Below, in pieces: positions 1 to 64,000 of a stretch of 64,000 bases of DNA. Position 1 is the stretch's first letter; each line of letters begins with the position of its first letter. The translations under genes were made by a program, and so were the position numbers. The stretch is from NCBI RefSeq assembly GCF_003991155.1, contig NZ_CP031293.1; one strand, 5' to 3'. The notes under the pieces are model-generated. The model was given only the letters and a program-made list of their open reading frames with translations, had not been told where the DNA came from and ran no database searches. The stretch comes from Escherichia coli. Lineage in GTDB: Bacteria > Pseudomonadota > Gammaproteobacteria > Enterobacterales > Enterobacteriaceae.

Positions 1-391
1 ATAACTCAGTGGCCATTTTAATGTTTTTTAAGCCCATCTGGCATTGCCCCATATAATAAACCAAAGAGAAATCGTTATCGGGAGATAGCATTAAACAGAT
101 ATGATACATGTCGAATGCCTTTTGATAATCTTTCTTCAATTGACAGACGGCGGCATATCCTTTTAGATAGTTATAATTTTGGAAATCATAAATACAGAGA
201 AATTTAAAAAAGAGTTCAGCTTCGTCAAGTCTTCCTTTTTCATAAAAGTTATAAGCGTAAGCATAAACGCCTTCAAGGGTATCCGGGGTTATGCCATGCA
301 GCTCTGCAAGTGTTGCTCCCATACCTAATGCACGTTCGAACTTACTGGCAATTTCTTTATTTTCTTCTAAATCCAGATTTGCGCTTTCCAT
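1..391 (-). CDS. Type III secretion class II (TPR) chaperone, SicA/IpgC/LcrH/SycD family. Only the 5' part is present because the gene runs off the window start. Possibly the ETT2-associated EicA.
   Basis: My own minus-strand translation from the ATG at 389-391 reads MESANLDLEENKEIASKFERALGMGATLAELHGITPDTLEGVYAYAYNFYEKGRLDEAELFFKFLCIYDFQNYNYLKGYAAVCQLKKDYQKAF... This follows the SicA pattern GRLDEAE.FF.FLCIYDF...AAVCQLKK. An AAGGAG Shine-Dalgarno lies just upstream. The gene is absent from the ORF track because it has no stop codon inside the window. Confidence 0.75.
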   Translation of the reverse strand, partial: MESANLDLEENKEIASKFERALGMGATLAELHGITPDTLEGVYAYAYNFYEKGRLDEAELFFKFLCIYDFQNYNYLKGYAAVCQLKKDYQKAFDMYHICLMLSPDNDFSLVYYMGQCQMGLKNIKMATEL

Positions 392-692
392 CTCTACTCT
401 CTCCTTTCGAACATTCTTTGTTCAGACTTCACCATTTTTTAGAGGGTGGTGATATCAAAATTCGCTCATTTTTATGTCCATCCGTTGGGCTTCGTTTTCT
501 GCATTAAAAACAAGTATTGTTTCAATGAGATAAGATTTTCTATGTGATGAAATGAAAATAATGTAGAGGGAAATTTATCCACAATCCTGATGAACGGGTT
601 CAATTTTGATTGGAATTTAAAAAAGCAGGTGATTTACTGATGTGCGAGCTTAAGTCAGCGGCTGCTGGCCTGAGCGCGGAGGTGTGCGAAAT

Positions 693-986
693 TCACATAT
701 CCGGGCATTCCACCTTACCCAGCGCTTCCCAGTAGTTATTCTGATTATTACGCTCCATCGCCACAATAGCTTCGCGGATATGTTGTTTGTTACTCTCATC
801 AGACAACATTAATTTTTCCCACGCTTCGTCTGATAATGACGCCTGTGGCGTGCAAATTTTACGTAAATCTTGCAATACCGTGGTTTTCTCTTTTGCCGAC
901 TGTAGCGAGCTGAATGGCGACTCGGCCTGAGAAATGGCTGGAAAAGTCAGGAATACGGTAATCATGAGTAGCATCGTTGGCTTCAT
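693..986 (-). CDS. yicS: YicS, small exported protein (97 aa)
   Basis: The internal start MKPTMLLMITVFLTFPAISQAESPF... gives a signal peptide and the 97-aa length of K-12 YicS. The upstream extension in the ORF track is probably not translated. Confidence 0.85.
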   Translation of the reverse strand: MKPTMLLMITVFLTFPAISQAESPFSSLQSAKEKTTVLQDLRKICTPQASLSDEAWEKLMLSDESNKQHIREAIVAMERNNQNNYWEALGKVECPDM

Positions 987-1194
987 AGCGGCAACCTTCT
1001 GCAAATGTGCATCGAATGAAGCATAAGTGTAGTTTGCTTTTACCGCTCTCATCATGCTGTACGAAAGGTGTTTGCGTGGTCAGTAAGAAGTGCCAGTTTT
1101 TTATACCTTTTTCTTCTATTCGATAGCTTTTCGTTTTTTAAATCGTAGTGATCTTGCCATTATAGTCAGTTAATGATTAAAAAAAGGATAAAAA

Positions 1195-2013
1195 ATGAAA
1201 CTGACAACACATCATCTACGGGCGGGGGCCGCATTATTGCTGGCAGGAATTCTGCTGGCAGGTTGCGACCAGAGTAGCAGCGATGCAAAACACATTAAAG
1301 TTGGCGTTATAAATGGCGCAGAACAAGATGTCGCGGAAGTCGCTAAAAAGGTGGCAAAAGAGAAATATGGCCTCGATGTTGAACTGGTAGGATTTAGCGG
1401 TTCGTTGCTACCGAACGATGCGACAAATCATGGCGAGCTTGATGCGAACGTCTTCCAGCATCGGCCCTTTCTTGAACAAGATAATCAGGCGCATGGTTAT
1501 AAACTGGTAGCGGTGGGAAATACGTTTGTCTTCCCTATGGCGGGTTATTCCAAAAAAATCAAAACCGTGGCGCAAATAAAAGAAGGCGCGACAGTGGCGA
1601 TCCCCAACGACCCGACCAACCTTGGTCGCGCGCTTTTACTGTTGCAAAAAGAGAAGCTAATTACTCTGAAAGAGGGAAAAGGGTTATTACCTACCGCACT
1701 GGATATAACCGATAATCCTCGTCATTTGCAGATTATGGAACTCGAGGGGGCGCAGCTCCCGCGCGTACTGGATGATCCCAAAGTTGATGTGGCGATTATC
1801 AGCACCACTTACATTCAGCAGACCGGACTTTCTCCGGTGCACGACAGCGTATTTATTGAAGATAAAAATTCGCCGTATGTGAACATTCTGGTAGCACGGG
1901 AAGATAATAAGAATGCAGAAAACGTGAAGGAATTTCTGCAATCTTATCAATCATCCGAAGTCGCTAAAGCGGCAGAAACCATCTTTAACGGTGGCGCGGT
2001 GCCTGGCTGGTAA
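1195..2013 (+). CDS. nlpA: Lipoprotein-28 NlpA (methionine-binding lipoprotein family)
   Basis: 272 aa with the lipobox LLAGC at residues 20-24. It reads full-length like K-12 NlpA/MetQ-family proteins. Confidence 0.95.
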   Translation: MKLTTHHLRAGAALLLAGILLAGCDQSSSDAKHIKVGVINGAEQDVAEVAKKVAKEKYGLDVELVGFSGSLLPNDATNHGELDANVFQHRPFLEQDNQAHGYKLVAVGNTFVFPMAGYSKKIKTVAQIKEGATVAIPNDPTNLGRALLLLQKEKLITLKEGKGLLPTALDITDNPRHLQIMELEGAQLPRVLDDPKVDVAIISTTYIQQTGLSPVHDSVFIEDKNSPYVNILVAREDNKNAENVKEFLQSYQSSEVAKAAETIFNGGAVPGW

Positions 2014-2016
2014 TTC

Positions 2017-2940
2017 TCACTCATCCCGCGCCGGACGATTTATTTTTCTGGCGCGGCGACGGGAATCCATTGAAATCAAAATCACTGATGACAGAATCAG
2101 AAGCGTTCCCAGCCAGTCCGGTAATGTGAATGTGATCCCCAGCAACAGCAAAGAGAGCAGCGCGCTACTTAATGGTTCTGCACAGCTCAAAATGCTGGCT
2201 TTTGGACCGCCAATTAATTGTGCTCCTTTCAGGTACAGACTAAATGTCAGGGACGTACCAATGACCACCAAATAAAAAAACGCCAGAATCAAACTGCCGT
2301 TAACGACAAAGTTTGTCCCTTGTCTGGCATAAAAAGGCAACAGAATCAGACCGCCGATCAGCATACTCCAGCCGACGACAGGCAACGTGCCATAGCGGGC
2401 AATTAGCGTTGAGGGATAGGTGGTATAGAATGCCGCAGCAAATGCCGAGGCAATGCCCCAGAATAACGCGGCAGGAGAGATCGATAATGACGTCGGATTA
2501 CCGTGTGTCACCAGTAAAAAAGTCCCGACCAGCGATGTCAAAATAGCGCAAAAAACCAGAATGCCCGGGCGCGATTTACGTACCAGTGAGAACCAGGCGA
2601 CGATAATCGTCGGTGAGAGGAATTGCAGCACCGTTGCCGTGGCTGCGTTCGATTTTTCGATGGTTAGCAAAAAAGTGAGCTGTACGGTTAGCGCGCCAAC
2701 CACGGAAAAAATCAGCAGACTAATGGCATCTTTGTGATTGTTAATAATAGAAAAGATTTTATCGCCATGAACAAATGACAGCGTCAGCAGAATCAAACCG
2801 GCGAATATCAAACGCGTCATAGTCAAAAACTGCGACGACATCTGGCTTTGCTCCATGATGTATTGCGCGCAGACCCCTGAACTTCCCCACAACACGGCGG
2901 CAATCAGAACGTTCAGCATCCCCTTTCTGGTGGAACCCAT
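2017..2940 (-). CDS. yicL: EamA/DMT-family inner membrane transporter YicL
   Basis: 307 aa, polytopic and hydrophobic, with two EamA-like halves. It sits between nlpA and setC as in K-12. Confidence 0.9.
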
Positions 2941-3050
2941 TTTTCCCTCTGCATACTGTTTTGTCGTTTATGTATGCAGGCATGATAGCAAAAATGGCGA
3001 GGATGGCTCTGTTTGCGCCACGCCGATTTTTCTTAGCCCAGACTGGTGAG

Positions 3051-4235
3051 CTAAATATCTTTAATAAACAGCAGGCAAATCATCGCAATACCCAACATCC
3101 CTATCGCCAGCCAGAACAACGCGTGGTAGCTCCAGATTTCAACCATAATTCCGTCAACAGAGCCGGCGATAATCCAGCCGACGCGTGAGGTATTTGCATA
3201 TAACGTTGTCGCAGAGCCTATTTTTTCAGGCATCAGATCCTGAAAATAAAGCATGCCGATACCACAGAGAATACCAAGGAAGATGGCATTAAGAATTTGC
3301 AATTCCAGCTCAACTGCCGGAGTCGTCGCCATGAGTACGCTGGCGTAAAAACACATTCCACTCACGATAGCAATGAGCATTAATAGCCGCTTGCCAATAC
3401 GTTTCATGTAATAGCCTGCGATTAACATCATCGGAATTTCCAGACCGGCAGCGATACCAATCATTTCTCCAGCCAGTTTATCGGTTAGATGCAGTTCATC
3501 AATAATAAATAGCGGCATATTTATCATGTAGAGATTATTCGCCGCCCACATCATTGAACAGACCACAAAAAGTAGCCGCGTATCCCGCTTCCTGTGGGTG
3601 GAGGGTAAAATTTCTATGGGTTGGGTAACGACAGGAATATTTCTTTGTATTGATGGCAAAAACAACCAGACTATCAGTCCGCAAACAACAAATGCGATGG
3701 CAGCGGTGAGATACATCACTTTAAAACTAAATCCCATTGCCAGTTCATAAGCGAGCGGTGGCCCGATAACCCAGGCAAGCGAGATCTGAGCACGTAAAAA
3801 TGTACTGAACATGACCGTCTCACGGCCTGTTCTGTCGGCGTGTTCACGGGCGAGGGCGAACATTTGCGGGTTTGCAGTGGAAGCAAAACTACTCAGAAGT
3901 ACGCCCGTTGAGAGGAGAATGAAGTAGTTGCGATTCCACGCAAAAAGCGTGCAGGCCAGCACTCCAAATAAGCAACATAGCAGGATCAGTAATTTACGGT
4001 CGCCTTGTTTATCGGAGTGCCTTGCCAGAAATTGACTGACCAGAATTCCCATAATAGCGCTACCGGTGAAGAAAAAACCTACCATTATAGGACGGGCTTT
4101 CAGTTCATCTGCGAGGAATATACTTAGGGTGGGAGTCTGGAGAGCGCCCGCAATACCCGTCAGAAAGGCGACAAGTAAAAATGCCGCGGCAGTGAGATCA
4201 AGTATTTTTGATGGAGTAGTAGCCGTTTTTTGCAT
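3051..4235 (-). CDS. setC: Sugar efflux transporter SetC (MFS)
   Basis: 394 aa starting MQKTATTPSKILDLTAAAFLLVAFLTGIAGALQTPTLSIFLADELKARP, matching SetC/YicK as I recall it. 12-TM MFS architecture. Confidence 0.9.
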   Translation of the reverse strand: MQKTATTPSKILDLTAAAFLLVAFLTGIAGALQTPTLSIFLADELKARPIMVGFFFTGSAIMGILVSQFLARHSDKQGDRKLLILLCCLFGVLACTLFAWNRNYFILLSTGVLLSSFASTANPQMFALAREHADRTGRETVMFSTFLRAQISLAWVIGPPLAYELAMGFSFKVMYLTAAIAFVVCGLIVWLFLPSIQRNIPVVTQPIEILPSTHRKRDTRLLFVVCSMMWAANNLYMINMPLFIIDELHLTDKLAGEMIGIAAGLEIPMMLIAGYYMKRIGKRLLMLIAIVSGMCFYASVLMATTPAVELELQILNAIFLGILCGIGMLYFQDLMPEKIGSATTLYANTSRVGWIIAGSVDGIMVEIWSYHALFWLAIGMLGIAMICLLFIKDI

Positions 4236-4628
4236 TCTTCTGAATCACCGGGCGACAAAATATAACTGAGTTACAAATAAGTACCAGTCGAATGAGTATT
4301 GTATTAAGAATTTTTGAGTATCGCTGATACAACCAGAAAGCAATGCTAGCGCAATATTATAGGGCCAGCAATTGAGATTATTAGCAAAAGCATGTTAAGA
4401 GTTAATCACCGAATTTATATATTAATTATAGTAAGACAATGAGCTATTTTTGATAGTAAAAATAAAACAAATTTATTTGATATATTAAATGAACAAATTA
4501 ATCTTGATGGCAGTCTGATTATTGGTGAAGTTTACAGGTCAGTTTTTTTCGCCAGCGGTTAAAGGAATAGAATCGTCGTATAAAAAAAGGGTGTTCTGGG
4601 GCGTGTAAAACAACATCTTCACCTTAAT

Positions 4629-4810
4629 GGCGATACAGTTGGCTGAGAGTCAGCAGGGGGGCAAATCACCTGCAAATAAACACGGCGCATGCTGGCGCGA
4701 ATATCGCGGATGCGTTCGAGGACAGAAGAACCGACAGGCGGATTCTTCAGCCGCTCATCGTCCATCACAAAACCTTTGACCAGGTATTCCTGAAGCCGAT
4801 TGAATATTGA
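4629..4810 (-). pseudogene. Fragment of a RhuM-family (virulence-associated) gene
   Basis: The minus-strand translation ...RLQEYLVKGFVMDDERLKNPPVGSSVLERIRDIRASMRRVYLQVI... resembles the conserved RhuM core (EYLVKGF.MDDERLKNP...ERIR.IR.SE). There is no start codon, no full-length frame, and an internal gap. Confidence 0.5.
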
Positions 4811-4873
4811 GCAGTAGAAAATATCTGGATTGACAGTATTACAAGGGATTGGAGAACGTCAGAAGAGGCATTT

Positions 4874-4897
4874 TGGCGGAAGATCACAGGAGTCGAA
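4874..4897. repeat. Distal att direct repeat: a 24-bp copy of the selC 3' end
   Basis: tggcggaagatcacaggagtcgaa at 4874-4897 is identical to 50000-50023, the 3' end of intact selC on the minus strand. Imperfect similarity continues for ~15 nt on the low-coordinate side (tcagaagagg at 4859-4868 and 49985-49994). Confidence 0.9.
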
Positions 4898-4949
4898 TAT
4901 GAGAGTTAATGTTTTGATTTTAAATGATTAATACGTGTTGGATAAATGA

Positions 4950-4970
4950 GTAACCCCCATAAGAACCCCC
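4950..4970 (+). repeat. Paired ACCCCC motifs (candidate arm-type recombinase sites), distal island end
   Basis: gtaaccccc and agaaccccc lie 12 bp apart and are followed by aaa. The matching pair gtaccccc/gtaccccc lies 12 bp apart at 49867-49886 in the same orientation. Confidence 0.4.
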
Positions 4971-5032
4971 AAATGACTTTGCGTAAGGGAATGAGGCTAA
5001 AATACACAATCGAATCAATTCTTAGAGCTTTA

Positions 5033-5878
5033 TTATGAAGGTAACACTCCCGGATAGTGTTTCGCAATAATCTCATTAAGTCTGTCAACCAGTTCTGGTT
5101 TCCTGAACGTGATGTGCGCGGAGCCCTTCTTAAAGTATCTGATGCTGAACATCTCATCTTCATAGTCCTCTTTACCCTGAACTGAGTGGATGTGATCATC
5201 CAGACGAATAGTGATGTTTTCCCGGTTGTCGGGGATCGGTTTGCCGCTGAACAGGTGTAGCATTCTTTCCAGATCGGCAAGTCGATCTGCCTGTTGCCCG
5301 GTGATAAGATGAAACCCCCACCGGTCCCACCTCACCAGGTTGTTGACGATAATTTTACTGCCAAATTTACAGGGCGAGTTGGTTTTGTAATCCCAGCCCA
5401 GTCCTCTGAAAACGTTGATCACCCCTCGCTCAAACACCTCATCCTTATTCTGGTGCAGTTGTTCAAATGTGCTCAGAATGTTCGCTTCATTGATTTTCGG
5501 AAAATTATCATATTCCAGTGACCGGTACCATGTATCACGGGCCTGTGCATCCATTAAGGAAAGCATCCCTGAACGTTGCATCAAGTTTCGCCAGATTTCA
5601 CGGTCAAGGTTCCGGGTGATGGCTTTCATTGCGGTTTCCGGTTTTTCCATCAGCCAGCAACCGCAGCGAAAATCCTGTTTCATCGCCCAGTCCAGGGCGG
5701 TTTTACCTCCAATACTTTCTGTCAGTACTGAGATTTCTGCCAGTTGCCGGATAAGTGTGTCGATTTGCAGCAGCGCACTCTTTCGTACAGCCAGAATGTG
5801 GCGGATACTGGTTGAGCAGATAACGTCCGTATGCCCGTTGACCAGTTCCGGGCGGGAGATTGTGATATCTGACATCAT
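5033..5878 (-). CDS. Conserved CP4-type island protein (DUF4942-like, methyltransferase-like) found downstream of CbtA-type toxin modules
   Basis: 281-aa ORF at the island terminus. I recognise the sequence family from cbtA-containing prophage remnants. The DUF number is from memory. Confidence 0.6.
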   Translation of the reverse strand: MMSDITISRPELVNGHTDVICSTSIRHILAVRKSALLQIDTLIRQLAEISVLTESIGGKTALDWAMKQDFRCGCWLMEKPETAMKAITRNLDREIWRNLMQRSGMLSLMDAQARDTWYRSLEYDNFPKINEANILSTFEQLHQNKDEVFERGVINVFRGLGWDYKTNSPCKFGSKIIVNNLVRWDRWGFHLITGQQADRLADLERMLHLFSGKPIPDNRENITIRLDDHIHSVQGKEDYEDEMFSIRYFKKGSAHITFRKPELVDRLNEIIAKHYPGVLPS

Positions 5879-5900
5879 CGTTTTTCCTTTTGGTTTATAA

Positions 5901-5930
5901 ACGAAAACGCCAGCCCTGTTCAGGCTGGCG
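5901..5930 (-). terminator. Rho-independent terminator
   Basis: On the minus strand, the stem cgccagcc/ggctggcg with a 7-nt loop is followed by TTTTCGTTT. It lies between the stop at 5960 and the next start at 5878. Confidence 0.7.
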
Positions 5931-5959
5931 TCAGTGGAATGAAGTCTGGTGAGTGAGAT

Positions 5960-6157
5960 TCACCGGTTCTGGTGCAGAAGCTGCAGTTGGCGCAGGGTAT
6001 GGATATCCTCCCTCGCCTGTTCAATACAGGACAACAGTGCTGCCGAATCCGTTTTATCCTCATTGTTGTCAAAGATAATTCCGGATTCGCAGTCGATATT
6101 GTCCTGCAGCCACGCAATCAGAATATCCAGTGCGGTTTCCGTGGTTAATGATTTCAT
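5960..6157 (-). CDS. Small conserved island protein (65 aa, DUF957-like)
   Basis: Start MKSLTTETALDILIAWLQDNIDCESGIIFDNNEDKTDSAALL... is preceded by an AGGAG Shine-Dalgarno. I trimmed the ORF-track start to this ATG. Confidence 0.6.
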   Translation of the reverse strand: MKSLTTETALDILIAWLQDNIDCESGIIFDNNEDKTDSAALLSCIEQAREDIHTLRQLQLLHQNR

Positions 6158-6168
6158 GTTGCTCCTGG

Positions 6169-6657
6169 TTACCAGTTGAAAGTGGGTAAACCCGGCAGGC
6201 ATTCAGCGCTGGCATCCAGATGAATGAGACTGACGCCATAACGTCGGGTAAGTGTGATAACCAGACGACGGAACGTTTTTGACAGCCCCAGGCGTTTAAG
6301 CCGCAGAACCGGATATGACCACGCATCGGTACGTAACAGATATCCGCTACCTGTGAAATGAATCCATTCTGATTCACCGAAGTCACTGGTCTGGTGTGAC
6401 AGCGAGTACAGCCAGGCGTTGTCCGTTTCCGTGATATGTGCGGTACTGCAGCGTATACCGGTCAGGGCAGCAAATGGTGGCATGCAGTCTGTTGAGGCCC
6501 GGTCAGATGCATCAACAACACGAAGGGAGTGGCCATTATCACAGACCACGTTAATCAGTTCAGCGAGATTAACACCATCGACGTCAACGACAATGCGTCC
6601 CATGTTCAGTGCCTGCACGTTAATGCTGTCGGCTTCCAGCGTCAGGGCCAGTTTCAT
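6169..6657 (-). CDS. Conserved 162-aa protein translationally coupled to the CbtA-type toxin gene (YeeW-like)
   Basis: Its ATG at 6655-6657 overlaps the toxin gene's TGA (6654-6656) in an ATGA arrangement. I recognise no catalytic motif. Confidence 0.6.
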
Positions 6658-7031
6658 TGTTTCGCCTCCGGATGTTTCCCCTGGGTAATGTTATTTACCG
6701 TTCTGTAGTTATCGCGGGTCATCAGGCCGGTTGCCCTGCGAGCCCGGAGAATATCAATACTGTTTATTAACTGAGAGCGGGTACAGGCGCTGAATCCCGG
6801 CTGGTCGGTACGTATCAGTGCGTATTTTTCAACGAGAAAGTTCACCGCATCACACAGTGAAATGCCAGCTTCAATATGCTGCTCAATCACACGTTCATCG
6901 GCGAACGGTGTGTCATTCAGTGTGAGGCCATAGTGCTGGTCCAGCAACCGGGACAGCAGTGTCTGCCAGATGGTGACGGGAGACGGGCAGCGAGATACCT
7001 CCCGTACATGTGTGTCGGATAATGTTTTCAT
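6654..7031 (-). CDS. CbtA/YeeV/YkfI/YpjF-family type IV toxin
   Basis: 125 aa containing ...[65 protein letters not shown]..., which is typical of CbtA-family toxins. Confidence 0.9.
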
Positions 7032-7077
7032 CTTAAGTTCTCTGTAACTGGTAGTGCTAAAGGTGAGAGCTTCGGGG

Positions 7078-7452
7078 TTATGAGGTGGTTGCGGGTGCTG
7101 GTGTCGGATAAACAGTCAGATAAACGTAACCACAGGAGCCGAGGGTGTCGGCTTCGCAGGTCAGCCCTTTTGCATACAGCGTGACGGTATGCTGATGTCG
7201 GGGATTCAGTTCACCGCTGGTGAGCATGAGTTCCAGTTGTTTCATCAGCAGCGGAAAGGCCTGGTCCAGATGGTATGCATCTGCGTCGCTGAAGCGGCCT
7301 CTGATACCCGCGCGGTCGGCAAGGTAATGCAGGTGGTTACCCTCCTGCACCAGACGGGCGCCAAAACAGGGCCTCACTGTGCAGGGAAGCCCCCACCAGG
7401 GGCGGTCGTGATTGTCGTCGGGATGAGTTATCCCGGAGAGTTTGTCTGACAC
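7078..7452 (-). CDS. CbeA/YeeU/YafW/YfjZ-family antitoxin
   Basis: 124 aa reading ...[71 protein letters not shown]... It lies immediately upstream of the toxin. Confidence 0.9.
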
Positions 7453-7501
7453 GATAAAATCCTCTCTGAAAAGTGGTTAAGAATGGTTTAACGATGACAG
7501 G

Positions 7502-7615
7502 TCAGCCGGCGCGCTGACCGGTTTCGGTGAAGATGTATGCATTGATGAGAATGGCCTCATCCACAGCGGCGTCTGAGGTCATCTGGTCGTACTCGTTTCC
7601 CGGGTGACGGAACAT
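7502..7615 (-). CDS. Possible 37-aa ORF coupled to the YeeT-like gene
   Basis: The ATG overlaps the upstream TGA (TGATG). The product is MFRHPGNEYDQMTSDAAVDEAILINAYIFTETGQRAG. It is below the ORF-track size cut-off, and I do not recognise a homologue. Confidence 0.3.
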   Translation of the reverse strand: MFRHPGNEYDQMTSDAAVDEAILINAYIFTETGQRAG

Positions 7616-7836
7616 CAGTTCAGGGTGACACTCATCAGCCGGACATACGGGCCAAAACTGTCCTTACGGCGTTCTGCAAACACAGCCAGCACACCGGGAA
7701 TATCCTGCACTTCACGACCGGTATACGCTTCAGTGCCACCGTGCCAGCGGTACTTACCTGTGCAGAACGGAAAAAGACGGGATGCAGGATGCTGTTGGTG
7801 AATACGCATGGCTTCACCACGGGTGATGATTCTCAT
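7615..7836 (-). CDS. YeeT/YkfH/YpjJ-family protein (DUF987)
   Basis: 73 aa reading MRIITRGEAMRIHQQHPASRLFPFCTGKYRWHGGTEAYTGREVQDIPGVLAVFAERRKDSFGPYVRLMSVTLN, nearly the K-12 YeeT sequence as I recall it. Confidence 0.85.
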   Translation of the reverse strand: MRIITRGEAMRIHQQHPASRLFPFCTGKYRWHGGTEAYTGREVQDIPGVLAVFAERRKDSFGPYVRLMSVTLN

Positions 7837-7898
7837 GATGTGATACCTCTGAAGACAGAAGATAAAAGTGAAAACAGGTGTGATGTGGTTGTGACGGG

Positions 7899-8375
7899 TT
7901 AAAGCAGACCATGTTCGGCAAAGGAGAATACCTGGCTGCCACCGACTATCAGATGGTCCGGCACCCGGATATCCACCAGGGCCAGCGCCTGAACCAGACG
8001 TTCCGTAATAAGCCGGTCTGCCTTACTGGGTGTGACTTCACCGGACGGATGATTGTGCGCCAGCACCACGGCAGCGGCATTGTGGTACAGGGCGCGTTTA
8101 ATCACCTCCCGGGGATGAACTTCCGTGCGGTTGATGGTGCCGGTGAAGAGGGTTTCACCGGCAATCAGCTGATTCTGGTTGTTCAGATACAGCACCCGGA
8201 ACTCTTCACGCTCCAGTCCCGCCATGTTCAGAATCAGCCATTCTCGTGCCGCACGGGTGGAGGTGAAGGCCACGCCGGGTTCATGAAGATGGCGGTCCAG
8301 GGTTTTCAGGGCCCGTTGAATGAGGCTGCGCTCACCGGGCGTCATTTCTCCGGGCAGAAAGGAAATCTGTTGCAT
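7899..8375 (-). CDS. RadC-like JAB-domain protein (YeeS/YkfG/YfjY family)
   Basis: 158 aa with the JAMM-like motif HNHPSG...S..D. Confidence 0.9.
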   Translation of the reverse strand: MQQISFLPGEMTPGERSLIQRALKTLDRHLHEPGVAFTSTRAAREWLILNMAGLEREEFRVLYLNNQNQLIAGETLFTGTINRTEVHPREVIKRALYHNAAAVVLAHNHPSGEVTPSKADRLITERLVQALALVDIRVPDHLIVGGSQVFSFAEHGLL

Positions 8376-8389
8376 TGTTCCGGCCCCTT

Positions 8390-8869
8390 TCAGTCAATGA
8401 TGCGCATAATGGCGCTGCATTCCGGATGCTGCAGGGCGTAATCCCGCAGCCGGTAATAATGGACCGTCATGGCATAACATTCCGTACGACAGGCATGATG
8501 GCTGTACGTCATCAGACAGGCGGCAATACCGGCAGCTTCCGGACTCATTTCAGCGCGGTTACCGTTCATGGCATTGAACAGTACCCATGTTTCGTCATCA
8601 TCGTCATCCGGTTCAGGTGCCATAAATGCGCCACCGTTGTTCAGGGTGTACAGATTCCAGATGCCCCCGCAGTAGTCTTCGCACAGACGGTCCATCCAGC
8701 CGAAGACACGGGGCTCCAGGGTCACCCACTGTGGAATGAGGCCAAAATGCTGCGGCCAGAAGCTGATACGTTGTTCATCAGGGACGGGAGTAGCAACCAG
8801 TTGGGGCTGGTTATTCCCTGGTGCTGTGGCTGAAGAAAGAGCAGTTGTGTTCTGAGAAACGATTTTCAT
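8390..8869 (-). CDS. Antirestriction protein (YfjX/YafX/KlcA-ArdB-like family)
   Basis: The start is trimmed to MKIVSQNTTALSS... An acidic stretch PEPDDDDDETW is present, and the position between the RadC and DUF932 genes is conserved. Confidence 0.8.
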   Translation of the reverse strand: MKIVSQNTTALSSATAPGNNQPQLVATPVPDEQRISFWPQHFGLIPQWVTLEPRVFGWMDRLCEDYCGGIWNLYTLNNGGAFMAPEPDDDDDETWVLFNAMNGNRAEMSPEAAGIAACLMTYSHHACRTECYAMTVHYYRLRDYALQHPECSAIMRIID

Positions 8870-9134
8870 GAGTGAAATCCTTACAATGTGTATAAATGAG
8901 AGGAAATAAAGGCCGGGGGCTGACAACATCACGTTCATCACTGACCGTGAGACCCGGCAATATCAGGGATGAATGATATTCGGCTGAAATTCCGGACAGC
9001 CGTACGCGTAACCGTTCCGGTCACAGACGGATGGCCAGAAGATGCCATTGCCTGTACTCAGTCTGCACAGACTGAGTTCTCCGGGGCGTCGGGTGATTCT
9101 GGTGCCTGAATCACGCCTTCAGGGACAGATTGCA

Positions 9135-9953
9135 TCAGCGCAGGCTCTCCAGTAGCGTTTCTGCCATCACCCACAATGCGCGATTGAGCTTAATGTCGGT
9201 GTCGATGCTGTGAATGGCACGGGTGTGGATACGTTTTCCTCTGGCACTGCGACCGGAAATTCCGCCTTTCAGCATATTCTCCTGGATGGTCTGATAAGTA
9301 CTCCACAGGTCCTTACCGTAATCCTCCCGGCGTCGTGGCGTCAGAATGTCGGTAGTGGTGACGGGCTGATGTTCATCACCATAACGGTAAGTCAGCGCCG
9401 CCTGTGCCAGCGCCTGGCGTGCCGGTGGCGGCAGGACCAGCGACTGCATGGCATCACGCTTTTCCTCAATCCGGTCAAACACGCCCACCACTTCGTAAGC
9501 ACCTTCTATGACCCTGTCCACCACGTTTCCCCGGTGTGGCACCCGGACTTCTCCCAGCGACTGACCGCAGACCAGGCCATTGGTACAAATGGCACGAAAA
9601 TATCCGGGTAACATCTGGTAGCTGGATGAACCGTCATGGGAGTTGAGCAGAATAATTTCAGGCACATGCTGACCGGTTATCTGTCCGGCCCGCCGCAGAC
9701 GCAGCATATGTTTGGTATATTCCCGGCGGCTCTGGTCGCGCACACGGGTCTGGCAGGCGAAGAACGGCTGAAAGCCTTCCCGCTGCAGATTTTCCAGGAC
9801 GGTGATGGTGGGAATGTACGCATACCGTTCACTGCGGGAGGTGTGCCGGTCTTCTCCAAAAATACTCGGGACGTGGTACATCAGTTCTTCGCGTGTCAGT
9901 GGGCGCTCCCGACGGATCTGATTTACATGACCAAAACGACTGGCTAATTGCAT
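9135..9953 (-). CDS. DUF932-family protein (YfjQ/YafZ-like)
   Basis: 272 aa starting MQLASRFGHVNQIRRERPLTREELMYHVPSIFGEDRHTSRSERYAYIPT..., characteristic of YafZ/YfjQ. Confidence 0.85.
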   Translation of the reverse strand: MQLASRFGHVNQIRRERPLTREELMYHVPSIFGEDRHTSRSERYAYIPTITVLENLQREGFQPFFACQTRVRDQSRREYTKHMLRLRRAGQITGQHVPEIILLNSHDGSSSYQMLPGYFRAICTNGLVCGQSLGEVRVPHRGNVVDRVIEGAYEVVGVFDRIEEKRDAMQSLVLPPPARQALAQAALTYRYGDEHQPVTTTDILTPRRREDYGKDLWSTYQTIQENMLKGGISGRSARGKRIHTRAIHSIDTDIKLNRALWVMAETLLESLR

Positions 9954-9987
9954 ACTTTGCTCCTTATGAATGAATTAGCGGTATAAA

Positions 9988-10021
9988 CGAAAAGGCCGCG
10001 TCTCCCGGAGAAGACGCGGCC
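9988..10021 (-). terminator. Rho-independent terminator
   Basis: On the minus strand, the stem ggccgcgtct/agacgcggcc is followed by TTTTCGTTTAT. It has the same ATAAACGAAAA context as the terminator at 5901-5930. Confidence 0.7.
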
Positions 10022-10042
10022 TGATGGATGAAATGAAGACGT

Positions 10043-10276
10043 TTATTGCCTGAGAATTCCCTCACTGGCGAGGTACGAATTTAGCTGTTTTCCGGCGTCA
10101 GACTCAAAATTCCAGCACCGCCAGCGTAGTTGCCCTTCGGCATTGCGGATAACCAGCAGGAAATGCGTTCCATGGTCATCTTCAATAAGCACATTGCGGT
10201 AAGCTGTTGTGGCAGCCATTGCCTGTTTGCGTGAGAAAGGGCCTTCGGGCAATAAAACAGGGTGACAGTCCGACAT
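10043..10276 (-). CDS. Small DUF905-like island protein (YkfF-like)
   Basis: 77-aa ORF in the conserved position of CP4-type remnants. The family assignment is from memory. Confidence 0.6.
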
Positions 10277-10281
10277 ACCGG

Positions 10282-10959
10282 CTATTTTCCGATAAATTCA
10301 ACGCTGGCACTGGTGGCATTACCGTCAGCACCAACCGTGACGGTCACTTTGTCGTACGCACGGTCTTCAGGATTGAATACTTCAAACTCAACCTTATTGC
10401 CTTTTACTTCGTAAGAGCCAAAATCAGCGGTTTCTGTTGTTTCCTCGTCATATTCCCGGGCGTATGCCTGCCGGGCAGCCTGCAGGACGGAGTCTTTATT
10501 AATAGTGGTCGTCTGTTTCGGGGAAAAACCGGCAAGTGATGTGACAAATTTCGGACAGACCTTCAGCATATCACCGCGGGTGAATTCCATTCGTACACCA
10601 AATGCCTGTAAAACGGACACATCACGCTCTGCTATGGAGTGAACGGCTTTTTTGACCATTTCCGGCGCCTGTCCGATTTCCACCTCAACAGCCCTGAATC
10701 CCGTCTGCTGATTACACATTTGTGATGTGGGGATCAGGTTACCGTTAATACTGATACGGCTGCCCAGGAGCGTCTGTACGCCATTCGGGCATCCCTGCAT
10801 CAGGCCGGTAATACCAATCGTGCCATTTTTCAGCATTACCAGCGCCTGACCATCTTCCGTCATGGTCTGACACCAGCCGTTTTTGACAGCCCAGTTGCCG
10901 GCGGAGGCGGAGAATGATGCCACAGTGAACAGCAGGGGAAAAAGAGCTCTGGTATTCAT
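10282..10959 (-). CDS. Exported protein of CP4-type islands (YfjS/YafY-like)
   Basis: The start is trimmed to [20 protein letters not shown]|GNW, a type I signal peptide. 225 aa. Confidence 0.6.
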
Positions 10960-11106
10960 GACTGACCTCTGAAATGAACGTACGGTGTTATTGATAATGA
11001 TGGAAGGTATGCAGTGACTGTTCAGGGAATGACGTAGCCGTATATTTAGTTTTCTGTTCAACATATTGTCTCCATACCTGTCGGGACGGCTTTGGCAGGC
11101 CGGCGA

Positions 11107-11787
11107 TCACAGGTTAAAGGTGTTGATAAGTTTATGGATGAAAGAGAAATGTGGCAGGGCGGAGATAAAACGCTCTTCAGCGACCAGACTGTGGATGTGG
11201 CCTCTCCGTTCAAACCGTTCTGATGTCAGGCTGACTGATTTGATATCTGCCAGAGGAAAGACCTGCAGTTTTCCCTTCTGTAACGCGATCAGATACCAGC
11301 TACCGCTGTAATAAATGAGCCGGCAGGGCTCCAGTGACGGATACCATCGCTCAGTCATCAGAGAGATGTGGATACACTGTCTTATTGCCAGGATGAGTTG
11401 CGAGAAACACTCGGGGAACGTTGCAGTGATATTCGGCGCCGGTAGCCAGATAAGGCAGGGAGAGGGCTCCTGGTTGTCGGTAAGACAGGTTATCAGTCGT
11501 CCGTTCCGGAGCGGAAGTATCCGTGCGATCCCGGTATTCTGTATAAAAGAAAGCATTTCAGGGATCGCACCTGGGCTGCTCTGTCGTCTGAGGCTGTACC
11601 TGCCATTTCTGTACTCTAAATCCAGGTGAACCAGACGCTGATGAAAATCGCGCTGTAAAGTACGTTCTGTAACGCCAAATTCATCTGACAGTGTTTTTAG
11701 TGACAGAGATTCTCCGGCCATCAGTCGGCTGATAATGAGTGATAAGCGAACCGCCAGGCGATCATGCCGGGAACGATTATCAGACAT
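11107..11787 (-). CDS. HTH + WYL-domain transcriptional regulator (YfjR-like)
   Basis: The N-terminal HTH reads SLKTLSDEFGVTERTLQRDF. The C-terminal WYL signature reads YYSGSWYLIAL. Confidence 0.8.
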   Translation of the reverse strand: MSDNRSRHDRLAVRLSLIISRLMAGESLSLKTLSDEFGVTERTLQRDFHQRLVHLDLEYRNGRYSLRRQSSPGAIPEMLSFIQNTGIARILPLRNGRLITCLTDNQEPSPCLIWLPAPNITATFPECFSQLILAIRQCIHISLMTERWYPSLEPCRLIYYSGSWYLIALQKGKLQVFPLADIKSVSLTSERFERRGHIHSLVAEERFISALPHFSFIHKLINTFNL

Positions 11788-11989
11788 AGATGTGCACTCC
11801 GTAAGAAAACATCTTTTATTTCATGATGTTATTATGCCTCATGGTGTTGAAAGGATGTGTCGTATCTGAATAATCAGGAATAAAATGCAGCAGAAAAAAT
11901 ATTCCTTTAATTATCTGATTTTTAATGATGATTTCATAAAAAGAAGAATACTCATTAATCCAGCGACACATCCTGTCGGCGTGAGTGTG

Positions 11990-12874
11990 TCAGAACAGAC
12001 GATCCCACAGTGTTTCCAGCAGGCGGATAATGCGGTCCCGGGCTTTACGCAGAAGCTGTAACATCCAGACCGGAAAAGTGAACCGGGCAACGGCGTCGTC
12101 AAAACTTTTCCCGATGGCGTCACCAAAAGTCTGTTGTGCGTGTTTCTGGGCCTGTTCAGAGCGGTTTTCCCCCCGGATATGTGAATAAACCGCACTGGTT
12201 GCCTGCGGTGGCAGGGCGTGGATCATCAGCGACACAAACGCCGGAAGATTCCAGCCGACAGGCGCAGCAACGGGGAGTACCGGAAATGATGACGGGAACA
12301 GGGTTGCCACCCTGGCTGTAACAGTTGCCAGTGAGAGTTCCTGGTGACGGGATGGGCATTTTTCTGTGGCATTCCATTCTTCAGCAGGAAACACGCGATC
12401 GGCATGGCTGAGAACAAACAGAAAACGCGAGGGATCTGCACCTTCATTCAGTAAAAACTGATGCATGGCAATATCGGCAGCATACGCACGTTCATCAGCC
12501 CGCAGGATCCAGATAATCAGATCCAGTTCCGGCAGTAACTGACGGTAAAGCTCCCGGTATTCCTGATCATGCTGCGGTGTCTCACCAATGCCGGGCAGAT
12601 CGACCAGCGTCATTCTGCGTTCACCAATCTGCAGGGTGAGGCGATGAGCCTGGCGGGTGCAGCCGTTCAGGGGATGCGTGGCGCAGATACGGGACTGAAA
12701 AATGGCATTACACAGACTGCTTTTGCCGGAGCCGGATTTACCCATAATGCCAATCACGGGCTCGTAATGAATAACACCGTGGAGATGTTCAAGGATTTTC
12801 TGGCGAATTTCTTCAGGAAGAAACGTCAGATATGATTTCACTTGCGCGGAGAGGGAAGAATTGCTGAATGGCAT
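11990..12874 (-). CDS. YeeP/YfjP/YkfA-family GTPase
   Basis: P-loop GKSGSGKSSLCNAIF and G3 motif LVDLPGIGE. 294 aa. Confidence 0.85.
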   Translation of the reverse strand: MPFSNSSLSAQVKSYLTFLPEEIRQKILEHLHGVIHYEPVIGIMGKSGSGKSSLCNAIFQSRICATHPLNGCTRQAHRLTLQIGERRMTLVDLPGIGETPQHDQEYRELYRQLLPELDLIIWILRADERAYAADIAMHQFLLNEGADPSRFLFVLSHADRVFPAEEWNATEKCPSRHQELSLATVTARVATLFPSSFPVLPVAAPVGWNLPAFVSLMIHALPPQATSAVYSHIRGENRSEQAQKHAQQTFGDAIGKSFDDAVARFTFPVWMLQLLRKARDRIIRLLETLWDRLF

Positions 12875-12974
12875 ACCGGTATCCTGTTGATTTCACTGAA
12901 CCGGATCACACTAATCCGGTTTATCATTCAGGTAATATGGGTGTGAAAATTTTTCCATTGACGGGAAGAAGAGT

Positions 12975-14198
12975 ATGGCTAAAAACAAAGGTATCTGTCG
13001 GAATAAAAAATGCAGTAATCCTGTTTCAGAATTTGATGAGGCAAATGCCTTAAGGTTATGCGATGATCATTATAAGCTATGGAAGCGAAATAAAGAGAAT
13101 CGTCGGGTCAGGAATATTTGTCGTATAATTAGTAGATATGACAAAAGTCTGGACTGGGAGATATTTTATAGAGTAAGAGATGCTGCAAAAAATAAAACGG
13201 GAAAGAGAATTATTGAGGACGCAAAAATATTACATCAATGGCGTGCTTCAAAGCAAGTAAGAAAAAGTTTTCACAAGGGTGTGCTTCGGTCACGGGAATG
13301 GCTTAATACACAGGAGTTACTGAGCAGAAAACATATATCTGTTACAGGTGAACTATTTAAATTTTACATAAAAGATATTATCAGATTATATTGCTATAAG
13401 TTTCTCTACAGCAGAGAATATCTTAATGAAAACGCATACAAAAAACGATATCAGAGAGATATTCACCCCAGAAAAGTTAATGTTCCGATACTGCAACTTG
13501 AAGTTGCATGGATAAATAATAATTGCCGCTCAAGTGATTCAAGCACTGATATTATTATCCTTCCGAGGATGATAAGAAGAATGGTTGTATTTAATTATAC
13601 GAAGATAAATAAACAATTAGAGAAAGTGTTGGGGGGGATAGCACGAAAACAAACCTCAGAAAGGAATAAAGGCGGTCTCTATACCAGAATAAAAAAAGAA
13701 AGTGACTTTCTTTCTATGGATAGATTTATGGTGGAAATAGAAAATATCATAAGACCTGAAAGGTTTCCTACATCAATTTATCCAGTCTTTTCACATTCAT
13801 TTATTGAACGAGAGCTTCCGCTACTGAATCTTGCCCGATCACAGTATAAAAGAGCAATAAGTAAAAGAGTGGCGAATTCAATTTTTTATACTTTGCAAAA
13901 AACTAACGTGGCATTATGGCTATATCTTGAAATGTTTGCTCTGGTGGCATTCATTAAACTGTATACAGGAAAAGGTTTTGAATTCATAAAGAACATGTGT
14001 GTATTTATCGATTATGAGAAAGGGATAATAAAATCCACACATGAAGAACTGCTGGGTGAAATTAAGCGTAACATTCAAGTGAATTTGAAGGTGAATCCTG
14101 ATAATTTTCCAGAGTTAATAGACATATACAATTCATGCTTTAGTGAAAATATATTGTCATATGATATTCAGGATGGTAATTTTAAATGGCGCTCATGA
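12975..14198 (+). CDS. Hypothetical 407-aa Lys/Arg-rich protein with an N-terminal Cys/His cluster
   Basis: A long ORF in a visibly AT-rich segment, with a GGAAGAAGAG Shine-Dalgarno before the ATG. The N-terminus reads CRNKKC-x17-CDDH, which is zinc-ribbon-like. I recognise no family. Confidence 0.6.
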   Translation: MAKNKGICRNKKCSNPVSEFDEANALRLCDDHYKLWKRNKENRRVRNICRIISRYDKSLDWEIFYRVRDAAKNKTGKRIIEDAKILHQWRASKQVRKSFHKGVLRSREWLNTQELLSRKHISVTGELFKFYIKDIIRLYCYKFLYSREYLNENAYKKRYQRDIHPRKVNVPILQLEVAWINNNCRSSDSSTDIIILPRMIRRMVVFNYTKINKQLEKVLGGIARKQTSERNKGGLYTRIKKESDFLSMDRFMVEIENIIRPERFPTSIYPVFSHSFIERELPLLNLARSQYKRAISKRVANSIFYTLQKTNVALWLYLEMFALVAFIKLYTGKGFEFIKNMCVFIDYEKGIIKSTHEELLGEIKRNIQVNLKVNPDNFPELIDIYNSCFSENILSYDIQDGNFKWRS

Positions 14199-15434
14199 TG
14201 TAAAAATATTAATTTCACATTACATATTAATTATTCACAAAAAACATATAATTAATTTCAATGAGTTACATATAAAAATGTTGATGATTAGCCAGCTTAG
14301 TATGGTTATGCAATGTGATGCTTAACGCTTACAGATAATAACACATTCATATGAGCTATATATCATAATATTCAATAATCATGATATGCTAATCTGATTA
14401 TGGATAAAAATTACTGAATGACGCCATATTATGATTGGCAGTGTTTCCTGTATACGATGACTTATCTCTCCCGCATCATATGGGGGCACGTTTCTTAGGA
14501 AAAGTGACGGGGTTACAGAAGCCAATTACGATAGTTTGTTGTAGAGTTATCACGAGTTTTTGTTGTTCTGAAGACGGAATCAAAAAAATAATTCCAGAGT
14601 AAACCTGTCTGTTTTTTGACCAGTAAAGATCCATGCTGGCCGTGAAAAACTGAAATCAACACTCAGTCTGCATGGATGTCTGAAGATATTGAGAATGTCG
14701 GGAATGGTACTATATACGTATTATACAGACATATCTTCACTAAGTGTTATACACGCATTTTCATAAACAATTCTACAAGTGTTTTCATTAAGCATTGCTG
14801 TACACATTGTTTGATCTGATACACATCCAGTTTAGTAAATCTTTACGTTAGCTAAAATCAGTTTAAAGCTGCTACAAAACAATTTTTCTTGTTTAAGTAA
14901 TCAGGATGATATTCTATTTTTCTGAAGTTACGTTTAACCTTTTCTTAGTTTTTGTGTTTTTAGTCGTTAACCTGAGACAAGTGTCTTTATGTAAAAACGC
15001 AAATCCGGCTGAGATAACCTGGCGTGATTTACTGTGTGCTTACGATGATTTTGTTAAATGGTTTTATGGATGATTTTGTAACGATGAGATTGATGAGATG
15101 ATTAACTGGCCCTGGTGTTTTTTCTCAGCGCAAGACTCTTTTCAGGAAAAGCGTGATGATTGGTTCTGGTGTTTTGATTCAGATGAGGTTTACGTTATCG
15201 ATGGTTAACCGTTTTTATGGAGCGTAGTTAAAAGTAACGTTTTCAGTATAAGAAAATCGATTCTGATGTTGGTGGTTTTTGTTCTTGGGGCGGGGGTGTC
15301 TGTAAACAGGTTTTAATCGCGCTGTTCGGCTCTGTGATTGAGTTGTGTGGTTAAGCTGTAGGTGTGGTGTGATCTTACACAGCAATAGTGGACACGCGGC
15401 TAAGTGAGTAAACTCTCAGTCAGAGGTGACTCAC

Positions 15435-15734
15435 ATGACAAAAACAGTATCAACCAGTAAAAAACCCCGTAAACAGCATTCGCCTGAATTTCGCAGTGAA
15501 GCCCTGAAGCTTGCTGAACGCATCGGTGTTACTGCCGCAGCCCGTGAACTCAGCCTGTATGAATCACAGCTCTACAACTGGCGCAGTAAACAGCAAAATC
15601 AGCAGACGTCTTCTGAACGTGAACTGGAGATGTCTACCGAGATTGCACGTCTCAAACGCCAGCTGGCAGAACGGGATGAAGAGCTGGCTATCCTCCAAAA
15701 GGCCGCGACATACTTCGCGAAGCGCCTGAAATGA
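15435..15734 (+). CDS. insE: IS3 OrfA (transposase HTH component)
   Basis: Reads [52 protein letters not shown]... It overlaps orfB in the -1 frame, the usual frameshift arrangement. Confidence 0.9.
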
Positions 15735-16597
15735 AGTATGTCTTTATTGAAAAACATCAGGCTGAGTTCAGCATCAAAGCAATGTGCCGCGTGCTCCGGG
15801 TGGCCCGCAGCGGCTGGTATACGTGGTGTCAGCGGCGGACAAGGATAAGCACGCGTCAGCAGTTCCGCCAACACTGCGACAGCGTTGTCCTCGCGGCTTT
15901 TACCCGGTCAAAACAGCGTTACGGTGCCCCACGCCTGACGGATGAACTGCGTGCTCAGGGTTACCCCTTTAACGTAAAAACCGTGGCGGCAAGCCTGCGC
16001 CGTCAGGGACTGAGGGCAAAGGCCTCCCGGAAGTTCAGCCCGGTCAGCTACCGCGCACACGGCCTGCCTGTGTCAGAAAATCTGTTGGAGCAGGATTTTT
16101 ACGCCAGTGGCCCGAACCAGAAGTGGGCAGGAGACATCACGTACTTACGTACAGATGAAGGCTGGCTGTATCTGGCAGTGGTCATTGACCTGTGGTCACG
16201 TGCCGTTATTGGCTGGTCAATGTCGCCACGCATGACGGCGCAACTGGCCTGCGATGCCCTGCAGATGGCGCTGTGGCGGCGTAAGAGGCCCCGGAACGTT
16301 ATCGTTCACACGGACCGTGGAGGCCAGTACTGTTCAGCAGATTATCAGGCGCAACTGAAGCGGCATAATCTGCGTGGAAGTATGAGCGCAAAAGGTTGCT
16401 GCTACGATAATGCCTGCGTGGAAAGCTTCTTTCATTCGCTGAAAGTGGAATGTATCCATGGAGAACACTTTATCAGCCGGGAAATAATGCGGGTAACGGT
16501 GTTTAATTATATCGAATGTGATTACAATCGGTGGCGGCGGCACAGTTGGTGTGGCGGCCTCAGTCCGGAACAATTTGAAAACAAGAACCTCGCTTAG
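15731..16597 (+). CDS. insF: IS3 OrfB (DDE transposase)
   Basis: 288 aa with the integrase core [33 protein letters not shown]...HTDRGGQY. Confidence 0.9.
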
Positions 16598-16911
16598 GCC
16601 TGTGTCCATATTACGTGGGTAGGATCAGTGTTGCTGTTGATTTACAGCGCCAGAAAGCGTTCTGATTGCGTTTCTGACGTTTTGTTTGCGCGTTCTGTTG
16701 ATCCGTTTCCCTTCAGGCTTTGTAGTTTTTAAAAAACATTTATGCCGTTGTTGTGTGTTTTACTCTGCGTGTAGGTTTATTTTTTCTTCGTGGGGGATTC
16801 ATTCTGTTTTAATCAGGAGCCATTGGCGTTGCTCAATGGCGGGATGCCGTAAAGTTTTACCGCAGTGATTAATGATGTGAAGTCAATCCAAATCAACGGA
16901 GATCTCTCATC

Positions 16912-17643
16912 ATGAATCAACCAATACACAATGCTTACTGGTTATCCCGTTTTGAAAGTATTCTCAACAGTGCCCTGGCGCAACACCGTGCCGTCTCGTT
17001 AATCCGGGTGGATTTACGTTTCCCTGAGTATATGCCTGTCACCATCATGGATCCCGATCCGGATTCAGCGGTGATTTCCCGTTTTTTCGCATCCCTGAAA
17101 GCCAAAATTCAGGCTTACCAGCGGAAAAAAAGATGGGCCAATCAGCGTGTGCATGCAACCAGCCTGCGTTATTTCTGGTGCCGGGAGTTCGGCAAGATGT
17201 ATGGCAGGAAACATTATCACGTGATATTACTGCTCAACAAAGATACCTGGTGCTCGCTCGGGGATTTCAGCGAACCGTCTTCGCTGGCGACGATGATCCA
17301 GGAGGCATGGTGCAGCGCCCTGCATCTTGAGCCCTGGCAAGGCGATGGCCTGGTCCATTTTTCCAGGTGGACGCCTTCCCGTAAACCGACATCGTCTGAT
17401 GCTCGCCCTTCTTCCGATGACACGCCTTTGTCGGGTGGATGTTCTGATACCAGGAAGGCTTCAGACAAAAAGCCAGGTGAAGCCGCTGTGCTCTGGATCA
17501 AGCGTGGTGATGTGGAAGCGCTGCAGAAAGCCCGGAACAGAGCCAGTTATCTCGTGAAATATGAGACGAAGCAGCATGACGGTTCCGGGCAACGTAATTA
17601 TGGTTGCAGTCGTGGGCCGGGGCGTCTACTGGATGGCAGGTGA
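16912..17643 (+). CDS. YfjJ/YagK-family protein (inovirus Gp2-like), paralogue 1
   Basis: 243 aa reading ...LIRVDLRFPEY...YFWCREFG...HYHVILLLNKD... It has a GGAG Shine-Dalgarno 10 nt upstream. Confidence 0.7.
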   Translation: MNQPIHNAYWLSRFESILNSALAQHRAVSLIRVDLRFPEYMPVTIMDPDPDSAVISRFFASLKAKIQAYQRKKRWANQRVHATSLRYFWCREFGKMYGRKHYHVILLLNKDTWCSLGDFSEPSSLATMIQEAWCSALHLEPWQGDGLVHFSRWTPSRKPTSSDARPSSDDTPLSGGCSDTRKASDKKPGEAAVLWIKRGDVEALQKARNRASYLVKYETKQHDGSGQRNYGCSRGPGRLLDGR

Positions 17644-18163
17644 ACCCGGTAAAACAGCATCCGGTGCCTGAGCGTATACCACGGTCAGGACGTTGGCTGA
17701 CGCCCTTAGCTCGTTTTCTGATAATCGCCCTGAAGTCATGAAACGGTATTTTTATCTGCTTCCATTCTCATGTTCATATTTCCCCTTACACTTTCACTGT
17801 CTGTCATTGGAAGTACCGATTTATTTTGGTGCTGCTCACTTACTGCCATTCACGGAAGAGGATAGTGGTGAACCGTACGATCCTGACTGCTGGCGAGGGA
17901 AGGTTCAGAACTGGTATGAGGTTTAGTGCTGGAAGATGACTTTGAATCCCGGACTGAGCAGTGAGGGGGCAGTGGGAGGATGCTCTGGTGTAACAGGCCT
18001 GGATTGCAAAATACAAAACCGGTTGTACACTCGTAACGGGCAAAAGGATACGGGCAATAACACGTGGTACCCGGTGAGACAGGATCTTGTATCGCATTAC
18101 CGGGAATATTCTGACAGGTGAAATGTTCTGATAAGAATCATCCTGAGGGAGGATACAACGGAT

Positions 18164-18616
18164 ATGCACGTTATTAACAGCGGCATTCGTGATGTGAAAT
18201 TTGGTGAAAATGTGAAAGTCGTCATGCCAGTAAACCTCTATGAATGTGAACTGGGGGATGATGTTTTTATCGGTCCCTTTGTGGAAATACAGAAGGGATG
18301 CATCATTGGCAAGCGGAGCCGAATTCAGTCCCACAGTTTCATCTGTGAGAACGTCATTTTAGGTGATGGCTGTTTCATCGGTCATGGCGTAACTTTTGCT
18401 AATGATCTTTTTAAGTGTGGTGGTCCCGATGCCTCTGCAGAAAGCTGGATACGTATCGTATTAGGTAACACTGTAACAGTGGGTAGCGGAGCGACTATTT
18501 TAACAACAGAAATTTGCAGTGGAGCAGTGATTGGGGCTGGTAGTGTGGTTACAAAGCCCGTGCTGGTAAAAGGCGTGTATGCCGGTAATCCAGCCAGACT
18601 TTTGAGAACGCTTTAA
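18164..18616 (+). CDS. Left-handed beta-helix (hexapeptide-repeat) acyl/acetyltransferase
   Basis: 150 aa with repeated [LIV]G motifs: IGPFVEIQKGCIIGKRSRIQSHSFICENVILGDGCFIGHGVTF...VGSGATIL...IGAGSVV. A strong GAGGGAGG Shine-Dalgarno is present. Confidence 0.8.
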   Translation: MHVINSGIRDVKFGENVKVVMPVNLYECELGDDVFIGPFVEIQKGCIIGKRSRIQSHSFICENVILGDGCFIGHGVTFANDLFKCGGPDASAESWIRIVLGNTVTVGSGATILTTEICSGAVIGAGSVVTKPVLVKGVYAGNPARLLRTL

Positions 18617-19151
18617 TTATTATATTTACAAATCGTAAGCCAGAATTGACTCCAGACCATTATGTGCCTTATTCACCATGAGTGAAATGCGGGATGAGCC
18701 TGCAAGTTAAGAGGATATCGGAAACCAGCAACCAGGGCAGTGAGAGCGCTGTCGGGGTCATTGATATCTCCGAAGGGAAGCCCTGGTATAAGGTGTTTGC
18801 ATAAAATTATTAAACAGGCTCATTTTTAGCGATCCTCATGAAATTCATCGTAACATCCTGAATATCTTATGGTGTTTCCTGTCATCTCCGGTATTTATTC
18901 CGTTCATGCAAATAACCTGATGAAACAGGGCAACGCCATAAAACCGGATAAGGACAACATGGATTAACGATAAAAATTGTGATCCTGTTTTCATTTTTCA
19001 CTTTTTGATTCTGGACTGGTATTTACATTTCTAAAAACAGGCATAAAGTGAACACATGTTTGATTTTGAATATATGTTCAACTCTATCTGCGTGGTCGAA
19101 TAGAAATACAGATTTATTATTTTTGTGTTTTTAAATGTCAGGAGATGTGCC

Positions 19152-20087
19152 ATGTGTGATAAGGAATACATCATCACAATTGGCTCTGCCAATATAGATA
19201 TAGCCGGATATTCGTATGCCTCCTTAAATTATGCTGATTCTAACCCGGGGAAGATTAAATTCACGCCCGGAGGTGTGGGGCGTAATATTGCACATAATCT
19301 TGCTCTGCTGGGTAAAAAATCATGGCTGATGTCAGCTGTGGGAGATGATTTCTACGGGCAATCATTATTAGCACAAACGACTCAGTCCGGCGTTAATGTT
19401 GATAAATGTCTGATTGTTAATGGAGAAAATACCTCAAGTTATTTATCACTTCTCGATAAAACCGGTGAAATGTTGGTGGCAATAAATGACATGACGATTA
19501 GTGAACATATTTCAGCTGAGTTTTTATCACAGCATATTGATTTTATTCAGGGAGCGAAGGTTATTGTTGCAGACTGTAATATCAGTGAGTCAACACTTGT
19601 CTGGCTACTGAATAATGCAGGTAAGGTTCCGGTATTTGTTGACCCGGTATCTGCATGGAAGTGTGTCAAAATTCGTGAACATTTAGCACAAATTCATACT
19701 CTCAAGCCCAACCGGCTTGAAGCAGAAACACTCAGTGGTATTTCGCTTTCAGATCGGAATGATGCTGAAAAAGTGGCGGTATGGTTCCATACACATGGTC
19801 TGAATCGCCTTGTGCTCAGCATGGGGGGGGATGGAGTTTATTACAGCGAACTGTACGGAGCCAGCGGCTGGTCGCCGCCAGTAAAAACACAGGTGGTGAA
19901 CGTTACGGGGGCAGGGGATGCCATGATGGCAGGGCTGGCTTCCTGCTGGGTTGATAATATGCCATTTATTGATTCCATTCGATTTGCACAGGGGTGTTCA
20001 TCAATGGCGCTGGCCAGTGAGTATACCAATAATCCTGAATTATCTGTTGCTAACGTTAAAAGCTTAGTGGAGAAACAGAATGTCTGA
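19152..20087 (+). CDS. psuK: Pseudouridine kinase (PfkB family), island paralogue of PsuK/YeiC
   Basis: From MCDKEYIITIGSANIDIAGYSYASLNYADSNPGKIKFTPGGVGRNIAHNLALLG... the sequence is collinear with K-12 YeiC but clearly diverged. An AGGAG Shine-Dalgarno lies at 19141-19145. Confidence 0.85.
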   Translation: MCDKEYIITIGSANIDIAGYSYASLNYADSNPGKIKFTPGGVGRNIAHNLALLGKKSWLMSAVGDDFYGQSLLAQTTQSGVNVDKCLIVNGENTSSYLSLLDKTGEMLVAINDMTISEHISAEFLSQHIDFIQGAKVIVADCNISESTLVWLLNNAGKVPVFVDPVSAWKCVKIREHLAQIHTLKPNRLEAETLSGISLSDRNDAEKVAVWFHTHGLNRLVLSMGGDGVYYSELYGASGWSPPVKTQVVNVTGAGDAMMAGLASCWVDNMPFIDSIRFAQGCSSMALASEYTNNPELSVANVKSLVEKQNV

Positions 20088-21015
20088 AATAACCATTTCT
20101 TCTGAATTACTGCAAATTTCACCGGAAGTACAGGATGCCATTAACAGTAAAAAACCTGTTGTTGCTCTCGAGTCAACAATTATCTCACATGGTATGCCTT
20201 TTCCTCAGAATGCTCAGACGGCTATTGAAGTCGAAGAAACTATACGTAAACACGGAGCAGTACCAGCCACCATTGCCGTTATTGGCGGTGTAATGAAAGT
20301 CGGGTTAAGTAAAGATGAGATTGAATTACTGGGTCGCGAAGGACATAACGTTACCAAAGTCAGTCGCCGGGATTTACCTTTCGTTATTGCTGAAGGAAAA
20401 CATGGTGCAACAACGGTAGCTTCAACCATGATTATTGCTGCTCTTGCCGGAATTAAAGTTTTTGCCACAGGAGGAATTGGCGGCGTTCATCGCGGTGCAG
20501 AACACACTTTTGATATTTCAGCCGACCTACAGGAACTGGCACATACTAATGTCACCGTGGTTTGTGCAGGCGCGAAATCCATTCTCGATTTAGGGTTAAC
20601 CACGGAATATTTAGAAACATTTGGTGTACCTTTAATTGGCTATCAGACAAGATCATTGCCGGCATTTTTTTGCCGCACCAGTCCGTTTGAGGTCAGTATA
20701 CGTCTGGACAGTGCAAAAGAGATTGCCCGCGCGATGGCAGTGAAATGGCAAACCGGCCTGAACGGTGGTCTGGTTGTTGCCAATCCGATTCCGGAAGCTT
20801 ACGCCATGGCGGAAGAGAAAATTAATGCAGCAATTGACCAGGCCGTAAAAGAAGCGGAAGTGCAGGGCATTACCGGTAAAGAAAGCACACCGTTCCTGCT
20901 GGCACGGGTGGCAGAATTAACCGGTGGTGACAGTCTGAAATCAAATATTCAGCTGGTATTCAACAACGCAGTTCTGGCCTGTGAGATAGCAAAAGAATAT
21001 CAACAAATTGTCTGA
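20080..21015 (+). CDS. psuG: Pseudouridine-5'-phosphate glycosidase, island paralogue of PsuG/YeiN
   Basis: 311 aa reading ...PVVALESTIISHGMPFPQNAQTAIEVEETIRKHGAVPATIAVIGG... It overlaps the psuK 3' end by 8 nt. Confidence 0.9.
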   Translation: MSEITISSELLQISPEVQDAINSKKPVVALESTIISHGMPFPQNAQTAIEVEETIRKHGAVPATIAVIGGVMKVGLSKDEIELLGREGHNVTKVSRRDLPFVIAEGKHGATTVASTMIIAALAGIKVFATGGIGGVHRGAEHTFDISADLQELAHTNVTVVCAGAKSILDLGLTTEYLETFGVPLIGYQTRSLPAFFCRTSPFEVSIRLDSAKEIARAMAVKWQTGLNGGLVVANPIPEAYAMAEEKINAAIDQAVKEAEVQGITGKESTPFLLARVAELTGGDSLKSNIQLVFNNAVLACEIAKEYQQIV

Positions 21016-21098
21016 TATAAATGAACGGGCAGTGTGAGGTCGCCCGAAATTACCTGAACCAGATTCCGTGTCTGGTTCAGGTATAAGGGGAGAGCATT

Positions 21099-22349
21099 AT
21101 GGACATCATGAGAAGTATAGTGGGAATGGCAGTATTGCTGATAATTGCATTTCTACTATCAGTGAATAAAAAACGTATCAGTTTACGTACCACAGGAGCT
21201 GCACTGGTTCTTCAAATCGCGATTGGTGGGATCATGCTCTATTTCCCCCCGGGGAAATGGCTGGTTGAACAGGCTGCACTGGGCGTACATAAAATTATGT
21301 CTTACAGTGATGCGGGCAGTGCCTTTATTTTTGGCTCTCTGGTAGGGGACAAAATGGACGTACTGTTCGATGGGGCGGGTTTTATCTTCGCCTTCCGTGT
21401 ACTTCCTGCCATCATTTTTGTTACAGCGCTTATCAGTCTGCTGTACTACATCAGAGTGATGGGGGGGCTTATCCGTATTCTGGGGGGGATTTTTCAGAAA
21501 GCTCTGAACATAAGTAAAGTTGAGTCATTTGTGGCAGTAACGACAATTTTCCTGGGGCAAAACGAGATCCCGGCAATTGTAAAACCGTTTATTAATCGTC
21601 TGAATCGTAATGAATTATTTACTGTCATCTGCAGTGGGATGGCTTCGATTGCCGGTTCAATGATGATCGGCTATGCCGGGATGGGGGTTCCGATTGACTA
21701 TTTGCTGGCGGCGTCGTTGATGGCGATCCCGGGGGGGATCCTTTTTGCCCGTATTCTGAGTCCGGCCACAGAAGAATCAAAAGTCACTTTTGAAAATCTT
21801 TCTTTCACTGATACTCCTCCCAAAAGTGTTATTGAAGCAGTGGCCAGCGGGGCGATGACCGGGTTGAAAATCGCTGTCGGAGTTGCAACGGTAGTGATGA
21901 CCTTTGTTGCTATTATTGCTCTGATTAACGGTATAATCGGTGGTATCGGAGGCTGGTTTGGTTATGGTAATATTACCCTTGAGGGCATTTTCGGCTGGAT
22001 TTTGGCTCCCCTTGCGTGGATCATGGGCGTTGACTGGGCGGATGCTTCACTGGCAGGAAGTCTGATTGGTCAGAAGCTGGCAATTAACGAATTTGTTGCT
22101 TATCTCAATCTTTCACCCTATTTACAGCCAGGCAGTACGCTTGATGTGAAAACCACCGCAATTATTTCTTTTGCACTGTGTGGTTTTGCCAACTTTGGCT
22201 CCATTGGTGTGGTGGTGGGTGCCTTTTCAGCCATATCACCTCAGCGTGCACCTGAAATTGCACAACTGGGCATGCGTGCACTGGCGGCGGCCACCCTGTC
22301 AAACCTGATGAGTGCGACTATCGCTGGTTTTTTCATTGGGCTGGCATAA
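21099..22349 (+). CDS. psuT: Concentrative nucleoside transporter (NupC family), PsuT/YeiM-like
   Basis: 416-aa polytopic protein with a CNT-family N-terminus MDIMRSIVGMAVLLIIAFLLSVNKKRISLRT. Confidence 0.85.
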   Translation: MDIMRSIVGMAVLLIIAFLLSVNKKRISLRTTGAALVLQIAIGGIMLYFPPGKWLVEQAALGVHKIMSYSDAGSAFIFGSLVGDKMDVLFDGAGFIFAFRVLPAIIFVTALISLLYYIRVMGGLIRILGGIFQKALNISKVESFVAVTTIFLGQNEIPAIVKPFINRLNRNELFTVICSGMASIAGSMMIGYAGMGVPIDYLLAASLMAIPGGILFARILSPATEESKVTFENLSFTDTPPKSVIEAVASGAMTGLKIAVGVATVVMTFVAIIALINGIIGGIGGWFGYGNITLEGIFGWILAPLAWIMGVDWADASLAGSLIGQKLAINEFVAYLNLSPYLQPGSTLDVKTTAIISFALCGFANFGSIGVVVGAFSAISPQRAPEIAQLGMRALAAATLSNLMSATIAGFFIGLA

Positions 22350-22367
22350 AAAATACAATCCCGGGTG

Positions 22368-23462
22368 TTACCCCCGGGATGTTTTTAACAGATATTGCGC
22401 GTTATTAACGGAAAGTGTTGGGTTATTGATGCTGGTGCTGGCACGTGACAGTGCTGCACATGCCATCGCAAAGTGAGCACTTTCCTGGAAACTACTTCCT
22501 TCCAGAAAACTGTAAAGCAGACCTGCCATAAAGCCATCATCTGCACCAAAGCTGTCCACAACGGCATGAACGGGCGGTGTGAGCAGAAATTGTTCTCCCT
22601 CTCTTTGGCTACAGAAAACGGATTCATCTCCCATCCAGACAAAAATCTGTTGCACACCCTGCTGATGTAGTGCGTTCACTGCGGTGAGTAGATCGGTCTC
22701 ATTGTTGACAGGGGAACCCCATAATATCTCCAGTTCTTTTTGTGTGGGTTTCAGGGTATGGATATGCGGAAGCCAGTTTTTTACATTAACAGCCTTAAAT
22801 TTCGACACTGTATCAATAAAAACGGGAATGCCGTCAGCGACCGTAAAGATCCATTCAAGGGCGGCAGGTGTCAGATTACAGTCAGCCAGCACCACGCCAG
22901 CGTGACGGATTAACATACGTGAGGCGTCCAGCAACTGCGGCGTCAGTTGTTGCAGAATATGGGTATCATTAATCGCCATCACTGTTTCTGCCTGTAGGTC
23001 GGCGATGGAGACATAAGTTGAAGTATTTTGTCCGTTCAGTCGAATACAATTGGTGACATTAACGCCGGCCAGGCGGGTCTGCTCCAGTAATGTTTCGCCA
23101 TAAAAATCATTGCCTACAGCAGATATCAGATGCACATTGCGGCCCAGAAGGGCGAGATTATGGGCGATGTTGCGTCCGACACCTCCGGCAGAGCAGTAAA
23201 TACTGCCCGGACTGGAGGATTTCTGTGGATAATGGATATCCGCCACCCCACGGATATCCATGTTAATCGCCCCAAGAACAACACAGTATTCCTGTTCTGT
23301 CAGGATGTAGCCTTTCCCTTTAATCGCACCTTTGCGCATCAGATCCATAATGTGTGCAGCAACACGCGACCGACTGATTTGTAAAATCTCAGCAATTTCA
23401 TTCTGCTGGATCAGTGGGTTGTGACGCAGGATCCTGAGTATCTCTTTTTCTCTGTTGTCCAT
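22368..23462 (-). CDS. yeiI: HTH-fused PfkB kinase-like regulator (YeiI-like)
   Basis: An N-terminal winged HTH (MDNREKEILRILRHNPLIQQNEIAEILQISRSRVAAHIMDL) is fused to a PfkB kinase domain. 364 aa. Confidence 0.8.
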   Translation of the reverse strand: MDNREKEILRILRHNPLIQQNEIAEILQISRSRVAAHIMDLMRKGAIKGKGYILTEQEYCVVLGAINMDIRGVADIHYPQKSSSPGSIYCSAGGVGRNIAHNLALLGRNVHLISAVGNDFYGETLLEQTRLAGVNVTNCIRLNGQNTSTYVSIADLQAETVMAINDTHILQQLTPQLLDASRMLIRHAGVVLADCNLTPAALEWIFTVADGIPVFIDTVSKFKAVNVKNWLPHIHTLKPTQKELEILWGSPVNNETDLLTAVNALHQQGVQQIFVWMGDESVFCSQREGEQFLLTPPVHAVVDSFGADDGFMAGLLYSFLEGSSFQESAHFAMACAALSRASTSINNPTLSVNNAQYLLKTSRG

Positions 23463-23899
23463 GATTATGCAACTGCCTGTTCGGTTTTTCGTCAGCGATC
23501 ATCAAAGTAAATAGCTTCGTTTTTCCCGGTGAACGTGAAGCTAGGGGAGATTATACTTCCGGATGTTCATTCAGGGCAGAAGAATAATACATCAGTTAAT
23601 TTTCTGTTAGTACTTTGTAGTCGAATGTTTGGGGAGTGTGTCTGAATGACAGCCAGATGGAATGACTTTTTGTAGCCAGGTCATGACTACGACTCATACG
23701 CTATTCTTAATTCTTATTTCTTTCCATTATACGCAAGTATTTTTAATTTAGGTTTATTACTATAATTATATTCACTTTGTCTTTATTCACTCTGTTTTTA
23801 CTTACTCTCTATCTTTACTCATTCCATTACTCTGACCCTCACCCGATTATACTTACTCCCTTCCTTGTCTAATCTTCATTGCCACCATTATCATGGTAT

Positions 23900-23928
23900 C
23901 CACCTTCTCCACCTTCTCCACCTTCTCC
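23900..23928. repeat. 9-bp tandem repeat ccaccttct x3.2 inside a pyrimidine-rich tract
   Basis: Direct reading gives ccaccttct ccaccttct ccaccttct cc. Confidence 0.9.
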
Positions 23929-24762
23929 TTCATTCAATCATAACTACTGTAATTCATACGATACTCAGATAAGTTATTTTACTACGTTGTTGCTAATATC
24001 TACCTGTTATCAGTCTTCACTGAAACAGCAATTGATTTTAGTCATTATCCATAATGAACTGTATTGACTTAACGATGATTGTTGTTGACCTGAAGTGTTT
24101 TAACTATTCTGGTAAATATCAATACTTCTGTCATCACTGATTAACTGGATGTTTACTCTTTGATAAGGTATCCATGATTTCGTCATGTTTAACAGCGCAG
24201 GATAAACAATGAAATTAACAGAGTGAATTCCTGATTATATTTGTTCGTTTCTGATTATCTTGTATGTTAAACAAAATGAAAATTATCCATCCATGGTATA
24301 TTTTATTCTGGTACCGTGTACCCGTTAACGCTCATGTTTTGAAGTGAGTTGTTTTTAACAGATTAAATGAGAGTGTATGATTTTATCAGGTTACAGATAT
24401 GTGTTGGCCTTGTACACGTTTTTGCAGACTCACTGAGAGCAAGTTTGTAGTTTATGATGTGATTGGTCGCAATATGTTTCTTAATCTCCAGGTAGTGGGG
24501 TTTTAGCTCGTATTTTACAGTATTTCGTGATGTTTTATTGAGTCTGTATTTTCTTTACTCCTCGTTTATCTCATCTCTTTAGCTAATACCATCAGATAAT
24601 CCATTTCTTTCTGCATAATGCTGCGTATCGTTAATAACCCGTCGTATCCATTCTGCTACAGCATGCCTGATAAATACCATCTGTAAGTTATTACCGTTAT
24701 GAGCGAAAGCATTAATTCGTTCACAGAGCTTAAAACATCATTAACTTTCAGGAGTCATCAAC

Positions 24763-25329
24763 ATGCCTAAATCTTACACACCAAACTGGTTTTTTACCGC
24801 TTTACTTGACAATCACATCAATCAAATGCTGGCACGTTATTCCTGCCTGCGAGCTTTACGGATGGATTTCTTCTACAGGAAAGATACGCCTGATTTCTTA
24901 CAACCTGATCATCGCTGGCTTGAATTGCAGTTGCGTATGATGCTGGAACAGGTTGAACAATTTGAAAATATCGTTGGCTTCTTCTGGGTGATTGAATGGA
25001 CGGCTGATCATGGTTTTCATGCGCATGCGGTTTTCTGGATCGATCGTCAGAGGGTTAAAAAAATATATCCCTTTGCGGAGCGGATTACGGAATGCTGGCG
25101 GTCTATTACGCATAACAGCGGTTCGGTACATCGCTGTACATATCAGCCGCATTATACATACAACATCAACATTCCTGTGCGCCACAACGATCCTGAAAGC
25201 ATCAATAATATTCGCGGTGCCCTGCATTATCTGGCGAAAGAAGAGCAAAAAGACGGGTTGTGTGCCTACGGCTGCAATGAAGTTCCTGAACGTCCTGCTG
25301 CAGGGCGTCCTCGTAAGCCTCACTTCTGA
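24763..25329 (+). CDS. YfjJ/YagK-family protein, paralogue 2
   Basis: 188 aa reading ...LRMDFFYRKD...FFWVIEWTADHGFHAHAVFWIDRQ..., with a GGAG Shine-Dalgarno. Confidence 0.7.
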   Translation: MPKSYTPNWFFTALLDNHINQMLARYSCLRALRMDFFYRKDTPDFLQPDHRWLELQLRMMLEQVEQFENIVGFFWVIEWTADHGFHAHAVFWIDRQRVKKIYPFAERITECWRSITHNSGSVHRCTYQPHYTYNINIPVRHNDPESINNIRGALHYLAKEEQKDGLCAYGCNEVPERPAAGRPRKPHF

Positions 25330-25575
25330 AGCTTAAGGCCTGAGCCTCCGCTCCTGGAAACACTCCGTCGGTAAAACCTTACCACCTTGCTTAATGATGT
25401 GAACTGAAGTCAACGGAGATCATTCATCCTGAACCTGAATCCGGTGTTCTGTCCCTTATCTTCCCGTTCTGCTTCAGTTCTTCACTTATTCCATCAACCC
25501 CATCCGCAAACCATAACACGTCAGCGCATCCACGGGCAGGACGCGTTGTGGGCTGCGCATAACGGAACATATCTT

Positions 25576-26151
25576 ATGAATGCTATTCCTTATTTCGACT
25601 ATAGCCTGGCACCCTTCTGGCCATCTTATCAGAACAAAGTCATCGGCGTCCTTGAGCGTGCGCTACGTGAGCAGTCCTGCGCCCGGGTACGGCGGATCCT
25701 GCTTCGCCTGCCGGGGGAACATGACAACATCTTCAGTGACAGAAAAACCTGGTTCGGTATGGCCTTTATCGAAACTGTCAGTGCGCTGATGAATGCAACC
25801 CCCGGACGCGACCTCTGCTGGCTCCTGACCCGTCATCCTGAAAAGCCGGAATACCACGTGGTGCTGTGTGTCAGACAGGAGTATTTCGACGGCCCTGAAC
25901 TGGACCGGCTGATTCTGGATGCCTGGAGCAACGTACTGGGCTTCGCGTCACCGGGTTAAGCAAAGCCGTATCAGAAGCAGATCACCCGGGATGTAGTACT
26001 GGACAGTCGTTCGCCGGACTGCGAAGACCTGTTTAAAGACCTGATCTGGGCATTCAGCGATTTTGCCCGCGATCGTCGTGGTGTGTGCGATCCGGAAGCT
26101 CGTTGCCTTGCCGGTAATCCCGGGTATCCCGGATCTGCAGGACCGTTCTGA
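25576..26151 (+). pseudogene. YfjJ/YagK-family paralogue 3, interrupted by an in-frame TAA
   Basis: MNAIPYFDYS...NVLGFASPG ends at a TAA (25957-25959). The same frame then continues for 63 codons (AKPYQKQITRDVVLDSRSPDCEDLFKDLIWAFSDFARDRRGV...) to a TGA at 26149-26151. The combined length of ~191 aa matches the family. Confidence 0.55.
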
Positions 26152-26219
26152 AAACACGGCTCAGCATCTTCTTCCGCATTTGCACAACCTTCATAAATCT
26201 CACAAAGGACATTCTGACC

Positions 26220-26453
26220 ATGTTGACCACAACAAACCACGACAGCGTGTTGCTGCGTGCCGACGATCCCCTGATCGACATGAACTACATCACCAGTTTC
26301 ACTGGCATGACAGATAAATGGTTTTACAAGCTGATCAGTGAAGGCCATTTCCCTAAACCCATCAAACTGGGGCGCAGCAGCCGCTGGTACAAAAGTGAGG
26401 TGGAGCAGTGGATGCAGCAACGAATCGAGGAATCCCGGGGGGCAGCAGCATGA
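26220..26453 (+). CDS. AlpA-family (prophage CP4-57 regulatory/excisionase-like) DNA-binding protein
   Basis: 77 aa reading ...LIDMNYITSFTGMTDKWFYKLISEGHFPKPIKLGRSSRWYKSEVEQWM, the AlpA MerR-like HTH signature. Confidence 0.85.
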   Translation: MLTTTNHDSVLLRADDPLIDMNYITSFTGMTDKWFYKLISEGHFPKPIKLGRSSRWYKSEVEQWMQQRIEESRGAAA

Positions 26454-26704
26454 AACGTGTTGTAATGCCGGCGCTGGTATTGCGGAAATCAGCCCTGTCC
26501 CCGATGCTGGCGACACTCCCGCTCATCTTTCAGCTGACTCCTCTGGTCAGCCAACTGTTTGTCATCATTTCCTGACTGATTCGTCATTCCCTTCGTCCCG
26601 CCAGTCGCTGGTGTTTGTATTGTACCGTGCCGGTGTTGATGTGCGCTTTCCGTGTGTCTGCACCGGCTTAACAAAATTCAACAGGGTTTGAAAAGGAACA
26701 TTTC

Positions 26705-27253
26705 GTGCAAATAACCGAAGCCTTAATTTCAGAGCCGGGAGACATCCGGCGTTTTGTTCAGCAGGCGGTGGACCACTGGCCGCATCTGCTGGCATTTTAC
26801 TTCACACTCCATTCGGCAGAAGGAAATATCAACGGGCGACAGATTCATGCATTCTGTACTTCCTTTTACCGACAGGTGCACGAACGTATTACTGAGCGTA
26901 ATCACACGGCCAGTCCATCCTCGCCGGTGGTATTACGCTGGTTGCGGGAACAACATGGAGGAGCAACAATACGATGCCTGTTGCTGCTCAGCCAGACGAG
27001 CATTTGCCATCCGCGGGCCAGTGCCACGGTTGATGAACAATGTTCGCAAGTGGTGGATTTGCTGCAACAGAGCTGGCAGGTGATAAGTGCTGGCGGACAA
27101 TGCCGGGTGGAAAGGTGTTTTCGGGTTGCCCGGGGTGATACATCCGGCCAGTATGTTGCGTTAAAAACAGTCGCATTGTCTCTGGGGTTACCGGTTGTGA
27201 CCGCCATTACCCATCGTCCGGTACAGCGCTGTACATTGATTACAGCTCAGTGA
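26705..27253 (+). CDS. Island protein, distant YfjJ/YagK-like (paralogue 4)
   Basis: GTG start with an AAGGA Shine-Dalgarno. 182 aa reading ...LLAFYFTLHSAEG...FYRQVHERI... The family call is tentative. Confidence 0.45.
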   Translation: MQITEALISEPGDIRRFVQQAVDHWPHLLAFYFTLHSAEGNINGRQIHAFCTSFYRQVHERITERNHTASPSSPVVLRWLREQHGGATIRCLLLLSQTSICHPRASATVDEQCSQVVDLLQQSWQVISAGGQCRVERCFRVARGDTSGQYVALKTVALSLGLPVVTAITHRPVQRCTLITAQ

Positions 27254-27484
27254 ATCAGCGCTTTCTGGCTTTTCGTCGGTCATTCTGTCAACGCCACGAT
27301 GTTTGACCGTTATGGGGATGCGGACGATTTCCTGCACAGCGTTGTTTCACGGTGGTGGATGATGCAGCACCGCTGTTAAAAACAGTCGTTCAGTCCTTTG
27401 TGTTACCGGTTATGACAACAATCAGCTGGTGATGGTCGTGTGAACCAGCTGCGCTTCCGTTGATTCTTATGGACTGATAAAGTT

Positions 27485-27859
27485 TTGTCTGCTGAATCTT
27501 TATACGGAATTCTTTTCAGTATGCGTACACGAATTGATTATCTGGCGGATAAATACAGTTTTACTGAGCTGAATGAGTCTCCCCGTCTTCGCCGGCAGTG
27601 GCAGGATGTTCTGGAGGAGTGTCGGCAGACAGAGGCAGGGCCAGAAGAACGGTTGCGTATTGCACTGTTGAATGTGGATTACGTCACCAGTTTTGAACTG
27701 CCTTTTCGCTTGTTGCTTACCCGTACACCACAACTGACTGCTATGCTGCGTGAAGAATGGGATATCAGCCAGAAAAATGTGGTGTTCAACGATAAACGCT
27801 TTGGCTGCGTGTACAGCCTGAAGGCCAGTCTTTGTGGTGTGCTTCAGGCCGATGCTTAG
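27485..27859 (+). CDS. Hypothetical island ORF whose 3' end is replaced by an IS66-family fragment
   Basis: The start is uncertain (TTG at 27485 or ATG at 27521). The last residues, GVLQADA, derive from the IS66 tnpC fragment that begins at ~27834. Confidence 0.35.
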   Translation: MSAESLYGILFSMRTRIDYLADKYSFTELNESPRLRRQWQDVLEECRQTEAGPEERLRIALLNVDYVTSFELPFRLLLTRTPQLTAMLREEWDISQKNVVFNDKRFGCVYSLKASLCGVLQADA

Positions 27860-27985
27860 GCGTTATACGAATCCGGCAGAGTAACGGAAGCCGCGTGTAT
27901 GGCTCATTCCCGGAGAAGAATCCACGATGTGCATGTAAGAGTGCCAACCGACATCACCACGGAAGCCCTGCAGCGTATCGGCAAT
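27834..27985 (+). mobile_element. Internal fragment of an IS66-family tnpC (~150 bp)
   Basis: It aligns at the nucleotide level with the reverse complement of ~33800-33960 in the full tnpC of this window (ggtgtgcttcaggccgatgctta...gcgttatacgaatccggcag...cagcgtatcgg). There is a 13-bp deletion and scattered mismatches. Confidence 0.8.
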
Positions 27986-28315
27986 GGTTTGTTCCAGACC
28001 ATGCCGCTTACAGACCTCGAAATCAGTCACCGTGCAAGGTTCATAACCGCCAATCTGAAATGCCACCACCACAAAATCGGCATCCTGTAAGGCTTCTTTC
28101 TGTTGGGTGTGGCAGGTGATTTTGCCGCTGGCCCCTGCTGAATCCATCAGCTTACGCACCACAATATGCGACTCTTCCCGGCGGGTGGGATCAATGTCCA
28201 TCAGGGCAATATGCGCCGTTTTCAGCGCCTCACGATGGAACACATCACCAAGAATATTTTTAACGAAAATCGTCGAACCAGCGCCGATAAATGTAATTTT
28301 GGGTGCAGACATCAT
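27986..28315 (-). pseudogene. melA: 5' quarter of an alpha-galactosidase gene (melA-like, GH4)
   Basis: MMSAPKITFIGAGSTIFVKNILGDVFHREALKTAHIALMDIDPTR...[16 protein letters not shown] is almost identical to the K-12 MelA N-terminus. Homology stops at the IS66 junction. Confidence 0.85.
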
Positions 28316-28392
28316 GCAGATCTCCTGGCTTGCTTGATAACTTCATCATGGCAGGCGAATCTGCAGAAAACCTCCGGCTTCCAGATTGAGAA

Positions 28393-28446
28393 TTCCCATA
28401 AACTCAGATCCTGCGTGAAGCATCAGTAAATCTGAGTTTATGGGAA
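28393..28446. promoter_or_regulatory. melAB promoter operator: perfect 17-bp inverted repeat (MelR-binding sites)
   Basis: ttcccataaactcagat (28393-28409) and atctgagtttatgggaa (28430-28446) lie upstream of the melA fragment. The sequence matches the MelR site as I recall it. Confidence 0.7.
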
Positions 28447-28595
28447 TAAATTACCTGAAAAGAAGAGTTTTCGGCCTCATGATGCTCGGACGGACCCCTC
28501 TCCTCTCTGGGTAGAGGGTGAAAACCGTGCTCCCACTCGCAGTCATCCTCCCTCACTCCTGCCATAATTCTGATATTCCAGGAAAGAGAGCCATC

Positions 28596-28628
28596 CATGA
28601 ATACAGATCTCTTTATGTGCAGCAGTGC
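28596..28628 (+). pseudogene. melR: First ~10 codons of melR
   Basis: ATGAATACAGATCTCTTTATGTGCAGCAGT encodes MNTDLFMCSS, compared with K-12 MelR MNTDTFMCSS. The sequence then switches to the antisense of a PTS gene. Confidence 0.6.
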
Positions 28629-29011
28629 TTTAATCATCCCCGTGCCAGTAATAGCAGGGGTGAAAGATCTCGAAATAACACTGATAATCAGGGCGACGAT
28701 CCCAGCCGGCTTCGCGTTTTTATCGCTGCCTGCCGCGCCTTTCTTCTCCAGCAGCACATTATAGAGCAGGCGATAAACCTGCTGTACCTCATTACCAATA
28801 ACTATCTGGAACTGAAGCCTTTCTCCACCACGCAGATCAGGCCAGGGAGGGCACCAATCTGCGCATTGTTAACCTTTGAGCTGTCGTTGAACTCGGGGTA
28901 AGCAATGGTGAGCATACGGATGTTTTCCGCACCGCCCATCACGTAGAGGATTTTGTCTGCTGTTTCGTTATAGTTCATAGTGTCCCCTAGTGTTGGCGCA
29001 AAAAAGACCAA
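28629..29011 (-). pseudogene. Remnant of a glucose/beta-glucoside-class PTS EIIBC gene
   Basis: MNYNETADKILYVMGGAENIRMLT... is an EIIB-type N-terminus but lacks the CATRLR active-site motif. A stop follows, and then ...LISVISRSFTPAITGTGMIKALL (EIIC-like) reads in another frame. Confidence 0.6.
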
Positions 29012-29039
29012 AACGGCAGTGGCAATGGCATTCTCCAGC

Positions 29040-29225
29040 GTTTAAACGGAGAGCCGGATGCGTTGAAAGGTGCTGCTCCGGTTCGGAGAGGAGATACTGG
29101 GAAATAGTTCGACTACCCCCTATCTCTTACTCTACTCTGGACAGGTTAACGATGAGATACCTCACAGTAATATTTGCTCTGTTCGCAAGAAAGCTAGTGG
29201 GATGGGTAATGTTGTTGGACTGAAT
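29040..29225 (+). mobile_element. IS3-family transposase (OrfB) fragment
   Basis: The translation ...RRYWEIVRLPPISYSTLDRLTMRYLTVIFALFARKLVGWVM resembles a degraded W..DITY....G..YL..V.DLFSRK.VGW.M core. Confidence 0.45.
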
Positions 29226-29366
29226 CGCCACGGATAATCAGGCATTTCTGAGTTGTTTCAAGAAGGCGGCATTATTTGTGCTGCTCGTATCCCGGTCATC
29301 AGTGAACCGGTGAACGTAAATCAGCCGGAGGCACGATTTGGGCAAAAGAGATTTCCTGACAGGCAA

Positions 29367-29389
29367 GAAGCCAGCGAATGGCTGGCTTC
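29367..29389 (-). terminator. Hairpin downstream of tnaB
   Basis: The stem gaagccagc/gctggcttc with loop gaatg starts 10 nt after the tnaB stop. The U-tract is weak (TTGCCTGTC). Confidence 0.45.
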
Positions 29390-29398
29390 CTGAAGGAT

Positions 29399-30646
29399 TT
29401 AGCCAAATTTAGGTAACACGTTAAAGACGTTACCGAACCAGCATAAAATTACGGTTATACCAAAGAGAATGACAATCGCCGGAATAAGATTGCCGCCCCA
29501 GACTGTGAACATCTGATTGGGAAATTTCTTGCGGGCTTTGATTGCCAGCACTGCGGGAATAATGACCGCCCAGATGGTGGCGCACAGTCCGGCACCGCCG
29601 ATCCCGTAAATAAAGCCGTTCGGGAAGATCAGATACAACAACGCGGGTGGCAGGAAGGTTAACAGCACGGTTTTGAAACGCCCGGCGTGGGAGTTATCAA
29701 TCTTAAACAGATCCGCCAGATAATCGAACAATCCCAGCGTGACACCAAAGAACGAACTGGCAACAGCTAAGTTAGAGAACACCAGCAGGCAAAACTCGAT
29801 AATCCCATGCTGTTTGGTGCCGAGGAATGATTTCACCAGCGAATCAACGTTGCCGCCTGAGGAGATTATCGCCTTAAAGCTTTCTCGCGGGATATTCCCC
29901 ATCGTGCAATAGAGCCAGAAGAGATAAATCACCAGCGCCAGCAGCGAACCGAAGACCACGCTTTTGATTAGCTTATCTTTGCGTTTTCCATAGCAAATAA
30001 TCAGGCTGGGAATATTGCCGTGGAAACCAAATGACGCCAGACACACCGGCAAAGCCATAAAGATATACGGGAAGTAAGACTTACCCGCAGTGGAGCTGGC
30101 TGCATCGCGCAGAATGGAATAATCGGCCTGGAAGAAGAGAGAGCCAAACACGATCACAAAGGAGATAATCTTCAGCCCGAGGAACAATGAGGTAATACGA
30201 CTGGCGGCTAACGAACTTATCCACAATACGCTGGCAACGAAAATGGCTGTGCAGACTCCGACAATACGTGGATTAGCGTGATAACTCAGATTCATTGATA
30301 TCGTTTCGCTAATGATTGCGCCGTTAGCAGAAATATAGGCATAAGTGAGGATATAGAGAACGAAGGCAACGGTAATACCGCTGATAATGTTCCAGGTGTT
30401 ACCGATTAAATCTTTGGCGATGGTGTTAAAACTGGATCCGACGGGATAGTTTAAATTTGCTTCTAATAACAATAACCCGGAATGAAGCATTGAAAACCAG
30501 GCAATGATAAGGATAAAGGCTCCCCAGAAAAACCAGGCACCGGCAAGATCAACAGGTAAAGCAAACATCCCACCGCCAATTACCGTACCGGCTATAACCA
30601 TAACACCCCAAAATGCAGAGTGTTTTTTTTCAGCTTGTTCAGTCAT
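29399..30646 (-). CDS. tnaB: Low-affinity tryptophan permease TnaB
   Basis: 415 aa, collinear with K-12 TnaB with scattered substitutions (for example MTEQAEKK versus MTDQAEKK). Confidence 0.95.
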   Translation of the reverse strand: MTEQAEKKHSAFWGVMVIAGTVIGGGMFALPVDLAGAWFFWGAFILIIAWFSMLHSGLLLLEANLNYPVGSSFNTIAKDLIGNTWNIISGITVAFVLYILTYAYISANGAIISETISMNLSYHANPRIVGVCTAIFVASVLWISSLAASRITSLFLGLKIISFVIVFGSLFFQADYSILRDAASSTAGKSYFPYIFMALPVCLASFGFHGNIPSLIICYGKRKDKLIKSVVFGSLLALVIYLFWLYCTMGNIPRESFKAIISSGGNVDSLVKSFLGTKQHGIIEFCLLVFSNLAVASSFFGVTLGLFDYLADLFKIDNSHAGRFKTVLLTFLPPALLYLIFPNGFIYGIGGAGLCATIWAVIIPAVLAIKARKKFPNQMFTVWGGNLIPAIVILFGITVILCWFGNVFNVLPKFG

Positions 30647-30737
30647 GATGCCACCTTTAGATGAAGGCTATTTTTATTATTGAGGATGTAGGGTAAGAGA
30701 GTGGCTAACATCCTTATAGCCACTCTGAGTGTTTTAA

Positions 30738-32153
30738 TTAAACTTCTTTCAGTTTTGCGGTGAAGTGACGCAATACTTTCGGTTCGTAGGTAAAGGTTAA
30801 CCCTTTAATATTCGCCGCGTTCTCTTTCACATGTTTAAAGGCTTCAATAATGAAGTCCATATGTGTTTGAGTATATGTTGCGCGCGGAATGGTTAAACGC
30901 AGCAGTTCAGCCGGGCATGGCAGTTGTTTACCGGTTTTCGGATCGCGGCCTAACAGGAAAGAGCCAATTTCTACCGCACGGATACCGGCGACTTTATACA
31001 GCTCGCAGGCCAGCGCCTGTGCCGGGAACTGATCTGCCGGGATATGCGGCAGTAGTTTACCGGCATCAACGAATGCCGCGTGACCGCCCGCCTGCTGGCA
31101 GACAACGCCAATCTCTTCCAGGCCATCGACCAGATACTGCACCTGCGCAATACGATAAGCCAGCCAGTCCAGATTCATGCCGTCATACAGACCTACCGCC
31201 AGACGCTCCATAGCGCCGCCTTCCAGGCCGCCATATGTCGGGAAGCCTTCCTGCACCACGCAAAGGGTTCTGCATTCGGTGTACACATCAAAGAAGCTGT
31301 CGTCTTTCATGCACAGCAGGCCGCCCATCGGCACCATCGCATCTTTCTTGGCGGACATCGCCAGCATATCGGCATATTTGTAGGTTTCGCGGGTGATTTG
31401 CTCGATGGTCCAGTCTTTGTATTCTGCTTCACGCTGCTTGATGAAATAGGCGTTTTCGGCAAAGCGTGCGGAGTCCATTACCACCGGAATATCGTATTTC
31501 TTCGCGATGCTGTACATCGCTTTTAAGTTTGCCAGTGAAACCGGCTGACCACCTGCGGAGTTACTGGTGATGGTTGCAACGATATACGGCACGTTATTCG
31601 GGCCAACTTCTTCAATACCGCGTTCTAATCCCTCAAGGTCAAAGTTGCCTTTAAAGTCGTAACGCACGCCCGTATCGAAGGCTTCTTTGATATAGACGTT
31701 ACGCACGGTACAGCCGTTAATCTGGCTATGGCCCTGCGTGGTATCAAAGAAATAGTTAGAGAACGCCACCATTTTGCTGCGATCCAGGCCTTTTTCCTGC
31801 TCGCGTTTTTTAATCAGTACCGGAATATAGATTTGCTCTGCACCACGGCCCTGGTGAGTCGGAATAGTGTATTGATAACCAAAGATATTTTTCACTGACT
31901 CGGCTAACGCGTAGTAGCTGCGGCTGCCGCTGTAAGCTTCGTCGCCGCGCATCATCGCGGCCTGCATACTCTGCGTCACCGCCCCGGTACCGCTGTCGGT
32001 CAGTAAATCGATAAACACATCTTCACTATCCAGCAGGAACGGGTTCATGCCGGCTTTAATAATTGCTTCTTCACGATAAGCGCGAGTGGTACGTTTTACT
32101 GGCTCAATAACACGAATGCGGAACGGTTCAGGGAGATGTTTAAAGTTTTCCAT
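30738..32153 (-). CDS. tnaA: Tryptophanase TnaA
   Basis: From [32 protein letters not shown]... it is 471 aa. The PLP-lysine region reads [12 protein letters not shown]. Confidence 0.95.
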
Positions 32154-32359
32154 TACGTAATCCTTCATTTATTTTAAGGACAGAAAATTACGGAGATATT
32201 GCAAATGCAATACCCGATAGTTCGCTAAAATATTTGCAAGAGACATCATTTATAAAAATGAATGATAGTCTTTACAAAAGCAGAAATAAGATATGCCAAA
32301 CAGACAGGTTAGATGGAATTCAATCTATTTGACAAAAATGATGGTTACAGAAAGGCAAG

Positions 32360-32434
32360 TTAAGGGTGGTGTTCAACAATCTTGTTGTCGATATTGAACC
32401 ATTTTGAGGTCACACATATATGTAAGATATTCAT
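32360..32434 (-). CDS. tnaC: tna operon leader peptide TnaC (24 codons), variant
   Basis: My own translation is MNILHICVTSKWFNIDNKIVEHHP followed by TAA. K-12 reads ...IVDHRP followed by TGA. W12, D16 and P24 are conserved. Confidence 0.9.
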   Translation of the reverse strand: MNILHICVTSKWFNIDNKIVEHHP

Positions 32435-32509
32435 AATGCACTTATCCTCGAAAGACACGAGGTTACAGTATAATACTCAAGAAATTTGTCTATCCTGAAA
32501 TTGTTTAAA

Positions 32510-32525
32510 TGTGAATCGAATCACA
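32510..32525. promoter_or_regulatory. CAP/CRP site of the tna promoter
   Basis: tgtgaatcgaatcaca is a perfect palindrome, TGTGA-N6-TCACA. It lies ~75 nt upstream of the tnaC start, as at the K-12 tna promoter. Confidence 0.8.
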
Positions 32526-33488
32526 GTTGGTTATTAGTGATATAAAATGACAATGATTTTGCATCATTAAAAATATTTATCAATTACGTTGATAAAACTA
32601 TTACATGCAGGTGTTAATAAATGGTGATAAAAATGGTAAATGACAGAGATGTAATGTTGAAGATGATTCCTTGATGAGAATTATGTTCTACGGAAGTGGT
32701 ACATCAACTTTTTGGGAAGGTATATAAATAAAGCAGAATAGATCACGTTTGGCACACATCTGATTACTCATGTAATTAACTAATTTCAGCACGGTTTTTC
32801 TTGCTTTTTTAGAGTAATTAATATACCGATGCCCAAGATGAATATCATAAGAAATACTATCAAAATAATGTCTGGAATGAAATATTATACAGATGAATGA
32901 TTGCGGTTACCTGATGATTTAAATAATGAATATGTGATTTGCTTGTTATATAAGAAAATTTAAATATTGCCGATAGTGTATTGAATAGTGCCTGCTTAAC
33001 GGGGTCCCCTGTTAAGTTGTCAAGCATGTTTATGAGACTGCTGGGGGATAAAAAGTCCCGGCACACATCCTGCTAACAGGACATCACTGCACTGTCTGAG
33101 CGATAAACGCTTGGTTGTGTCGTATTCCACGGCTCATTTTACGTGTGTAGTACGTTTGGGTATTGGTTTTCGGAGAGCAGCAAAGGCTGACAGGAACAAT
33201 GCCCGTTTGATGAGTTTATTGTCTCGTCTTGGCGGATGTTCGCCACATATTGATGAACCGTAACGCTAGGTAAAAAGGGGAAGCAAGACCCCACTGTTTC
33301 ACTTCAAAAGCCTTGCTTATGTAGAGTGATGAGATGGAGTGCCAGAAGGCCTGGAGTGGCAGAATAACGACTGCGGCATGCGTACCGGGAGCGATCATGG
33401 TTTGTTGTACCAGTGCCTGAGTGATGTCTGCCGCGGGGCGTTTTTCAAGATGAGGCTCAAGCTTGCAGGGCTGCCAGCTTCTTTTCAC

Positions 33489-34883
33489 TTAGCGAAGCCA
33501 GTTTTTCCGGCCTACGGCTACTCCCCGTAAGGCGTTCTCTGCGATGTTGTTGTCGATTTCCACCCAGCCATTGCTGCAGTACACGTTCAGGCCATCCCAC
33601 TGTTTCAGCAGGTATGCGAACGCTTTTGCCGTATCTGAGTGACGCGACAGTGTTTTCATCTGTTGCTGTATCCAGTCATACAGTGACTGCATCAGTGGCG
33701 CGGCTCTGGCTTTTCTTGCCGCCAGACGCTGTTCTGCTGAACAGCCCCGGACCTCTGCCTCGATGGCATACAGTTCACCGATACGCTGCAGGGCTTCCGT
33801 GGTGATGTAGGTGGGCGCTCTTGCATGCACATCGTGGATTTTTCTCCGGGCATGAGCCATACACGCGGCTTCCGTTATTCTGCCGGATTCGTATAACGCC
33901 CGGTAACCACCGTAAGCATCGGCCTGAAGCACACCGCTGTAACCGGCCAGGTGATTTTGTGGATGGATACCTTTCCGGTCCGGACTGTACGCGAACCAGA
34001 CCGCCGGGGGCATCTGTGAACCGGCGTTACGGTCATCACGGACGTAGACCCACAGCCGGGCTGTCCGGGTTTTACCGCTGCCCGGCTCCTGGACCGGGAC
34101 GGGGATATCATCAGCATGGACTTTACCGGGCATCAGCACATACTGGCGCAGGACGTCATACAGCGGCTCCAGCAGTTCAGCAACAGCACCTGTCCAGCGC
34201 CCCAGTGTGGCACGGCTCAGCTCCACTCCCTGACGACGGTATATTTCTGACTGGCGGTATAACGGCAGATGGTCTGCATATTTCCCGGTGACAACATGGG
34301 CCAGAAGCCCCGCTCCGGCATAACTGCGTGCAATGGGTTTTGAAGGTACTGGTGCCTGCACGATATGGTCGCACCGGCAACAGGCCTGTTTCGGACGTTG
34401 TGTTTCGATAACCTTAAAGGCGCTGCTGATAAGCTCCAGTTGCTCTGACACATCACATCCCAGAGAACTGAGTTCACCACCACAGGCAGGACAGCATTCC
34501 TCTTCCGGCCGGATAACCCGGGTTTCACGGGGAAGTGAGGCCGGTAACGGTTTACGGGCTGAAGACTGGCGCAGGGCGGATGGCAGTACCGGGTCATATT
34601 GCTCACCCAGCGTTTCCGCCATTTCTTCCTGAAGTGCGCTGATTCGCTCCTGTGCTTCCTGTATCTGCCGTTCGGTTTTTGCACGAAGTTTTTCTGAGCT
34701 TTTACCGAACTGCATACGTTGCAGTTTCGCAACCAGCGCCTTCAGCCGGTTGATTTCGGAAGCATAAGCCGCCACCCGCTGTGAGAGCAGGCGGTTGTAT
34801 TCAGCCATCTGGCGGATGGTGTCCTGTTGCGTCTGCAACAGTGCCCGCAGGCGGGCGTTCTCATGAGCAAGTGAGGTGTCCAT
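33489..34883 (-). pseudogene. IS66-family transposase TnpC, 3' end disrupted
   Basis: The 464-aa ORF ends ...[16 protein letters not shown], whereas family members continue ~50-60 aa past GRKNWLF. The downstream sequence keeps weak similarity in other frames. Confidence 0.7.
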
Positions 34884-34902
34884 ATCCTCACTTTACAACG
34901 GG

Positions 34903-35250
34903 TTATATGCGGATTCCAGCGCGTTCCGTTCGTTTCGGGTGCTTCCAGTTGATACCTTCAAGAAGCATGGATAACTGAGCCGGAGTAAGGTGCACCTTGC
35001 CGTCACGGGTGACTGGCCAGACGAAGCGGCCCCGCTCCAGGCGTTTGGTGAAGAGGCACAGTCCGTCACTGTCAGCCCACAACACTTTTATCTGGTCACC
35101 CCGGCGTCCGCGGAAGATGAACAGGTGTCCGGAGAACGGGTCATCCTTCAGGACGTTCTGAACTTTTGATGCCAGGCCGTTAAAGCCATTTCGCATATCG
35201 GTGATACCTGCAACCAGCCAGATACGCGAACCTGCAGGGAGAGATATCAT
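34903..35250 (-). CDS. IS66-family TnpB (orf2)
   Basis: 115 aa reading MISLPAGSRIWLVAGITDMRNGFNGLASKVQNVLKDDPFSGHLFIFRGRRGDQIKVLWAD. Confidence 0.9.
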   Translation of the reverse strand: MISLPAGSRIWLVAGITDMRNGFNGLASKVQNVLKDDPFSGHLFIFRGRRGDQIKVLWADSDGLCLFTKRLERGRFVWPVTRDGKVHLTPAQLSMLLEGINWKHPKRTERAGIRI

Positions 35251-35927
35251 CAGTGGCTGCTCCCTTTTATTTCGCGGATAAGTGTCTGTAATAACGCCGG
35301 CGTCAGTTTACCTTTAAGCCTGAGAGTTCCGGCCGGCAGAACCAGCTCACAACACAGACTGTCGGACGGTGTATTTATCTGCTCTGGTTCCTGTGCGGGG
35401 GCCGGGATTTTATTATCCGGCTCCGGCGTTAACGTCACGGGAAGCAGTGCCGGCATATTTTTTCCGGAAGGCAGCAGGCCACCTTTCCGGTATTGATGGC
35501 GCCAGTTGAAGAGCAGGTTATCGTTGATTCCGTTTTCCCGGGCGATCTGCGCCACACAGGCTCCGGGCTGCAGTGACTGCTCCACTAAGGCGATTTTAAA
35601 CTCATAAGGGAAGTTGGGCCGCCGGGGACGTTTTTTTACCACGGGGGCTTCGGATATAACGGTGCTTTCAGGACGTACGACTGGTACCGTGGAAAATTGT
35701 CCGTAAAGGCAGGCATCAAGTTCCTGCTCCGACATGCCTGCGGGCAAAGGCCACGAAAGGCCAGCTCTCCGAAAGCGCACGAACATACTACAAACTGTTG
35801 ATTTTGGTACACCCAGGCGACGCCCGGCCACAACCCGGGGTAAATGTTCTTCAAAGTGAAGACGTAAAGCTTCAGTGATCCAGGTCCGGTGTTTCATACG
35901 ATAGTGTCCATTAAAAATGATGGACAT
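35250..35927 (-). CDS. IS66-family TnpA (orf1), long form with an extra N-terminal HTH
   Basis: ...RRPNFPYEFKIALVEQSLQPGACVAQIARENGINDNLLFNWRHQYRKG... Its stop overlaps the tnpB start (ATGA). Confidence 0.8.
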   Translation of the reverse strand: MSIIFNGHYRMKHRTWITEALRLHFEEHLPRVVAGRRLGVPKSTVCSMFVRFRRAGLSWPLPAGMSEQELDACLYGQFSTVPVVRPESTVISEAPVVKKRPRRPNFPYEFKIALVEQSLQPGACVAQIARENGINDNLLFNWRHQYRKGGLLPSGKNMPALLPVTLTPEPDNKIPAPAQEPEQINTPSDSLCCELVLPAGTLRLKGKLTPALLQTLIREIKGSSH

Positions 35928-35980
35928 TATTTTTGTAGAGCCGGAGGAAACAGACCAGACGGTTTAAATGAGCCGGTTAC

Positions 35981-36251
35981 TTTCCCTCGCGCCATTGTTG
36001 TCGCCATTTGAACAACAGATTGGCGTTAATGCCATTTTCAAGAGCAAGTTTTGAGATGGATATCCCGGGTTCACAGGAGGCAGCAACGAGCTGCTGTTTA
36101 AATTCGGGAGGATAATTAGGGCAGCCTTTTCGCCTGCCGGGAGTCACATTTTTCTGCATATCTGACACTTTGGTTCCCACTACTTATTTGGTGGACACCA
36201 CTTTGTCTAATTCGTCAGATTCTGACCAGACGGTTCAGGCTGTACGCTTAC
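35981..36251 (-). mobile_element. Remnant (IRL plus 5' tnpA) of a second IS66-family element, cut by the insertion at 35980
   Basis: The terminal GTAAGCG reads on the minus strand ending at 36251. The 67-aa ORF (35977-36180) ...PPEFKQQLVAASCEPGISISKLALENGINANLLFKWRQQWREGK ends at a stop codon supplied by the inserted element's terminus. Confidence 0.7.
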
Positions 36252-36836
36252 GTAGAACGCAGGTTCGTTTCGGTTCAGGATCGCGACAGTGCCCCCTCAC
36301 CTTCAGCTACAGTTCCCATAGAATTTTTTTCAGGTCAGTAATACTGGCTGCTGTTGTTGTCAGGATTTGATAGCTCATAAGCCCCGTTTGTCTTATTGGT
36401 ATAAGAGCATCTTTAAAAGCACTCTTAAAAGTACTCGTGTTGAAAAAACAGCCAGAACAAATGAAGTATGGCTCTTTCCGACAACTCTCTAAAACGTTCT
36501 GTAACACATTCTGAGCGTTTTTACGTCAGTTAGGCACGCCGCTCAGTGCTTCTGAGCGGCCTTGTTGCCGCGATCTGTTGTCCTGATCTTGATAAATGAA
36601 CATCAATACGGCGTTCCGTCAGTGTTTACAATAACTCCCAATTCATAACTACTTTTAACACATTTGTGTGATTCCCCCTTTCTGCTGAAAATATAGTTAT
36701 TTCCAATATAATCAATGAGTTTTATTAATTTGTTGATTTTTTTTTTCATGTTTTTTTTGTGATAATTATCATTTGAATGTGAATGTTGCTCCTGAATAAT
36801 GTTTATCAAAGTTGTCTGGTACGAGGGAGAAATTTC

Positions 36837-38099
36837 ATGGCTATCATCATGGGGATCATCGCTGACGATTTTACTGGCGCGACTGATATTGCCTGCTTTA
36901 TGGCAGAGAATGGTTTTCGGGTTGCGCTGTTGCCCGGTTTGCATGCACTCACGCAGTCATGGGATGAAGAGGCTGATGCAATAGTCATTTCACTGAAAAG
37001 TCGTTCATTACCCGCGAATCAGGCAATTGAGCAGACTTTGCTAAGTTATCATTGGTTGCGTGACTGTGCGGGGGCGCAGCAGATCTATTTCAAATATTGC
37101 TCAACATTTGATTCCACTGCAGATGGCAATATCGGCCCGGTCAGCGATGCACTGATGAAGGTGATGGGCACACCTTATGTCGTGCATTGTCCCGCTTTGC
37201 CCCAAAATGGCCGAACAGTTATCCATGGACATCTTTTTGTTAACGGTATACCCCTTAACGAATCCGGCATGGAAAAACACCCCCTGAATCCAATGACCGA
37301 CACTAACCTGCTGCGCGTACTGGCTGCACAAACCCCCAATAGAGTTGGTAATCTTGATCTGAGGACAGTTCAACAGGGCGAGCAAGCCATCACCACCGCA
37401 CTTTCCCGTTGTCAGGCTGAAGGGAAGCAACACATTATTGTCGATACATTAACTGAAAATGATCTGCAAAGCCTGGCAAATGTATTACGCCATACACCTT
37501 TACTGGCTGGGGGATCCGGACTGGGTGGGGCGTTAGCCGCTTTTTTACAGCAACATCCTTATACGCCAGCCTCCGCGTTTCCCAATCCTGCCAGAACGGT
37601 AATCTTCTCCGGAAGTTGTTCAGTGATGAGTAATCGACAGGTGGATGCTTATAAATCGCATGCAGCCACGCAGTTGCTTGATGTTGCTCGTTGTCTGGAC
37701 GATGGCAATAGATATATCGATCAATTACTTGAATGGACAATTGCGCACATCAATGATCCGCTTGCTCCGTTGATTTACGCCACTCAACCTGCGGATGTGT
37801 TGAAATCTATACAGCAAACCTGGGGTGAACACGCGGCAAGTAAAGCCATTGAACAAACTTTTGCGCAGCTTAGCCAAAAATTGCAGGTCGCGGGTGTCAA
37901 CACTTTTATTGTTGCTGGGGGAGAAACTTCCGGGACTGTAGTGGAAGCGCTAAATGTGAAACGGCTAACAGTGGGGAGCACTATTACGCCGGGCGTACCA
38001 TGGGTTTTTTCGGCAGAACCGCCCCTGGCACTGGCGCTGAAATCTGGCAATTTTGGGGAGCCTGATTTTTTCATTAAGGCTCAGGAGCATGGATTATGA
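36837..38099 (+). CDS. DUF1537 four-carbon acid-sugar kinase (OtnK/YgbK-like)
   Basis: The start is trimmed to MAIIMGIIADDFTGATDIACFMAENGFRV, with a GAGGGAG Shine-Dalgarno. It is collinear with YgbK motifs (IADDFTGATD, YFKYCSTFDST..GNIGPV, GGETSG, LKSGNFG). Confidence 0.85.
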   Translation: MAIIMGIIADDFTGATDIACFMAENGFRVALLPGLHALTQSWDEEADAIVISLKSRSLPANQAIEQTLLSYHWLRDCAGAQQIYFKYCSTFDSTADGNIGPVSDALMKVMGTPYVVHCPALPQNGRTVIHGHLFVNGIPLNESGMEKHPLNPMTDTNLLRVLAAQTPNRVGNLDLRTVQQGEQAITTALSRCQAEGKQHIIVDTLTENDLQSLANVLRHTPLLAGGSGLGGALAAFLQQHPYTPASAFPNPARTVIFSGSCSVMSNRQVDAYKSHAATQLLDVARCLDDGNRYIDQLLEWTIAHINDPLAPLIYATQPADVLKSIQQTWGEHAASKAIEQTFAQLSQKLQVAGVNTFIVAGGETSGTVVEALNVKRLTVGSTITPGVPWVFSAEPPLALALKSGNFGEPDFFIKAQEHGL

Positions 38100-38734
38100 G
38101 TGAACTCATCGAACAAAAATTACGTGAACAACTCGTCTATTACGGGCGTTCGCTCTTTATGCGCGGTTTCAGTAGTGGCGGTTCCGGCAATATCAGCGTC
38201 AAACTGGCTGAAGACCGTTTTTTGGTCACGCCGACCAATTCCTGTCTTGGCGAGTTAGATAGTGAAAGAGTGAGTCTTATCGATATTCATGGCAACCATA
38301 TCAGTGGTGATAAGCCGTCAAAAGAGGTGCCTATGCATCTTGCCTGGTATCGACATCGTCCGAACTGTGGAGCGGTGGTACATCTGCACTCGCCATGGCT
38401 GACGGCACTTTCGTGTTTACCTTGCACAACACCAGAGAATTGCTTACCGCCGCTCACTCCCTATTACGTGATGCGTGTGGGGAAATTACCATTATTGCCT
38501 TATTTCAAACCAGGACATGAGGATATCGCTACGGCATTAAGCCATATAGCGGCCGACTCTACCGCAGCTCTGTTGGCGAATCATGGCCCCGTTGTCAGCG
38601 GAAGAACATTGCGCGAAGCGGTATTTAATGCCGAAGAGCTGGAAGACAGTGCCCGTATCTGGCTGACCTTAAAACCACTTGGCTATGTTCCTCTTTCGGC
38701 AAAAGACATCGCTGAACTGGAACAGGCCAGATGA
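38096..38734 (+). CDS. Class II aldolase/adducin-fold protein (OtnC/YgbL-like 3-oxo-tetronate 4-phosphate decarboxylase family)
   Basis: 212 aa reading ...GGSGNISVKL...FLVTPTNSCLGEL...HLHSPW...ANHGPVVSG. Its ATG overlaps the upstream stop (ATGA). Confidence 0.8.
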   Translation: MSELIEQKLREQLVYYGRSLFMRGFSSGGSGNISVKLAEDRFLVTPTNSCLGELDSERVSLIDIHGNHISGDKPSKEVPMHLAWYRHRPNCGAVVHLHSPWLTALSCLPCTTPENCLPPLTPYYVMRVGKLPLLPYFKPGHEDIATALSHIAADSTAALLANHGPVVSGRTLREAVFNAEELEDSARIWLTLKPLGYVPLSAKDIAELEQAR

Positions 38735-38749
38735 TAACGAGGTGAGAGG

Positions 38750-39556
38750 ATGATACCCGAGCAAAGGCGAGACTTTATTTACCGCTATGTCCATGAGAAA
38801 AACGTTGCTTCATTTAATGAACTGGCTGAGTTGATGAGCGTTTCGCATATGACAGTGCGTCGTGATATTCAATTACTGGAAGAAGAAGGCAAAGTTATTA
38901 CCATAAATGGCGGCGTTAAGCTGAACAACCAACTTAAATTGGAGTTACCGTGGCGAGAAAAAGCTGAACTGCATCATGATATTAAGCGTGACATGGGGCA
39001 GCTTGCTGCGATGTTGATCGAACCCGGGCAGACACTCTATTTAGATGCCGGAACCTCATTATTTGAGGTCGCAAAAGCAATCGTTGCCAGCCAGTGCTTT
39101 AATCTCACTATCGTGACAAATGATTTCTCTATCAGCCATTACCTGATGGATATGCAACATATCACGCTTTACCACACCGGGGGATTGGTAGATCAACGCA
39201 ATCGTTCTTGTTTGGGGAAAAGTGCAGCTGATTTTCTGCGCACGATTAATATCGATGTTGCATTTCTTAGCTCCTCTTCATGGGATACACAAAGAGGAAT
39301 GTCAACACCAAATGAAGGTAAAGCTACAGTGAAAGAGGCGGCGCTTACGGTCTCCCGTCGCCGCGTATTAGTGTGTGATAGCAGTAAATTCGGTAAATAC
39401 GGAATGTTCCATATATGCGAGCTCAGCCAATTGACCGATATCATTTCAGATAACCAGTTGCCTTTATCGGCGCAGGAAAGCATTACACAGCTGGGCGTGA
39501 AATTACATCTGGTTAATAGCCGGGAGGGAACGCAGCATGTTGAAGCTGGCGGCTAA
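38750..39556 (+). CDS. DeoR-family transcriptional regulator (YgbI-like)
   Basis: N-terminal HTH FNELAELMSVSHMTVRRDIQLLEEEGKV plus a DeoR C-terminal sugar-phosphate sensor domain. 268 aa. Confidence 0.85.
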   Translation: MIPEQRRDFIYRYVHEKNVASFNELAELMSVSHMTVRRDIQLLEEEGKVITINGGVKLNNQLKLELPWREKAELHHDIKRDMGQLAAMLIEPGQTLYLDAGTSLFEVAKAIVASQCFNLTIVTNDFSISHYLMDMQHITLYHTGGLVDQRNRSCLGKSAADFLRTINIDVAFLSSSSWDTQRGMSTPNEGKATVKEAALTVSRRRVLVCDSSKFGKYGMFHICELSQLTDIISDNQLPLSAQESITQLGVKLHLVNSREGTQHVEAGG

Positions 39557-40313
39557 TCTCGACTGGTTGTTCACAGAACTGCCGATGTCTGCACGGTTTC
39601 ATGCAGCCAGACGGGAGGGGTTTCGTGCTGTTGAAGGAATGTTTTTCTGTCAGCATTCTCTGGATATGCTGAGAATTGCGCAGCAAGAATCGGGAATGAG
39701 CGTGGTGCTGATGAATGCTCCGGCAGGTGACTGGCTACGAGGTGAGCGTGGCCTGGCTGCACTTCCTGGCCGCGATGATGAATACCTGAACAGTTTGCTC
39801 ATTGCCCGCCGATATGCAGGGACGCTGGGATGCAGGCAGGTTCATGTTATGGCGGGCCTTCGGGATCACTCTGTGACAGAAGATGAACAACTGGAGTTAC
39901 TGGTTAATCGCTTGTGCATAGCCTGCGATGTGCTGGCGGAAAAAGATATTACAGTATTAATCGAACCCCTGAATTCTGAAGATATGCCTGGCTATATTAT
40001 TAATAGCCTTCCTCGAGCAAAAGATATTATCCGGCGGGTTTCTCACCAAAATATTGGTTTGCAGTTTGATATTTATCATTGCCAGAAAATTCATGGTAAT
40101 GTCACCCAAAATATAGATAAATATTTATCAATAGTTAAGCATTTTCAGATTGCCTCTGTGCCTGGTCGCCACGAACCAGGTTCTGGTGAGCTAAATGATA
40201 CGTGGATATTAAATTTTATTAATCAAAAAAACTTCCAGGGCTGGATTGGCTGTGAGTATAAACCTTCCACACTGACAACCGAGTCATTACGCTGGATGAA
40301 ACCATATTTATAA
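39537..40313 (+). CDS. Hydroxypyruvate-isomerase-fold TIM-barrel isomerase (OtnI/YgbM/Hyi-like)
   Basis: MLKLAANLDWLFTELPMSARFHAARREGFRAVE... is the typical Hyi-family N-terminus. 258 aa. It overlaps the DeoR gene by 20 nt. Confidence 0.8.
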   Translation: MLKLAANLDWLFTELPMSARFHAARREGFRAVEGMFFCQHSLDMLRIAQQESGMSVVLMNAPAGDWLRGERGLAALPGRDDEYLNSLLIARRYAGTLGCRQVHVMAGLRDHSVTEDEQLELLVNRLCIACDVLAEKDITVLIEPLNSEDMPGYIINSLPRAKDIIRRVSHQNIGLQFDIYHCQKIHGNVTQNIDKYLSIVKHFQIASVPGRHEPGSGELNDTWILNFINQKNFQGWIGCEYKPSTLTTESLRWMKPYL

Positions 40314-40334
40314 AATCTTTTTCTGGAGGAAAAT

Positions 40335-41147
40335 ATGTCGGATACCGTCATAATTTCGTTGGCACCTGTGGCCGCAGACTGCACCAGAGTCATACCCGAA
40401 GAATTGGCGCAGGAAATTTTGGCTTGCGTTGAATATGGAGCAGCAATTGTTCATTTACACGTTCGTGATAAGCAAGGCAAGTTAACGCCAGATACAACCG
40501 ATTTCCAGTCAACCATTGATCTCGTCAGACATCAATCAGACTTAATTATTCAGGCTTCTACGGGCGGAGTCTCTGCCATGTCAATAGCCGAGCGTTGCGC
40601 GCCTCTGGACTGCCCTGGCGTTGAAATGGCGTCGCTGAATGTAGGGTCGGTGAACCTTGGTGATGCCGTCTACGCTAATCCAACACCGGATGTCGAATAT
40701 TGTTCACAGCAAATTACCGCGCGTAGTATTGTTCCTGAATTTGAAGTGTTTGAAATTGGAATGGTTAATAATATTTTAACCCTCAATGAAAAGATAAAAT
40801 TCAGAAACCCCATGTTATTTAATATTGTACTTGGTCATAGAGGAAGTTCTCCGGCGACAATAGATGCATTAATTGCGATGCGCAGTATGATCCCGCGAGA
40901 TGCATTATGGGGTATTACTCACTTTGGCAGAAAGAATTTTGATGTTATTGCTGCTGCGGTAGCTATGGGAGCTAGCGAGGTCAGAATTGGTTTTGAAGAT
41001 AGTTATTATTTAAGTGCAGAGGAGATGGCGGAACAAAATTATCAGCAAGTTAAAAAACTCGCCAGACTTATTCGTAGTATGGATAAACAAGTGGCCTCAC
41101 CGGAAATTGCCCGACGGATATTAAATATCCCAATCCGGCAGCAATGA
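40335..41147 (+). CDS. BKACE-family enzyme (3-keto-5-aminohexanoate cleavage enzyme-like, DUF849)
   Basis: 270 aa reading ...IISLAPVAAD...AAIVHLHVRDKQGKLTPD...IIQASTGG..., the DUF849 signature as I recall it. Confidence 0.7.
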   Translation: MSDTVIISLAPVAADCTRVIPEELAQEILACVEYGAAIVHLHVRDKQGKLTPDTTDFQSTIDLVRHQSDLIIQASTGGVSAMSIAERCAPLDCPGVEMASLNVGSVNLGDAVYANPTPDVEYCSQQITARSIVPEFEVFEIGMVNNILTLNEKIKFRNPMLFNIVLGHRGSSPATIDALIAMRSMIPRDALWGITHFGRKNFDVIAAAVAMGASEVRIGFEDSYYLSAEEMAEQNYQQVKKLARLIRSMDKQVASPEIARRILNIPIRQQ

Positions 41148-41168
41148 CGACAGACAGGACATTTTACT

Positions 41169-42479
41169 ATGACTATAACAACCCTAATACAAAAAGCAGG
41201 ACTTACAATCTGTATAGCTGGCGGTGTACTCGCGGCAACAGGCGGGTTGATGCAATCCGCTGTGCTCTGGCAACCTGGATTGGTGATGCTTACTGCAGGC
41301 TTTGCCCTCGGTGCTGGTTACTGGCCGATACTTCGAAGTTATCAATTCACGTTATGGATTATCGCAGGTTTCGTGGCTGCGATGACCTGGTCGATGGATT
41401 TGATTGTCTGGGGCGGGTTTAACATTACTCACAAATGGATCGTGTTTTTAGTCATTCAGGCAACGATGTTCAGTATGGGTACCAAACTGACGATTCAGGA
41501 TTTTATCGATGTTGCCAAAATGCCATGGGCGGTGTTTATTGGCACCTTCTGCCACTTTGTGATTATGCCGTTGCTGGGGCTAACCATTACGCTGTTATTT
41601 GATTTTCCGCCAGAAGTTGCGGTGGGGATCCTGCTCATAGGTGCCTGCCCTAGCGGTTTATCATCAACTGTTATGGTTTATATCGCTAACGCGAACCTCG
41701 CGCTGGCGGTATCAATCGCCGCAGTTTCTACGCTGGCAGCAACGGTTATGACGCCGTTGTGGGTAAATTTGCTGGCTGGCTCCATGATTGACATCCAACT
41801 TACCGCAATGGTTATGGACGTGGTGAAAATTGTCCTTATACCAATTGGTGCAGCAATTTTGCATGACTACCTGAAAACGTACGCTGGAGTTCGAGGTCGA
41901 CGAACCGTGCAGCTTCTCGCCGGGATCTGCGCCCTGTGGCTAATTTACATGAGCTCTGGTGGTTGGGACTATCTCTTTGACAACGCCAGTGCAGACGTAC
42001 AAATGTATGCCGTGGTACTGAACTTTGTCACGGGTGGCATTGTATGGGCGTTGTTCTATAACTGGCTGTACAGTCGCGTGGAAGGCATTCAAAAGATTAT
42101 GCCAACCATCTCTATGATTGGGATCATCTTCTTTACCACCACCGCTGCGGCAGCTGGTCGTGATAACCTGTTGCAGGTTGGTTTCCTGCTTTGTTTCGCC
42201 ATGTTGTTGCATAACCTTGGCGGTTTCCTGATTGGCTATCTGATGAGTCGCTGGATATTCCGCATGGACGAACAATCGTCCCGTACCGTAGCCTTTGAAG
42301 TGGGATTGCAAAACGGAGGTATGGCGTCAGGTCTGGCAGCGGCAATGGGCAAACTGGCTACAGTTGGCCTTGCCTCTGCAGTCATGACACCTCTCGGCAA
42401 TGTGAGTGGTTCGCTGTTGGCAAACTACTGGCGCAAAAAAGACGCTCGTAAAGCACAGACTGCGAATAAAGACAAATAG
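41169..42479 (+). CDS. BASS-fold (bile acid:Na+ symporter family) permease with an N-terminal extension
   Basis: 436-aa polytopic protein. The motif GACPSGLSSTVMVYIANANLALAVS resembles the BASS CPGG..SNV...A.GN..LS motif. Confidence 0.65.
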   Translation: MTITTLIQKAGLTICIAGGVLAATGGLMQSAVLWQPGLVMLTAGFALGAGYWPILRSYQFTLWIIAGFVAAMTWSMDLIVWGGFNITHKWIVFLVIQATMFSMGTKLTIQDFIDVAKMPWAVFIGTFCHFVIMPLLGLTITLLFDFPPEVAVGILLIGACPSGLSSTVMVYIANANLALAVSIAAVSTLAATVMTPLWVNLLAGSMIDIQLTAMVMDVVKIVLIPIGAAILHDYLKTYAGVRGRRTVQLLAGICALWLIYMSSGGWDYLFDNASADVQMYAVVLNFVTGGIVWALFYNWLYSRVEGIQKIMPTISMIGIIFFTTTAAAAGRDNLLQVGFLLCFAMLLHNLGGFLIGYLMSRWIFRMDEQSSRTVAFEVGLQNGGMASGLAAAMGKLATVGLASAVMTPLGNVSGSLLANYWRKKDARKAQTANKDK

Positions 42480-42514
42480 TCTGCCTGTTGTAACCTTTCA
42501 AAAGGAAACTCAAT

Positions 42515-42934
42515 ATGACGACATTGACCCTGAAACAAGCATTGCTTGCAGTAGAGTATGCGCTTGATCTTGCAGTGCAACAATATGCTGGCCGTCCTTT
42601 AAGTGTGGCAGTATGCGATGTTAATGGTGAATTGCTGAGCTTTGCCCGCATGGATAGAGCCAAACTGTTAACTATTGAATTAACGCAGCGTAAAGCACGA
42701 ACCAGTAGTCGTCTGGGCTGTACGACAGCAGCATTCTTACAGCGTCTACAAAAAGAGCAACTTGATATCAGCTATTTTGGAGATCCCCGGTTTACCGCAT
42801 TACCAGGAGGGATCCCTATTCTGGTTAAAGGAAAATGCATTGGTGCTGTTGCTGTGGGGGGATTATCCGCACGAGAAGATCATGATGCGGCACAGGCTGT
42901 CGCAGATAAACTGCTTGAGGAGATGACCAAATGA
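42515..42934 (+). CDS. GlcG/HbpS-like (DUF336) protein
   Basis: 139 aa reading ...LPGGIPILVKGKCIGAVAVGGLSAREDHDAAQA, the typical DUF336 C-terminal motif. Confidence 0.75.
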   Translation: MTTLTLKQALLAVEYALDLAVQQYAGRPLSVAVCDVNGELLSFARMDRAKLLTIELTQRKARTSSRLGCTTAAFLQRLQKEQLDISYFGDPRFTALPGGIPILVKGKCIGAVAVGGLSAREDHDAAQAVADKLLEEMTK

Positions 42935-43581
42935 AAAAAATAGCCATGCTTCACACCAGTTCAGCCACGCTTGCGGTGATGCAACAACTGATAGGCGATA
43001 TCATGCCTGAGGCTGAAGTGATGCATCTGGTTGAGGAGTCTATGATTAAGCAGGTGATGAAAGCGGGCGGTGTTACGCCAGATATCGCCGCACGGATCGC
43101 TGATTACATACGGATCGCTGAAAAAGCCGACTGCGATATTTTCATTACCGCTTGTTCATCAATTGGTACTGCTGTCGAACAGTGTCAATTTATGACTTCA
43201 GTACAACTGGCACGGATTGACTGTGCGATGGTGGATGAAGCAATCAACAAAGGGGAACACATTGCTGTGCTGGCAACGGTGGCCACAACGCTGAAACCGA
43301 CGCTTGATTTTGTCCGGCGAAAAGTTCAGGAAAGTGGAAAACAGCGGATTATTACACCTGTTTTAATGGAAGAAGCCTTCCATGCGTTATTGAATGGTGA
43401 TATGGGAACGCATGACCGCATTGTGAGTGAAGGATTACAAAAGGCCTTTGGGCAGGCAGATGTTATTATGTTAGCGCAGGCATCGATGGCACGGGTGCTG
43501 CAAAATATGCCTGAGCCTCCGGTTCCGGTATTAACATCGCCAGAAAGCGGTATTCGCTGGTTGAAAACATTCGCGAGTTAA
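42931..43581 (+). CDS. Asp/Glu/hydantoin-racemase-fold protein
   Basis: 216 aa with a Rossmann-like start KKIAMLHTSSAT and a candidate catalytic Cys in ITACSSIG. The second canonical Cys position reads LAQASM, so there is no second Cys. ATGA overlap with the upstream gene. Confidence 0.6.
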   Translation: MKKIAMLHTSSATLAVMQQLIGDIMPEAEVMHLVEESMIKQVMKAGGVTPDIAARIADYIRIAEKADCDIFITACSSIGTAVEQCQFMTSVQLARIDCAMVDEAINKGEHIAVLATVATTLKPTLDFVRRKVQESGKQRIITPVLMEEAFHALLNGDMGTHDRIVSEGLQKAFGQADVIMLAQASMARVLQNMPEPPVPVLTSPESGIRWLKTFAS

Positions 43582-44174
43582 GTCAGGTATAGTTTCTATA
43601 TTAAAGACGTTTACACATAATGGTGTACAGGCCCATTCAGAAACGGAACTGGGAATTTATTAACGGATAATCCGGAAACGTATTAAATGGCAGAAGGTAA
43701 CTACTTTCTGCCATTTCACAGACAGGATGTACATATTAATCGGCCATGATGGTTGACATAAAAAATGCATCGGCAGTGATGTGGCAAGTTTTTCCCGGAC
43801 AATGTTTTTCTTCATCCCACTTGCAGAAAATATATAATATTATATTTTATATAACATTTTCTAACTCATTGAATACACTTGCAAATCTTCTCATTCTTAC
43901 TTAGAAATATTATTAATTTTAACGTTCTTTGTTGAATGTTTGTTTGGTTACAGCCATCTAATTTTTTAAATGCACAGTATCTGTGGATAACTTTGCGTAA
44001 ACACTGGGGACAGAGCTCGTTGAACCAGAGAAAGCACGCATGAAAACAAAATACTCATTCTTTAACCATTCTGTATAAGATCAGATGTCAGATCTGCTCA
44101 ATTCCGCTTTCCCGGTCACTGACTCGCTACGCTCGATCGTTCGGTTGCGGCGAGCGGAGTCTCCTTTCTCAAAA

Positions 44175-44800
44175 TCAGGCTTCGTGCATCTGGTCACAAA
44201 CCCGTATATCAATCATCATTGATGAGAAATTATCTTTATGAGGGCGTTTTTTTGGTTTCAGTTTTGCACGGAACCAGGAGATTTTTGGGAGTTGTTTTAT
44301 GTATGTTGTAAATAAAATTTTAATATTGACATCTACTGTACGTGCATAGAGTACGCCGGTGACCAACGTCAGCATTCCACTGTTCCAGTAACTAATTAAC
44401 GTAAGTGAAGTTATCGAGGAAGCAATACTGGATGGAGAAGTCGTCCTTGAGGTATTCACTTTCCTTTCGTTCTGCCCATTAGTGGACAGCTAACTAGTGG
44501 CAGGACATCGGAGTACAGCACCTTCCCGTTGTTATTTATCAGCACGGCAGCTTTCTGGTTATTGACGAGCACAGTTTTCACGCCGCCGCCAAAGTTGTGG
44601 AAGACTCGCACCAGTGACTCATGGGTATGTTCAGCATCCTGTATGGGGCAGCAAAGAGATAGAAGCGACGTGAGAACCCCCTGCGTATTAGTCGCGAAGT
44701 TAATGCAGCATCGTTGTCTGACCAGTACCCCAGTCATGCTGGAGCTGGTAATCCGGCTGAGTTTTGAAGCGAACCGTTTTCTTCGATTTCCGTCTGGGAA
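44175..44800 (-). pseudogene. Degraded IS21-family istA
   Basis: ...THESLVRVFHNFGGGVKTVLVNNQKAAV...GRTKGK, followed by a stop and more similarity, resembles the family pattern H..AF..FGGVP..VL.DN.KTAV...RA.TKGKVE. Confidence 0.6.
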
Positions 44801-44929
44801 GTAATCAGACTCAGCACGGACAAAAATTGCAGCGCCCGGATGGCACGGGTAATGGTCAGATTACCGGATGCGGATTAGGTGCCGCGTAGTGAAGCGCGCC
44901 GGATTCAGAGTCGCTAGTATGGTCATACA

Positions 44930-45140
44930 GCGAAGGAAAGCCGCCAATTTTTGTGCCGGACGTGGAATATACAGCGAATGCTGATGTAAAAGGCGCTCGT
45001 AATATTTTAGCTGCGGGACATACTGTGCTTGCCAGGGAAGGGATGGTGCAGTCAGACCACCCGTTGAAGCGAAATGAACCTGAACCATACGACAACCTGA
45101 AAGTAGCAGGAATCCACGCCCTGAAGGACGTGGAGGAAGT
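44930..45140 (+). pseudogene. C-terminal remnant of an IS200/IS605-family tnpB
   Basis: ...YTANADVKGARNILAAGHTVLAREGMVQSDHPLKRNEPEP resembles the TnpB tail NADVNAA.NILAAGH.VLA.GE. Confidence 0.55.
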
Positions 45141-45219
45141 CAAATCGATGGTAGGTTGTAGGTTTATGGCAACATCTGCTTCATTAGATACATGTCGATA
45201 TACAGAACATATATCACAT

Positions 45220-45903
45220 TTATGAATTTTCTTTTATCCTGCTATTTTGGGGTTTATTGTGAAAGTAACTTTCAAGAACAGGCAGATAGTACCAGGATTC
45301 AGGATGTTTTTTCAGGAATTCATTTAAAAATGATTGCATTGTTAAATATAAATCTTTGTTATTTCCTTTATGTATAAAATCATAAATCCACACGTAATTA
45401 CTGTAATTAGAATCAAAGTATGATGCAATAAAATACGCATTAGCACCTGCGCGTCTTACAATATATTCCCAACCACCGTGCAACCATGCTTTCTTATTCA
45501 GTAGACAAGCTTCTCTTACAGAACCATAGTTTTCGCTACTATACACTGAGGGTATATCTGGTAATATAATCAAATTAGCTCCGTTTTTTACAAGCTTAAT
45601 CATGGCCTTTATTTCTGTAATGCCATTTTTTTCGAAAACAGTAATCTGATGCCCAAGTCCAGAAAGTGAATGTATTAATTCCAACTCATTGAGACCATTT
45701 ACAGAACTTCTATAAAAAATAAAATGTGAGTTAGATTTATATGAAAGTAGAATTTTATGAATGGCTGTCCAGTATTCACCAGAATGTAAAACTACAAACA
45801 CAGAATTATTAAGTGTTTTATGTAATGCATCCAAAAAACAGTCTTCATATATAAATTTTGTACGGTGTGCATACTCATGAAGGGTATTCATAGACACAAT
45901 CAT
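45220..45903 (-). CDS. Hypothetical 227-aa protein, possibly a short LpxL/LpxM-type (lipid A late acyltransferase family) homologue
   Basis: AT-rich ORF. VFVVLHSGEYW, ILPDIPS and KKHPESWYYL loosely parallel the family blocks H.G.WE, .DQ. and PEQYLW. The HX4(D/E) dyad is not exactly preserved and ~90 N-terminal residues are missing. Confidence 0.35.
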   Translation of the reverse strand: MIVSMNTLHEYAHRTKFIYEDCFLDALHKTLNNSVFVVLHSGEYWTAIHKILLSYKSNSHFIFYRSSVNGLNELELIHSLSGLGHQITVFEKNGITEIKAMIKLVKNGANLIILPDIPSVYSSENYGSVREACLLNKKAWLHGGWEYIVRRAGANAYFIASYFDSNYSNYVWIYDFIHKGNNKDLYLTMQSFLNEFLKKHPESWYYLPVLESYFHNKPQNSRIKENS

Positions 45904-45983
45904 TTTAGCCCTATTACTGACAATAATGATAATTGATATTCTGAGCGTATCGAAAATAAGTCCGAATTATCAGAAGGTTTATT

Positions 45984-46756
45984 ATGAAAATACTCATTGC
46001 AGGGGCAACCGGAAGTATTGGTCTTCATGTCGTGAATACCGCTATTGAAATGGGTCATCAGCCCGTGGCGCTGGTCAGAAATAAACGCAAAGTAAAATCT
46101 CTTCCTCGTGGAACAGATGTTTTTTACGGCGATGTTTCAATGCCGGAAACACTCACCGAATTGCCGAAAGATATTGATGCCATCATCTTCACTCTCGGTT
46201 CTGATGGCCAGGGGCGTATTGGTGCCAGAGCGATCGATTACGGAGGAGTGCGTAATATTTTGCGAATATTCAGGGATACACCTGTTCGTATCAGCTAATG
46301 ACCACGATTGGCGTGACTGAGCGGCTCAGCACTTGGAATCAACGCACTGAGGTTCATGACAGGAAAAGACGTGCCGAGCGTCTGGTCAGGGCCAGCGGTC
46401 ATCCCTATATTATCGTCCGGCCCGGCTGGTTTGATTACAACAATGATGATGAACACAGGATCGTTATGCTTCAGGGGGATCGTCGCCATGCAGGAACACC
46501 GGAAGATGGTGTGATATCCCGGGAGCAAATCGCCCAGGTTCTGGTCAGTGCCCTGACCAACGACGAGGCAAAAAATAAAACGTTCGAGCTGGTGGCTGAA
46601 CGAGGTGAAGCACCACAGGATCTTACCCCACTGTTTGCAGAACTGCAGACTGATGATGCACAAAAAAATGATGGGGTTCTGGACATAGACAATATGCAGC
46701 TGAGAGAAGAACCGGAGTGCATTATTAACGAGCTGAACCTGTATTCAAAAAATTAA
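45984..46756 (+). pseudogene. NAD(P)-binding NmrA/SDR-like oxidoreductase, split by a 1-nt frameshift
   Basis: MKILIAGATGSIGLH (a GxxGxxG motif) ...PVRIS stops at 46296-46298. The sequence continues as MTTIGVTER... in the +2 frame. Restoring one T in agc(t)taatg gives a continuous ~256-aa protein. Confidence 0.75.
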
Positions 46757-46897
46757 ACAATCTACAACCCTGACAATTTTGTCATATAGCGGTCAGCCTC
46801 ATGACAGTTTAAGTCTGTATATTTACATACACAAACGGGGATAGTTCCCTTGATACGAATCCAGTTTTAAACATAGATTTTAAAAGAGGTATTAAAT

Positions 46898-47149
46898 ATG
46901 AAAGCATTACTTATTACTACATTGGTCATGGGGTTTATTTCAGTGAATGCCGCATCTGCAGCTCAGGAAATTAACCATGCAGATGGGAAAGAAAAGATAG
47001 GTGTAGTCTCAGCCAGCAATGCCTATACGCTTGATGAATTATCGAATACGCTTTCTCGTAAGGCTGATGAACAAGGAGCAACATCGTTCAAAATTCTGTC
47101 AACCACGGGGAATAACCGGCTGCACGGGGTTGCTGAAATCTATAAGTAA
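46898..47149 (+). CDS. YhcN/BhsA/McbA-family (DUF1471) small periplasmic stress protein
   Basis: 83 aa with a signal peptide MKALLITTLVMGFISVNAASA and the C-terminal motif GATSFKILSTTGNNRLHGVAEIYK. Confidence 0.85.
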   Translation: MKALLITTLVMGFISVNAASAAQEINHADGKEKIGVVSASNAYTLDELSNTLSRKADEQGATSFKILSTTGNNRLHGVAEIYK

Positions 47150-47205
47150 ATCATTAGTATCCTGAGCAGGATGTGTCTTAACCCTCTTATAGCGAGCGTC
47201 GATTT

Positions 47206-47541
47206 ATGTTTAGAACAGAAGACATCATCGATGAGATAACCCAATGGATTGATTCAAATTTACATAAGCCGCTGAAGATAGAGGATGTTGCTGCGCGGGC
47301 AGGATACTCGAGGTGGCATCTTCAGCGGATTTTTGTGCAGGTGAGAGAAATTAGCCTTGGGAAGTACATAAGAGATACGAAACTTAGACTTGCAGCAAAA
47401 GATCTTATCGCGACTAATGAGCCAGTGATGGTTATCGCCTTTAAATATGGATTCGATTCACAACAAACTTTTACTCGGATTTTCTTTAAAAAATATAAAT
47501 TGCCACCATTGAAATATAGGGTAATGACTCCAACTTATTGA
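47206..47541 (+). CDS. MarA/SoxS/RamA-like small AraC-family regulator, with its 3' end altered by IS1
   Basis: ...[30 protein letters not shown]...[15 protein letters not shown]1 enters after codon ~105. Without IS1 the frame would continue ...LKYRNAERRKKLHQPMS*. Confidence 0.8.
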
Positions 47542-48038
47542 TAGTGTTTTATGTTCAGATAATGCCCGATGACTTTGTCATGCAGCTCCACCGATTTTGA
47601 AAACGACAGCGACTTCCGTCCCAGCCGTGCCAGGTGCTGCCTCAGATTCAGGTTATGCCGCTCAATTCGCTGCGTATATCGCTTGCTGATTACGTGCAGC
47701 TTTCCCTTCAGGCGGGATTCATACAGCGGCCAGCCATCCGTCATCCATATCACCACGTCAAAGGGTGACAGCAGGCTCATAAGACGCCCCAGCGTCGCCA
47801 TAGTGCGTTCACCGAATACGTGCGCAACAACCGTCTTCCGGAGCCTGTCATACGCGTAAAACAGCCAGCGCTGGCGCGATTTAGCCCCGACGTATCCCCA
47901 CTGTTCGTCCATTTCCGCGCAGACGATGACGTCACTGCCCGGCTGTATGCGCGAGGTTACCGACTGCGGCCTGAGTTTTTTAAATGGCGGAAAATCGTGT
48001 TGAGGCCAACGCCCATAATGCGGGCGGTTGCCCGGCAT
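47535..48038 (-). CDS. insB: IS1 InsB reading frame (expressed as the InsAB' frameshift fusion)
   Basis: ...[40 protein letters not shown]... matches IS1 InsB. Confidence 0.9.
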
Positions 48039-48232
48039 CCAACGCCATTCATGGCCATATCAATGATTTTCTGGTGCGTACCGGGTTGAGAAGCGGTGTA
48101 AGTGAACTGCAGTTGCCATGTTTTACGGCAATGAGAGCAGAGATAGCGCTGATGTCCGGCGGTGCTTTTGCCGTTACGCACCACTCCGTCAGTAGCTGAA
48201 CAGGAGGGACAGCTGATAGAAACAGAAGCCAC
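47957..48232 (-). CDS. insA: IS1 InsA
   Basis: 91 aa starting [43 protein letters not shown]... Confidence 0.95.
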
Positions 48233-48522
48233 TGGAGCACCTCAAAAACACCATCATACACTAAATCAGTAAGTTGGCAGCATCACCGAAATATAGAAAC
48301 GCGGAAAGGAGAAAAAAACTTCACCAGCCCATGTCTTAAGTTCTGTCAGTATGGCTACAGCCTGTTTGCTGAGTGGCACAAGGTGTGGTGTTCGAATCTT
48401 GGTTCCCCAATGAGAGTTCAGGCGGTGTGGGCAAATAAAAAAGAAAACATAAATAAAACCATCCGACCGTTGGTGGGGCTGGATGGTTATTCATTATTTC
48501 TATGTCACTGAACTTTCATTCA

Positions 48523-49704
48523 TCAGATCTGCTCAGAAAGTGAATCAATGTAGTCAGCATACCACTGCATCATTTCACGGCGACCATCCAGATACTGGGC
48601 ATGATTATAGGTACCTCTGATAGCGTTTTTATCCATATGAGCTAACTGCATTTCAATCCAGGCAGAATTAAAGCCCTGTTCGTGCAGAATTGTACTCATG
48701 GTGTGTCTGAAACCGTGCCCTGTGAGTCTTCCCTTATATCCTAGTAATTCAATGACTTGGTTTATGCTTTCCTTACTAATTGGTTTGCGAGGATCGTTCC
48801 TACCGATAAAGACCAGAGGATGATGTTTTGAGATTGGTTCAAGTTGCTTAAATAGCGCAATGACCTGCTCAGAGAGCGGCACAATATGAGGTCGCTTCAT
48901 CTTCATTACTTCTGCCGGGATCTCCCATAATTTTGTCTCAAAATCGATATCCTCCCAGCGTGCGAAACGCAATTCTTGAGTTCGTACACCAGTTAGCATA
49001 ATGATTTGAGTGGCTGTCTTAGTGATAATACTTCCGGTATAACCCGCCAGATCATTGAGGAAGTGGGGAAGTTCATTAGCAGTAAGAAAGGGAAAATGTA
49101 CTTTTTTCGGTGTAGCTAAAGCACTGGCAAGATCGGGAGCAGGGTTGTAGTTAGCCCGACCAGTAACAATTGCATAGCGGAACACCTCTCCACAGCGCTG
49201 GCGGACCTTACGCATTTTCTCCAGAGCTCCACGTTTTTCCATTTTACGCAATGCTTCCAGTAACTCCATTGGTTTGATTTCAGCAATAGGGCGTTTGCCA
49301 ATATAGGGAAAAATATCTTTTTCAAAGGTATCAATGATTTCATCACGATAGCGTAATGACCACCGATCGGCTTTTGACTGATGCCATTCTCGAGCAACGG
49401 CCTCAAATGTGTTTTTCAAACTCATTTGCAGCGCGATTTTTTCTTCTTTTTTTGTCTCACCCGGATCGCATCCTGCAGCGAGGATTTTCCTAGCTTCACT
49501 GCGTTTTTCGCGAGCGTCGGCTAGAGTTACATCGGGGTATACGCCAATAGAAAGCATCTTTTCTTTGCCAGCAAAGCGGTACTTCATACGCCAATATTTA
49601 GAACCATTAGTGTTAATGAGTAGATACATACCGCCACCATCAGACAGCTTATAGGGCTTTTCTTTTGGTTTTGCGGTTTTCACTTTAATATCAGTTAACG
49701 CCAT
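48523..49704 (-). CDS. P4-type tyrosine integrase
   Basis: 393 aa. The N-terminus MALTDIKVKTAKPKEKPYKLSDGGGMYLLI is DUF4102-like. The catalytic region has HGFRHTMST and GTYNHAQY. It lies adjacent to the selC 3' end. Confidence 0.9.
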   Translation of the reverse strand: MALTDIKVKTAKPKEKPYKLSDGGGMYLLINTNGSKYWRMKYRFAGKEKMLSIGVYPDVTLADAREKRSEARKILAAGCDPGETKKEEKIALQMSLKNTFEAVAREWHQSKADRWSLRYRDEIIDTFEKDIFPYIGKRPIAEIKPMELLEALRKMEKRGALEKMRKVRQRCGEVFRYAIVTGRANYNPAPDLASALATPKKVHFPFLTANELPHFLNDLAGYTGSIITKTATQIIMLTGVRTQELRFARWEDIDFETKLWEIPAEVMKMKRPHIVPLSEQVIALFKQLEPISKHHPLVFIGRNDPRKPISKESINQVIELLGYKGRLTGHGFRHTMSTILHEQGFNSAWIEMQLAHMDKNAIRGTYNHAQYLDGRREMMQWYADYIDSLSEQI

Positions 49705-49866
49705 GACATCCTCCGGATTTTGATGAATCCATGTTCCTGGACTTCTGCCAGTAACTGACCTGATATCCCCAATGCACCCCCATGTATAACAAAGATGTTG
49801 TTAAAAGCCGTTGTTATATATCACATTTTTTCCATTATGGGGGTGCTGATATTTTAAGAGAAAATA

Positions 49867-49886
49867 GTACCCCCTAAAGTACCCCC
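49867..49886 (+). repeat. Paired GTACCCCC motifs (candidate arm-type sites), integrase-proximal island end
   Basis: Two gtaccccc copies lie 12 bp apart. Another acccc c motif lies at 49776-49781 and an inverted ggggg at ~49840. Compare the pair at 4950-4970. Confidence 0.4.
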
Positions 49887-49999
49887 AAAAGCAACTTGAT
49901 ATGGGGTGATACCGGTTGACCTCGGGATACAAAGAAATCCTGATATACAATAGGTTATATGGAGATTGTTGATATAAGGAGAGTTCAGAAGAGGTTAAT

Positions 50000-50094
50000 T
50001 GGCGGAAGATCACAGGAGTCGAACCTGCCCGGGACCGCTGGCGGCCCCAACTGGATTTGAAGTCCAGCCGCCTCACCGGAGACGACGATCTTCC
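50000..50094 (-). tRNA. selC: tRNA-Sec (selenocysteine, UCA anticodon)
   Basis: The minus strand reads GGAAGATCGTCGTCTCCGGTGAGGCGGCTGGACTTCAAATCCAGTTGGGGCCGCCAGCGGTCCCGGGCAGGTTCGACTCCTGTGATCTTCCGCCA. This is the 95-nt E. coli selC sequence, with its long extra arm and 8-bp acceptor stem. Confidence 0.97.
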
Positions 50095-50386
50095 GCGCCT
50101 CGATTGCTACATGGAGGCGGGGCGCATTATAGCTACTTCCTTGAGTTTCTACATCCCCCAGATCAGTTTTTTCCGCCTAATACACGCAGCGTATTATCAC
50201 GAAAGCATTATAATTCATATAAAACCCATACTTTACAATGATATATGAGCGTAATTTACGCTACCACGATCACATAAAACAAGAATCATAAATTAATAAC
50301 CAGATATCGGAATATTCGCTCTCACAGGGATGGTTTACAAAATGCGTTATCGGTCTCAGCACCCCTATAGCATCAAGGAAAAGCAG

Positions 50387-51769
50387 ATGAAGAGTGAAGT
50401 GTTGTCCGTTAAAGAGAAAATTGGTTATGGCATGGGAGACGCCGCCAGCCACATTATTTTCGATAACGTAATGTTATATATGATGTTCTTTTATACCGAT
50501 ATTTTTGGCATTCCTGCCGGATTTGTCGGAACCATGTTTTTGGTCGCTCGTGCACTGGATGCGATTTCCGATCCTTGCATGGGGTTGTTGGCCGATCGAA
50601 CGCGCTCTCGCTGGGGTAAATTTCGTCCGTGGGTACTGTTTGGCGCACTGCCATTTGGGATCGTCTGTGTACTGGCCTATAGCACGCCAGATCTCAGTAT
50701 GAACGGAAAAATGATTTATGCAGCAATTACTTACACCCTACTTACCTTACTTTATACCATCGTTAATATCCCTTACTGCGCATTGGGTGGGGTAATCACC
50801 AATGACCCGACTCAGCGTATCTCGCTGCAATCCTGGCGTTTTGTGCTGGCGACCGCGGGAGGCATGCTCTCTACTGTTCTGATGATGCCACTGGTTAATT
50901 TAATTGGTGGTGATAATAAACCACTCGGTTTCCAGGGCGGAATCGCGGTCCTTTCCGTGGTGGCATTTATGATGCTGGCATTTTGTTTCTTCACCACTAA
51001 AGAACGCGTTGAAGCACCACCTACAACGACGTCTATGCGGGAAGATTTACGTGATATCTGGCAAAACGACCAGTGGCGTATTGTCGGTTTACTAACCATT
51101 TTCAATATTCTGGCGGTATGCGTACGCGGTGGGGCGATGATGTATTACGTCACATGGATTTTGGGTACGCCGGAAGTGTTTGTCGCTTTTCTTACCACTT
51201 ATTGCGTGGGTAACCTGATTGGTTCCGCACTGGCGAAACCGCTGACCGACTGGAAATGTAAAGTCACTATCTTCTGGTGGACGAACGCCCTGCTGGCAGT
51301 GATTAGCCTGGCGATGTTCTTTGTTCCTATGCAGGCCAGCATCACCATGTTTGTCTTCATCTTCGTGATTGGTGTGCTGCATCAACTGGTGACACCTATC
51401 CAGTGGGTAATGATGTCCGATACCGTCGATTACGGCGAGTGGTGCAATGGTAAACGCCTGACCGGGATCAGTTTTGCTGGCACGCTGTTTGTGCTCAAAC
51501 TGGGGTTGGCCTTCGGCGGCGCTCTTATCGGCTGGATGCTGGCTTATGGCGGATATGATGCGGCAGAAAAAGCGCAGAACAGCGCCACGATTAGCATCAT
51601 TATTGCGCTATTCACGATTGTTCCGGCGATCTGTTATTTGCTGAGCGCGATTATCGCTAAACGCTACTACTCACTCACGACGCACAATCTGAAAACCGTT
51701 ATGGAACAGCTGGCCCAGGGCAAACGCCGTTGCCAGCAACAATTCACCTCTCAAGAAGTGCAGAACTAA
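50387..51769 (+). CDS. yicJ: GPH-family sugar:cation symporter YicJ
   Basis: The start is trimmed to MKSEVLSVKEKIGYGMGDAASHIIFDN..., giving the 460 aa of K-12 YicJ. Confidence 0.9.
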   Translation: MKSEVLSVKEKIGYGMGDAASHIIFDNVMLYMMFFYTDIFGIPAGFVGTMFLVARALDAISDPCMGLLADRTRSRWGKFRPWVLFGALPFGIVCVLAYSTPDLSMNGKMIYAAITYTLLTLLYTIVNIPYCALGGVITNDPTQRISLQSWRFVLATAGGMLSTVLMMPLVNLIGGDNKPLGFQGGIAVLSVVAFMMLAFCFFTTKERVEAPPTTTSMREDLRDIWQNDQWRIVGLLTIFNILAVCVRGGAMMYYVTWILGTPEVFVAFLTTYCVGNLIGSALAKPLTDWKCKVTIFWWTNALLAVISLAMFFVPMQASITMFVFIFVIGVLHQLVTPIQWVMMSDTVDYGEWCNGKRLTGISFAGTLFVLKLGLAFGGALIGWMLAYGGYDAAEKAQNSATISIIIALFTIVPAICYLLSAIIAKRYYSLTTHNLKTVMEQLAQGKRRCQQQFTSQEVQN

Positions 51770-51778
51770 GGAACGGCA

Positions 51779-54097
51779 ATGAAAATTAGCGACGGAAACT
51801 GGTTGATTCAACCTGGCCTCAATTTGATTCACCCGCTTCAGGTGTTCGAGGTTGAACAGCAGGGTAATGAAATGGTGGTCTATGCTGCCCCTCGTGATGT
51901 GCGTGAACGTACCTGGCAGCTTGATACGCCTTTATTTACGCTGCGCTTTTTCTCCCCACAGGAAGGTATTGTCGGTGTACGGATTGAGCATTTTCAGGGG
52001 GCGCTGAATAACGGTCCTCATTATCCGCTCAATATTTTGCAGGACGTGAAGGTCACAATCGAAAACACAGAACGTTACGCTGAGTTTAAAAGTGGCAACT
52101 TAAGCGCGCGTGTCAGCAAAGGTGAGTTCTGGTCACTGGATTTTCTGCGCAACGGCGAACGTATTACCGGTAGTCAGGTGAAAAATAACGGCTACGTGCA
52201 GGACACGAATAATCAACGAAATTATATGTTTGAGCGGCTGGATCTTGGCGTTGGCGAAACAGTTTACGGTCTGGGAGAGCGCTTTACTGCCCTGGTGCGC
52301 AATGGCCAGACGGTAGAGACCTGGAACCGGGACGGCGGCACAAGTACTGAACAGGCGTATAAAAATATTCCGTTCTATATGACTAACCGTGGTTATGGGG
52401 TACTGGTCAATCATCCTCAATGCGTCTCTTTTGAAGTGGGATCGGAGAAAGTCTCCAAAGTGCAGTTCAGCGTTGAGAGTGAATATCTCGAATACTTTGT
52501 TATCGACGGCCCGACGCCGAAAGCGGTACTTGATAGTTATACCCGTTTTACTGGTCGTCCGGCGCTGCCGCCCGCGTGGTCCTTCGGCCTGTGGCTAACC
52601 ACTTCATTTACCACCAACTACGACGAAGCGACGGTAAACAGCTTTATCGATGGTATGGCGGAACGCAATCTGCCGCTGCATGTTTTCCACTTTGACTGTT
52701 TCTGGATGAAAGCCTTCCAGTGGTGCGATTTTGAGTGGGACCCGCTGACTTTCCCGGACCCGGAAGGGATGATCCGCCGCCTGAAAGCGAAAGGGCTAAA
52801 AATCTGCGTCTGGATTAACCCCTATATCGGGCAAAAATCCCCTGTCTTTAAAGAGTTACAAGAGAAAGGTTATTTACTCAAACGCCCGGACGGTTCGCTG
52901 TGGCAGTGGGATAAATGGCAGCCAGGTCTGGCGATTTATGACTTTACCAATCCGGATGCCTGCAAATGGTACGCCGACAAACTGAAAGGTCTGGTCGCGA
53001 TGGGCGTTGATTGCTTTAAGACCGACTTTGGCGAACGTATTCCAACCGATGTTCAATGGTTTGATGGTTCCGATCCGCAGAAAATGCATAACCATTATGC
53101 GTACATCTACAACGAACTGGTGTGGAACGTGCTCAAGGAAACCGTTGGCGAGGAAGAAGCCGTCTTGTTTGCCCGCTCGGCCTCCGTCGGTGCGCAGAAA
53201 TTCCCGGTACATTGGGGTGGCGACTGTTACGCTAACTACGAATCAATGGCGGAAAGCCTGCGCGGTGGTTTGTCTATTGGCCTTTCTGGTTTTGGCTTCT
53301 GGAGCCACGATATCGGCGGCTTTGAGAATACCGCTCCGGCGCACGTTTACAAACGCTGGTGCGCGTTTGGTTTGCTCTCCAGCCATAGCCGTTTACACGG
53401 CAGCAAATCTTATCGTGTGCCGTGGGCCTATGATGATGAGTCCTGTGATGTGGTGCGCTTCTTCACGCAACTGAAATGCCGCATGATGCCGTATCTGTAT
53501 CGTGAAGCTGCACGTGCAAACGCCCGGGGTACCCCGATGATGCGGGCCATGATGATGGAGTTCCCGGACGATCCGGCTTGTGATTACCTTGACCGTCAAT
53601 ACATGTTAGGCGATAACGTGATGGTTGCTCCGGTGTTCACTGAAGCGGGCGATGTGCAGTTCTACCTGCCGGAAGGTCGCTGGACACACCTGTGGCACAA
53701 CGATGAACTCGACGGTAGTCGCTGGCATAAACAGCAGCACGGCTTCCTGAGTCTGCCCGTTTATGTGCGTGATAACACCCTACTGGCGCTGGGCAACAAC
53801 GAGCAACGTCCCGATTACGCGTGGCACGAAGGCACGGCATTCCAGCTCTTTAATCTGCAAGACGGGCATGAAGCCATCTGTGAAGTGCCCGCTGCCGATG
53901 GTTCCGTTCTTTTCACCCTGAAAGCGGCGCGTACTAGCAACACAATTACTGTGACTGGTGCGGGCGTGGCGAAGAACTGGACGCTGTGCTTGCGCAATGT
54001 TGTGAAAGTAAATGGTCTGCAAGGCGGTTCGCAGGCTGAAAGTGAGCAGGGGCTGGTGGTGACGCCTCAAGGGAATGCGCTGACAATTACGTTGTAA
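51779..54097 (+). CDS. yicI: Alpha-xylosidase YicI (GH31)
   Basis: 772 aa starting [40 protein letters not shown]... The GH31 catalytic region reads KTDFGE / WGGD. Confidence 0.95.
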
Positions 54098-54391
54098 TCT
54101 ATTGAAGAATGCCGGATACGAATGGTTTTGTGTCGTATCCGGTAAATAATCTCACATCTGGTAATAAATATTTCTTCCATCGTATTTGCGAGCATGATCA
54201 CGATTATTCATCACGAAAATGTGATCTGTGCTGAAAAATATCCCTTAACCGCCTTGCTTTGTTTTATCACTGTCCGGATTACGGACATATTTTAGTATTG
54301 TTGTGAAATTATTCTGCTTTATATTTACCCTCAGAGATGGCAACTGAAGCTCTTCCTCATAGGGCTTCTTAATCTGTGATAAGGGTAAAAA

Positions 54392-55945
54392 ATGCAAATG
54401 ATTACCTCGCGACAAAACAGATTATTACGATTCCTTTTACCTCGAAGGGAATATACGACTATTGTTACGATTGCCGGCTATTTAAATGTTTCGGAAAAAA
54501 CCATTCAACGTGATTTACGTTTACTTGAGCAATGGCTGGGGCAATGGAGAATAAATGTTGAGAAGCGTGCTGGCGCGGGTGTGATGTTAAGCGCGGAGAA
54601 TATTGCTGATTTGCTGCATCTTGATCATTTGTTGGGAGCAGAATGTGAAGAGATTGATGGTGTAATGAATAATGCCAGGCGCGTTAAAATAGCGTCGCAG
54701 TTATTAAGTGAAACACCGAATGAAACGTCGATCAGTAAATTGTCAGAACGCTACTTTATCAGCGGAGCCTCTATTGTTAATGACCTGAGAGTAATTGAGT
54801 CCTGGCTTGCGCCGTTGGGGTTATCATTGATCCGCAGCCCAAGTGGTACGCATATTGAAGGTAGTGAAGGGCAAGTCCGACAGGCAATGGCATTACTGAT
54901 TAACGGCATTATTAACCATAATGAGCCGCAAGGTGTCGTGTATTCACGTCTGGATCCCGGAAGTTATAAAGCATTAGTCCATTATTTTGGAGAAGAAGAG
55001 GTGTTATTTGTCCAGTCATTGTTACTGGATATGGAAAATGAATTAAGTTGGTCTTTGGGAGAGCCTTATTACGTTAACATTTTTACTCACATCCTTATTA
55101 TGATGTATCGCAACACGCACGGGAATGCGTTATCCAGAGAAGAAGATCAAACCAGGCAATATGATGAAAATATCTTTAATGTTGCCAGTCAGATGATTCA
55201 TAAGATAGAACAACGAATTGCACATACATTGCCCGATGATGAAGTCTGGTTTATTTATCAATATATCATTTCATCAGGTGTGGCGATTGATGGACAAAAA
55301 GATGTGAGCATTATTTCACATATGCAGGCCAGCAATGAAGCGCGTCTGATTACCTGGCGTTTAATTACGGTATTCAGTGACATCGTGGACTGCGATTTTA
55401 GTGAAGACAGCGCATTATATGATGGCTTGTTGGTTCATATTAAGCCGCTGATTAACCGACTAAATTATCGCATTCATATCCGTAATCCATTGCTGGAAGA
55501 TATTAAAGCAGAATTAGCGGATGTCTGGCGGTTGACGCAATATGTGGTGAATCAGGTATTTAAAACCTGGGGTGAGAATGCAGTGAGCGAGGATGAAGTG
55601 GGTTACCTGACCGTTCATTTTCAGGCTGCGATGGAGCGGCAAATTGCCCGTAAACGCGTATTACTGGTCTGTTCAACCGGAATCGGAACTTCGCATCTAC
55701 TGAAAAGCCGTATTCTGCGAGCGTTTCCTGAATGGACGATTGTTGATGTTATTTCAGCAGCGAATTTATCACAGGTTTTGCCTGACAATATCGAACTGAT
55801 TATTTCGACCATTAATTTGCCTACAGTCACTATGCCGGTCGCTTATGTTACCGCTTTTTTTAATGATGCCGATATTAAGCGGGTCACTGAAATGGTGATT
55901 ACGGAAAAATTACATCATGCGACGTCTCGGGTCGTTGAAATTTAA
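54392..55945 (+). CDS. PRD-domain transcriptional regulator (MtlR/LicR/BglG-activator type: HTH + 2 PRD + EIIB-like domain)
   Basis: 517 aa with the N-terminal HTH IAGYLNVSEKTIQRDLRLLEQWL. The C-terminal KRVLLVCSTGIGTSHLLKSRI is an EIIB(Gat)-like Cys loop. Confidence 0.75.
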   Translation: MQMITSRQNRLLRFLLPRREYTTIVTIAGYLNVSEKTIQRDLRLLEQWLGQWRINVEKRAGAGVMLSAENIADLLHLDHLLGAECEEIDGVMNNARRVKIASQLLSETPNETSISKLSERYFISGASIVNDLRVIESWLAPLGLSLIRSPSGTHIEGSEGQVRQAMALLINGIINHNEPQGVVYSRLDPGSYKALVHYFGEEEVLFVQSLLLDMENELSWSLGEPYYVNIFTHILIMMYRNTHGNALSREEDQTRQYDENIFNVASQMIHKIEQRIAHTLPDDEVWFIYQYIISSGVAIDGQKDVSIISHMQASNEARLITWRLITVFSDIVDCDFSEDSALYDGLLVHIKPLINRLNYRIHIRNPLLEDIKAELADVWRLTQYVVNQVFKTWGENAVSEDEVGYLTVHFQAAMERQIARKRVLLVCSTGIGTSHLLKSRILRAFPEWTIVDVISAANLSQVLPDNIELIISTINLPTVTMPVAYVTAFFNDADIKRVTEMVITEKLHHATSRVVEI

Positions 55946-55971
55946 TGTCAGAATTTTATGAGGTATGACGA

Positions 55972-56442
55972 ATGGACATAACAAAAATCCTGAATACGAA
56001 TCGCGTTATTTTAGATATGCAAGCGACGAATAAAGCGGAGGCGATTGAAGAATTAACTAATCTTCTCAAAAAAGATGGTGCGATCGATTGTCGGGAAACC
56101 TTTATTAAAGATGTCTGGCAGCGCGAAGCGGAAGGCTCGACTGGTTTTGAAAATCATATTGCGATCCCGCATGGTAAATCTTCTGCGGTAATTAATACTA
56201 CGCTGGCAATTGGCCGTACCCGCCAGGATATTCCCTGGGAAACGCTGGATGGCAGTAGCGTGCGCTGTATTATTTTATTTGCGGTACGTCTTGAAGATCA
56301 AAATACCACTCATATCCGTTTACTTTCCCAGGTCGCGGGCGCGCTGGCGGATGATGACATCATAGAACAATTGTTAGTTGAGACGAGTCCGCAAAAAATC
56401 ATTGATCTCTTTAGTCAGTATGCACAATCCGATGTCTGCTAA
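55972..56442 (+). CDS. PTS EIIA component, fructose/mannitol (type 2) family
   Basis: 156 aa with the active-site context FENHIAIPHGKS. Confidence 0.85.
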   Translation: MDITKILNTNRVILDMQATNKAEAIEELTNLLKKDGAIDCRETFIKDVWQREAEGSTGFENHIAIPHGKSSAVINTTLAIGRTRQDIPWETLDGSSVRCIILFAVRLEDQNTTHIRLLSQVAGALADDDIIEQLLVETSPQKIIDLFSQYAQSDVC

Positions 56443-56459
56443 ATAACAGGGAGTATGTC

Positions 56460-56774
56460 ATGAATATTGTCTGTGTTGCCGCCTGTACGGCGGGTATTGC
56501 TCATACCTATATTGCTCGTGAAAAGTTAATCAAAGGAGCAAAAGCTCTGGGCCATACCATTAAAGTTGAAACCCAGGGAACCATTGGTACAGAAAATGAA
56601 TTACAGGCGGCAGATATCTCTGCTGCTGACGTCGTGATTCTTGCTGTAGATGTGAAAATAAAAGGAGAAGAACGCTTCACCAATAAACGTATTGTGCGAG
56701 TAAAGACAGAGATCGTCATTAAATCGCCCGTTCAATTTCTTGAAAAGGTCGAAAAATCACTGGGAAACAAATGA
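56460..56774 (+). CDS. PTS fructose-type EIIB component
   Basis: 104 aa. MNIVCVAACTAGIAHTYIAREKL matches the C(P/T)xGIAHTY phospho-Cys loop of FrwB/FrvB-type EIIB. Confidence 0.85.
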   Translation: MNIVCVAACTAGIAHTYIAREKLIKGAKALGHTIKVETQGTIGTENELQAADISAADVVILAVDVKIKGEERFTNKRIVRVKTEIVIKSPVQFLEKVEKSLGNK

Positions 56775-56798
56775 TCCTTATACTGGAGGGATCTTAAT

Positions 56799-57890
56799 AT
56801 GAAAGACAATAAAATTCCGGTTTCACAGGAAATTAAAAAACATTTATTAACCGGCATCTCGTGGATGATACCCCTTATTGTGGCCGCCGGGATATGTATT
56901 GCGTTGGGGCAAGTTCTTGGCGGTACAGATGTTGGTGAAAAAACAGGAACAATCCCGTGGATGCTTAATCAGATTGGCGGCTGGGGAATGGGGCTGATTG
57001 TGCCGCTGATTAGCGCGGCAATTGCCTATTCTATTGCCGATCGTCCCGGATTTGCCCCGGGTCTGATTGTCGGCTTTCTCTGTGGGCAAATCCATACCGG
57101 ATTTATTGGCGGTATGTTGGGTGGTTTCCTGGTGGGCTACACCATTTTGCTACTTAAACGCTATATCCGCCTGCCGCAGTCGATGCAAGGACTCATGCCA
57201 ATCATGGTGTTGCCGGTATTAAGCACCATTATCGGTGGGCTGTTAATGATGACGCTGATTGGTAAACCCATCGCCTGGTTACAAGAAGCACTGATTCATT
57301 TGCTCGAGTCGATGCAGGGCGGATCGCGCTTCCTGATGGGGGCCATACTTGGCGCGATGGCAACCTTCGATTTCGGTGGTCCGGTCAACAAAACCATGTC
57401 GCTGTTTTCCGATGGCTTGCTGGTCAGTGGCGTCTACGGACCAGAAGCCGTGAAATTTGTCGGCTCAATCATCCCTCCGTTTGGCATCACACTTTCGTTC
57501 TTACTGACACGCCATAAATACACCCGTGCGGAGCGCGAGGCGCTGAAAGCCGCGTTTCCGATGGGGATCTGCATGATCACTGAAGGAGTCATTCCGATCG
57601 CCGCGCGTGACCTGCTGCGAGTAGTGGGATCTTGTGTGGTGGCATCGGCGGTCGCGGGCGGCTTAATCATGGTGTGGGGCGTGGAGAGTCCGGTTCCGCA
57701 TGGCGGCATGTTTGTTGTGCCTCTGTTCACCCATCCTCTGCTGTTTTGCCTGGCGCTGGGTATAGGCACGGTGATTTGTGGCGTGATGCTTTCACTCTGG
57801 AAGAAACCGGTAACGGAACGCGACGAAGAGTTTGACGAACTGAGCGATCAAAAGCTGAAAGATGAAGAGATCACTTTCACCCTCGAATAA
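56799..57890 (+). CDS. PTS fructose-type EIIC permease
   Basis: 363-aa polytopic protein placed directly after EIIB, with an acidic C-terminal tail. Confidence 0.8.
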   Translation: MKDNKIPVSQEIKKHLLTGISWMIPLIVAAGICIALGQVLGGTDVGEKTGTIPWMLNQIGGWGMGLIVPLISAAIAYSIADRPGFAPGLIVGFLCGQIHTGFIGGMLGGFLVGYTILLLKRYIRLPQSMQGLMPIMVLPVLSTIIGGLLMMTLIGKPIAWLQEALIHLLESMQGGSRFLMGAILGAMATFDFGGPVNKTMSLFSDGLLVSGVYGPEAVKFVGSIIPPFGITLSFLLTRHKYTRAEREALKAAFPMGICMITEGVIPIAARDLLRVVGSCVVASAVAGGLIMVWGVESPVPHGGMFVVPLFTHPLLFCLALGIGTVICGVMLSLWKKPVTERDEEFDELSDQKLKDEEITFTLE

Positions 57891-57901
57891 CCGGAGGCCC
57901 T

Positions 57902-58753
57902 ATGTTTGCCGATATGAAAAGTATGGTGATGAAAGCCTGGCATGAACATTACGCCTTACTGGCGATCAACTGTATGAATCTGGAAAGTGCTCACGCAGCT
58001 ATCCGCGTGGCGGAGAAGAATCGCGCTCCGATCATTCTCAATCTCTATCAGGGGCATCTGGCGCATTTTCCAGCACCCGTCGCGGCGGCAGTGGTTAAAA
58101 CGCTCGCGGAATCTGCCTCAGTACCGGTCGCTCTGGCGCTTGATCATGGCAAAAATCCGGACTGTATTCGTCAGGCGTTTCGTGCTGGTTTCAGCGGATT
58201 AATGATTGATGCTTCTGCTTTTCCCCTGGAGGAAAACGTGCGCCAGACCAGGGCGGTGGTGGAACTCGCCGCCAGCGTGCAGCTCTGCGTGGAAGGCGAA
58301 CTGGGCCATCTGGCAGATGCGCCGCGTTACGACCAGGCCGCCAATGCAGACCTGATGACGCAACCCACTGATGTGGAACCGTTTATCGCGCAGACAGGCA
58401 TTGATCTACTGGCCGTCTCGGTAGGCACGGCGCACGGCATGTACGCGCCTGGTGTTGTACCTGCTATTGATTTTCAGCGTCTGGCGGAGATTTTCCACTG
58501 CTCGAGCGTGCCTCTGGCATTACATGGCGGTAGCGGTACGCCGTTCGATCAGCTCCAGCTCTGTACGACGCTGGGGGTAGCAAAAATCAACGTGGGGGCG
58601 GCCATTTTTGAACGGGGGAAATCCGCGCTCCTGCATACCCTCTGTCACGATATATCCATTGAACTGGTGGACGCGCTGAAAGCTATGGAACTGGCCTTCG
58701 AAGAAGCGATTACACCGTATTTACAGGCGAGCGGCTCTATCGGCAAAGCCTGA
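57902..58753 (+). CDS. Class II ketose-bisphosphate aldolase family protein (paralogue 1)
   Basis: 283 aa with the motifs LALDHGK, EGELGHL, GTAHGMY and LALHGGSG. Confidence 0.8.
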   Translation: MFADMKSMVMKAWHEHYALLAINCMNLESAHAAIRVAEKNRAPIILNLYQGHLAHFPAPVAAAVVKTLAESASVPVALALDHGKNPDCIRQAFRAGFSGLMIDASAFPLEENVRQTRAVVELAASVQLCVEGELGHLADAPRYDQAANADLMTQPTDVEPFIAQTGIDLLAVSVGTAHGMYAPGVVPAIDFQRLAEIFHCSSVPLALHGGSGTPFDQLQLCTTLGVAKINVGAAIFERGKSALLHTLCHDISIELVDALKAMELAFEEAITPYLQASGSIGKA

Positions 58754-58833
58754 TTCATTTTCTGTCATGGCCTTTATGCCAGTGCAATAACGCACCGGCA
58801 GGGCGGACTACACGCTGAAACTGGAGATTTAAC

Positions 58834-59694
58834 ATGTTAGTTTCGATGAAAGAATTACTGCAACCTACCCGCCAGCACGGCTTTGCCATTGGCGCATTTA
58901 ATGTGGCGGATAACTGTTTCCTTCGCGCAGTCGTGGATGAAGCAGAAGCGACAAATACTCCGGCGATTATTGCCATCCATCCCAGCGAACATGATTTTGT
59001 GGGCGATGCCTTTTTCGCTCACGTTCGCGAAATTACCCAGCGTAGTCCGGTCCCGTTTGTACTGCACCTCGATCATGGTGCCTCTGTAGAGCATGTTTTG
59101 CGTGCGATTCGCTGCGGATTTACCTCAGTAATGATCGACGGTTCGCTGCTGCCGTATGAAGAAAACGTGGCGCTGACCGCAGAAGTGGTTCGCCTCGCTC
59201 ACGCGGTTGGAGTGTCGGTTGAGGGTGAACTGGGAACCATCGGACAAACAGGAACGTCGGTAGAAGGTGGTGTTTCACAAGTGACCTACACAGATCCGGC
59301 GCAGGCCGCCGATTTTATTGCTCGTACAGGTGCCGACACTCTGGCTGTGGCGATTGGTACAGCACATGGCATCTATCCAAAAGGGATGCAGCCGAAGCTG
59401 CAAATGGACATTTTGCGCGACATTGCCGGACGTATTGATATTCCGCTGGTGCTACACGGTGGTTCGGCAAACCCGGACGCGGAGATTGCTGAATCAGTTA
59501 CGCTCGGCGTCGGCAAAATCAATATCTCCAGCGATATGAAATACGCCTATTTCCAGAAAGTGCGTGAAATTCTCGCTAAAGAGAGCTGGTGGGACCCGAA
59601 CGTCATCTATCCGGATGCGATTAACGCGGCGCGGGAAGTCATTCGCCACAAAATGAAACTGTTCGGTTCGCTCGGTAAAGCATCACTGTACTAA
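58834..59694 (+). CDS. Class II ketose-bisphosphate aldolase (GatY/KbaY/FbaA-like, paralogue 2)
   Basis: 286 aa with the motifs LHLDHGAS, EGELGTIG, GTAHGIY and LVLHGGSA. Confidence 0.85.
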   Translation: MLVSMKELLQPTRQHGFAIGAFNVADNCFLRAVVDEAEATNTPAIIAIHPSEHDFVGDAFFAHVREITQRSPVPFVLHLDHGASVEHVLRAIRCGFTSVMIDGSLLPYEENVALTAEVVRLAHAVGVSVEGELGTIGQTGTSVEGGVSQVTYTDPAQAADFIARTGADTLAVAIGTAHGIYPKGMQPKLQMDILRDIAGRIDIPLVLHGGSANPDAEIAESVTLGVGKINISSDMKYAYFQKVREILAKESWWDPNVIYPDAINAAREVIRHKMKLFGSLGKASLY

Positions 59695-59701
59695 GCCAGA
59701 A

Positions 59702-59722
59702 GGGCGGGGTGACCCGCCTTTT
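59702..59722 (+). terminator. Small intrinsic terminator or attenuator between aldolase 2 and the ROK kinase gene
   Basis: The stem ggcggg/cccgcc with loop GTGA is followed by TTTT, starting 8 nt after the aldolase stop. Confidence 0.5.
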
Positions 59723-59741
59723 ACGCAACAAGGAACGAGAA

Positions 59742-60674
59742 ATGCACTATCTGGGGTTGGATATTGGTGGGACCAAAATCGCCGCCGTCGTCATGGATGC
59801 GCATGGCTGGGAGATTCGCCGTTACCGCTGCCCGACGCAAAAGTCGACATATCAACAATTTGTCTCATGTGTTGTGGCGCTTATCGAGCAGATTAGGCGG
59901 GACGTTCAACGACCGATGCTGACAGGGATCGCCTTACCCGGCAGTATCTCGCCACTCACTGGCCTGATTAAAAACGCGAATATTCAGGTGATTAACGGTC
60001 ATGCGTTACAGGCTGATTTGCAGCAATTGCTTGGGCAACCGGTGGTGATAGCCAATGATGGTAACTGTTTCGCGCTATCAGAAGCTTGCGACGGTGCCGG
60101 GCAAGATTATGACGTGGTATTTGGTATTACGCTTGGTACGGGCTGCGGCGGTGGCATTGCCATCAAGCAACGACCGTTTATAGGGGCCTGGGGAAATGCT
60201 GCCGAATGCGGTCATATCACGTTGCCAGGCTATACGGAGCAGGAAGATGGTCCATCAGTCAGTTGCTATTGCGGCAAACACAACTGCGTGGAGTCGTTTG
60301 TTTCCGGCAGCGGTTTTAGTGAACGCTATCAACAGATGACTGGTAACTTGCTCACTCCTGCGGCGATTGTCACCCTGGCACAACGTGGTGATGCTGGTGC
60401 CATGCAGCAGGTGGCACGTTTTCGCCAACAGCTTGCCCGCACGCTGGCAACCATCGTTAATGTTGTTGACCCTGGCGTGATTGTGATCGGCGGCGGGCTT
60501 TCGAATGTGGAACTGCTTATCACCGATCTGAACGCAGAAGTTGCTCCACTGGTTTTCACCGATCAATTCACCACTCCCATTGTAAAAGCACAGCACGGCG
60601 ACAGTAGCGGAATGCGTGGCGCTGCCTGGCTTGCTATGCGCAACGGAGAAGCCAATGAAACGTTCACAAATTAA
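59742..60674 (+). CDS. ROK-family sugar kinase
   Basis: From MHYLGLDIGGTKIAAVVMD (ATP-binding DxGGT motif). The zinc motif reads GHITLPG...CYCGKHNCVES. An AAGGAA Shine-Dalgarno is present. Confidence 0.85.
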   Translation: MHYLGLDIGGTKIAAVVMDAHGWEIRRYRCPTQKSTYQQFVSCVVALIEQIRRDVQRPMLTGIALPGSISPLTGLIKNANIQVINGHALQADLQQLLGQPVVIANDGNCFALSEACDGAGQDYDVVFGITLGTGCGGGIAIKQRPFIGAWGNAAECGHITLPGYTEQEDGPSVSCYCGKHNCVESFVSGSGFSERYQQMTGNLLTPAAIVTLAQRGDAGAMQQVARFRQQLARTLATIVNVVDPGVIVIGGGLSNVELLITDLNAEVAPLVFTDQFTTPIVKAQHGDSSGMRGAAWLAMRNGEANETFTN

Positions 60675-61335
60675 TTATGTTATTGATAAAGCACATGCCA
60701 TTGCGCAGACCTTCCGCGTTTGTTTGCCAGAGTTCGCCTATTTTACGGTGGATGACTGGCTGCAGCGGGAACGGGATAACTGGCAAGAAGTGGTCGACTT
60801 ACAGCTCGGTTGGGATATCACCGATTTTGGTCGTGGTGATTTCAACCAAACGGGACTAACACTGCTAACGATGCGCAACGGCGCGCTGGGGTCGGCGGCA
60901 TATCCAAAACCGTATGCTGAGAAAATGTTGCAGATCCAACAAGATCAGCAGACTCCCTGGCATTTTCACACCCACAAAATGGAAGATATCCTCAATCGGG
61001 GCGGTGGAGACTTATGCATGCAGTTGGCCTGGGCCAACGAAGCCAATCTCTGTGATGATCAACGAGTCATTACCGTGAGTGTTGATGGTCAGCGGCGTAC
61101 CATGAAACCTGGTGAAACGCTGGTGCTAAAGCCGGGGCAGGGCATTTGCCTGCCGCCGCGTCTGTATCATCGCTTCTGGGCGGAAAAAGCGTTTGTTCTC
61201 GGCTGGGAAATTTCGATGGTAAATGATGACCAACACGATAATTATTTTCTTGAGCCGGGAGGACGTTTTCCGGCGATAGAAGAAGATGAACCGGTGAAAT
61301 GGTTATTGTGCAGTGAGTATGGAATTTTGCGCTAA
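60655..61335 (+). CDS. Cupin-type D-lyxose/D-mannose ketol-isomerase
   Basis: From MKRSQINYVIDKAH... The metal site reads WHFHTHKMEDILNRGGG. A GGAGA Shine-Dalgarno is present. It overlaps the kinase 3' end by 20 nt. Confidence 0.8.
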   Translation: MKRSQINYVIDKAHAIAQTFRVCLPEFAYFTVDDWLQRERDNWQEVVDLQLGWDITDFGRGDFNQTGLTLLTMRNGALGSAAYPKPYAEKMLQIQQDQQTPWHFHTHKMEDILNRGGGDLCMQLAWANEANLCDDQRVITVSVDGQRRTMKPGETLVLKPGQGICLPPRLYHRFWAEKAFVLGWEISMVNDDQHDNYFLEPGGRFPAIEEDEPVKWLLCSEYGILR

Positions 61336-61344
61336 TAACGGGGA

Positions 61345-61380
61345 ACGCTAGCGCTGATATCCGCTAGCGTCCTTATTTTT
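61345..61380 (+). terminator. Rho-independent terminator after the isomerase gene (convergent with the yicH stop)
   Basis: The stem acgctagcg/cgctagcgt with an 8-nt loop is followed by ccTTATTTTT. Confidence 0.7.
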
Positions 61381-63088
61381 ACTGCACCGGCTCCGTCGAC
61401 GTAACTTCACCACTGGAAACGACGCCCGCATTTATGGTTTGAGTCACTTGCTGCTTTGCGGCATTCACGGCATGCAATTGCCCGCTAACCGTAGGTTTCA
61501 GCGGGACATTGGCCTGAATATCGCCACTGGCGGTAAGCTGAATATTGCCGTCGCCAGTCAACGGTAATTCAGGCCATCCCCAATGTTGCAAAATATTCAC
61601 CGGCACACCGCGTCCATTCAGGCTGATATGGGTCTGACGTTGTGGCGTTTGTGAAACACTGGCGGTGGCTTCCAGAATGCCTTTTTCAGTAAATGCACTC
61701 AGTTCGCTGATATTCACCGTGCTGCTGTTGGCGGTCAGCGCCAGCGATGGGCGACGAACATCAACACGATTGAATGTCGCGGCGGCGGCATTCAGATTCG
61801 CCGAACCACTCCAGACGCCCCATTTATGATCGGTAACCAGCGTCAGGTTGGCACCGTAACCATCGAGCGCGGTGAGCTGCCACGGGAAGTCAGGGTCGAT
61901 ATCAATGATCAGATTGCGGCTGGCGCTAAATCTCTTCAGTTGCAGGCTGTTTAACCAACCGGGTGTCGTTTCCATCCACAACTGTTGCCAGTTTTTTGGC
62001 AAGGTATATTCCAGTCCGGCAATTGCCGCATCATCGAGGATCAACATTTTCCCGTCACGCAACCAGTTCCCTGACGTTCTGACCATGCCCCCTTCCCAGC
62101 GGCTGGTGAACTGGCGCAGTGCTACGCCCTGCGGGGAAAATTCCGCGTTTATAATCGGGTCAAATAAATGCAGCGAACCATAAATGAACTCGCTGGCGTT
62201 CATCGACAGTTTGCCTTCCTGTGTCTGCCAGTCATCTTTACTGAAGGTCATGTTGCGCAAGCTGAGATCGAGGTCGGTCACCGCCCAGTCCGGACCTTGC
62301 AAACGAGCATCGATCACTTCCAGGCGACCAATCTGCAACGACGGGACAGAGCGTAATGGCGCAAAGAAGTCGGTTAGCGATTTTTCGCTTTGTAGACGGA
62401 TATCCGCCATGCGCAGATTTTCCACTTGCCAGCTGCCGTCGGCGTTACGCTGCGCGTTTCCGGTTAATGTCCCGCGGGCGATGTCGGCACCCAGGTTAGT
62501 CAGCGTAACGCGATCGTTATCAATACTGCCTTCAATCAGTACATTGGTGGCAGGAACATCATTGAGCGAAAGCGATCCGGCACTAAACTGAATCTGCGCC
62601 TTCGTACCCAGCACTTTACCGGCTTCTGGTGACCACGGAACCACGCCGCCATTTACCCGCTGCGCGCTCAGTTTCCATTCGCTATTCGGGCTATTAAACG
62701 CCATATTACGCAGTTGCAGACGATCGGCTTTGAACGGTAGCGGCGCGGTCTGGTCGGTGAGATTCAGCGTCCCGTTTTCCAGCAGGATGGTATCGACATG
62801 GCGTGGTTCGGTCAGTTGCCGACTGCTTAGCGCAATGTCGACACTTTTTGCCACCAGGGTCGCGGGCTGGCCATCACGACCAAACGTGACGTTCTCCAGC
62901 ACGATATGAGATGGCGCGGAAAAACGGTGATCCATCGCCCCGAAGGCCAGATGATAGTCGCTATTCTCGGAAACCCATGCGCTGATATGTTCTGCTCCCC
63001 AGCGAGTTTGCAGAAGAAAATAGAGGCCAGCGATCACCACTAACAGAGCGATGAGAATGTAGAGAAGCAGCTTCCCAATAAATTTCAT
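61379..63088 (-). CDS. yicH: AsmA-family protein YicH
   Basis: The start is trimmed to MKFIGKLLLYILIALLVVIAGLYFLLQTRWG..., giving the 569 aa of K-12 YicH. Confidence 0.9.
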   Translation of the reverse strand: MKFIGKLLLYILIALLVVIAGLYFLLQTRWGAEHISAWVSENSDYHLAFGAMDHRFSAPSHIVLENVTFGRDGQPATLVAKSVDIALSSRQLTEPRHVDTILLENGTLNLTDQTAPLPFKADRLQLRNMAFNSPNSEWKLSAQRVNGGVVPWSPEAGKVLGTKAQIQFSAGSLSLNDVPATNVLIEGSIDNDRVTLTNLGADIARGTLTGNAQRNADGSWQVENLRMADIRLQSEKSLTDFFAPLRSVPSLQIGRLEVIDARLQGPDWAVTDLDLSLRNMTFSKDDWQTQEGKLSMNASEFIYGSLHLFDPIINAEFSPQGVALRQFTSRWEGGMVRTSGNWLRDGKMLILDDAAIAGLEYTLPKNWQQLWMETTPGWLNSLQLKRFSASRNLIIDIDPDFPWQLTALDGYGANLTLVTDHKWGVWSGSANLNAAAATFNRVDVRRPSLALTANSSTVNISELSAFTEKGILEATASVSQTPQRQTHISLNGRGVPVNILQHWGWPELPLTGDGNIQLTASGDIQANVPLKPTVSGQLHAVNAAKQQVTQTINAGVVSSGEVTSTEPVQ

Positions 63089-63208
63089 GGTCTTCCATCC
63101 CGTGAAATGCACATAAGGGAGTTATGCACGATTTACGCGCAATCCTCAAGGCGGGAATGGTGAAAGAGGTGAGACTGCGGCGGTAATTATCTTACCGCCG
63201 CCAGTGAA

Positions 63209-64000
63209 TTACTGTTTTTCTGGTGGGAAAATCAGATTCAGCACGATGGCAGTAATACCGCCCGCGGCGATCCCGGAGGAGAGCAGGTTTTTCAGCCATT
63301 CAGGGGCAAACTGCAAAATCAGCGGCTGCTGAGACACGCCCAGACCGACCGCCAGCGACAGCGCGATAATCAGAATCGCCCGGCGGTTCAGCGGCTCACG
63401 AGAAACGATACGCACACCGGAGGCGGCGATGGTGCCAAACATTACAAGCGTTGCGCCGCCCAGAACCGGTTCTGGAATGTGTTGTACAAAACCGCTCACT
63501 GCCGGGAACAGACCCAGCACGATCAACATCAGCGCGACGACAAAACCGACATAGCGGCTGGCAACACCGGTTAACTGGATCACCCCGTTGTTCTGCCCGA
63601 AGCAGGAGTTCGGGAAGGTATTAAATACCGCCGAGACAAACGAGTTCAGGCCGTTTGCCAGCACGCCGCCTTTCAGGCGTTTCATGTACAGCGGACCGGA
63701 AACCGGCTGTTCGGAAACGTCAGAGGTCGCCGTGATATCGCCAATGGTTTCCAGCGAAGTGATCATAAAGACCAGCATCAGCGGCAGCAGCAGACTCCAT
63801 TCAATGCCAAGACCGTAATAGAGCGGCGTTGGCACCATAATCAGTTCTTGCGTCATCGGTTCGTTGCTTTCTGGCAACATGTCCATAAACCACGCCAGCG
63901 CATATCCAGCCGCCATCGCAATCACCAGTGAGGCCACGCGTAAGTAAGGGTTACGTTGACGGTTAAGCAGGATAATTAAGGCTAAGACCACGCCTGCCAG
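63209..64000 (-). CDS. xanP: Xanthine permease XanP (YicE), C-terminal part; the gene continues beyond the window end
   Basis: ...[22 protein letters not shown]... is the NCS2/NAT signature region, and the protein ends ...NLIFPPEKQ. The reading frame is open to position 64000. Confidence 0.9.

Follow-up and report, generated by a model that had tools for sequence, protein, structure and literature searches.

The locus at positions 36837-43581 of the window, i.e. the whole analysed stretch of 64 kb of Escherichia coli DNA, encodes a conserved eight-gene cassette that, as judged from sequence, on balance appears to scavenge free aceric acid under catabolite and repressor control. Aceric acid (3-C-carboxy-5-deoxy-L-xylose) is a branched acid sugar that occurs only in side chain B of the plant pectin rhamnogalacturonan-II (RG-II). 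Gene content, conservation and the genomic linkage of the homologues of genes X, T and B to aceric acid hydrolase are documented below, and from them we infer what the E. coli cassette takes as its substrate, which reaction each enzyme catalyses and how the steps follow one another; we are moderately confident of aceric acid as the predicted substrate.

The cassette comprises eight intact open reading frames on the plus strand in the order K-C-R-I-B-T-G-X. The start of K at 36837 matches the RefSeq/PGAP annotation and is preceded by a GAGGGAG ribosome-binding site. K and C share an ATGA overlap (38096-38099), R and I overlap by 20 nt (39537-39556), G and X share a second ATGA (42931-42934), and the remaining intergenic gaps are 15, 21, 21 and 35 nt. 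These readings from the sequence confirm the co-directional genes and overlaps of the original prediction and support its view of probably one operon with the DeoR-type repressor gene inside. An alignment of 14 Enterobacterales loci revealed conserved TTCACA...TGTGA blocks in the 260 nt upstream of otnK; in the window, candidate DeoR operator half-sites lie in the conserved element TTAACACATTTGTGTGA (36655-36671, plus strand), the counterpart of which in the relatives reads TTCACA-N6/7-TGTGA. A putative promoter/operator region (36756-36800, plus strand) contains a CRP-like TGTGA-N6-TCAT (36758-36772) and a promoter-like site (36773-36800) with a -35 element TTGAAT (36773-36778), overlapped by the conserved GAATGTGAA, and a -10 element AATAAT (36795-36800); the block TTTGTGA..TCAT..GAATGTGAA..CTGAATAAT is kept across genera. 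Activation by CRP and repression by the DeoR-type protein are predicted for this promoter. A terminator-like hairpin (43686-43716, plus strand; RNA fold) with a 14-bp stem (-18.8 kcal/mol), followed by TTTCAC, is located about 105 nt past the last stop codon.

The operon sits within a mosaic selC (tRNA-Sec) island full of IS and pseudogene fragments; this island is rare in E. coli. For annotation of the flanks, RefSeq features of the identical region of NZ_CP029747.1 were mapped onto the window coordinates. The locus had been described as IS-bracketed, and this holds for the upstream side, where a truncated IS66-family element (approximately 33495-36159, minus strand) comprises an ISCro1-like tnpC fragment, tnpB, tnpA and a short transposase ORF, but not for the downstream side, where only pseudogene scraps (44395-45084; a hypothetical fragment, an IncFII RepA fragment and an InsQ/TnpB fragment) and no intact IS are found.

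An identically ordered set of all eight genes, again without a dehydrogenase, was found in 23 other Enterobacterales species-level genomes, in IS-free chromosomal contexts with unrelated flanks; the genera are Citrobacter, Klebsiella (K. oxytoca complex), Trabulsiella, Enterobacter, Enterobacillus, Yersinia, Edaphovirga, Acerihabitans, Gilliamella and Budvicia. An association with plants, pectin or the gut is seen for many of the hosts (K. oxytoca complex, Brenneria, Symbiopectobacterium, Gilliamella, Acerihabitans, 'Ca. Galacturonibacter'). The cassette is a conserved unit and not debris, with clustering far beyond chance. The predicted lack of a dehydrogenase and of a GntP permease was borne out: tblastn found neither a YgbJ/LtnD-type dehydrogenase nor GntP in the whole window, the 10 kb on either side of the enterobacterial cassette-type loci encode no YgbJ-type dehydrogenase, and GntP is absent from every cassette-type locus surveyed. 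YgbJ-like matches (about 30% identity) in BKACE-seeded loci were confined to Firmicutes and Propionivibrio. Since K, C, R and I share 38-52% identity with YgbK, YgbL, YgbI and YgbM, and Winslowiella has R-B-T-G-X on its own and Propionivibrio has B-G-X, the cassette looks like a fusion of a ygb-like K/C/R/I module with a B/T/G/X module.

The core that had been predicted is present as OtnK, OtnC and an OtnI-like isomerase. K (36837-38099, plus strand; PF07005 and PF17042; PGAP name otnK) is a DUF1537 acid-sugar kinase of the OtnK type (3-oxo-tetronate 4-kinase), with 510 bits on the 3-oxo-tetronate kinase model NF043035 (cut-off 350) and only 134 bits on the OiaK model. C (38096-38734, plus strand) has a class II aldolase fold of the OtnC type (3-oxo-tetronate-4-phosphate decarboxylase, yielding DHAP and CO2), with 289 bits on NF043034 (cut-off 250) and at most 127 bits on aldolase models. 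R (38750-39556, plus strand; PF08220 and PF00455) is a YgbI-like repressor of the DeoR/GlpR family, with 261 bits on NF040890, under the cut-off of 400. I (39537-40313, plus strand; AP_endonuc_2) is an alpha-hydroxy-keto-acid isomerase of the Hyi/OtnI clade, below the cut-offs of both the OtnI (282 vs 325) and the Hyi model (275 vs 353) and with at most 56 bits on sugar-epimerase models; it likely interconverts 2-oxo- and 3-oxo-tetronate. Because the scores of K and C exceed the equivalog cut-offs of the OtnK and OtnC models, K scores low on OiaK, and I falls into the Hyi/OtnI clade and not among sugar epimerases, the three enzymes would be expected to take canonical Otn roles after B, whose product would hence be a C4 oxo-tetronate.

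B (40335-41147, plus strand; PF05853) is a BKACE-family Zn TIM-barrel enzyme and a proposed C-C lyase acting on a branched beta-keto acid. Alignment with Kce (2Y7D) indicated that the Zn ligands (H40, H42, E221) as well as E137, D222, S75 and R217 are retained, i.e. all canonical BKACE catalytic residues but the tyrosine: Tyr145 of Kce is replaced by Phe139, which is invariant in the clade. An acetyl-CoA-dependent reaction of B is possible from this residue set, and the original prediction had proposed such a cleavage of 3-oxo-tetronate. Against it, the universally conserved BKACE partner is X, rather than OtnK/C/I: in 71 of 80 loci, which span Proteobacteria, Desulfovibrio, Brachyspira and Firmicutes, X lies no more than 10 kb from a BKACE homologue; the locus survey revealed no CoA-transferase, thiolase or acetoacetate-handling genes co-conserved with B; the tyrosine is a phenylalanine; and other phyla fill the slot with a RuBisCO-like decarboxylase.

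X (42931-43581, plus strand; PF01177 Asp_Glu_race, 60 bits) is a divergent protein of the Asp/Glu-racemase fold and the proposed aceric acid aldose-ketose isomerase; it has no NCBIfam match and no sequence homologue in the PDB. The top Foldseek hits of its AF2 model (pLDDT 92.5) are Asp/Glu racemases (TM 0.76, 15% identity). As had been noticed, a single canonical cysteine is kept: Cys75 (C75-S-S) is invariant among 78 family members, and at the structurally equivalent second site an invariant Gln183-x-Ser185-Met186 replaces the other. X-family paralogues of comparable identity (about 38-45%) are also found in unrelated settings, namely on a plasmid of Sinorhizobium meliloti and beside radical-SAM and URO-D genes (loci L103, L106 and L107), which counts against the aceric acid reading. 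T (41169-42479, plus strand; PF01758, BASS/SBF) is an extended (436 aa) Na+-coupled permease of the BASS family and the proposed aceric acid importer. G (42515-42934, plus strand; PF03928) is a GlcG/HbpS-like (DUF336) protein that accompanies B and X in Proteobacteria only, and may bind an aldehyde by analogy with the DUF336 member EfgA, a formaldehyde sensor (PMC8153426). The Pfam matches of B, T, G and X agree with the families that had been named for them.

The link to aceric acid comes from other phyla. Among Firmicutes, X, a DUF1537 kinase, B (50-53% identical) and a GH127 gene are found together in 17 loci; the GH127 gene adjoins X in 15. All 15 GH127 proteins tested match only NF049879, 'aceric acid hydrolase' (best E 4e-232), at scores under its equivalog cut-off (e.g. 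731 bits for the protein of locus L008, vs 950), and the top PDB sequence match is 5MQO (526 bits; arabinofuranosidase HypBA1, 265 bits). Neighbouring genes encode GH78/GH106 rhamnosidases, a PF13204 apiosidase-like protein, RhaA, GH2, GH42, GH29, a SASA esterase, and a split transketolase with an FGGY kinase and a FucI-like isomerase; apiose-pathway genes are among those carried by these loci. As predicted from these annotations, the gene set is what consumption of AceA-Rha-Api needs, a trisaccharide that is secreted by B. thetaiotaomicron growing on RG-II (bioRxiv 10.64898/2026.03.13.711244). Some TRAP-type Firmicutes loci contain an extra cupin and a GarR-like reductase, which the proposed scheme does not account for and which count against it.

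A second, independent architecture (GH127, RuBisCO-like protein [RLP], DUF1537 kinase, X, BASS) leads to the same link; it was found on contigs from soil, marine and freshwater bacteria and, in the Bacteroidota isolate Rufibacter tibetensis, on a plasmid. Its GH127 in locus L137 reaches 1167.9 on the aceric acid hydrolase model (cut-off 950), its X is 40-41% identical to that of the window, and its BASS gene, which follows X, is 43-49% identical to T. In these loci the kinase is OiaK-like and the RLP resembles the decarboxylase OiaX, so that X, the sole unassigned enzyme common to all three locus architectures, is the only enzyme left to make the substrate of an OiaK-type kinase from aceric acid, a conversion for which an aldose-ketose isomerisation is exactly what is needed. 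RLP and BKACE co-occur in no locus (no RLP among L002-L091), and so appear to be two alternative means of breaking a C-C bond in one and the same branched beta-keto acid. The kinases of the three architectures represent three different DUF1537 subfamilies, hence the phosphorylated intermediate may differ between them. No gene for aceric acid hydrolase, or for any other glycosidase acting on pectin, is present in the E. coli island or in the enterobacterial loci; the aceric acid link of the enteric cassette rests on homologues 30-53% identical, and no demonstration of a free aceric acid supply to enterobacteria was found in the literature.

For the breakdown of aceric acid, T would bring the substrate into the cell and X would convert the aldose to the 2-ketose, a beta-keto acid (2-(1-hydroxyethyl)-3-oxo-tetronate). 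B would remove the C4-C5 arm (C2 unit) by a retro-aldol-type cleavage, yielding acetaldehyde and 2- or 3-oxo-tetronate, which I would interconvert; K would phosphorylate the oxo-tetronate at C4 and C would decarboxylate the product to DHAP and CO2. K, C and I would thus represent a recruited lower tetronate module and R the operon repressor, and the net reaction would be aceric acid + ATP -> DHAP + CO2 + acetaldehyde + ADP. A dehydrogenase would be unnecessary, since aceric acid is already at the aldehyde/keto-acid oxidation level. Two points count against this scheme: I is not strictly required, and G is left without a role.

The same substrate and net reaction could be served by another division of labour, which we consider unlikely: X would form the ketose, K would phosphorylate the branched keto acid directly, as OiaK does, B would decarboxylate as a functional analogue of OiaX, I would epimerise a 5-deoxy-pentulose 1-phosphate, and C would act as a FucA-like aldolase to yield DHAP and acetaldehyde. 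This gives every enzyme a job, suits the aldolase fold of C, and accommodates both the mutual exclusion of B and the OiaX-like RLP from one pathway slot and the OiaK-like kinase of the RLP architecture, which must precede C-C cleavage. The model scores of K and C, their 48-52% identity to YgbK and YgbL, and the position of I outside the sugar epimerases speak against it; in addition, BKACE enzymes (Kce structure) chelate the substrate carboxylate on the Zn, which disfavours its loss.

A different organic acid, such as a pectin- or plant-derived keto or uronic acid (e.g. Dha) or a C5/C6 2-keto acid, is a rather improbable substrate; here B would catalyse the canonical reaction (acetyl-CoA to acetoacetate plus acyl-CoA) and the Otn module would process a C4-C6 3-keto acid. 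The conserved Kce-type ligands and catalytic residues of B would fit, deoxyribonate catabolism employs BKACE enzymes for beta-keto acids derived from acid sugars (bioRxiv 10.1101/205583), OtnK/OtnC homologues accept C5/C6 3-keto acids in vitro (PMC12994016), and the enteric loci lack a glycosidase that would name the substrate. However, the dehydrogenase that would produce a beta-keto acid is lacking, genes for CoA transfer, thiolysis and acetoacetate are not co-conserved, the tyrosine of B is changed, and X, T and B each have their closest outside relatives beside aceric acid hydrolase in RG-II-type loci. A decayed L-threonate/D-erythronate (otn/ygb) locus, with dehydrogenase and GntP lost through IS events and four genes as passengers, is highly improbable. 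The IS-rich mosaic island and a frameshifted SDR gene 2.4 kb downstream of the operon speak for it, and an SDR-type L-threonate 3-dehydrogenase is now known (PMC12994016); yet this pseudogene lies behind RepA and TnpB debris, matched no specific NCBIfam model, and is not visible in the annotated cassette flanks of Klebsiella, Yersinia and Budvicia. None of the eight ORFs is disrupted and their junctions are translationally coupled, and dehydrogenase-less cassettes in Klebsiella, Citrobacter, Yersinia, Budvicia, Gilliamella and others contradict decay; nothing points to IS deletion, since dehydrogenase and GntP are lacking in every cassette-type locus.

The probable operon, the Otn core and the missing dehydrogenase of the original prediction thus stand and its BKACE reaction is not supported, and the evidence leads to the alternative entry to tetronate metabolism, or different substrate, that it had offered; the connection with aceric acid and RG-II lay beyond its view. 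As it had also stated, no characterised pathway with this gene set was found in the literature, nor was a published aceric acid breakdown pathway.

In comparison with known systems, the product proposed for X is the methyl homologue of 3-oxo-isoapionate. The tyrosine of canonical BKACE enzymes is implicated in the retro-Claisen step, whereas the clade of B has phenylalanine at this position, as does BsfD, a BKACE homologue with demonstrated non-canonical chemistry. Relative to the ygb locus of E. coli K-12, K, C, R and I are 48%, 52%, 45% and 38% identical to YgbK, YgbL, YgbI and YgbM, respectively, and a counterpart of the YgbJ dehydrogenase is missing from the cassette.

The + strand between positions 36837 and 43581 of the window carries eight intact, co-directional open reading frames, here denoted K, C, R, I, B, T, G and X in order, and profile searches bore out all eight family calls of the original prediction. 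K is a DUF1537 kinase (OtnK model NF043035, 510 bits against a curated cut-off of 350; 48% identity to YgbK of the E. coli K-12 ygb locus; 134 bits only, cut-off 700, on the OiaK model NF042436), and C has the class II aldolase fold (OtnC model NF043034, 289 bits, cut-off 250; 52% identity to YgbL). R is a YgbI-like DeoR repressor (261 bits, cut-off 400; 45% identity to YgbI), and I a xylose-isomerase-like TIM barrel with OtnI as its top-scoring model (282 bits, cut-off 325; Hyi, 275 bits, cut-off 353; 38% identity to YgbM). The other four genes encode a BKACE enzyme (B; PF05853, 234 bits), a BASS permease (T, 41169-42479; PF01758), an HbpS/GlcG-type protein (G; DUF336, PF03928) and a protein with an Asp/Glu-racemase domain (X; PF01177, 60 bits; no NCBIfam model). 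The permease is about 120 residues longer than usual family members (436 versus approximately 310 amino acids) and is matched by its profile in two stretches; the extension is common to its whole clade (median 448 amino acids), including relatives linked to aceric acid hydrolase. No tblastn match to a YgbJ-like LtnD/DenD dehydrogenase was found in the 64-kb window, from which a homologue of the GntP-family permease YgbN is also absent, the transporter being of the BASS type instead. Profile searches detected no RuBisCO-like protein (RLP) in the eight-gene cassette, and there is no glycosidase, including the BT1003-type GH127, in the cassette or its E. coli island.

The gene junctions are as originally described, with ATGA overlaps at 38096-38099 and 42931-42934 and a 20-nt overlap at 39537-39556; the remaining gaps are 15-35 nt. 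Upstream of K lie a promoter-like TTGAAT-16-AATAAT (36773-36800), a CRP-like TGTGA-N6-TCAT centred about 42 nt before the likely start, and repeated TTCACA/TGTGAA blocks (region 36655-36800), all three kinds of element being conserved among E. coli, Yersinia, Gilliamella and Budvicia. They are candidates for a DeoR operator and for a CRP site of class II that overlaps the promoter, which we infer to be catabolite-activated and DeoR-repressed. A hairpin (-18.8 kcal/mol) followed by a T-rich stretch is located about 105 nt past the final stop codon.

Of 5426 complete E. coli genomes, 21 carry the 7.4-kb segment with 100% identity, on the chromosome every time; no plasmid copies of near-identical DNA were found. 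The surrounding island, in a window of E. coli chromosomal DNA, is a mosaic of about 45 kb at tRNA-Sec (selC); its boundary is marked by the tRNA-Sec gene (49223-49317, - strand) and an adjoining tyrosine integrase gene (47746-48927, - strand), and its other end lies at about position 4000, near setC/yicL. The locus had been described as IS-bracketed, which is only loosely right: a truncated IS66-family element is present upstream, whereas the downstream flank consists of pseudogene scraps, namely a RepA fragment, an InsQ/TnpB fragment and a frameshifted SDR oxidoreductase gene. The latter (45984-46756, + strand, 2.4 kb downstream of the operon) was considered as the missing dehydrogenase and rejected; RepA/TnpB debris lies in between, no specific NCBIfam model matches it, and the flanks annotated in other genera do not show it. 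It appears unrelated to the cassette. Further genes of the island are CP4-44-like (CbtA/YeeU toxin-antitoxin, antirestriction, RadC) or encode pseudouridine kinase/glycosidase and NupC (approximately 19150-22350), and there is a complete tnaC-tnaA-tnaB (tryptophanase) operon (29399-32434, - strand) with IS110/IS66 fragments and pseudogene remnants of melA and a bgl-PTS on its flanks.

Starting from homologues of the BKACE gene with 64-87% identity, all eight genes were recovered in unchanged order in Klebsiella, Yersinia frederiksenii and Budvicia, with differing flanks (beside sucABCD in Klebsiella; between glp genes and rpoH in Budvicia). The survey of gene order that had been proposed, scanned with one genome per species, yielded the exact order K-C-R-I-B-T-G-X in 23 genomes, and five further genomes have one or two genes missing in ORF calling or a locus cut by a contig end. 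No YgbJ-type dehydrogenase gene was found within 10 kb of any enterobacterial cassette-type locus, and both the dehydrogenase and the GntP permease are lacking here and in every cassette relative. The conserved, dehydrogenase-less cassette therefore rules out that the locus is an ordinary otn locus decayed through deletion of its dehydrogenase by the flanking IS elements. In Yersinia (L005:4900-6150, a Y. frederiksenii locus among those fetched for comparison; also L035-L037), the stretch that ends about 300 bp before otnK holds a gene of the Zn-alcohol dehydrogenase family and a mannose-type PTS with SorC regulator, an arrangement not seen in the other genera.

The cassette looks modular, its K-C-R-I part being similar to the ygb lower pathway. 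Winslowiella has R-B-T-G-X by itself and Propionivibrio has B-G-X, and in alphaproteobacterial MAGs and Brenneria/Symbiopectobacterium the order is shuffled or a TRAP transporter takes the place of BASS. Of the 80 loci that a search by BKACE homology retrieved, 71 have a gene for X no more than 10 kb from that for BKACE, and loci with both genes occur in Enterobacterales, Beta- and Alphaproteobacteria, Desulfovibrio, Brachyspira, Paenibacillus, Lachnospiraceae and Oscillospiraceae; the conserved core is B plus X.

A link to aceric acid, the signature sugar of rhamnogalacturonan-II (RG-II), is provided by 17 Firmicutes loci in which a GH127 gene joins the genes for X, a divergent DUF1537 kinase and B, directly beside X in 15 of them. 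The GH127 proteins tested (15 of 15) match only the model NF049879, 'aceric acid hydrolase' (best E-value, 4e-232), the one of locus L008 with 731 bits against a strict cut-off of 950, and they are far nearer PDB 5MQO (526 bits) than the beta-L-arabinofuranosidase HypBA1 (265 bits). Among GH127 enzymes, BT1003 is the one characterised as aceric acid hydrolase (PMC10850190). Neighbouring genes encode GH78 and GH106 rhamnosidases, a PF13204 apiosidase-like protein, RhaA, GH2, GH42, GH29, a SASA esterase, sugar ABC transporters, and an apiose-type module (FucI-like isomerase, split transketolase and FGGY kinase). This gene set is a predicted toolkit for the aceric acid-containing trisaccharide of RG-II, AceA-alpha1,3-Rha-alpha1,3-Api. 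Wild-type B. thetaiotaomicron growing on RG-II secretes AceA-Rha-Api, at 10-50% of the total (bioRxiv 10.64898/2026.03.13.711244). A TRAP-type variant in Firmicutes (L050, L051, L068, L075, L091; e.g. L050:10821-11705, L091:9587-9940) comprises, in this order, X, DctPQM, GntR, a small cupin, in some cases the kinase, and BKACE; L050, L051 and L068 are devoid of the kinase and encode a reductase just below the GarR (2-hydroxy-3-oxopropionate reductase) cut-off (392.5 versus 397 bits). The variant suggests another downstream fate of the C4 product in fermenters.

A second, independent link was obtained by scanning metagenomes with an alignment of X. Contigs from soil, marine and freshwater sources revealed a third architecture with the constant order RLP, DUF1537 kinase, X (40-41% identical to X of the window) and BASS (43-49% identical to T), often with GH127 as the first gene and with GH2, GH78-like, GH106 and BT0996-like genes nearby. 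On a 1.43-Mb contig (L137), the GH127 protein reaches 1167.9 bits with the aceric acid hydrolase model and so exceeds the equivalog cut-off of 950, and the kinase has OiaK as its best model (379 bits, cut-off 700); in three other loci (L110, L134, L159) an apiose-type transketolase module follows the four genes. A plasmid of the Bacteroidota isolate Rufibacter tibetensis carries RLP-kinase-X-BASS-pectinesterase beside GH28, polysaccharide lyase and sialidase-family genes. X and RLP co-occur in 32 metagenome loci, and RLP and BKACE in none, RLP being absent from all 90 BKACE-anchored loci (L002-L091); the kinases of the three architectures represent three DUF1537 subfamilies. The RLP clade (L137:7468-8712; L159:7253-8497; L175:9326-10573, R. 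tibetensis), which adjoins aceric acid hydrolase, has OiaX as its best model (513-522 bits, cut-off 700) and probably has a function new to RLPs, with a branched beta-keto acid phosphate as substrate. In L110 (962-3252) and L159 (1346-3733), RLP-kinase-X-BASS and the apiose-type module are closely preceded by two tandem CaiB-type CoA-transferase genes, a GFO/IDH oxidoreductase gene and a FucP-like permease gene, a group that may serve another RG-II sugar, e.g. methyl-fucose.

The best explanation of the cassette is an operon for acid-sugar catabolism in which a new upper module precedes the reused Otn end-steps. The original interpretation, an alternative entry to or exit from tetronate metabolism or a different substrate altogether, is partly supported as a whole. 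The nearest outside homologues of the signature genes adjoin aceric acid hydrolase (in Firmicutes, in L137 and in the Rufibacter pectin locus), and with moderate confidence we assign the cassette to the scavenging of aceric acid, an assignment that for E. coli draws on homologues of 30-53% identity; the individual enzyme steps are graded lower. No glycosidase is encoded in any enterobacterial locus. The literature searched contained neither aceric acid catabolism nor this gene combination, of which a description may exist in a subscription journal, and no paper tying aceric acid, RG-II, DUF1537 and BKACE together was found; the gene context is not mentioned in the NetSyn paper on BKACE contexts. 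RefSeq gives the cassette genes generic names, and NCBIfam (June 2026) holds no model for X and matches B, the RLP and the OiaK-like kinase only below threshold.

Aceric acid is 3-C-carboxy-5-deoxy-L-xylose or, numbered from its carboxyl group, a tetruronic acid with a 1-hydroxyethyl group on C2. This C6 branched aldose acid would reach the oxo-tetronate level through isomerisation and C-C cleavage, with no oxidation. X would catalyze one aldose-ketose isomerisation to HOCH2-CO-C(OH)(COO-)-CH(OH)CH3, a role assigned to it because the RLP architecture offers no other enzyme to make that ketose; one catalytic base suffices for isomerisation, which fits the loss of the second Cys in X. The quaternary alpha-carbon of the ketose makes the canonical alpha-deprotonation by BKACE impossible, and a retro-aldol loss of acetaldehyde on B would reach the same Zn-bound enolate, with 3-oxo-tetronate or its 2-oxo tautomer as the product. 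OtnI, OtnK and OtnC would then convert the oxo-tetronate to DHAP and CO2, the likely end products as in the tetronate pathway; oxo-tetronate as the product of B would account for the fusion of B-T-G-X with an otn lower module that has no dehydrogenase. Proteins of the DUF336 family recur in aldehyde-generating pathways, and a link between G and acetaldehyde is conceivable, though speculative; one member, EfgA, senses formaldehyde (PMC8153426).

X is a deep outlier within its superfamily, and a PDB sequence search with it returned nothing significant. Its AF2 model is confident (pLDDT 92.5), and Foldseek matched the two-domain fold best to Asp/Glu racemases (TM 0.76-0.78, approximately 15% identity). 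The claim that only one of the two canonical Cys is kept proved correct, as Cys75 (invariant Cys75-Ser-Ser) is the only one conserved in the X family; at the second catalytic site, an invariant Gln183-x-Ser185-Met186 replaces Cys and, in the AF2 model, follows strand 178-181 where helix 185-191 has its N-terminus. One-Cys members of the Asp/Glu/hydantoin racemase superfamily include arylmalonate decarboxylase and E. coli YgeA. An hhalign comparison of the X family with YgeA (probability 1%) paired the C75 motif with the second Cys motif of YgeA, and is uninformative because the fold has internal pseudo-symmetry. X-family paralogues on three metagenome contigs (L103, L106, L107; 42-45% identity) adjoin radical-SAM and URO-D-like proteins, not kinase and BASS genes, and a paralogue on a Sinorhizobium meliloti plasmid has a context unrelated to this system, its 38% identity warning against transfer of function.

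In B, the Zn ligands H40, H42 and E221 align with His46, His48 and Glu230 of Kce, and are invariant in 14 clade members; E137, D222, S75 and R217, aligned with Kce Glu143, Asp231, Ser82 and Arg226, are also invariant. The roles of these Kce residues were reportedly described by Bellinzoni et al. in 2011. Kce Tyr145, implicated in the CoA-dependent retro-Claisen step, is replaced by Phe139, which is invariant in the clade; the same Tyr-to-Phe exchange is present in BsfD, a BKACE homologue with demonstrated non-canonical chemistry.

Alternative readings concern the enzymes as well as the substrate. The retention of the canonical residues makes it possible that B performs the CoA-dependent BKACE reaction; against this, no genes for CoA-transferase, thiolase or acetoacetate utilisation are co-conserved with B, and a deoxyribonate-type logic (SDR oxidation and acetyl-CoA cleavage) was rejected, with both the dehydrogenase and the CoA-handling genes absent. 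A role of X on a malonate, in the manner of arylmalonate decarboxylase, was considered and set aside, as there is no fitting malonate-type intermediate and the RLP architecture calls for an isomerase at this position. The same net reaction could be attained in another order, with the kinase first, B as a decarboxylase like the RLP, and epimerase and aldolase roles for I and C, respectively; this fits less well, because K and C are of the OtnK/OtnC type, not OiaK- or aldolase-type, and I falls within the Hyi/OtnI clade.

Among the substrates weighed on paper, which included ascorbate/2,3-diketogulonate and 2-ketogluconate, Dha and Kdo may be candidates, but the glycosidase adjacent to the signature genes in relatives is of the aceric acid hydrolase type. 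Apionate is disfavoured, with apiose dehydrogenase, lactonase and ApnO absent. We favour aceric acid, and propose tentatively, with less confidence than for the substrate, a first route for it: a one-Cys, cofactor-free isomerase of the racemase fold and a CoA-independent retro-aldol lyase of the BKACE family would feed OtnI/K/C, a new RLP decarboxylase would act in parallel elsewhere, and rare E. coli lineages together with many Klebsiella, Citrobacter and Yersinia would be cross-feeders.

RG-II is present in the cell walls of all vascular plants and is a nutrient of the gut microbiota, and its depolymerisation has been mapped enzyme by enzyme. If correct, the proposal names a transporter, a regulator and enzymes for aceric acid, with two or three pathway versions across phyla, and adds new reaction types to the racemase-fold, BKACE and RuBisCO-like superfamilies; the OtnI/K/C lower pathway would be reusable with a new upper module, so that a dehydrogenase is unnecessary. 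On plants or in the gut, pectin sugar that primary degraders of RG-II set free would then feed the carriers, which suggests cross-feeding on pectin debris as a niche trait of cassette-bearing enterobacteria, including the mobile selC island in E. coli.

The putative enzymes of the upper module are alike and unlike their known relatives. X shares with the Asp/Glu/hydantoin racemases the two-domain fold, a Cys at the catalytic position on a helix N-terminus and cofactor independence; it differs in its approximately 15% identity to solved members, in Gln-x-Ser-Met for the second Cys and in having no NCBIfam model of its own. To our knowledge, aldose-ketose isomerisation of a sugar acid is not known for this fold. 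B shares with the BKACE/DUF849 family (Kce, PDB 2Y7D, Bastard et al. 2014; the deoxyribonate BKACE, Price et al.; BsfD of flavophos biosynthesis) the TIM-barrel Zn enzyme architecture, with the His-His-Glu ligands and the Glu/Asp/Ser/Arg residues of Kce kept, and presumably binds a beta-keto acid via Zn. Unlike canonical BKACE, it has the invariant Phe for Tyr145, is not linked to genes for acetoacetate/acyl-CoA products, and would act on a substrate whose quaternary alpha-carbon cannot be deprotonated, so that a retro-aldol cleavage or a decarboxylation would have to take over from the usual first step.

The tetronate pathway (Zhang et al. 2016 PNAS) comprises LtnD/DenD, OtnI, OtnK and OtnC, and is encoded by ygbIJKLMN in E. 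coli according to PMC12994016. The cassette resembles it in OtnK- and OtnC-type enzymes that exceed the curated cut-offs and in a DeoR regulator similar to YgbI; its isomerase scores best, though below the cut-off, on OtnI. It differs in the absence of LtnD/DenD and GntP and in four extra conserved genes (BKACE, BASS, DUF336 and racemase-fold). D-apionate catabolism involves ApnO, OiaK and the RuBisCO-like OiaX, as also outlined in PMC12994016. The shared logic would be conversion of a branched RG-II sugar acid to a 2-substituted 3-oxo-tetronate, a DUF1537 kinase and the breaking of a beta-keto acid, and the L137 and Rufibacter relatives use OiaK-like and OiaX-like proteins, as in the D-apionate route, beside X and BASS. 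That route was reportedly described by Carter et al. in Nat Chem Biol in 2018. In contrast to it, the window encodes an OtnK-type kinase, BKACE plus OtnC in place of an RLP, and no oxidoisomerase, and X would take the entry step; the proposed substrate also differs from D-apionate in the carboxyl group on the branch carbon.

The RG-II utilisation loci of B. thetaiotaomicron, with the aceric acid hydrolase BT1003, were reportedly described by Ndeh et al. in 2017; known PULs account for the release of aceric acid, not for its catabolism. Likeness to these loci is found in Firmicutes, Bacteroidota and uncultured bacteria, where homologues of X, the kinase, B or RLP, and BASS are encoded with BT1003-like GH127, GH78/GH106, BT0996-like and apiosidase-like proteins. 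Unlike RG-II PULs, the E. coli cassette is glycosidase-free and would scavenge the free monosaccharide.

Follow-up and report, generated by a model that had tools for sequence, protein, structure and literature searches.

An eight-gene yicI–yicH locus of Escherichia coli is almost certainly the frz operon and may encode a sugar pathway fed by a fructose-type PTS

The frz operon of Escherichia coli reportedly comprises, in its original 2009 description, genes for an Mga-family activator, three fructose-type PTS subunits, two class II aldolases, a ROK kinase and a cupin protein, and its substrate is said not to have been identified there. The operon is that of strain BEN2908, an avian ExPEC, and PMC12928451 gives region GR27 (yicH..yicI, 7227 bp) as the frz operon, with reference to Rouquet et al. 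(2009, J Bacteriol 191:4427). A review has the frz region transcribed as a single operon (PMC8777976), and the phenotypes described for it concern the switching of type 1 fimbriae as well as fitness in the gut and under stress (PMC8777976, PMC3325963, PMC6727828).

Here we compare with frz a locus in a 64,000-nucleotide stretch of an E. coli genome (contig NZ_CP031293.1; the whole stretch is called the window below). The original prediction for this locus, made from the letters of the window, knew of no defined physiological substrate and allowed that one might already have been published; in the literature searched for the locus we likewise found no published physiological or growth substrate. 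The locus itself, however, is already known as a named, published operon, and its substrate gap has been recognised too. It has counted as an ExPEC-associated fitness factor since 2009, and rediscovery adds little; knowing the frz sugar would explain why the switching of type 1 fimbriae, and fitness both in the gut and outside it, are affected by a metabolic operon.

Layout and identity of the locus

Eight intact genes, all in one direction, lie between yicI and yicH (Table 1). Open reading frames, profile searches and RefSeq annotation bear out this arrangement and the gene identities much as they had been predicted, including a 20-nt overlap of the kinase gene (stop at 60674) with the start of the isomerase gene (ATG at 60655). 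The gene content found in the profile searches agrees with the list reported for frz, and between the locus and that of BEN2908 there is no difference of substance: both occupy the yicH..yicI site, with lengths of ~7.23 kb and 7227 bp, respectively. Strain LF82, which is scored GR27-positive in a table of PMC12928451, matches the window with 99.4% identity over 100% of the query length; full-length matches also occur in Nissle 1917 (99.1%) and 83972 (99.2%), and strain 2016C-3878, a RefSeq-annotated human rectal-swab isolate, carries an allele 100% identical to that of the window. The yicI–yicH locus is almost certainly the frz operon, which is already known in E. coli as an accessory operon for carbohydrates, and we put at roughly 85% our confidence in this explanation of the locus as a whole.

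Table 1. Features of the yicI–yicH locus (window coordinates)
Feature	Coordinates	Strand	Remarks
yicI	51779-54097	+	
Hairpin just 3′ of yicI stop	54111..54142	+	GCCGGATACGA...TCGTATCCGG; -18.3 kcal/mol, z -4.8
TGTGATCTG block upstream of frzR	54220..54228	+	Invariant in five genera
Inverted repeat TGTCCGG-N-CGGACA	54271..54287	+	Half-sites TGTCC/GGACA invariant in five genera
frzR, PRD-containing activator	54392-55945	+	HTH_11, Mga HTH, two PRD, EIIB-like domain
Fructose-family PTS EIIA	55972-56442	+	TIGR00848; IAIPHG histidine motif
Fructose-family PTS EIIB	56460-56774	+	TIGR00829; N-terminal ACTAGIAHT motif with cysteine
Fructose-family PTS EIIC, membrane permease	56799-57890	+	TIGR01427
Class II metal-dependent aldolase 1	57902-58753	+	DH, GELG, GTAHG, LHGG motifs kept
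Class II aldolase 2	58834-59694	+	PRK08185 subfamily
GC hairpin, aldolase 2/kinase gap	about 59699-59722	+	AAGGGCGGG-GUGA-CCCGCCUUUU; short U-tract
ROK-family sugar kinase	59742-60674	+	Nearest models Mak fructokinase, NagK
Cupin D-lyxose/D-mannose-type isomerase	60655-61335	+	PF07385
Terminal hairpin then T-run, between converging isomerase and yicH	61342..61372	+	Probable terminator
yicH	from 61379	minus	

Transporter, regulator and enzymes

All three transporter genes score above the cut-offs of their fructose-family models (EIIA, 127 bits against 103.5; EIIB, 100 against 76.85; EIIC, 311.6 against 157.55), and frz encodes a full permease set of EIIA, EIIB and EIIC. EIIA contains ...NHIAIPHGK... 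and EIIB contains MNIVCVAACTAGIAHT; from family knowledge we take the histidine and cysteine of these motifs to be the phosphorylation sites.

FrzR has the HTH_11, Mga HTH, two PRD and EIIB-like domains of the MtlR/LicR/Mga-type PRD activators, but a C-terminal EIIA-like domain was not detected in it. Its RefSeq label is “BglG family transcription antiterminator”; an RNA-binding antiterminator of the BglG/SacY kind was considered and rejected, as the CAT RNA-binding domain is absent and the HTH_11 and Mga domains are there instead. No Rfam match was found in the frz leader. By its domains FrzR is a DNA-binding regulator of the PRD/Mga type. The inverted repeat upstream of frzR, just downstream of which are a -35-like TTGTTG (54298) and a -10-like TATATT (54320), is a candidate operator for FrzR acting as an activator, and the conserved block that precedes it may be a CRP-like half-site.

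Both aldolases belong to PF01116 (253.7 bits for aldolase 1 and 304.8 for aldolase 2), and alignment with 1GVF, 1RV8 and 7NCC shows that neither has lost the Asp-His, Glu or two His motifs. Both also fall below all cut-offs for assignment as FBA, GatY or KbaY equivalogs. Aldolase 1 is divergent and lies below every NCBIfam cut-off; aldolase 2 belongs to the “hypothetical” subfamily PRK08185 (525.9 bits against 405) and also passes TIGR00167. The original prediction had left room for the pair to be functional duplicates. With only 33% identity between them, and with each conserved in several genera, they are not simple duplicates.

The ROK kinase matches PF00480 with 249.6 bits over residues 3-299 of 310, lacks an N-terminal DNA-binding domain, and is below the equivalog cut-offs of both Mak fructokinase (317 against 443) and NagK (246 against 380). 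The isomerase scores 291.4 bits against its Pfam family; its metal and catalytic residues H103, H105, K108, E110, H172, E185 and D192 do not vary among 15 sequences, across clades, and correspond to the residues that PMC8378251 gives as essential. The protein is thus a cupin aldose-ketose isomerase whose active site is intact. It does not reach the cut-off of the equivalog model for the characterised Gram-negative enzyme (NF051472; 272 against 350).

Age, transcription and function: the alternatives

The original prediction treated the locus as an islet between genes that are otherwise neighbours, and proposed a survey of the junction. Such a survey finds frz in 1606 of 5426 complete E. coli genomes (about 30%), with at least 80% of the islet covered in 1601 of these carriers, and an empty junction, in which yicI and yicH are indeed only 52 bp apart, in 3816. 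The hairpin just 3′ of yicI, which is without a U-tract, has a diverged counterpart in the 52-bp spacer of the frz-less genomes, so the truly differing segment is about 54144-61374 (~7.23 kb). This presence/absence polymorphism would suit a mobile islet put between yicI and yicH by recent horizontal transfer, as would the AT-rich first three genes and upstream spacer (GC 37-44%, GC3 34-41%, compared with GC 50-56% in the later frz genes and the flanks), but we regard such an origin as improbable. No integrase, IS or tRNA was found at the islet in the window, and flanking direct repeats do not go beyond short matches at chance level, which is in line with what had been claimed for its edges. 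In addition, Citrobacter has the order yicJ-yicI-frz-yicH-xanP-gltS-recG, with frz at the identical site and frz proteins 76-96% identical in amino acid sequence to those of the window (flanking proteins, 82-90%); yicH also lies downstream of frz in Phytobacter and Raoultella; and allelic divergence of frz within E. coli reaches 1.6%, which is in the range that would be expected of core genes. The conserved frz block is present in Phytobacter, Raoultella and an Enterobacter MAG. Because Citrobacter frz occupies the same site with flank-like divergence, the segment appears to be old and not a recent mobile insertion, and these comparisons favour an old segment that was later lost or exchanged within E. 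coli. The word “islet”, which suggests an insertion, needs correcting in this respect.

The hairpin before the kinase, which had been predicted and is present, has a folding energy of -20.5 kcal/mol (z-score -4.4 against shuffles), with a stem that is invariant and a loop that is variable in four genera. A stable, conserved structure with a short U-tract at this point, followed by two genes coupled in translation by their overlap, is what one might expect if the regulator, PTS and aldolases formed one transcript and the kinase and isomerase a second, independently expressed unit. We think this arrangement, which the original prediction had raised as two regulatory sub-units, rather doubtful: the literature has the region as one operon (PMC8777976), a promoter scan found no promoter-like site in the 47-nt gap, and the hairpin is absent from the consensus terminator scan list because it has four U only. 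The conserved stem gives the two-unit idea some support, but partial termination within one operon fits better, and the hairpin probably serves either to terminate part of the transcripts or as an mRNA-stability element. A different doubt concerns function, as the published phenotypes relate to fitness under stress and to the phase switching of type 1 fimbriae, and no growth substrate was found reported in the literature searched. The locus could be mainly a sensory PTS whose phosphorylated components and FrzR signal nutrient state and control, for example, the fim switch, with little carbon flux. This is a minority possibility in our judgement; against it are four enzymes with intact catalytic motifs, 67-92% conserved across genera, and the near-complete retention of the islet among carriers, which together argue for selection on catalysis. 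Among sugars, D-tagatose deserves mention, since both aldolases match the tagatose-bisphosphate aldolases AgaY and KbaY at E values of 1e-40 to 1e-50 and since lyxose isomerases interconvert D-talose and D-tagatose. A D-tagatose/D-talose pathway, in which the fructose-type PTS would deliver tagatose 1-phosphate to a GatY/KbaY-like aldolase, is nevertheless very improbable. E. coli Nissle 1917 carries frz, and without its separate accC-yhdT tag cluster its growth on and consumption of D-tagatose are abolished, both aerobically and anaerobically (PMC9720028). D-tagatose is therefore unlikely as the frz substrate.

A tentative pathway and its relation to known systems

For the preferred explanation, the frz operon plus a sugar pathway, we offer a mechanism that is itself no more than tentative. 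The PTS phosphorelay would control FrzR through its PRD and EIIB-like domains, and FrzR would activate a promoter in the 294-bp yicI–frzR spacer. The sugar brought in by the PTS would be fructose-like and, if FruA is a guide, would be phosphorylated at C1, and the aldolases would cleave the ketose phosphate to DHAP and an aldehyde, either directly (as do YdjI and class II sulfofructose-1-phosphate aldolases) or once it has been phosphorylated a second time. The isomerase and ROK kinase would feed free lyxo/manno aldose into the same ketose-phosphate pool, and because of the conserved hairpin before the kinase the last two genes would probably be expressed less than the first six. A fructose-type PTS is normally paired with a PfkB 1-phosphofructokinase, and a ROK kinase is not its expected partner; its presence here beside such a PTS speaks against the sketch, as do the equivalog scores of the isomerase and kinase. 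The published fim-switch and stress phenotypes could also reflect signalling and not carbon flux.

A more specific proposal, which we consider speculative and rather unlikely as it stands, is that frz is the form with PTS uptake of a cassette of lyxose-type isomerase, class II aldolase and kinase that is widespread but uncharacterised and degrades lyxo/manno sugars via ketose 1-phosphate cleavage. The ketose 1-phosphate would then yield DHAP and a free aldehyde, making the route the natural equivalent of the xylulose-1-phosphate route that has been engineered, with a ROK kinase in place of PfkB and two aldolases with different substrates in frz. The surroundings of the isomerase also speak for the pathway sketch above: an aldolase lies within 3 kb in 24 of 85 isomerase loci, and the isomerase family directly adjoins a kinase and a class II aldolase under three kinds of transporter, namely an ABC transporter in E. 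coli O157, Serratia, Yersinia and others, an MFS transporter in Salmonella, where a mutarotase and a Zn-ADH are also present, and the PTS in frz.

FruBKA of E. coli has fructose-family EIIA, EIIB and EIIC in common with frz, but in frz each of the three domains forms a protein of its own, FPr and a 1-phosphofructokinase are absent, the score against the FruA equivalog (297) is far below its cut-off (793), and a PRD activator takes the regulatory place that Cra has in FruBKA. The structurally studied isomerase that the original prediction had mentioned as a homolog does exist, as the D-lyxose isomerase Z5688 of E. coli O157:H7 (PDB 3KMH/3MPB; van Staalduinen et al. 2010), but it is 48% identical to the frz isomerase and comes from a different locus, yjdP-yjcS; by these comparisons the solved enzyme is only a paralogue. 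The two share a Pfam family, catalytic residues and neighbouring genes for a sugar kinase and a class II aldolase, which come after the isomerase at the Z5688 locus, whereas the Z5688 cluster, which is present in 410 of the 5426 E. coli genomes, has an ABC transporter and a two-component system where frz has a PTS and a PRD regulator, and a PfkB kinase and one aldolase where frz has a ROK kinase and two. The search for the frz sugar is narrowed by the paralogous status of Z5688, by the ancient site common to Citrobacter, by the occurrence of the enzyme triad under three kinds of transporter and by the low probability of D-tagatose. The ketose-1-phosphate cleavage routes of YdjI of E. coli (PDB 6OFU) and of the class II sulfofructose-1-phosphate aldolases (PMC10665668) rely on a PF01116 aldolase that comes with a kinase and an aldose-ketose isomerase, as it does in frz, and frz differs from these routes in that uptake is through a PTS.

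Gene content and identity of the yicI-yicH locus

The locus between yicI and yicH is the frz operon of extraintestinal pathogenic E. coli, and is already known and named. The genome paper of strain BEN2908 (2026) reports a genomic region 27 (GR27), "yicH..yicI", holding a 7227-bp feature that it identifies as the frz operon, citing Rouquet et al. 2009, and scores GR27 as present in the ExPEC and AIEC strains of its table, LF82 among them (PMC12928451). The frz segment of the window is 99.4% identical to that of LF82 over its full length, and full-length matches also occur in strains Nissle 1917 (99.1%) and 83972 (99.2%). In reviews frz is a single operon (PMC8777976) that promotes intestinal colonisation and helps oxygen-restricted cells survive in late stationary phase (PMC8777976, PMC3325963, PMC6727828), and that biases the type 1 fimbriae switch to the ON orientation (PMC8777976, PMC6727828).

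The original prediction of eight co-directional genes, with the families it named, agrees with the ORF map (n = 8, all on the plus strand), the family scans and the RefSeq calls. The regulator gene frzR is followed by EIIA, EIIB and EIIC, which all score above curated fructose-family cut-offs, two class II aldolases (PF01116), a ROK kinase and a cupin isomerase (see table). E. coli strain 2016C-3878 has the segment 54098-61378 with 100% identity, and its RefSeq gene calls coincide exactly with ours, including the kinase and isomerase starts, and the isomerase start and kinase stop indeed overlap by the 20 nt first noted. As had also been claimed, the segment contains no integrase or IS by the ORF map and the annotation of the identical strain, and its edges, when searched for repeats, yielded nothing beyond short matches at chance level, with no flanking direct repeats among them. 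An Rfam scan of 53900-61600 at E ≤ 1 returned zero matches, and hence neither a riboswitch nor a RAT-like element. The segment is a mosaic in base composition: the spacer, frzR, EIIA and EIIB (54098-56774) have 37-44% GC and a GC3 of 34-41%, whereas EIIC to the isomerase (56799-61335) have 50-56% GC. The original observation was confirmed, and its interpretation is supported only in part.

Features of the frz locus, of the rest of the window and of comparison loci in other genomes
Feature	Position	Strand	Description
yicI	51779-54097	+	frzR side of the locus
TGTGATCTG	54220-54228		invariant block upstream of frzR, five genera
TGTCC..GGACA	54271-54287		inverted repeat, invariant block, five genera
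TTGTTG	54298		-35-like, invariant block, five genera
TATATT	54320		-10-like, invariant block, five genera
frzR	54392-55945	+	HTH_11, Mga HTH, two PRDs, EIIB-like domain
Hairpin	59699-59722		between aldolase 2 and kinase
ROK kinase	59742-60674	+	ROK family
Cupin isomerase	start 60655	+	PF07385
yicH	from 61379		converging with frz genes
Annotated chaperone and translocator genes	1-1200		next to yicS
Genomic island	~5400-49700		~45 kb, adjoining selC
tnaCAB, second copy	~30176-33211		in selC island
Tyrosine integrase	~48523-49704		adjoins selC
selC (tRNA-Sec)	50000-50094	-	just upstream of yicJ
L084 (O157:H7 TR01)	3495-10261		ABC transporter, D-lyxose isomerase, class II aldolase, PfkB kinase; two-component system
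L013 (Serratia proteamaculans)	6408-12572		same ABC/isomerase/aldolase/PfkB cluster
L025 (Yersinia pestis)			same ABC/isomerase/aldolase/PfkB cluster
L087, L088 (Salmonella enterica)	7598-14541, 2647-9590		MFS transporter, aldose 1-epimerase (mutarotase), isomerase, class II aldolase, PfkB kinase, Zn-alcohol dehydrogenase, DeoR regulator

Occupancy and age of the site

A survey of the yicI-yicH junction in 5426 complete E. coli genomes found the frz segment in 1606, with at least 80% of it covered in 1601 of these; in 3816 others, yicI and yicH are neighbours separated by 52 bp. Of the 5424 genomes with matches to the flanks, 5422 have either the filled or the empty allele, which makes the site essentially biallelic. 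Because a hairpin in the empty spacer has a diverged counterpart immediately downstream of yicI in the filled allele, the truly differing segment is ~54144-61374.

A Citrobacter contig has these eight genes in the same place, after yicJ-yicI and before yicH-xanP-gltS-recG, and its proteins are 76-96% identical to the window's in frz and 82-90% identical for yicJ, yicI and yicH. Among the loci listed, the eight-gene block is also found in Phytobacter, Raoultella and an Enterobacter MAG, with a yicH homologue downstream in the first two; 80 of at least 600 contig stretches were retained, so that frz-type loci in other genera are at least as numerous as given. The term "islet" used originally fails in its sense of an insertion, as frz occupies the same site in Citrobacter with flank-like divergence. 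The segment has most probably long been at this site, and E. coli lineages lost it or exchanged it through homologous recombination, which accounts for its lack of mobility signatures.

In Phytobacter (locus L004) frz has a DUF4942 gene (582-1436) in place of yicI on its left, and the right flank yicH-xanP is kept. The DUF4942 family also occurs in the CP4-like module (cbtA/yeeU, DUF4942) of the window's selC island, which in addition carries the tnaCAB copy, an otnK/aldolase/DeoR cluster, pseudouridine kinase and glycosidase genes, and IS66, IS3 and IS110 remnants. At the window's start the annotation gives a SycD/LcrH-type chaperone and a SipB-like type III translocator, apparently belonging to an ETT2-like type III secretion region.

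Regulatory features

The region upstream of frzR contains four invariant blocks when aligned across five genera. Because FrzR carries HTH_11 and Mga DNA-binding domains and has no CAT RNA-binding domain, the inverted repeat among them is a candidate FrzR operator, and for the same reason RefSeq misleads in naming the protein a "BglG family transcription antiterminator". A sigma-70 scan found no site at its threshold in the yicI-frzR spacer (site total 6, fewer than the 10.8 in shuffles), so the putative promoter is proposed from cross-genus conservation.

The terminator-like hairpin (59702-59722) that had hinted at two regulatory sub-units is real. It spans 59699-59722, at -20.5 kcal/mol (z = -4.4), and no shuffle was as stable; its U-tract has four U only, which is why a consensus terminator scan did not list it. 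In four genera the stem GGCGGG/CCCGCC is invariant and the loop variable, a pattern that points to selection on structure. The hairpin is best read as a site of partial termination or as a stabiliser of the transcript, given its short U-tract and the published single transcript.

Enzymes and the recurring cassette

No substrate assignment for frz was found in the searchable literature, in keeping with the original remark that no defined physiological substrate was known. Rouquet et al. 2009 reportedly gave the frz gene list and did not find the substrate. D-tagatose is an unlikely candidate: Nissle 1917, which by sequence match carries frz, neither grows on nor consumes it once its separate accC-yhdT tag cluster is deleted (PMC9720028).

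Alignment to AgaY, a Thermus FBA and 7NCC shows the Asp-His, Glu and two His motifs retained in both aldolases. Aldolase 2 falls in PRK08185, an unassigned subfamily; aldolase 1 is below every curated cut-off, and its alignment to AgaY leaves out the C-terminal third. The alternative that they are simple functional duplicates is not borne out, as they share 33% identity and each is conserved across genera at 78-92%; they are old paralogues. The kinase is closest to Mak and NagK, yet under the cut-offs of both. The isomerase keeps all the family-invariant residues (H103, H105, K108, E110, H172, E185 and D192), spaced like the essential residues of characterised lyxose isomerases (PMC8378251). 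Its sole PDB match, 3KMH/3MPB (Z5688 of O157), is the solved isomerase from pathogenic E. coli mentioned originally, but the window protein is not Z5688 itself: the O157 gene is 48% identical and lies at a different locus, yjdP-yjcS. The Z5688-type cluster there, present in 410 genomes, comprises a sensor kinase, ABC transporter, isomerase, class II aldolase, PfkB kinase and response regulator. The isomerase of O157:H7 TR01 (L084, 7001-7684) is only 95% identical to crystallised Z5688, more divergence than expected within O157:H7.

Among the 85 isomerase loci listed, a class II aldolase lies within 3 kb in 24 and a PfkB kinase nearby in 21. The ABC-transporter version, to which Z5688 belongs, is found among these loci in Serratia proteamaculans, Yersinia pestis, Enterobacter, Kosakonia, Leclercia, Cedecea, Yokenella and Pasteurellaceae, and no pathway description for it was found in the literature searched. 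The Salmonella enterica version, with a 62% identical isomerase, adjoins a phage-type integrase and transposases, and so sits on a mobile island. Since isomerase, aldolase and kinase recur in ABC, MFS and PTS contexts, they constitute one recurring pathway with interchangeable transporters.

The Zn-alcohol dehydrogenase of the Salmonella version suggests that its aldolase releases an unphosphorylated aldehyde, so that the substrate cleaved would be a ketose 1-phosphate. In frz, the fructose-type PTS would deliver the ketose 1-phosphate directly, and the free aldose would enter through the isomerase and ROK kinase; we give this scheme a probability of about 0.35. It would answer, in outline only, the original puzzle of a PTS beside enzymes that act on free sugars. 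For the isomerase/aldolase/kinase cassette in general, the ketose-1-phosphate hypothesis is rather improbable. Cleavage of the kind proposed is known from YdjI (6OFU), and the class II sulfofructose-1-phosphate aldolases likewise cleave a ketose 1-phosphate (PMC10665668).
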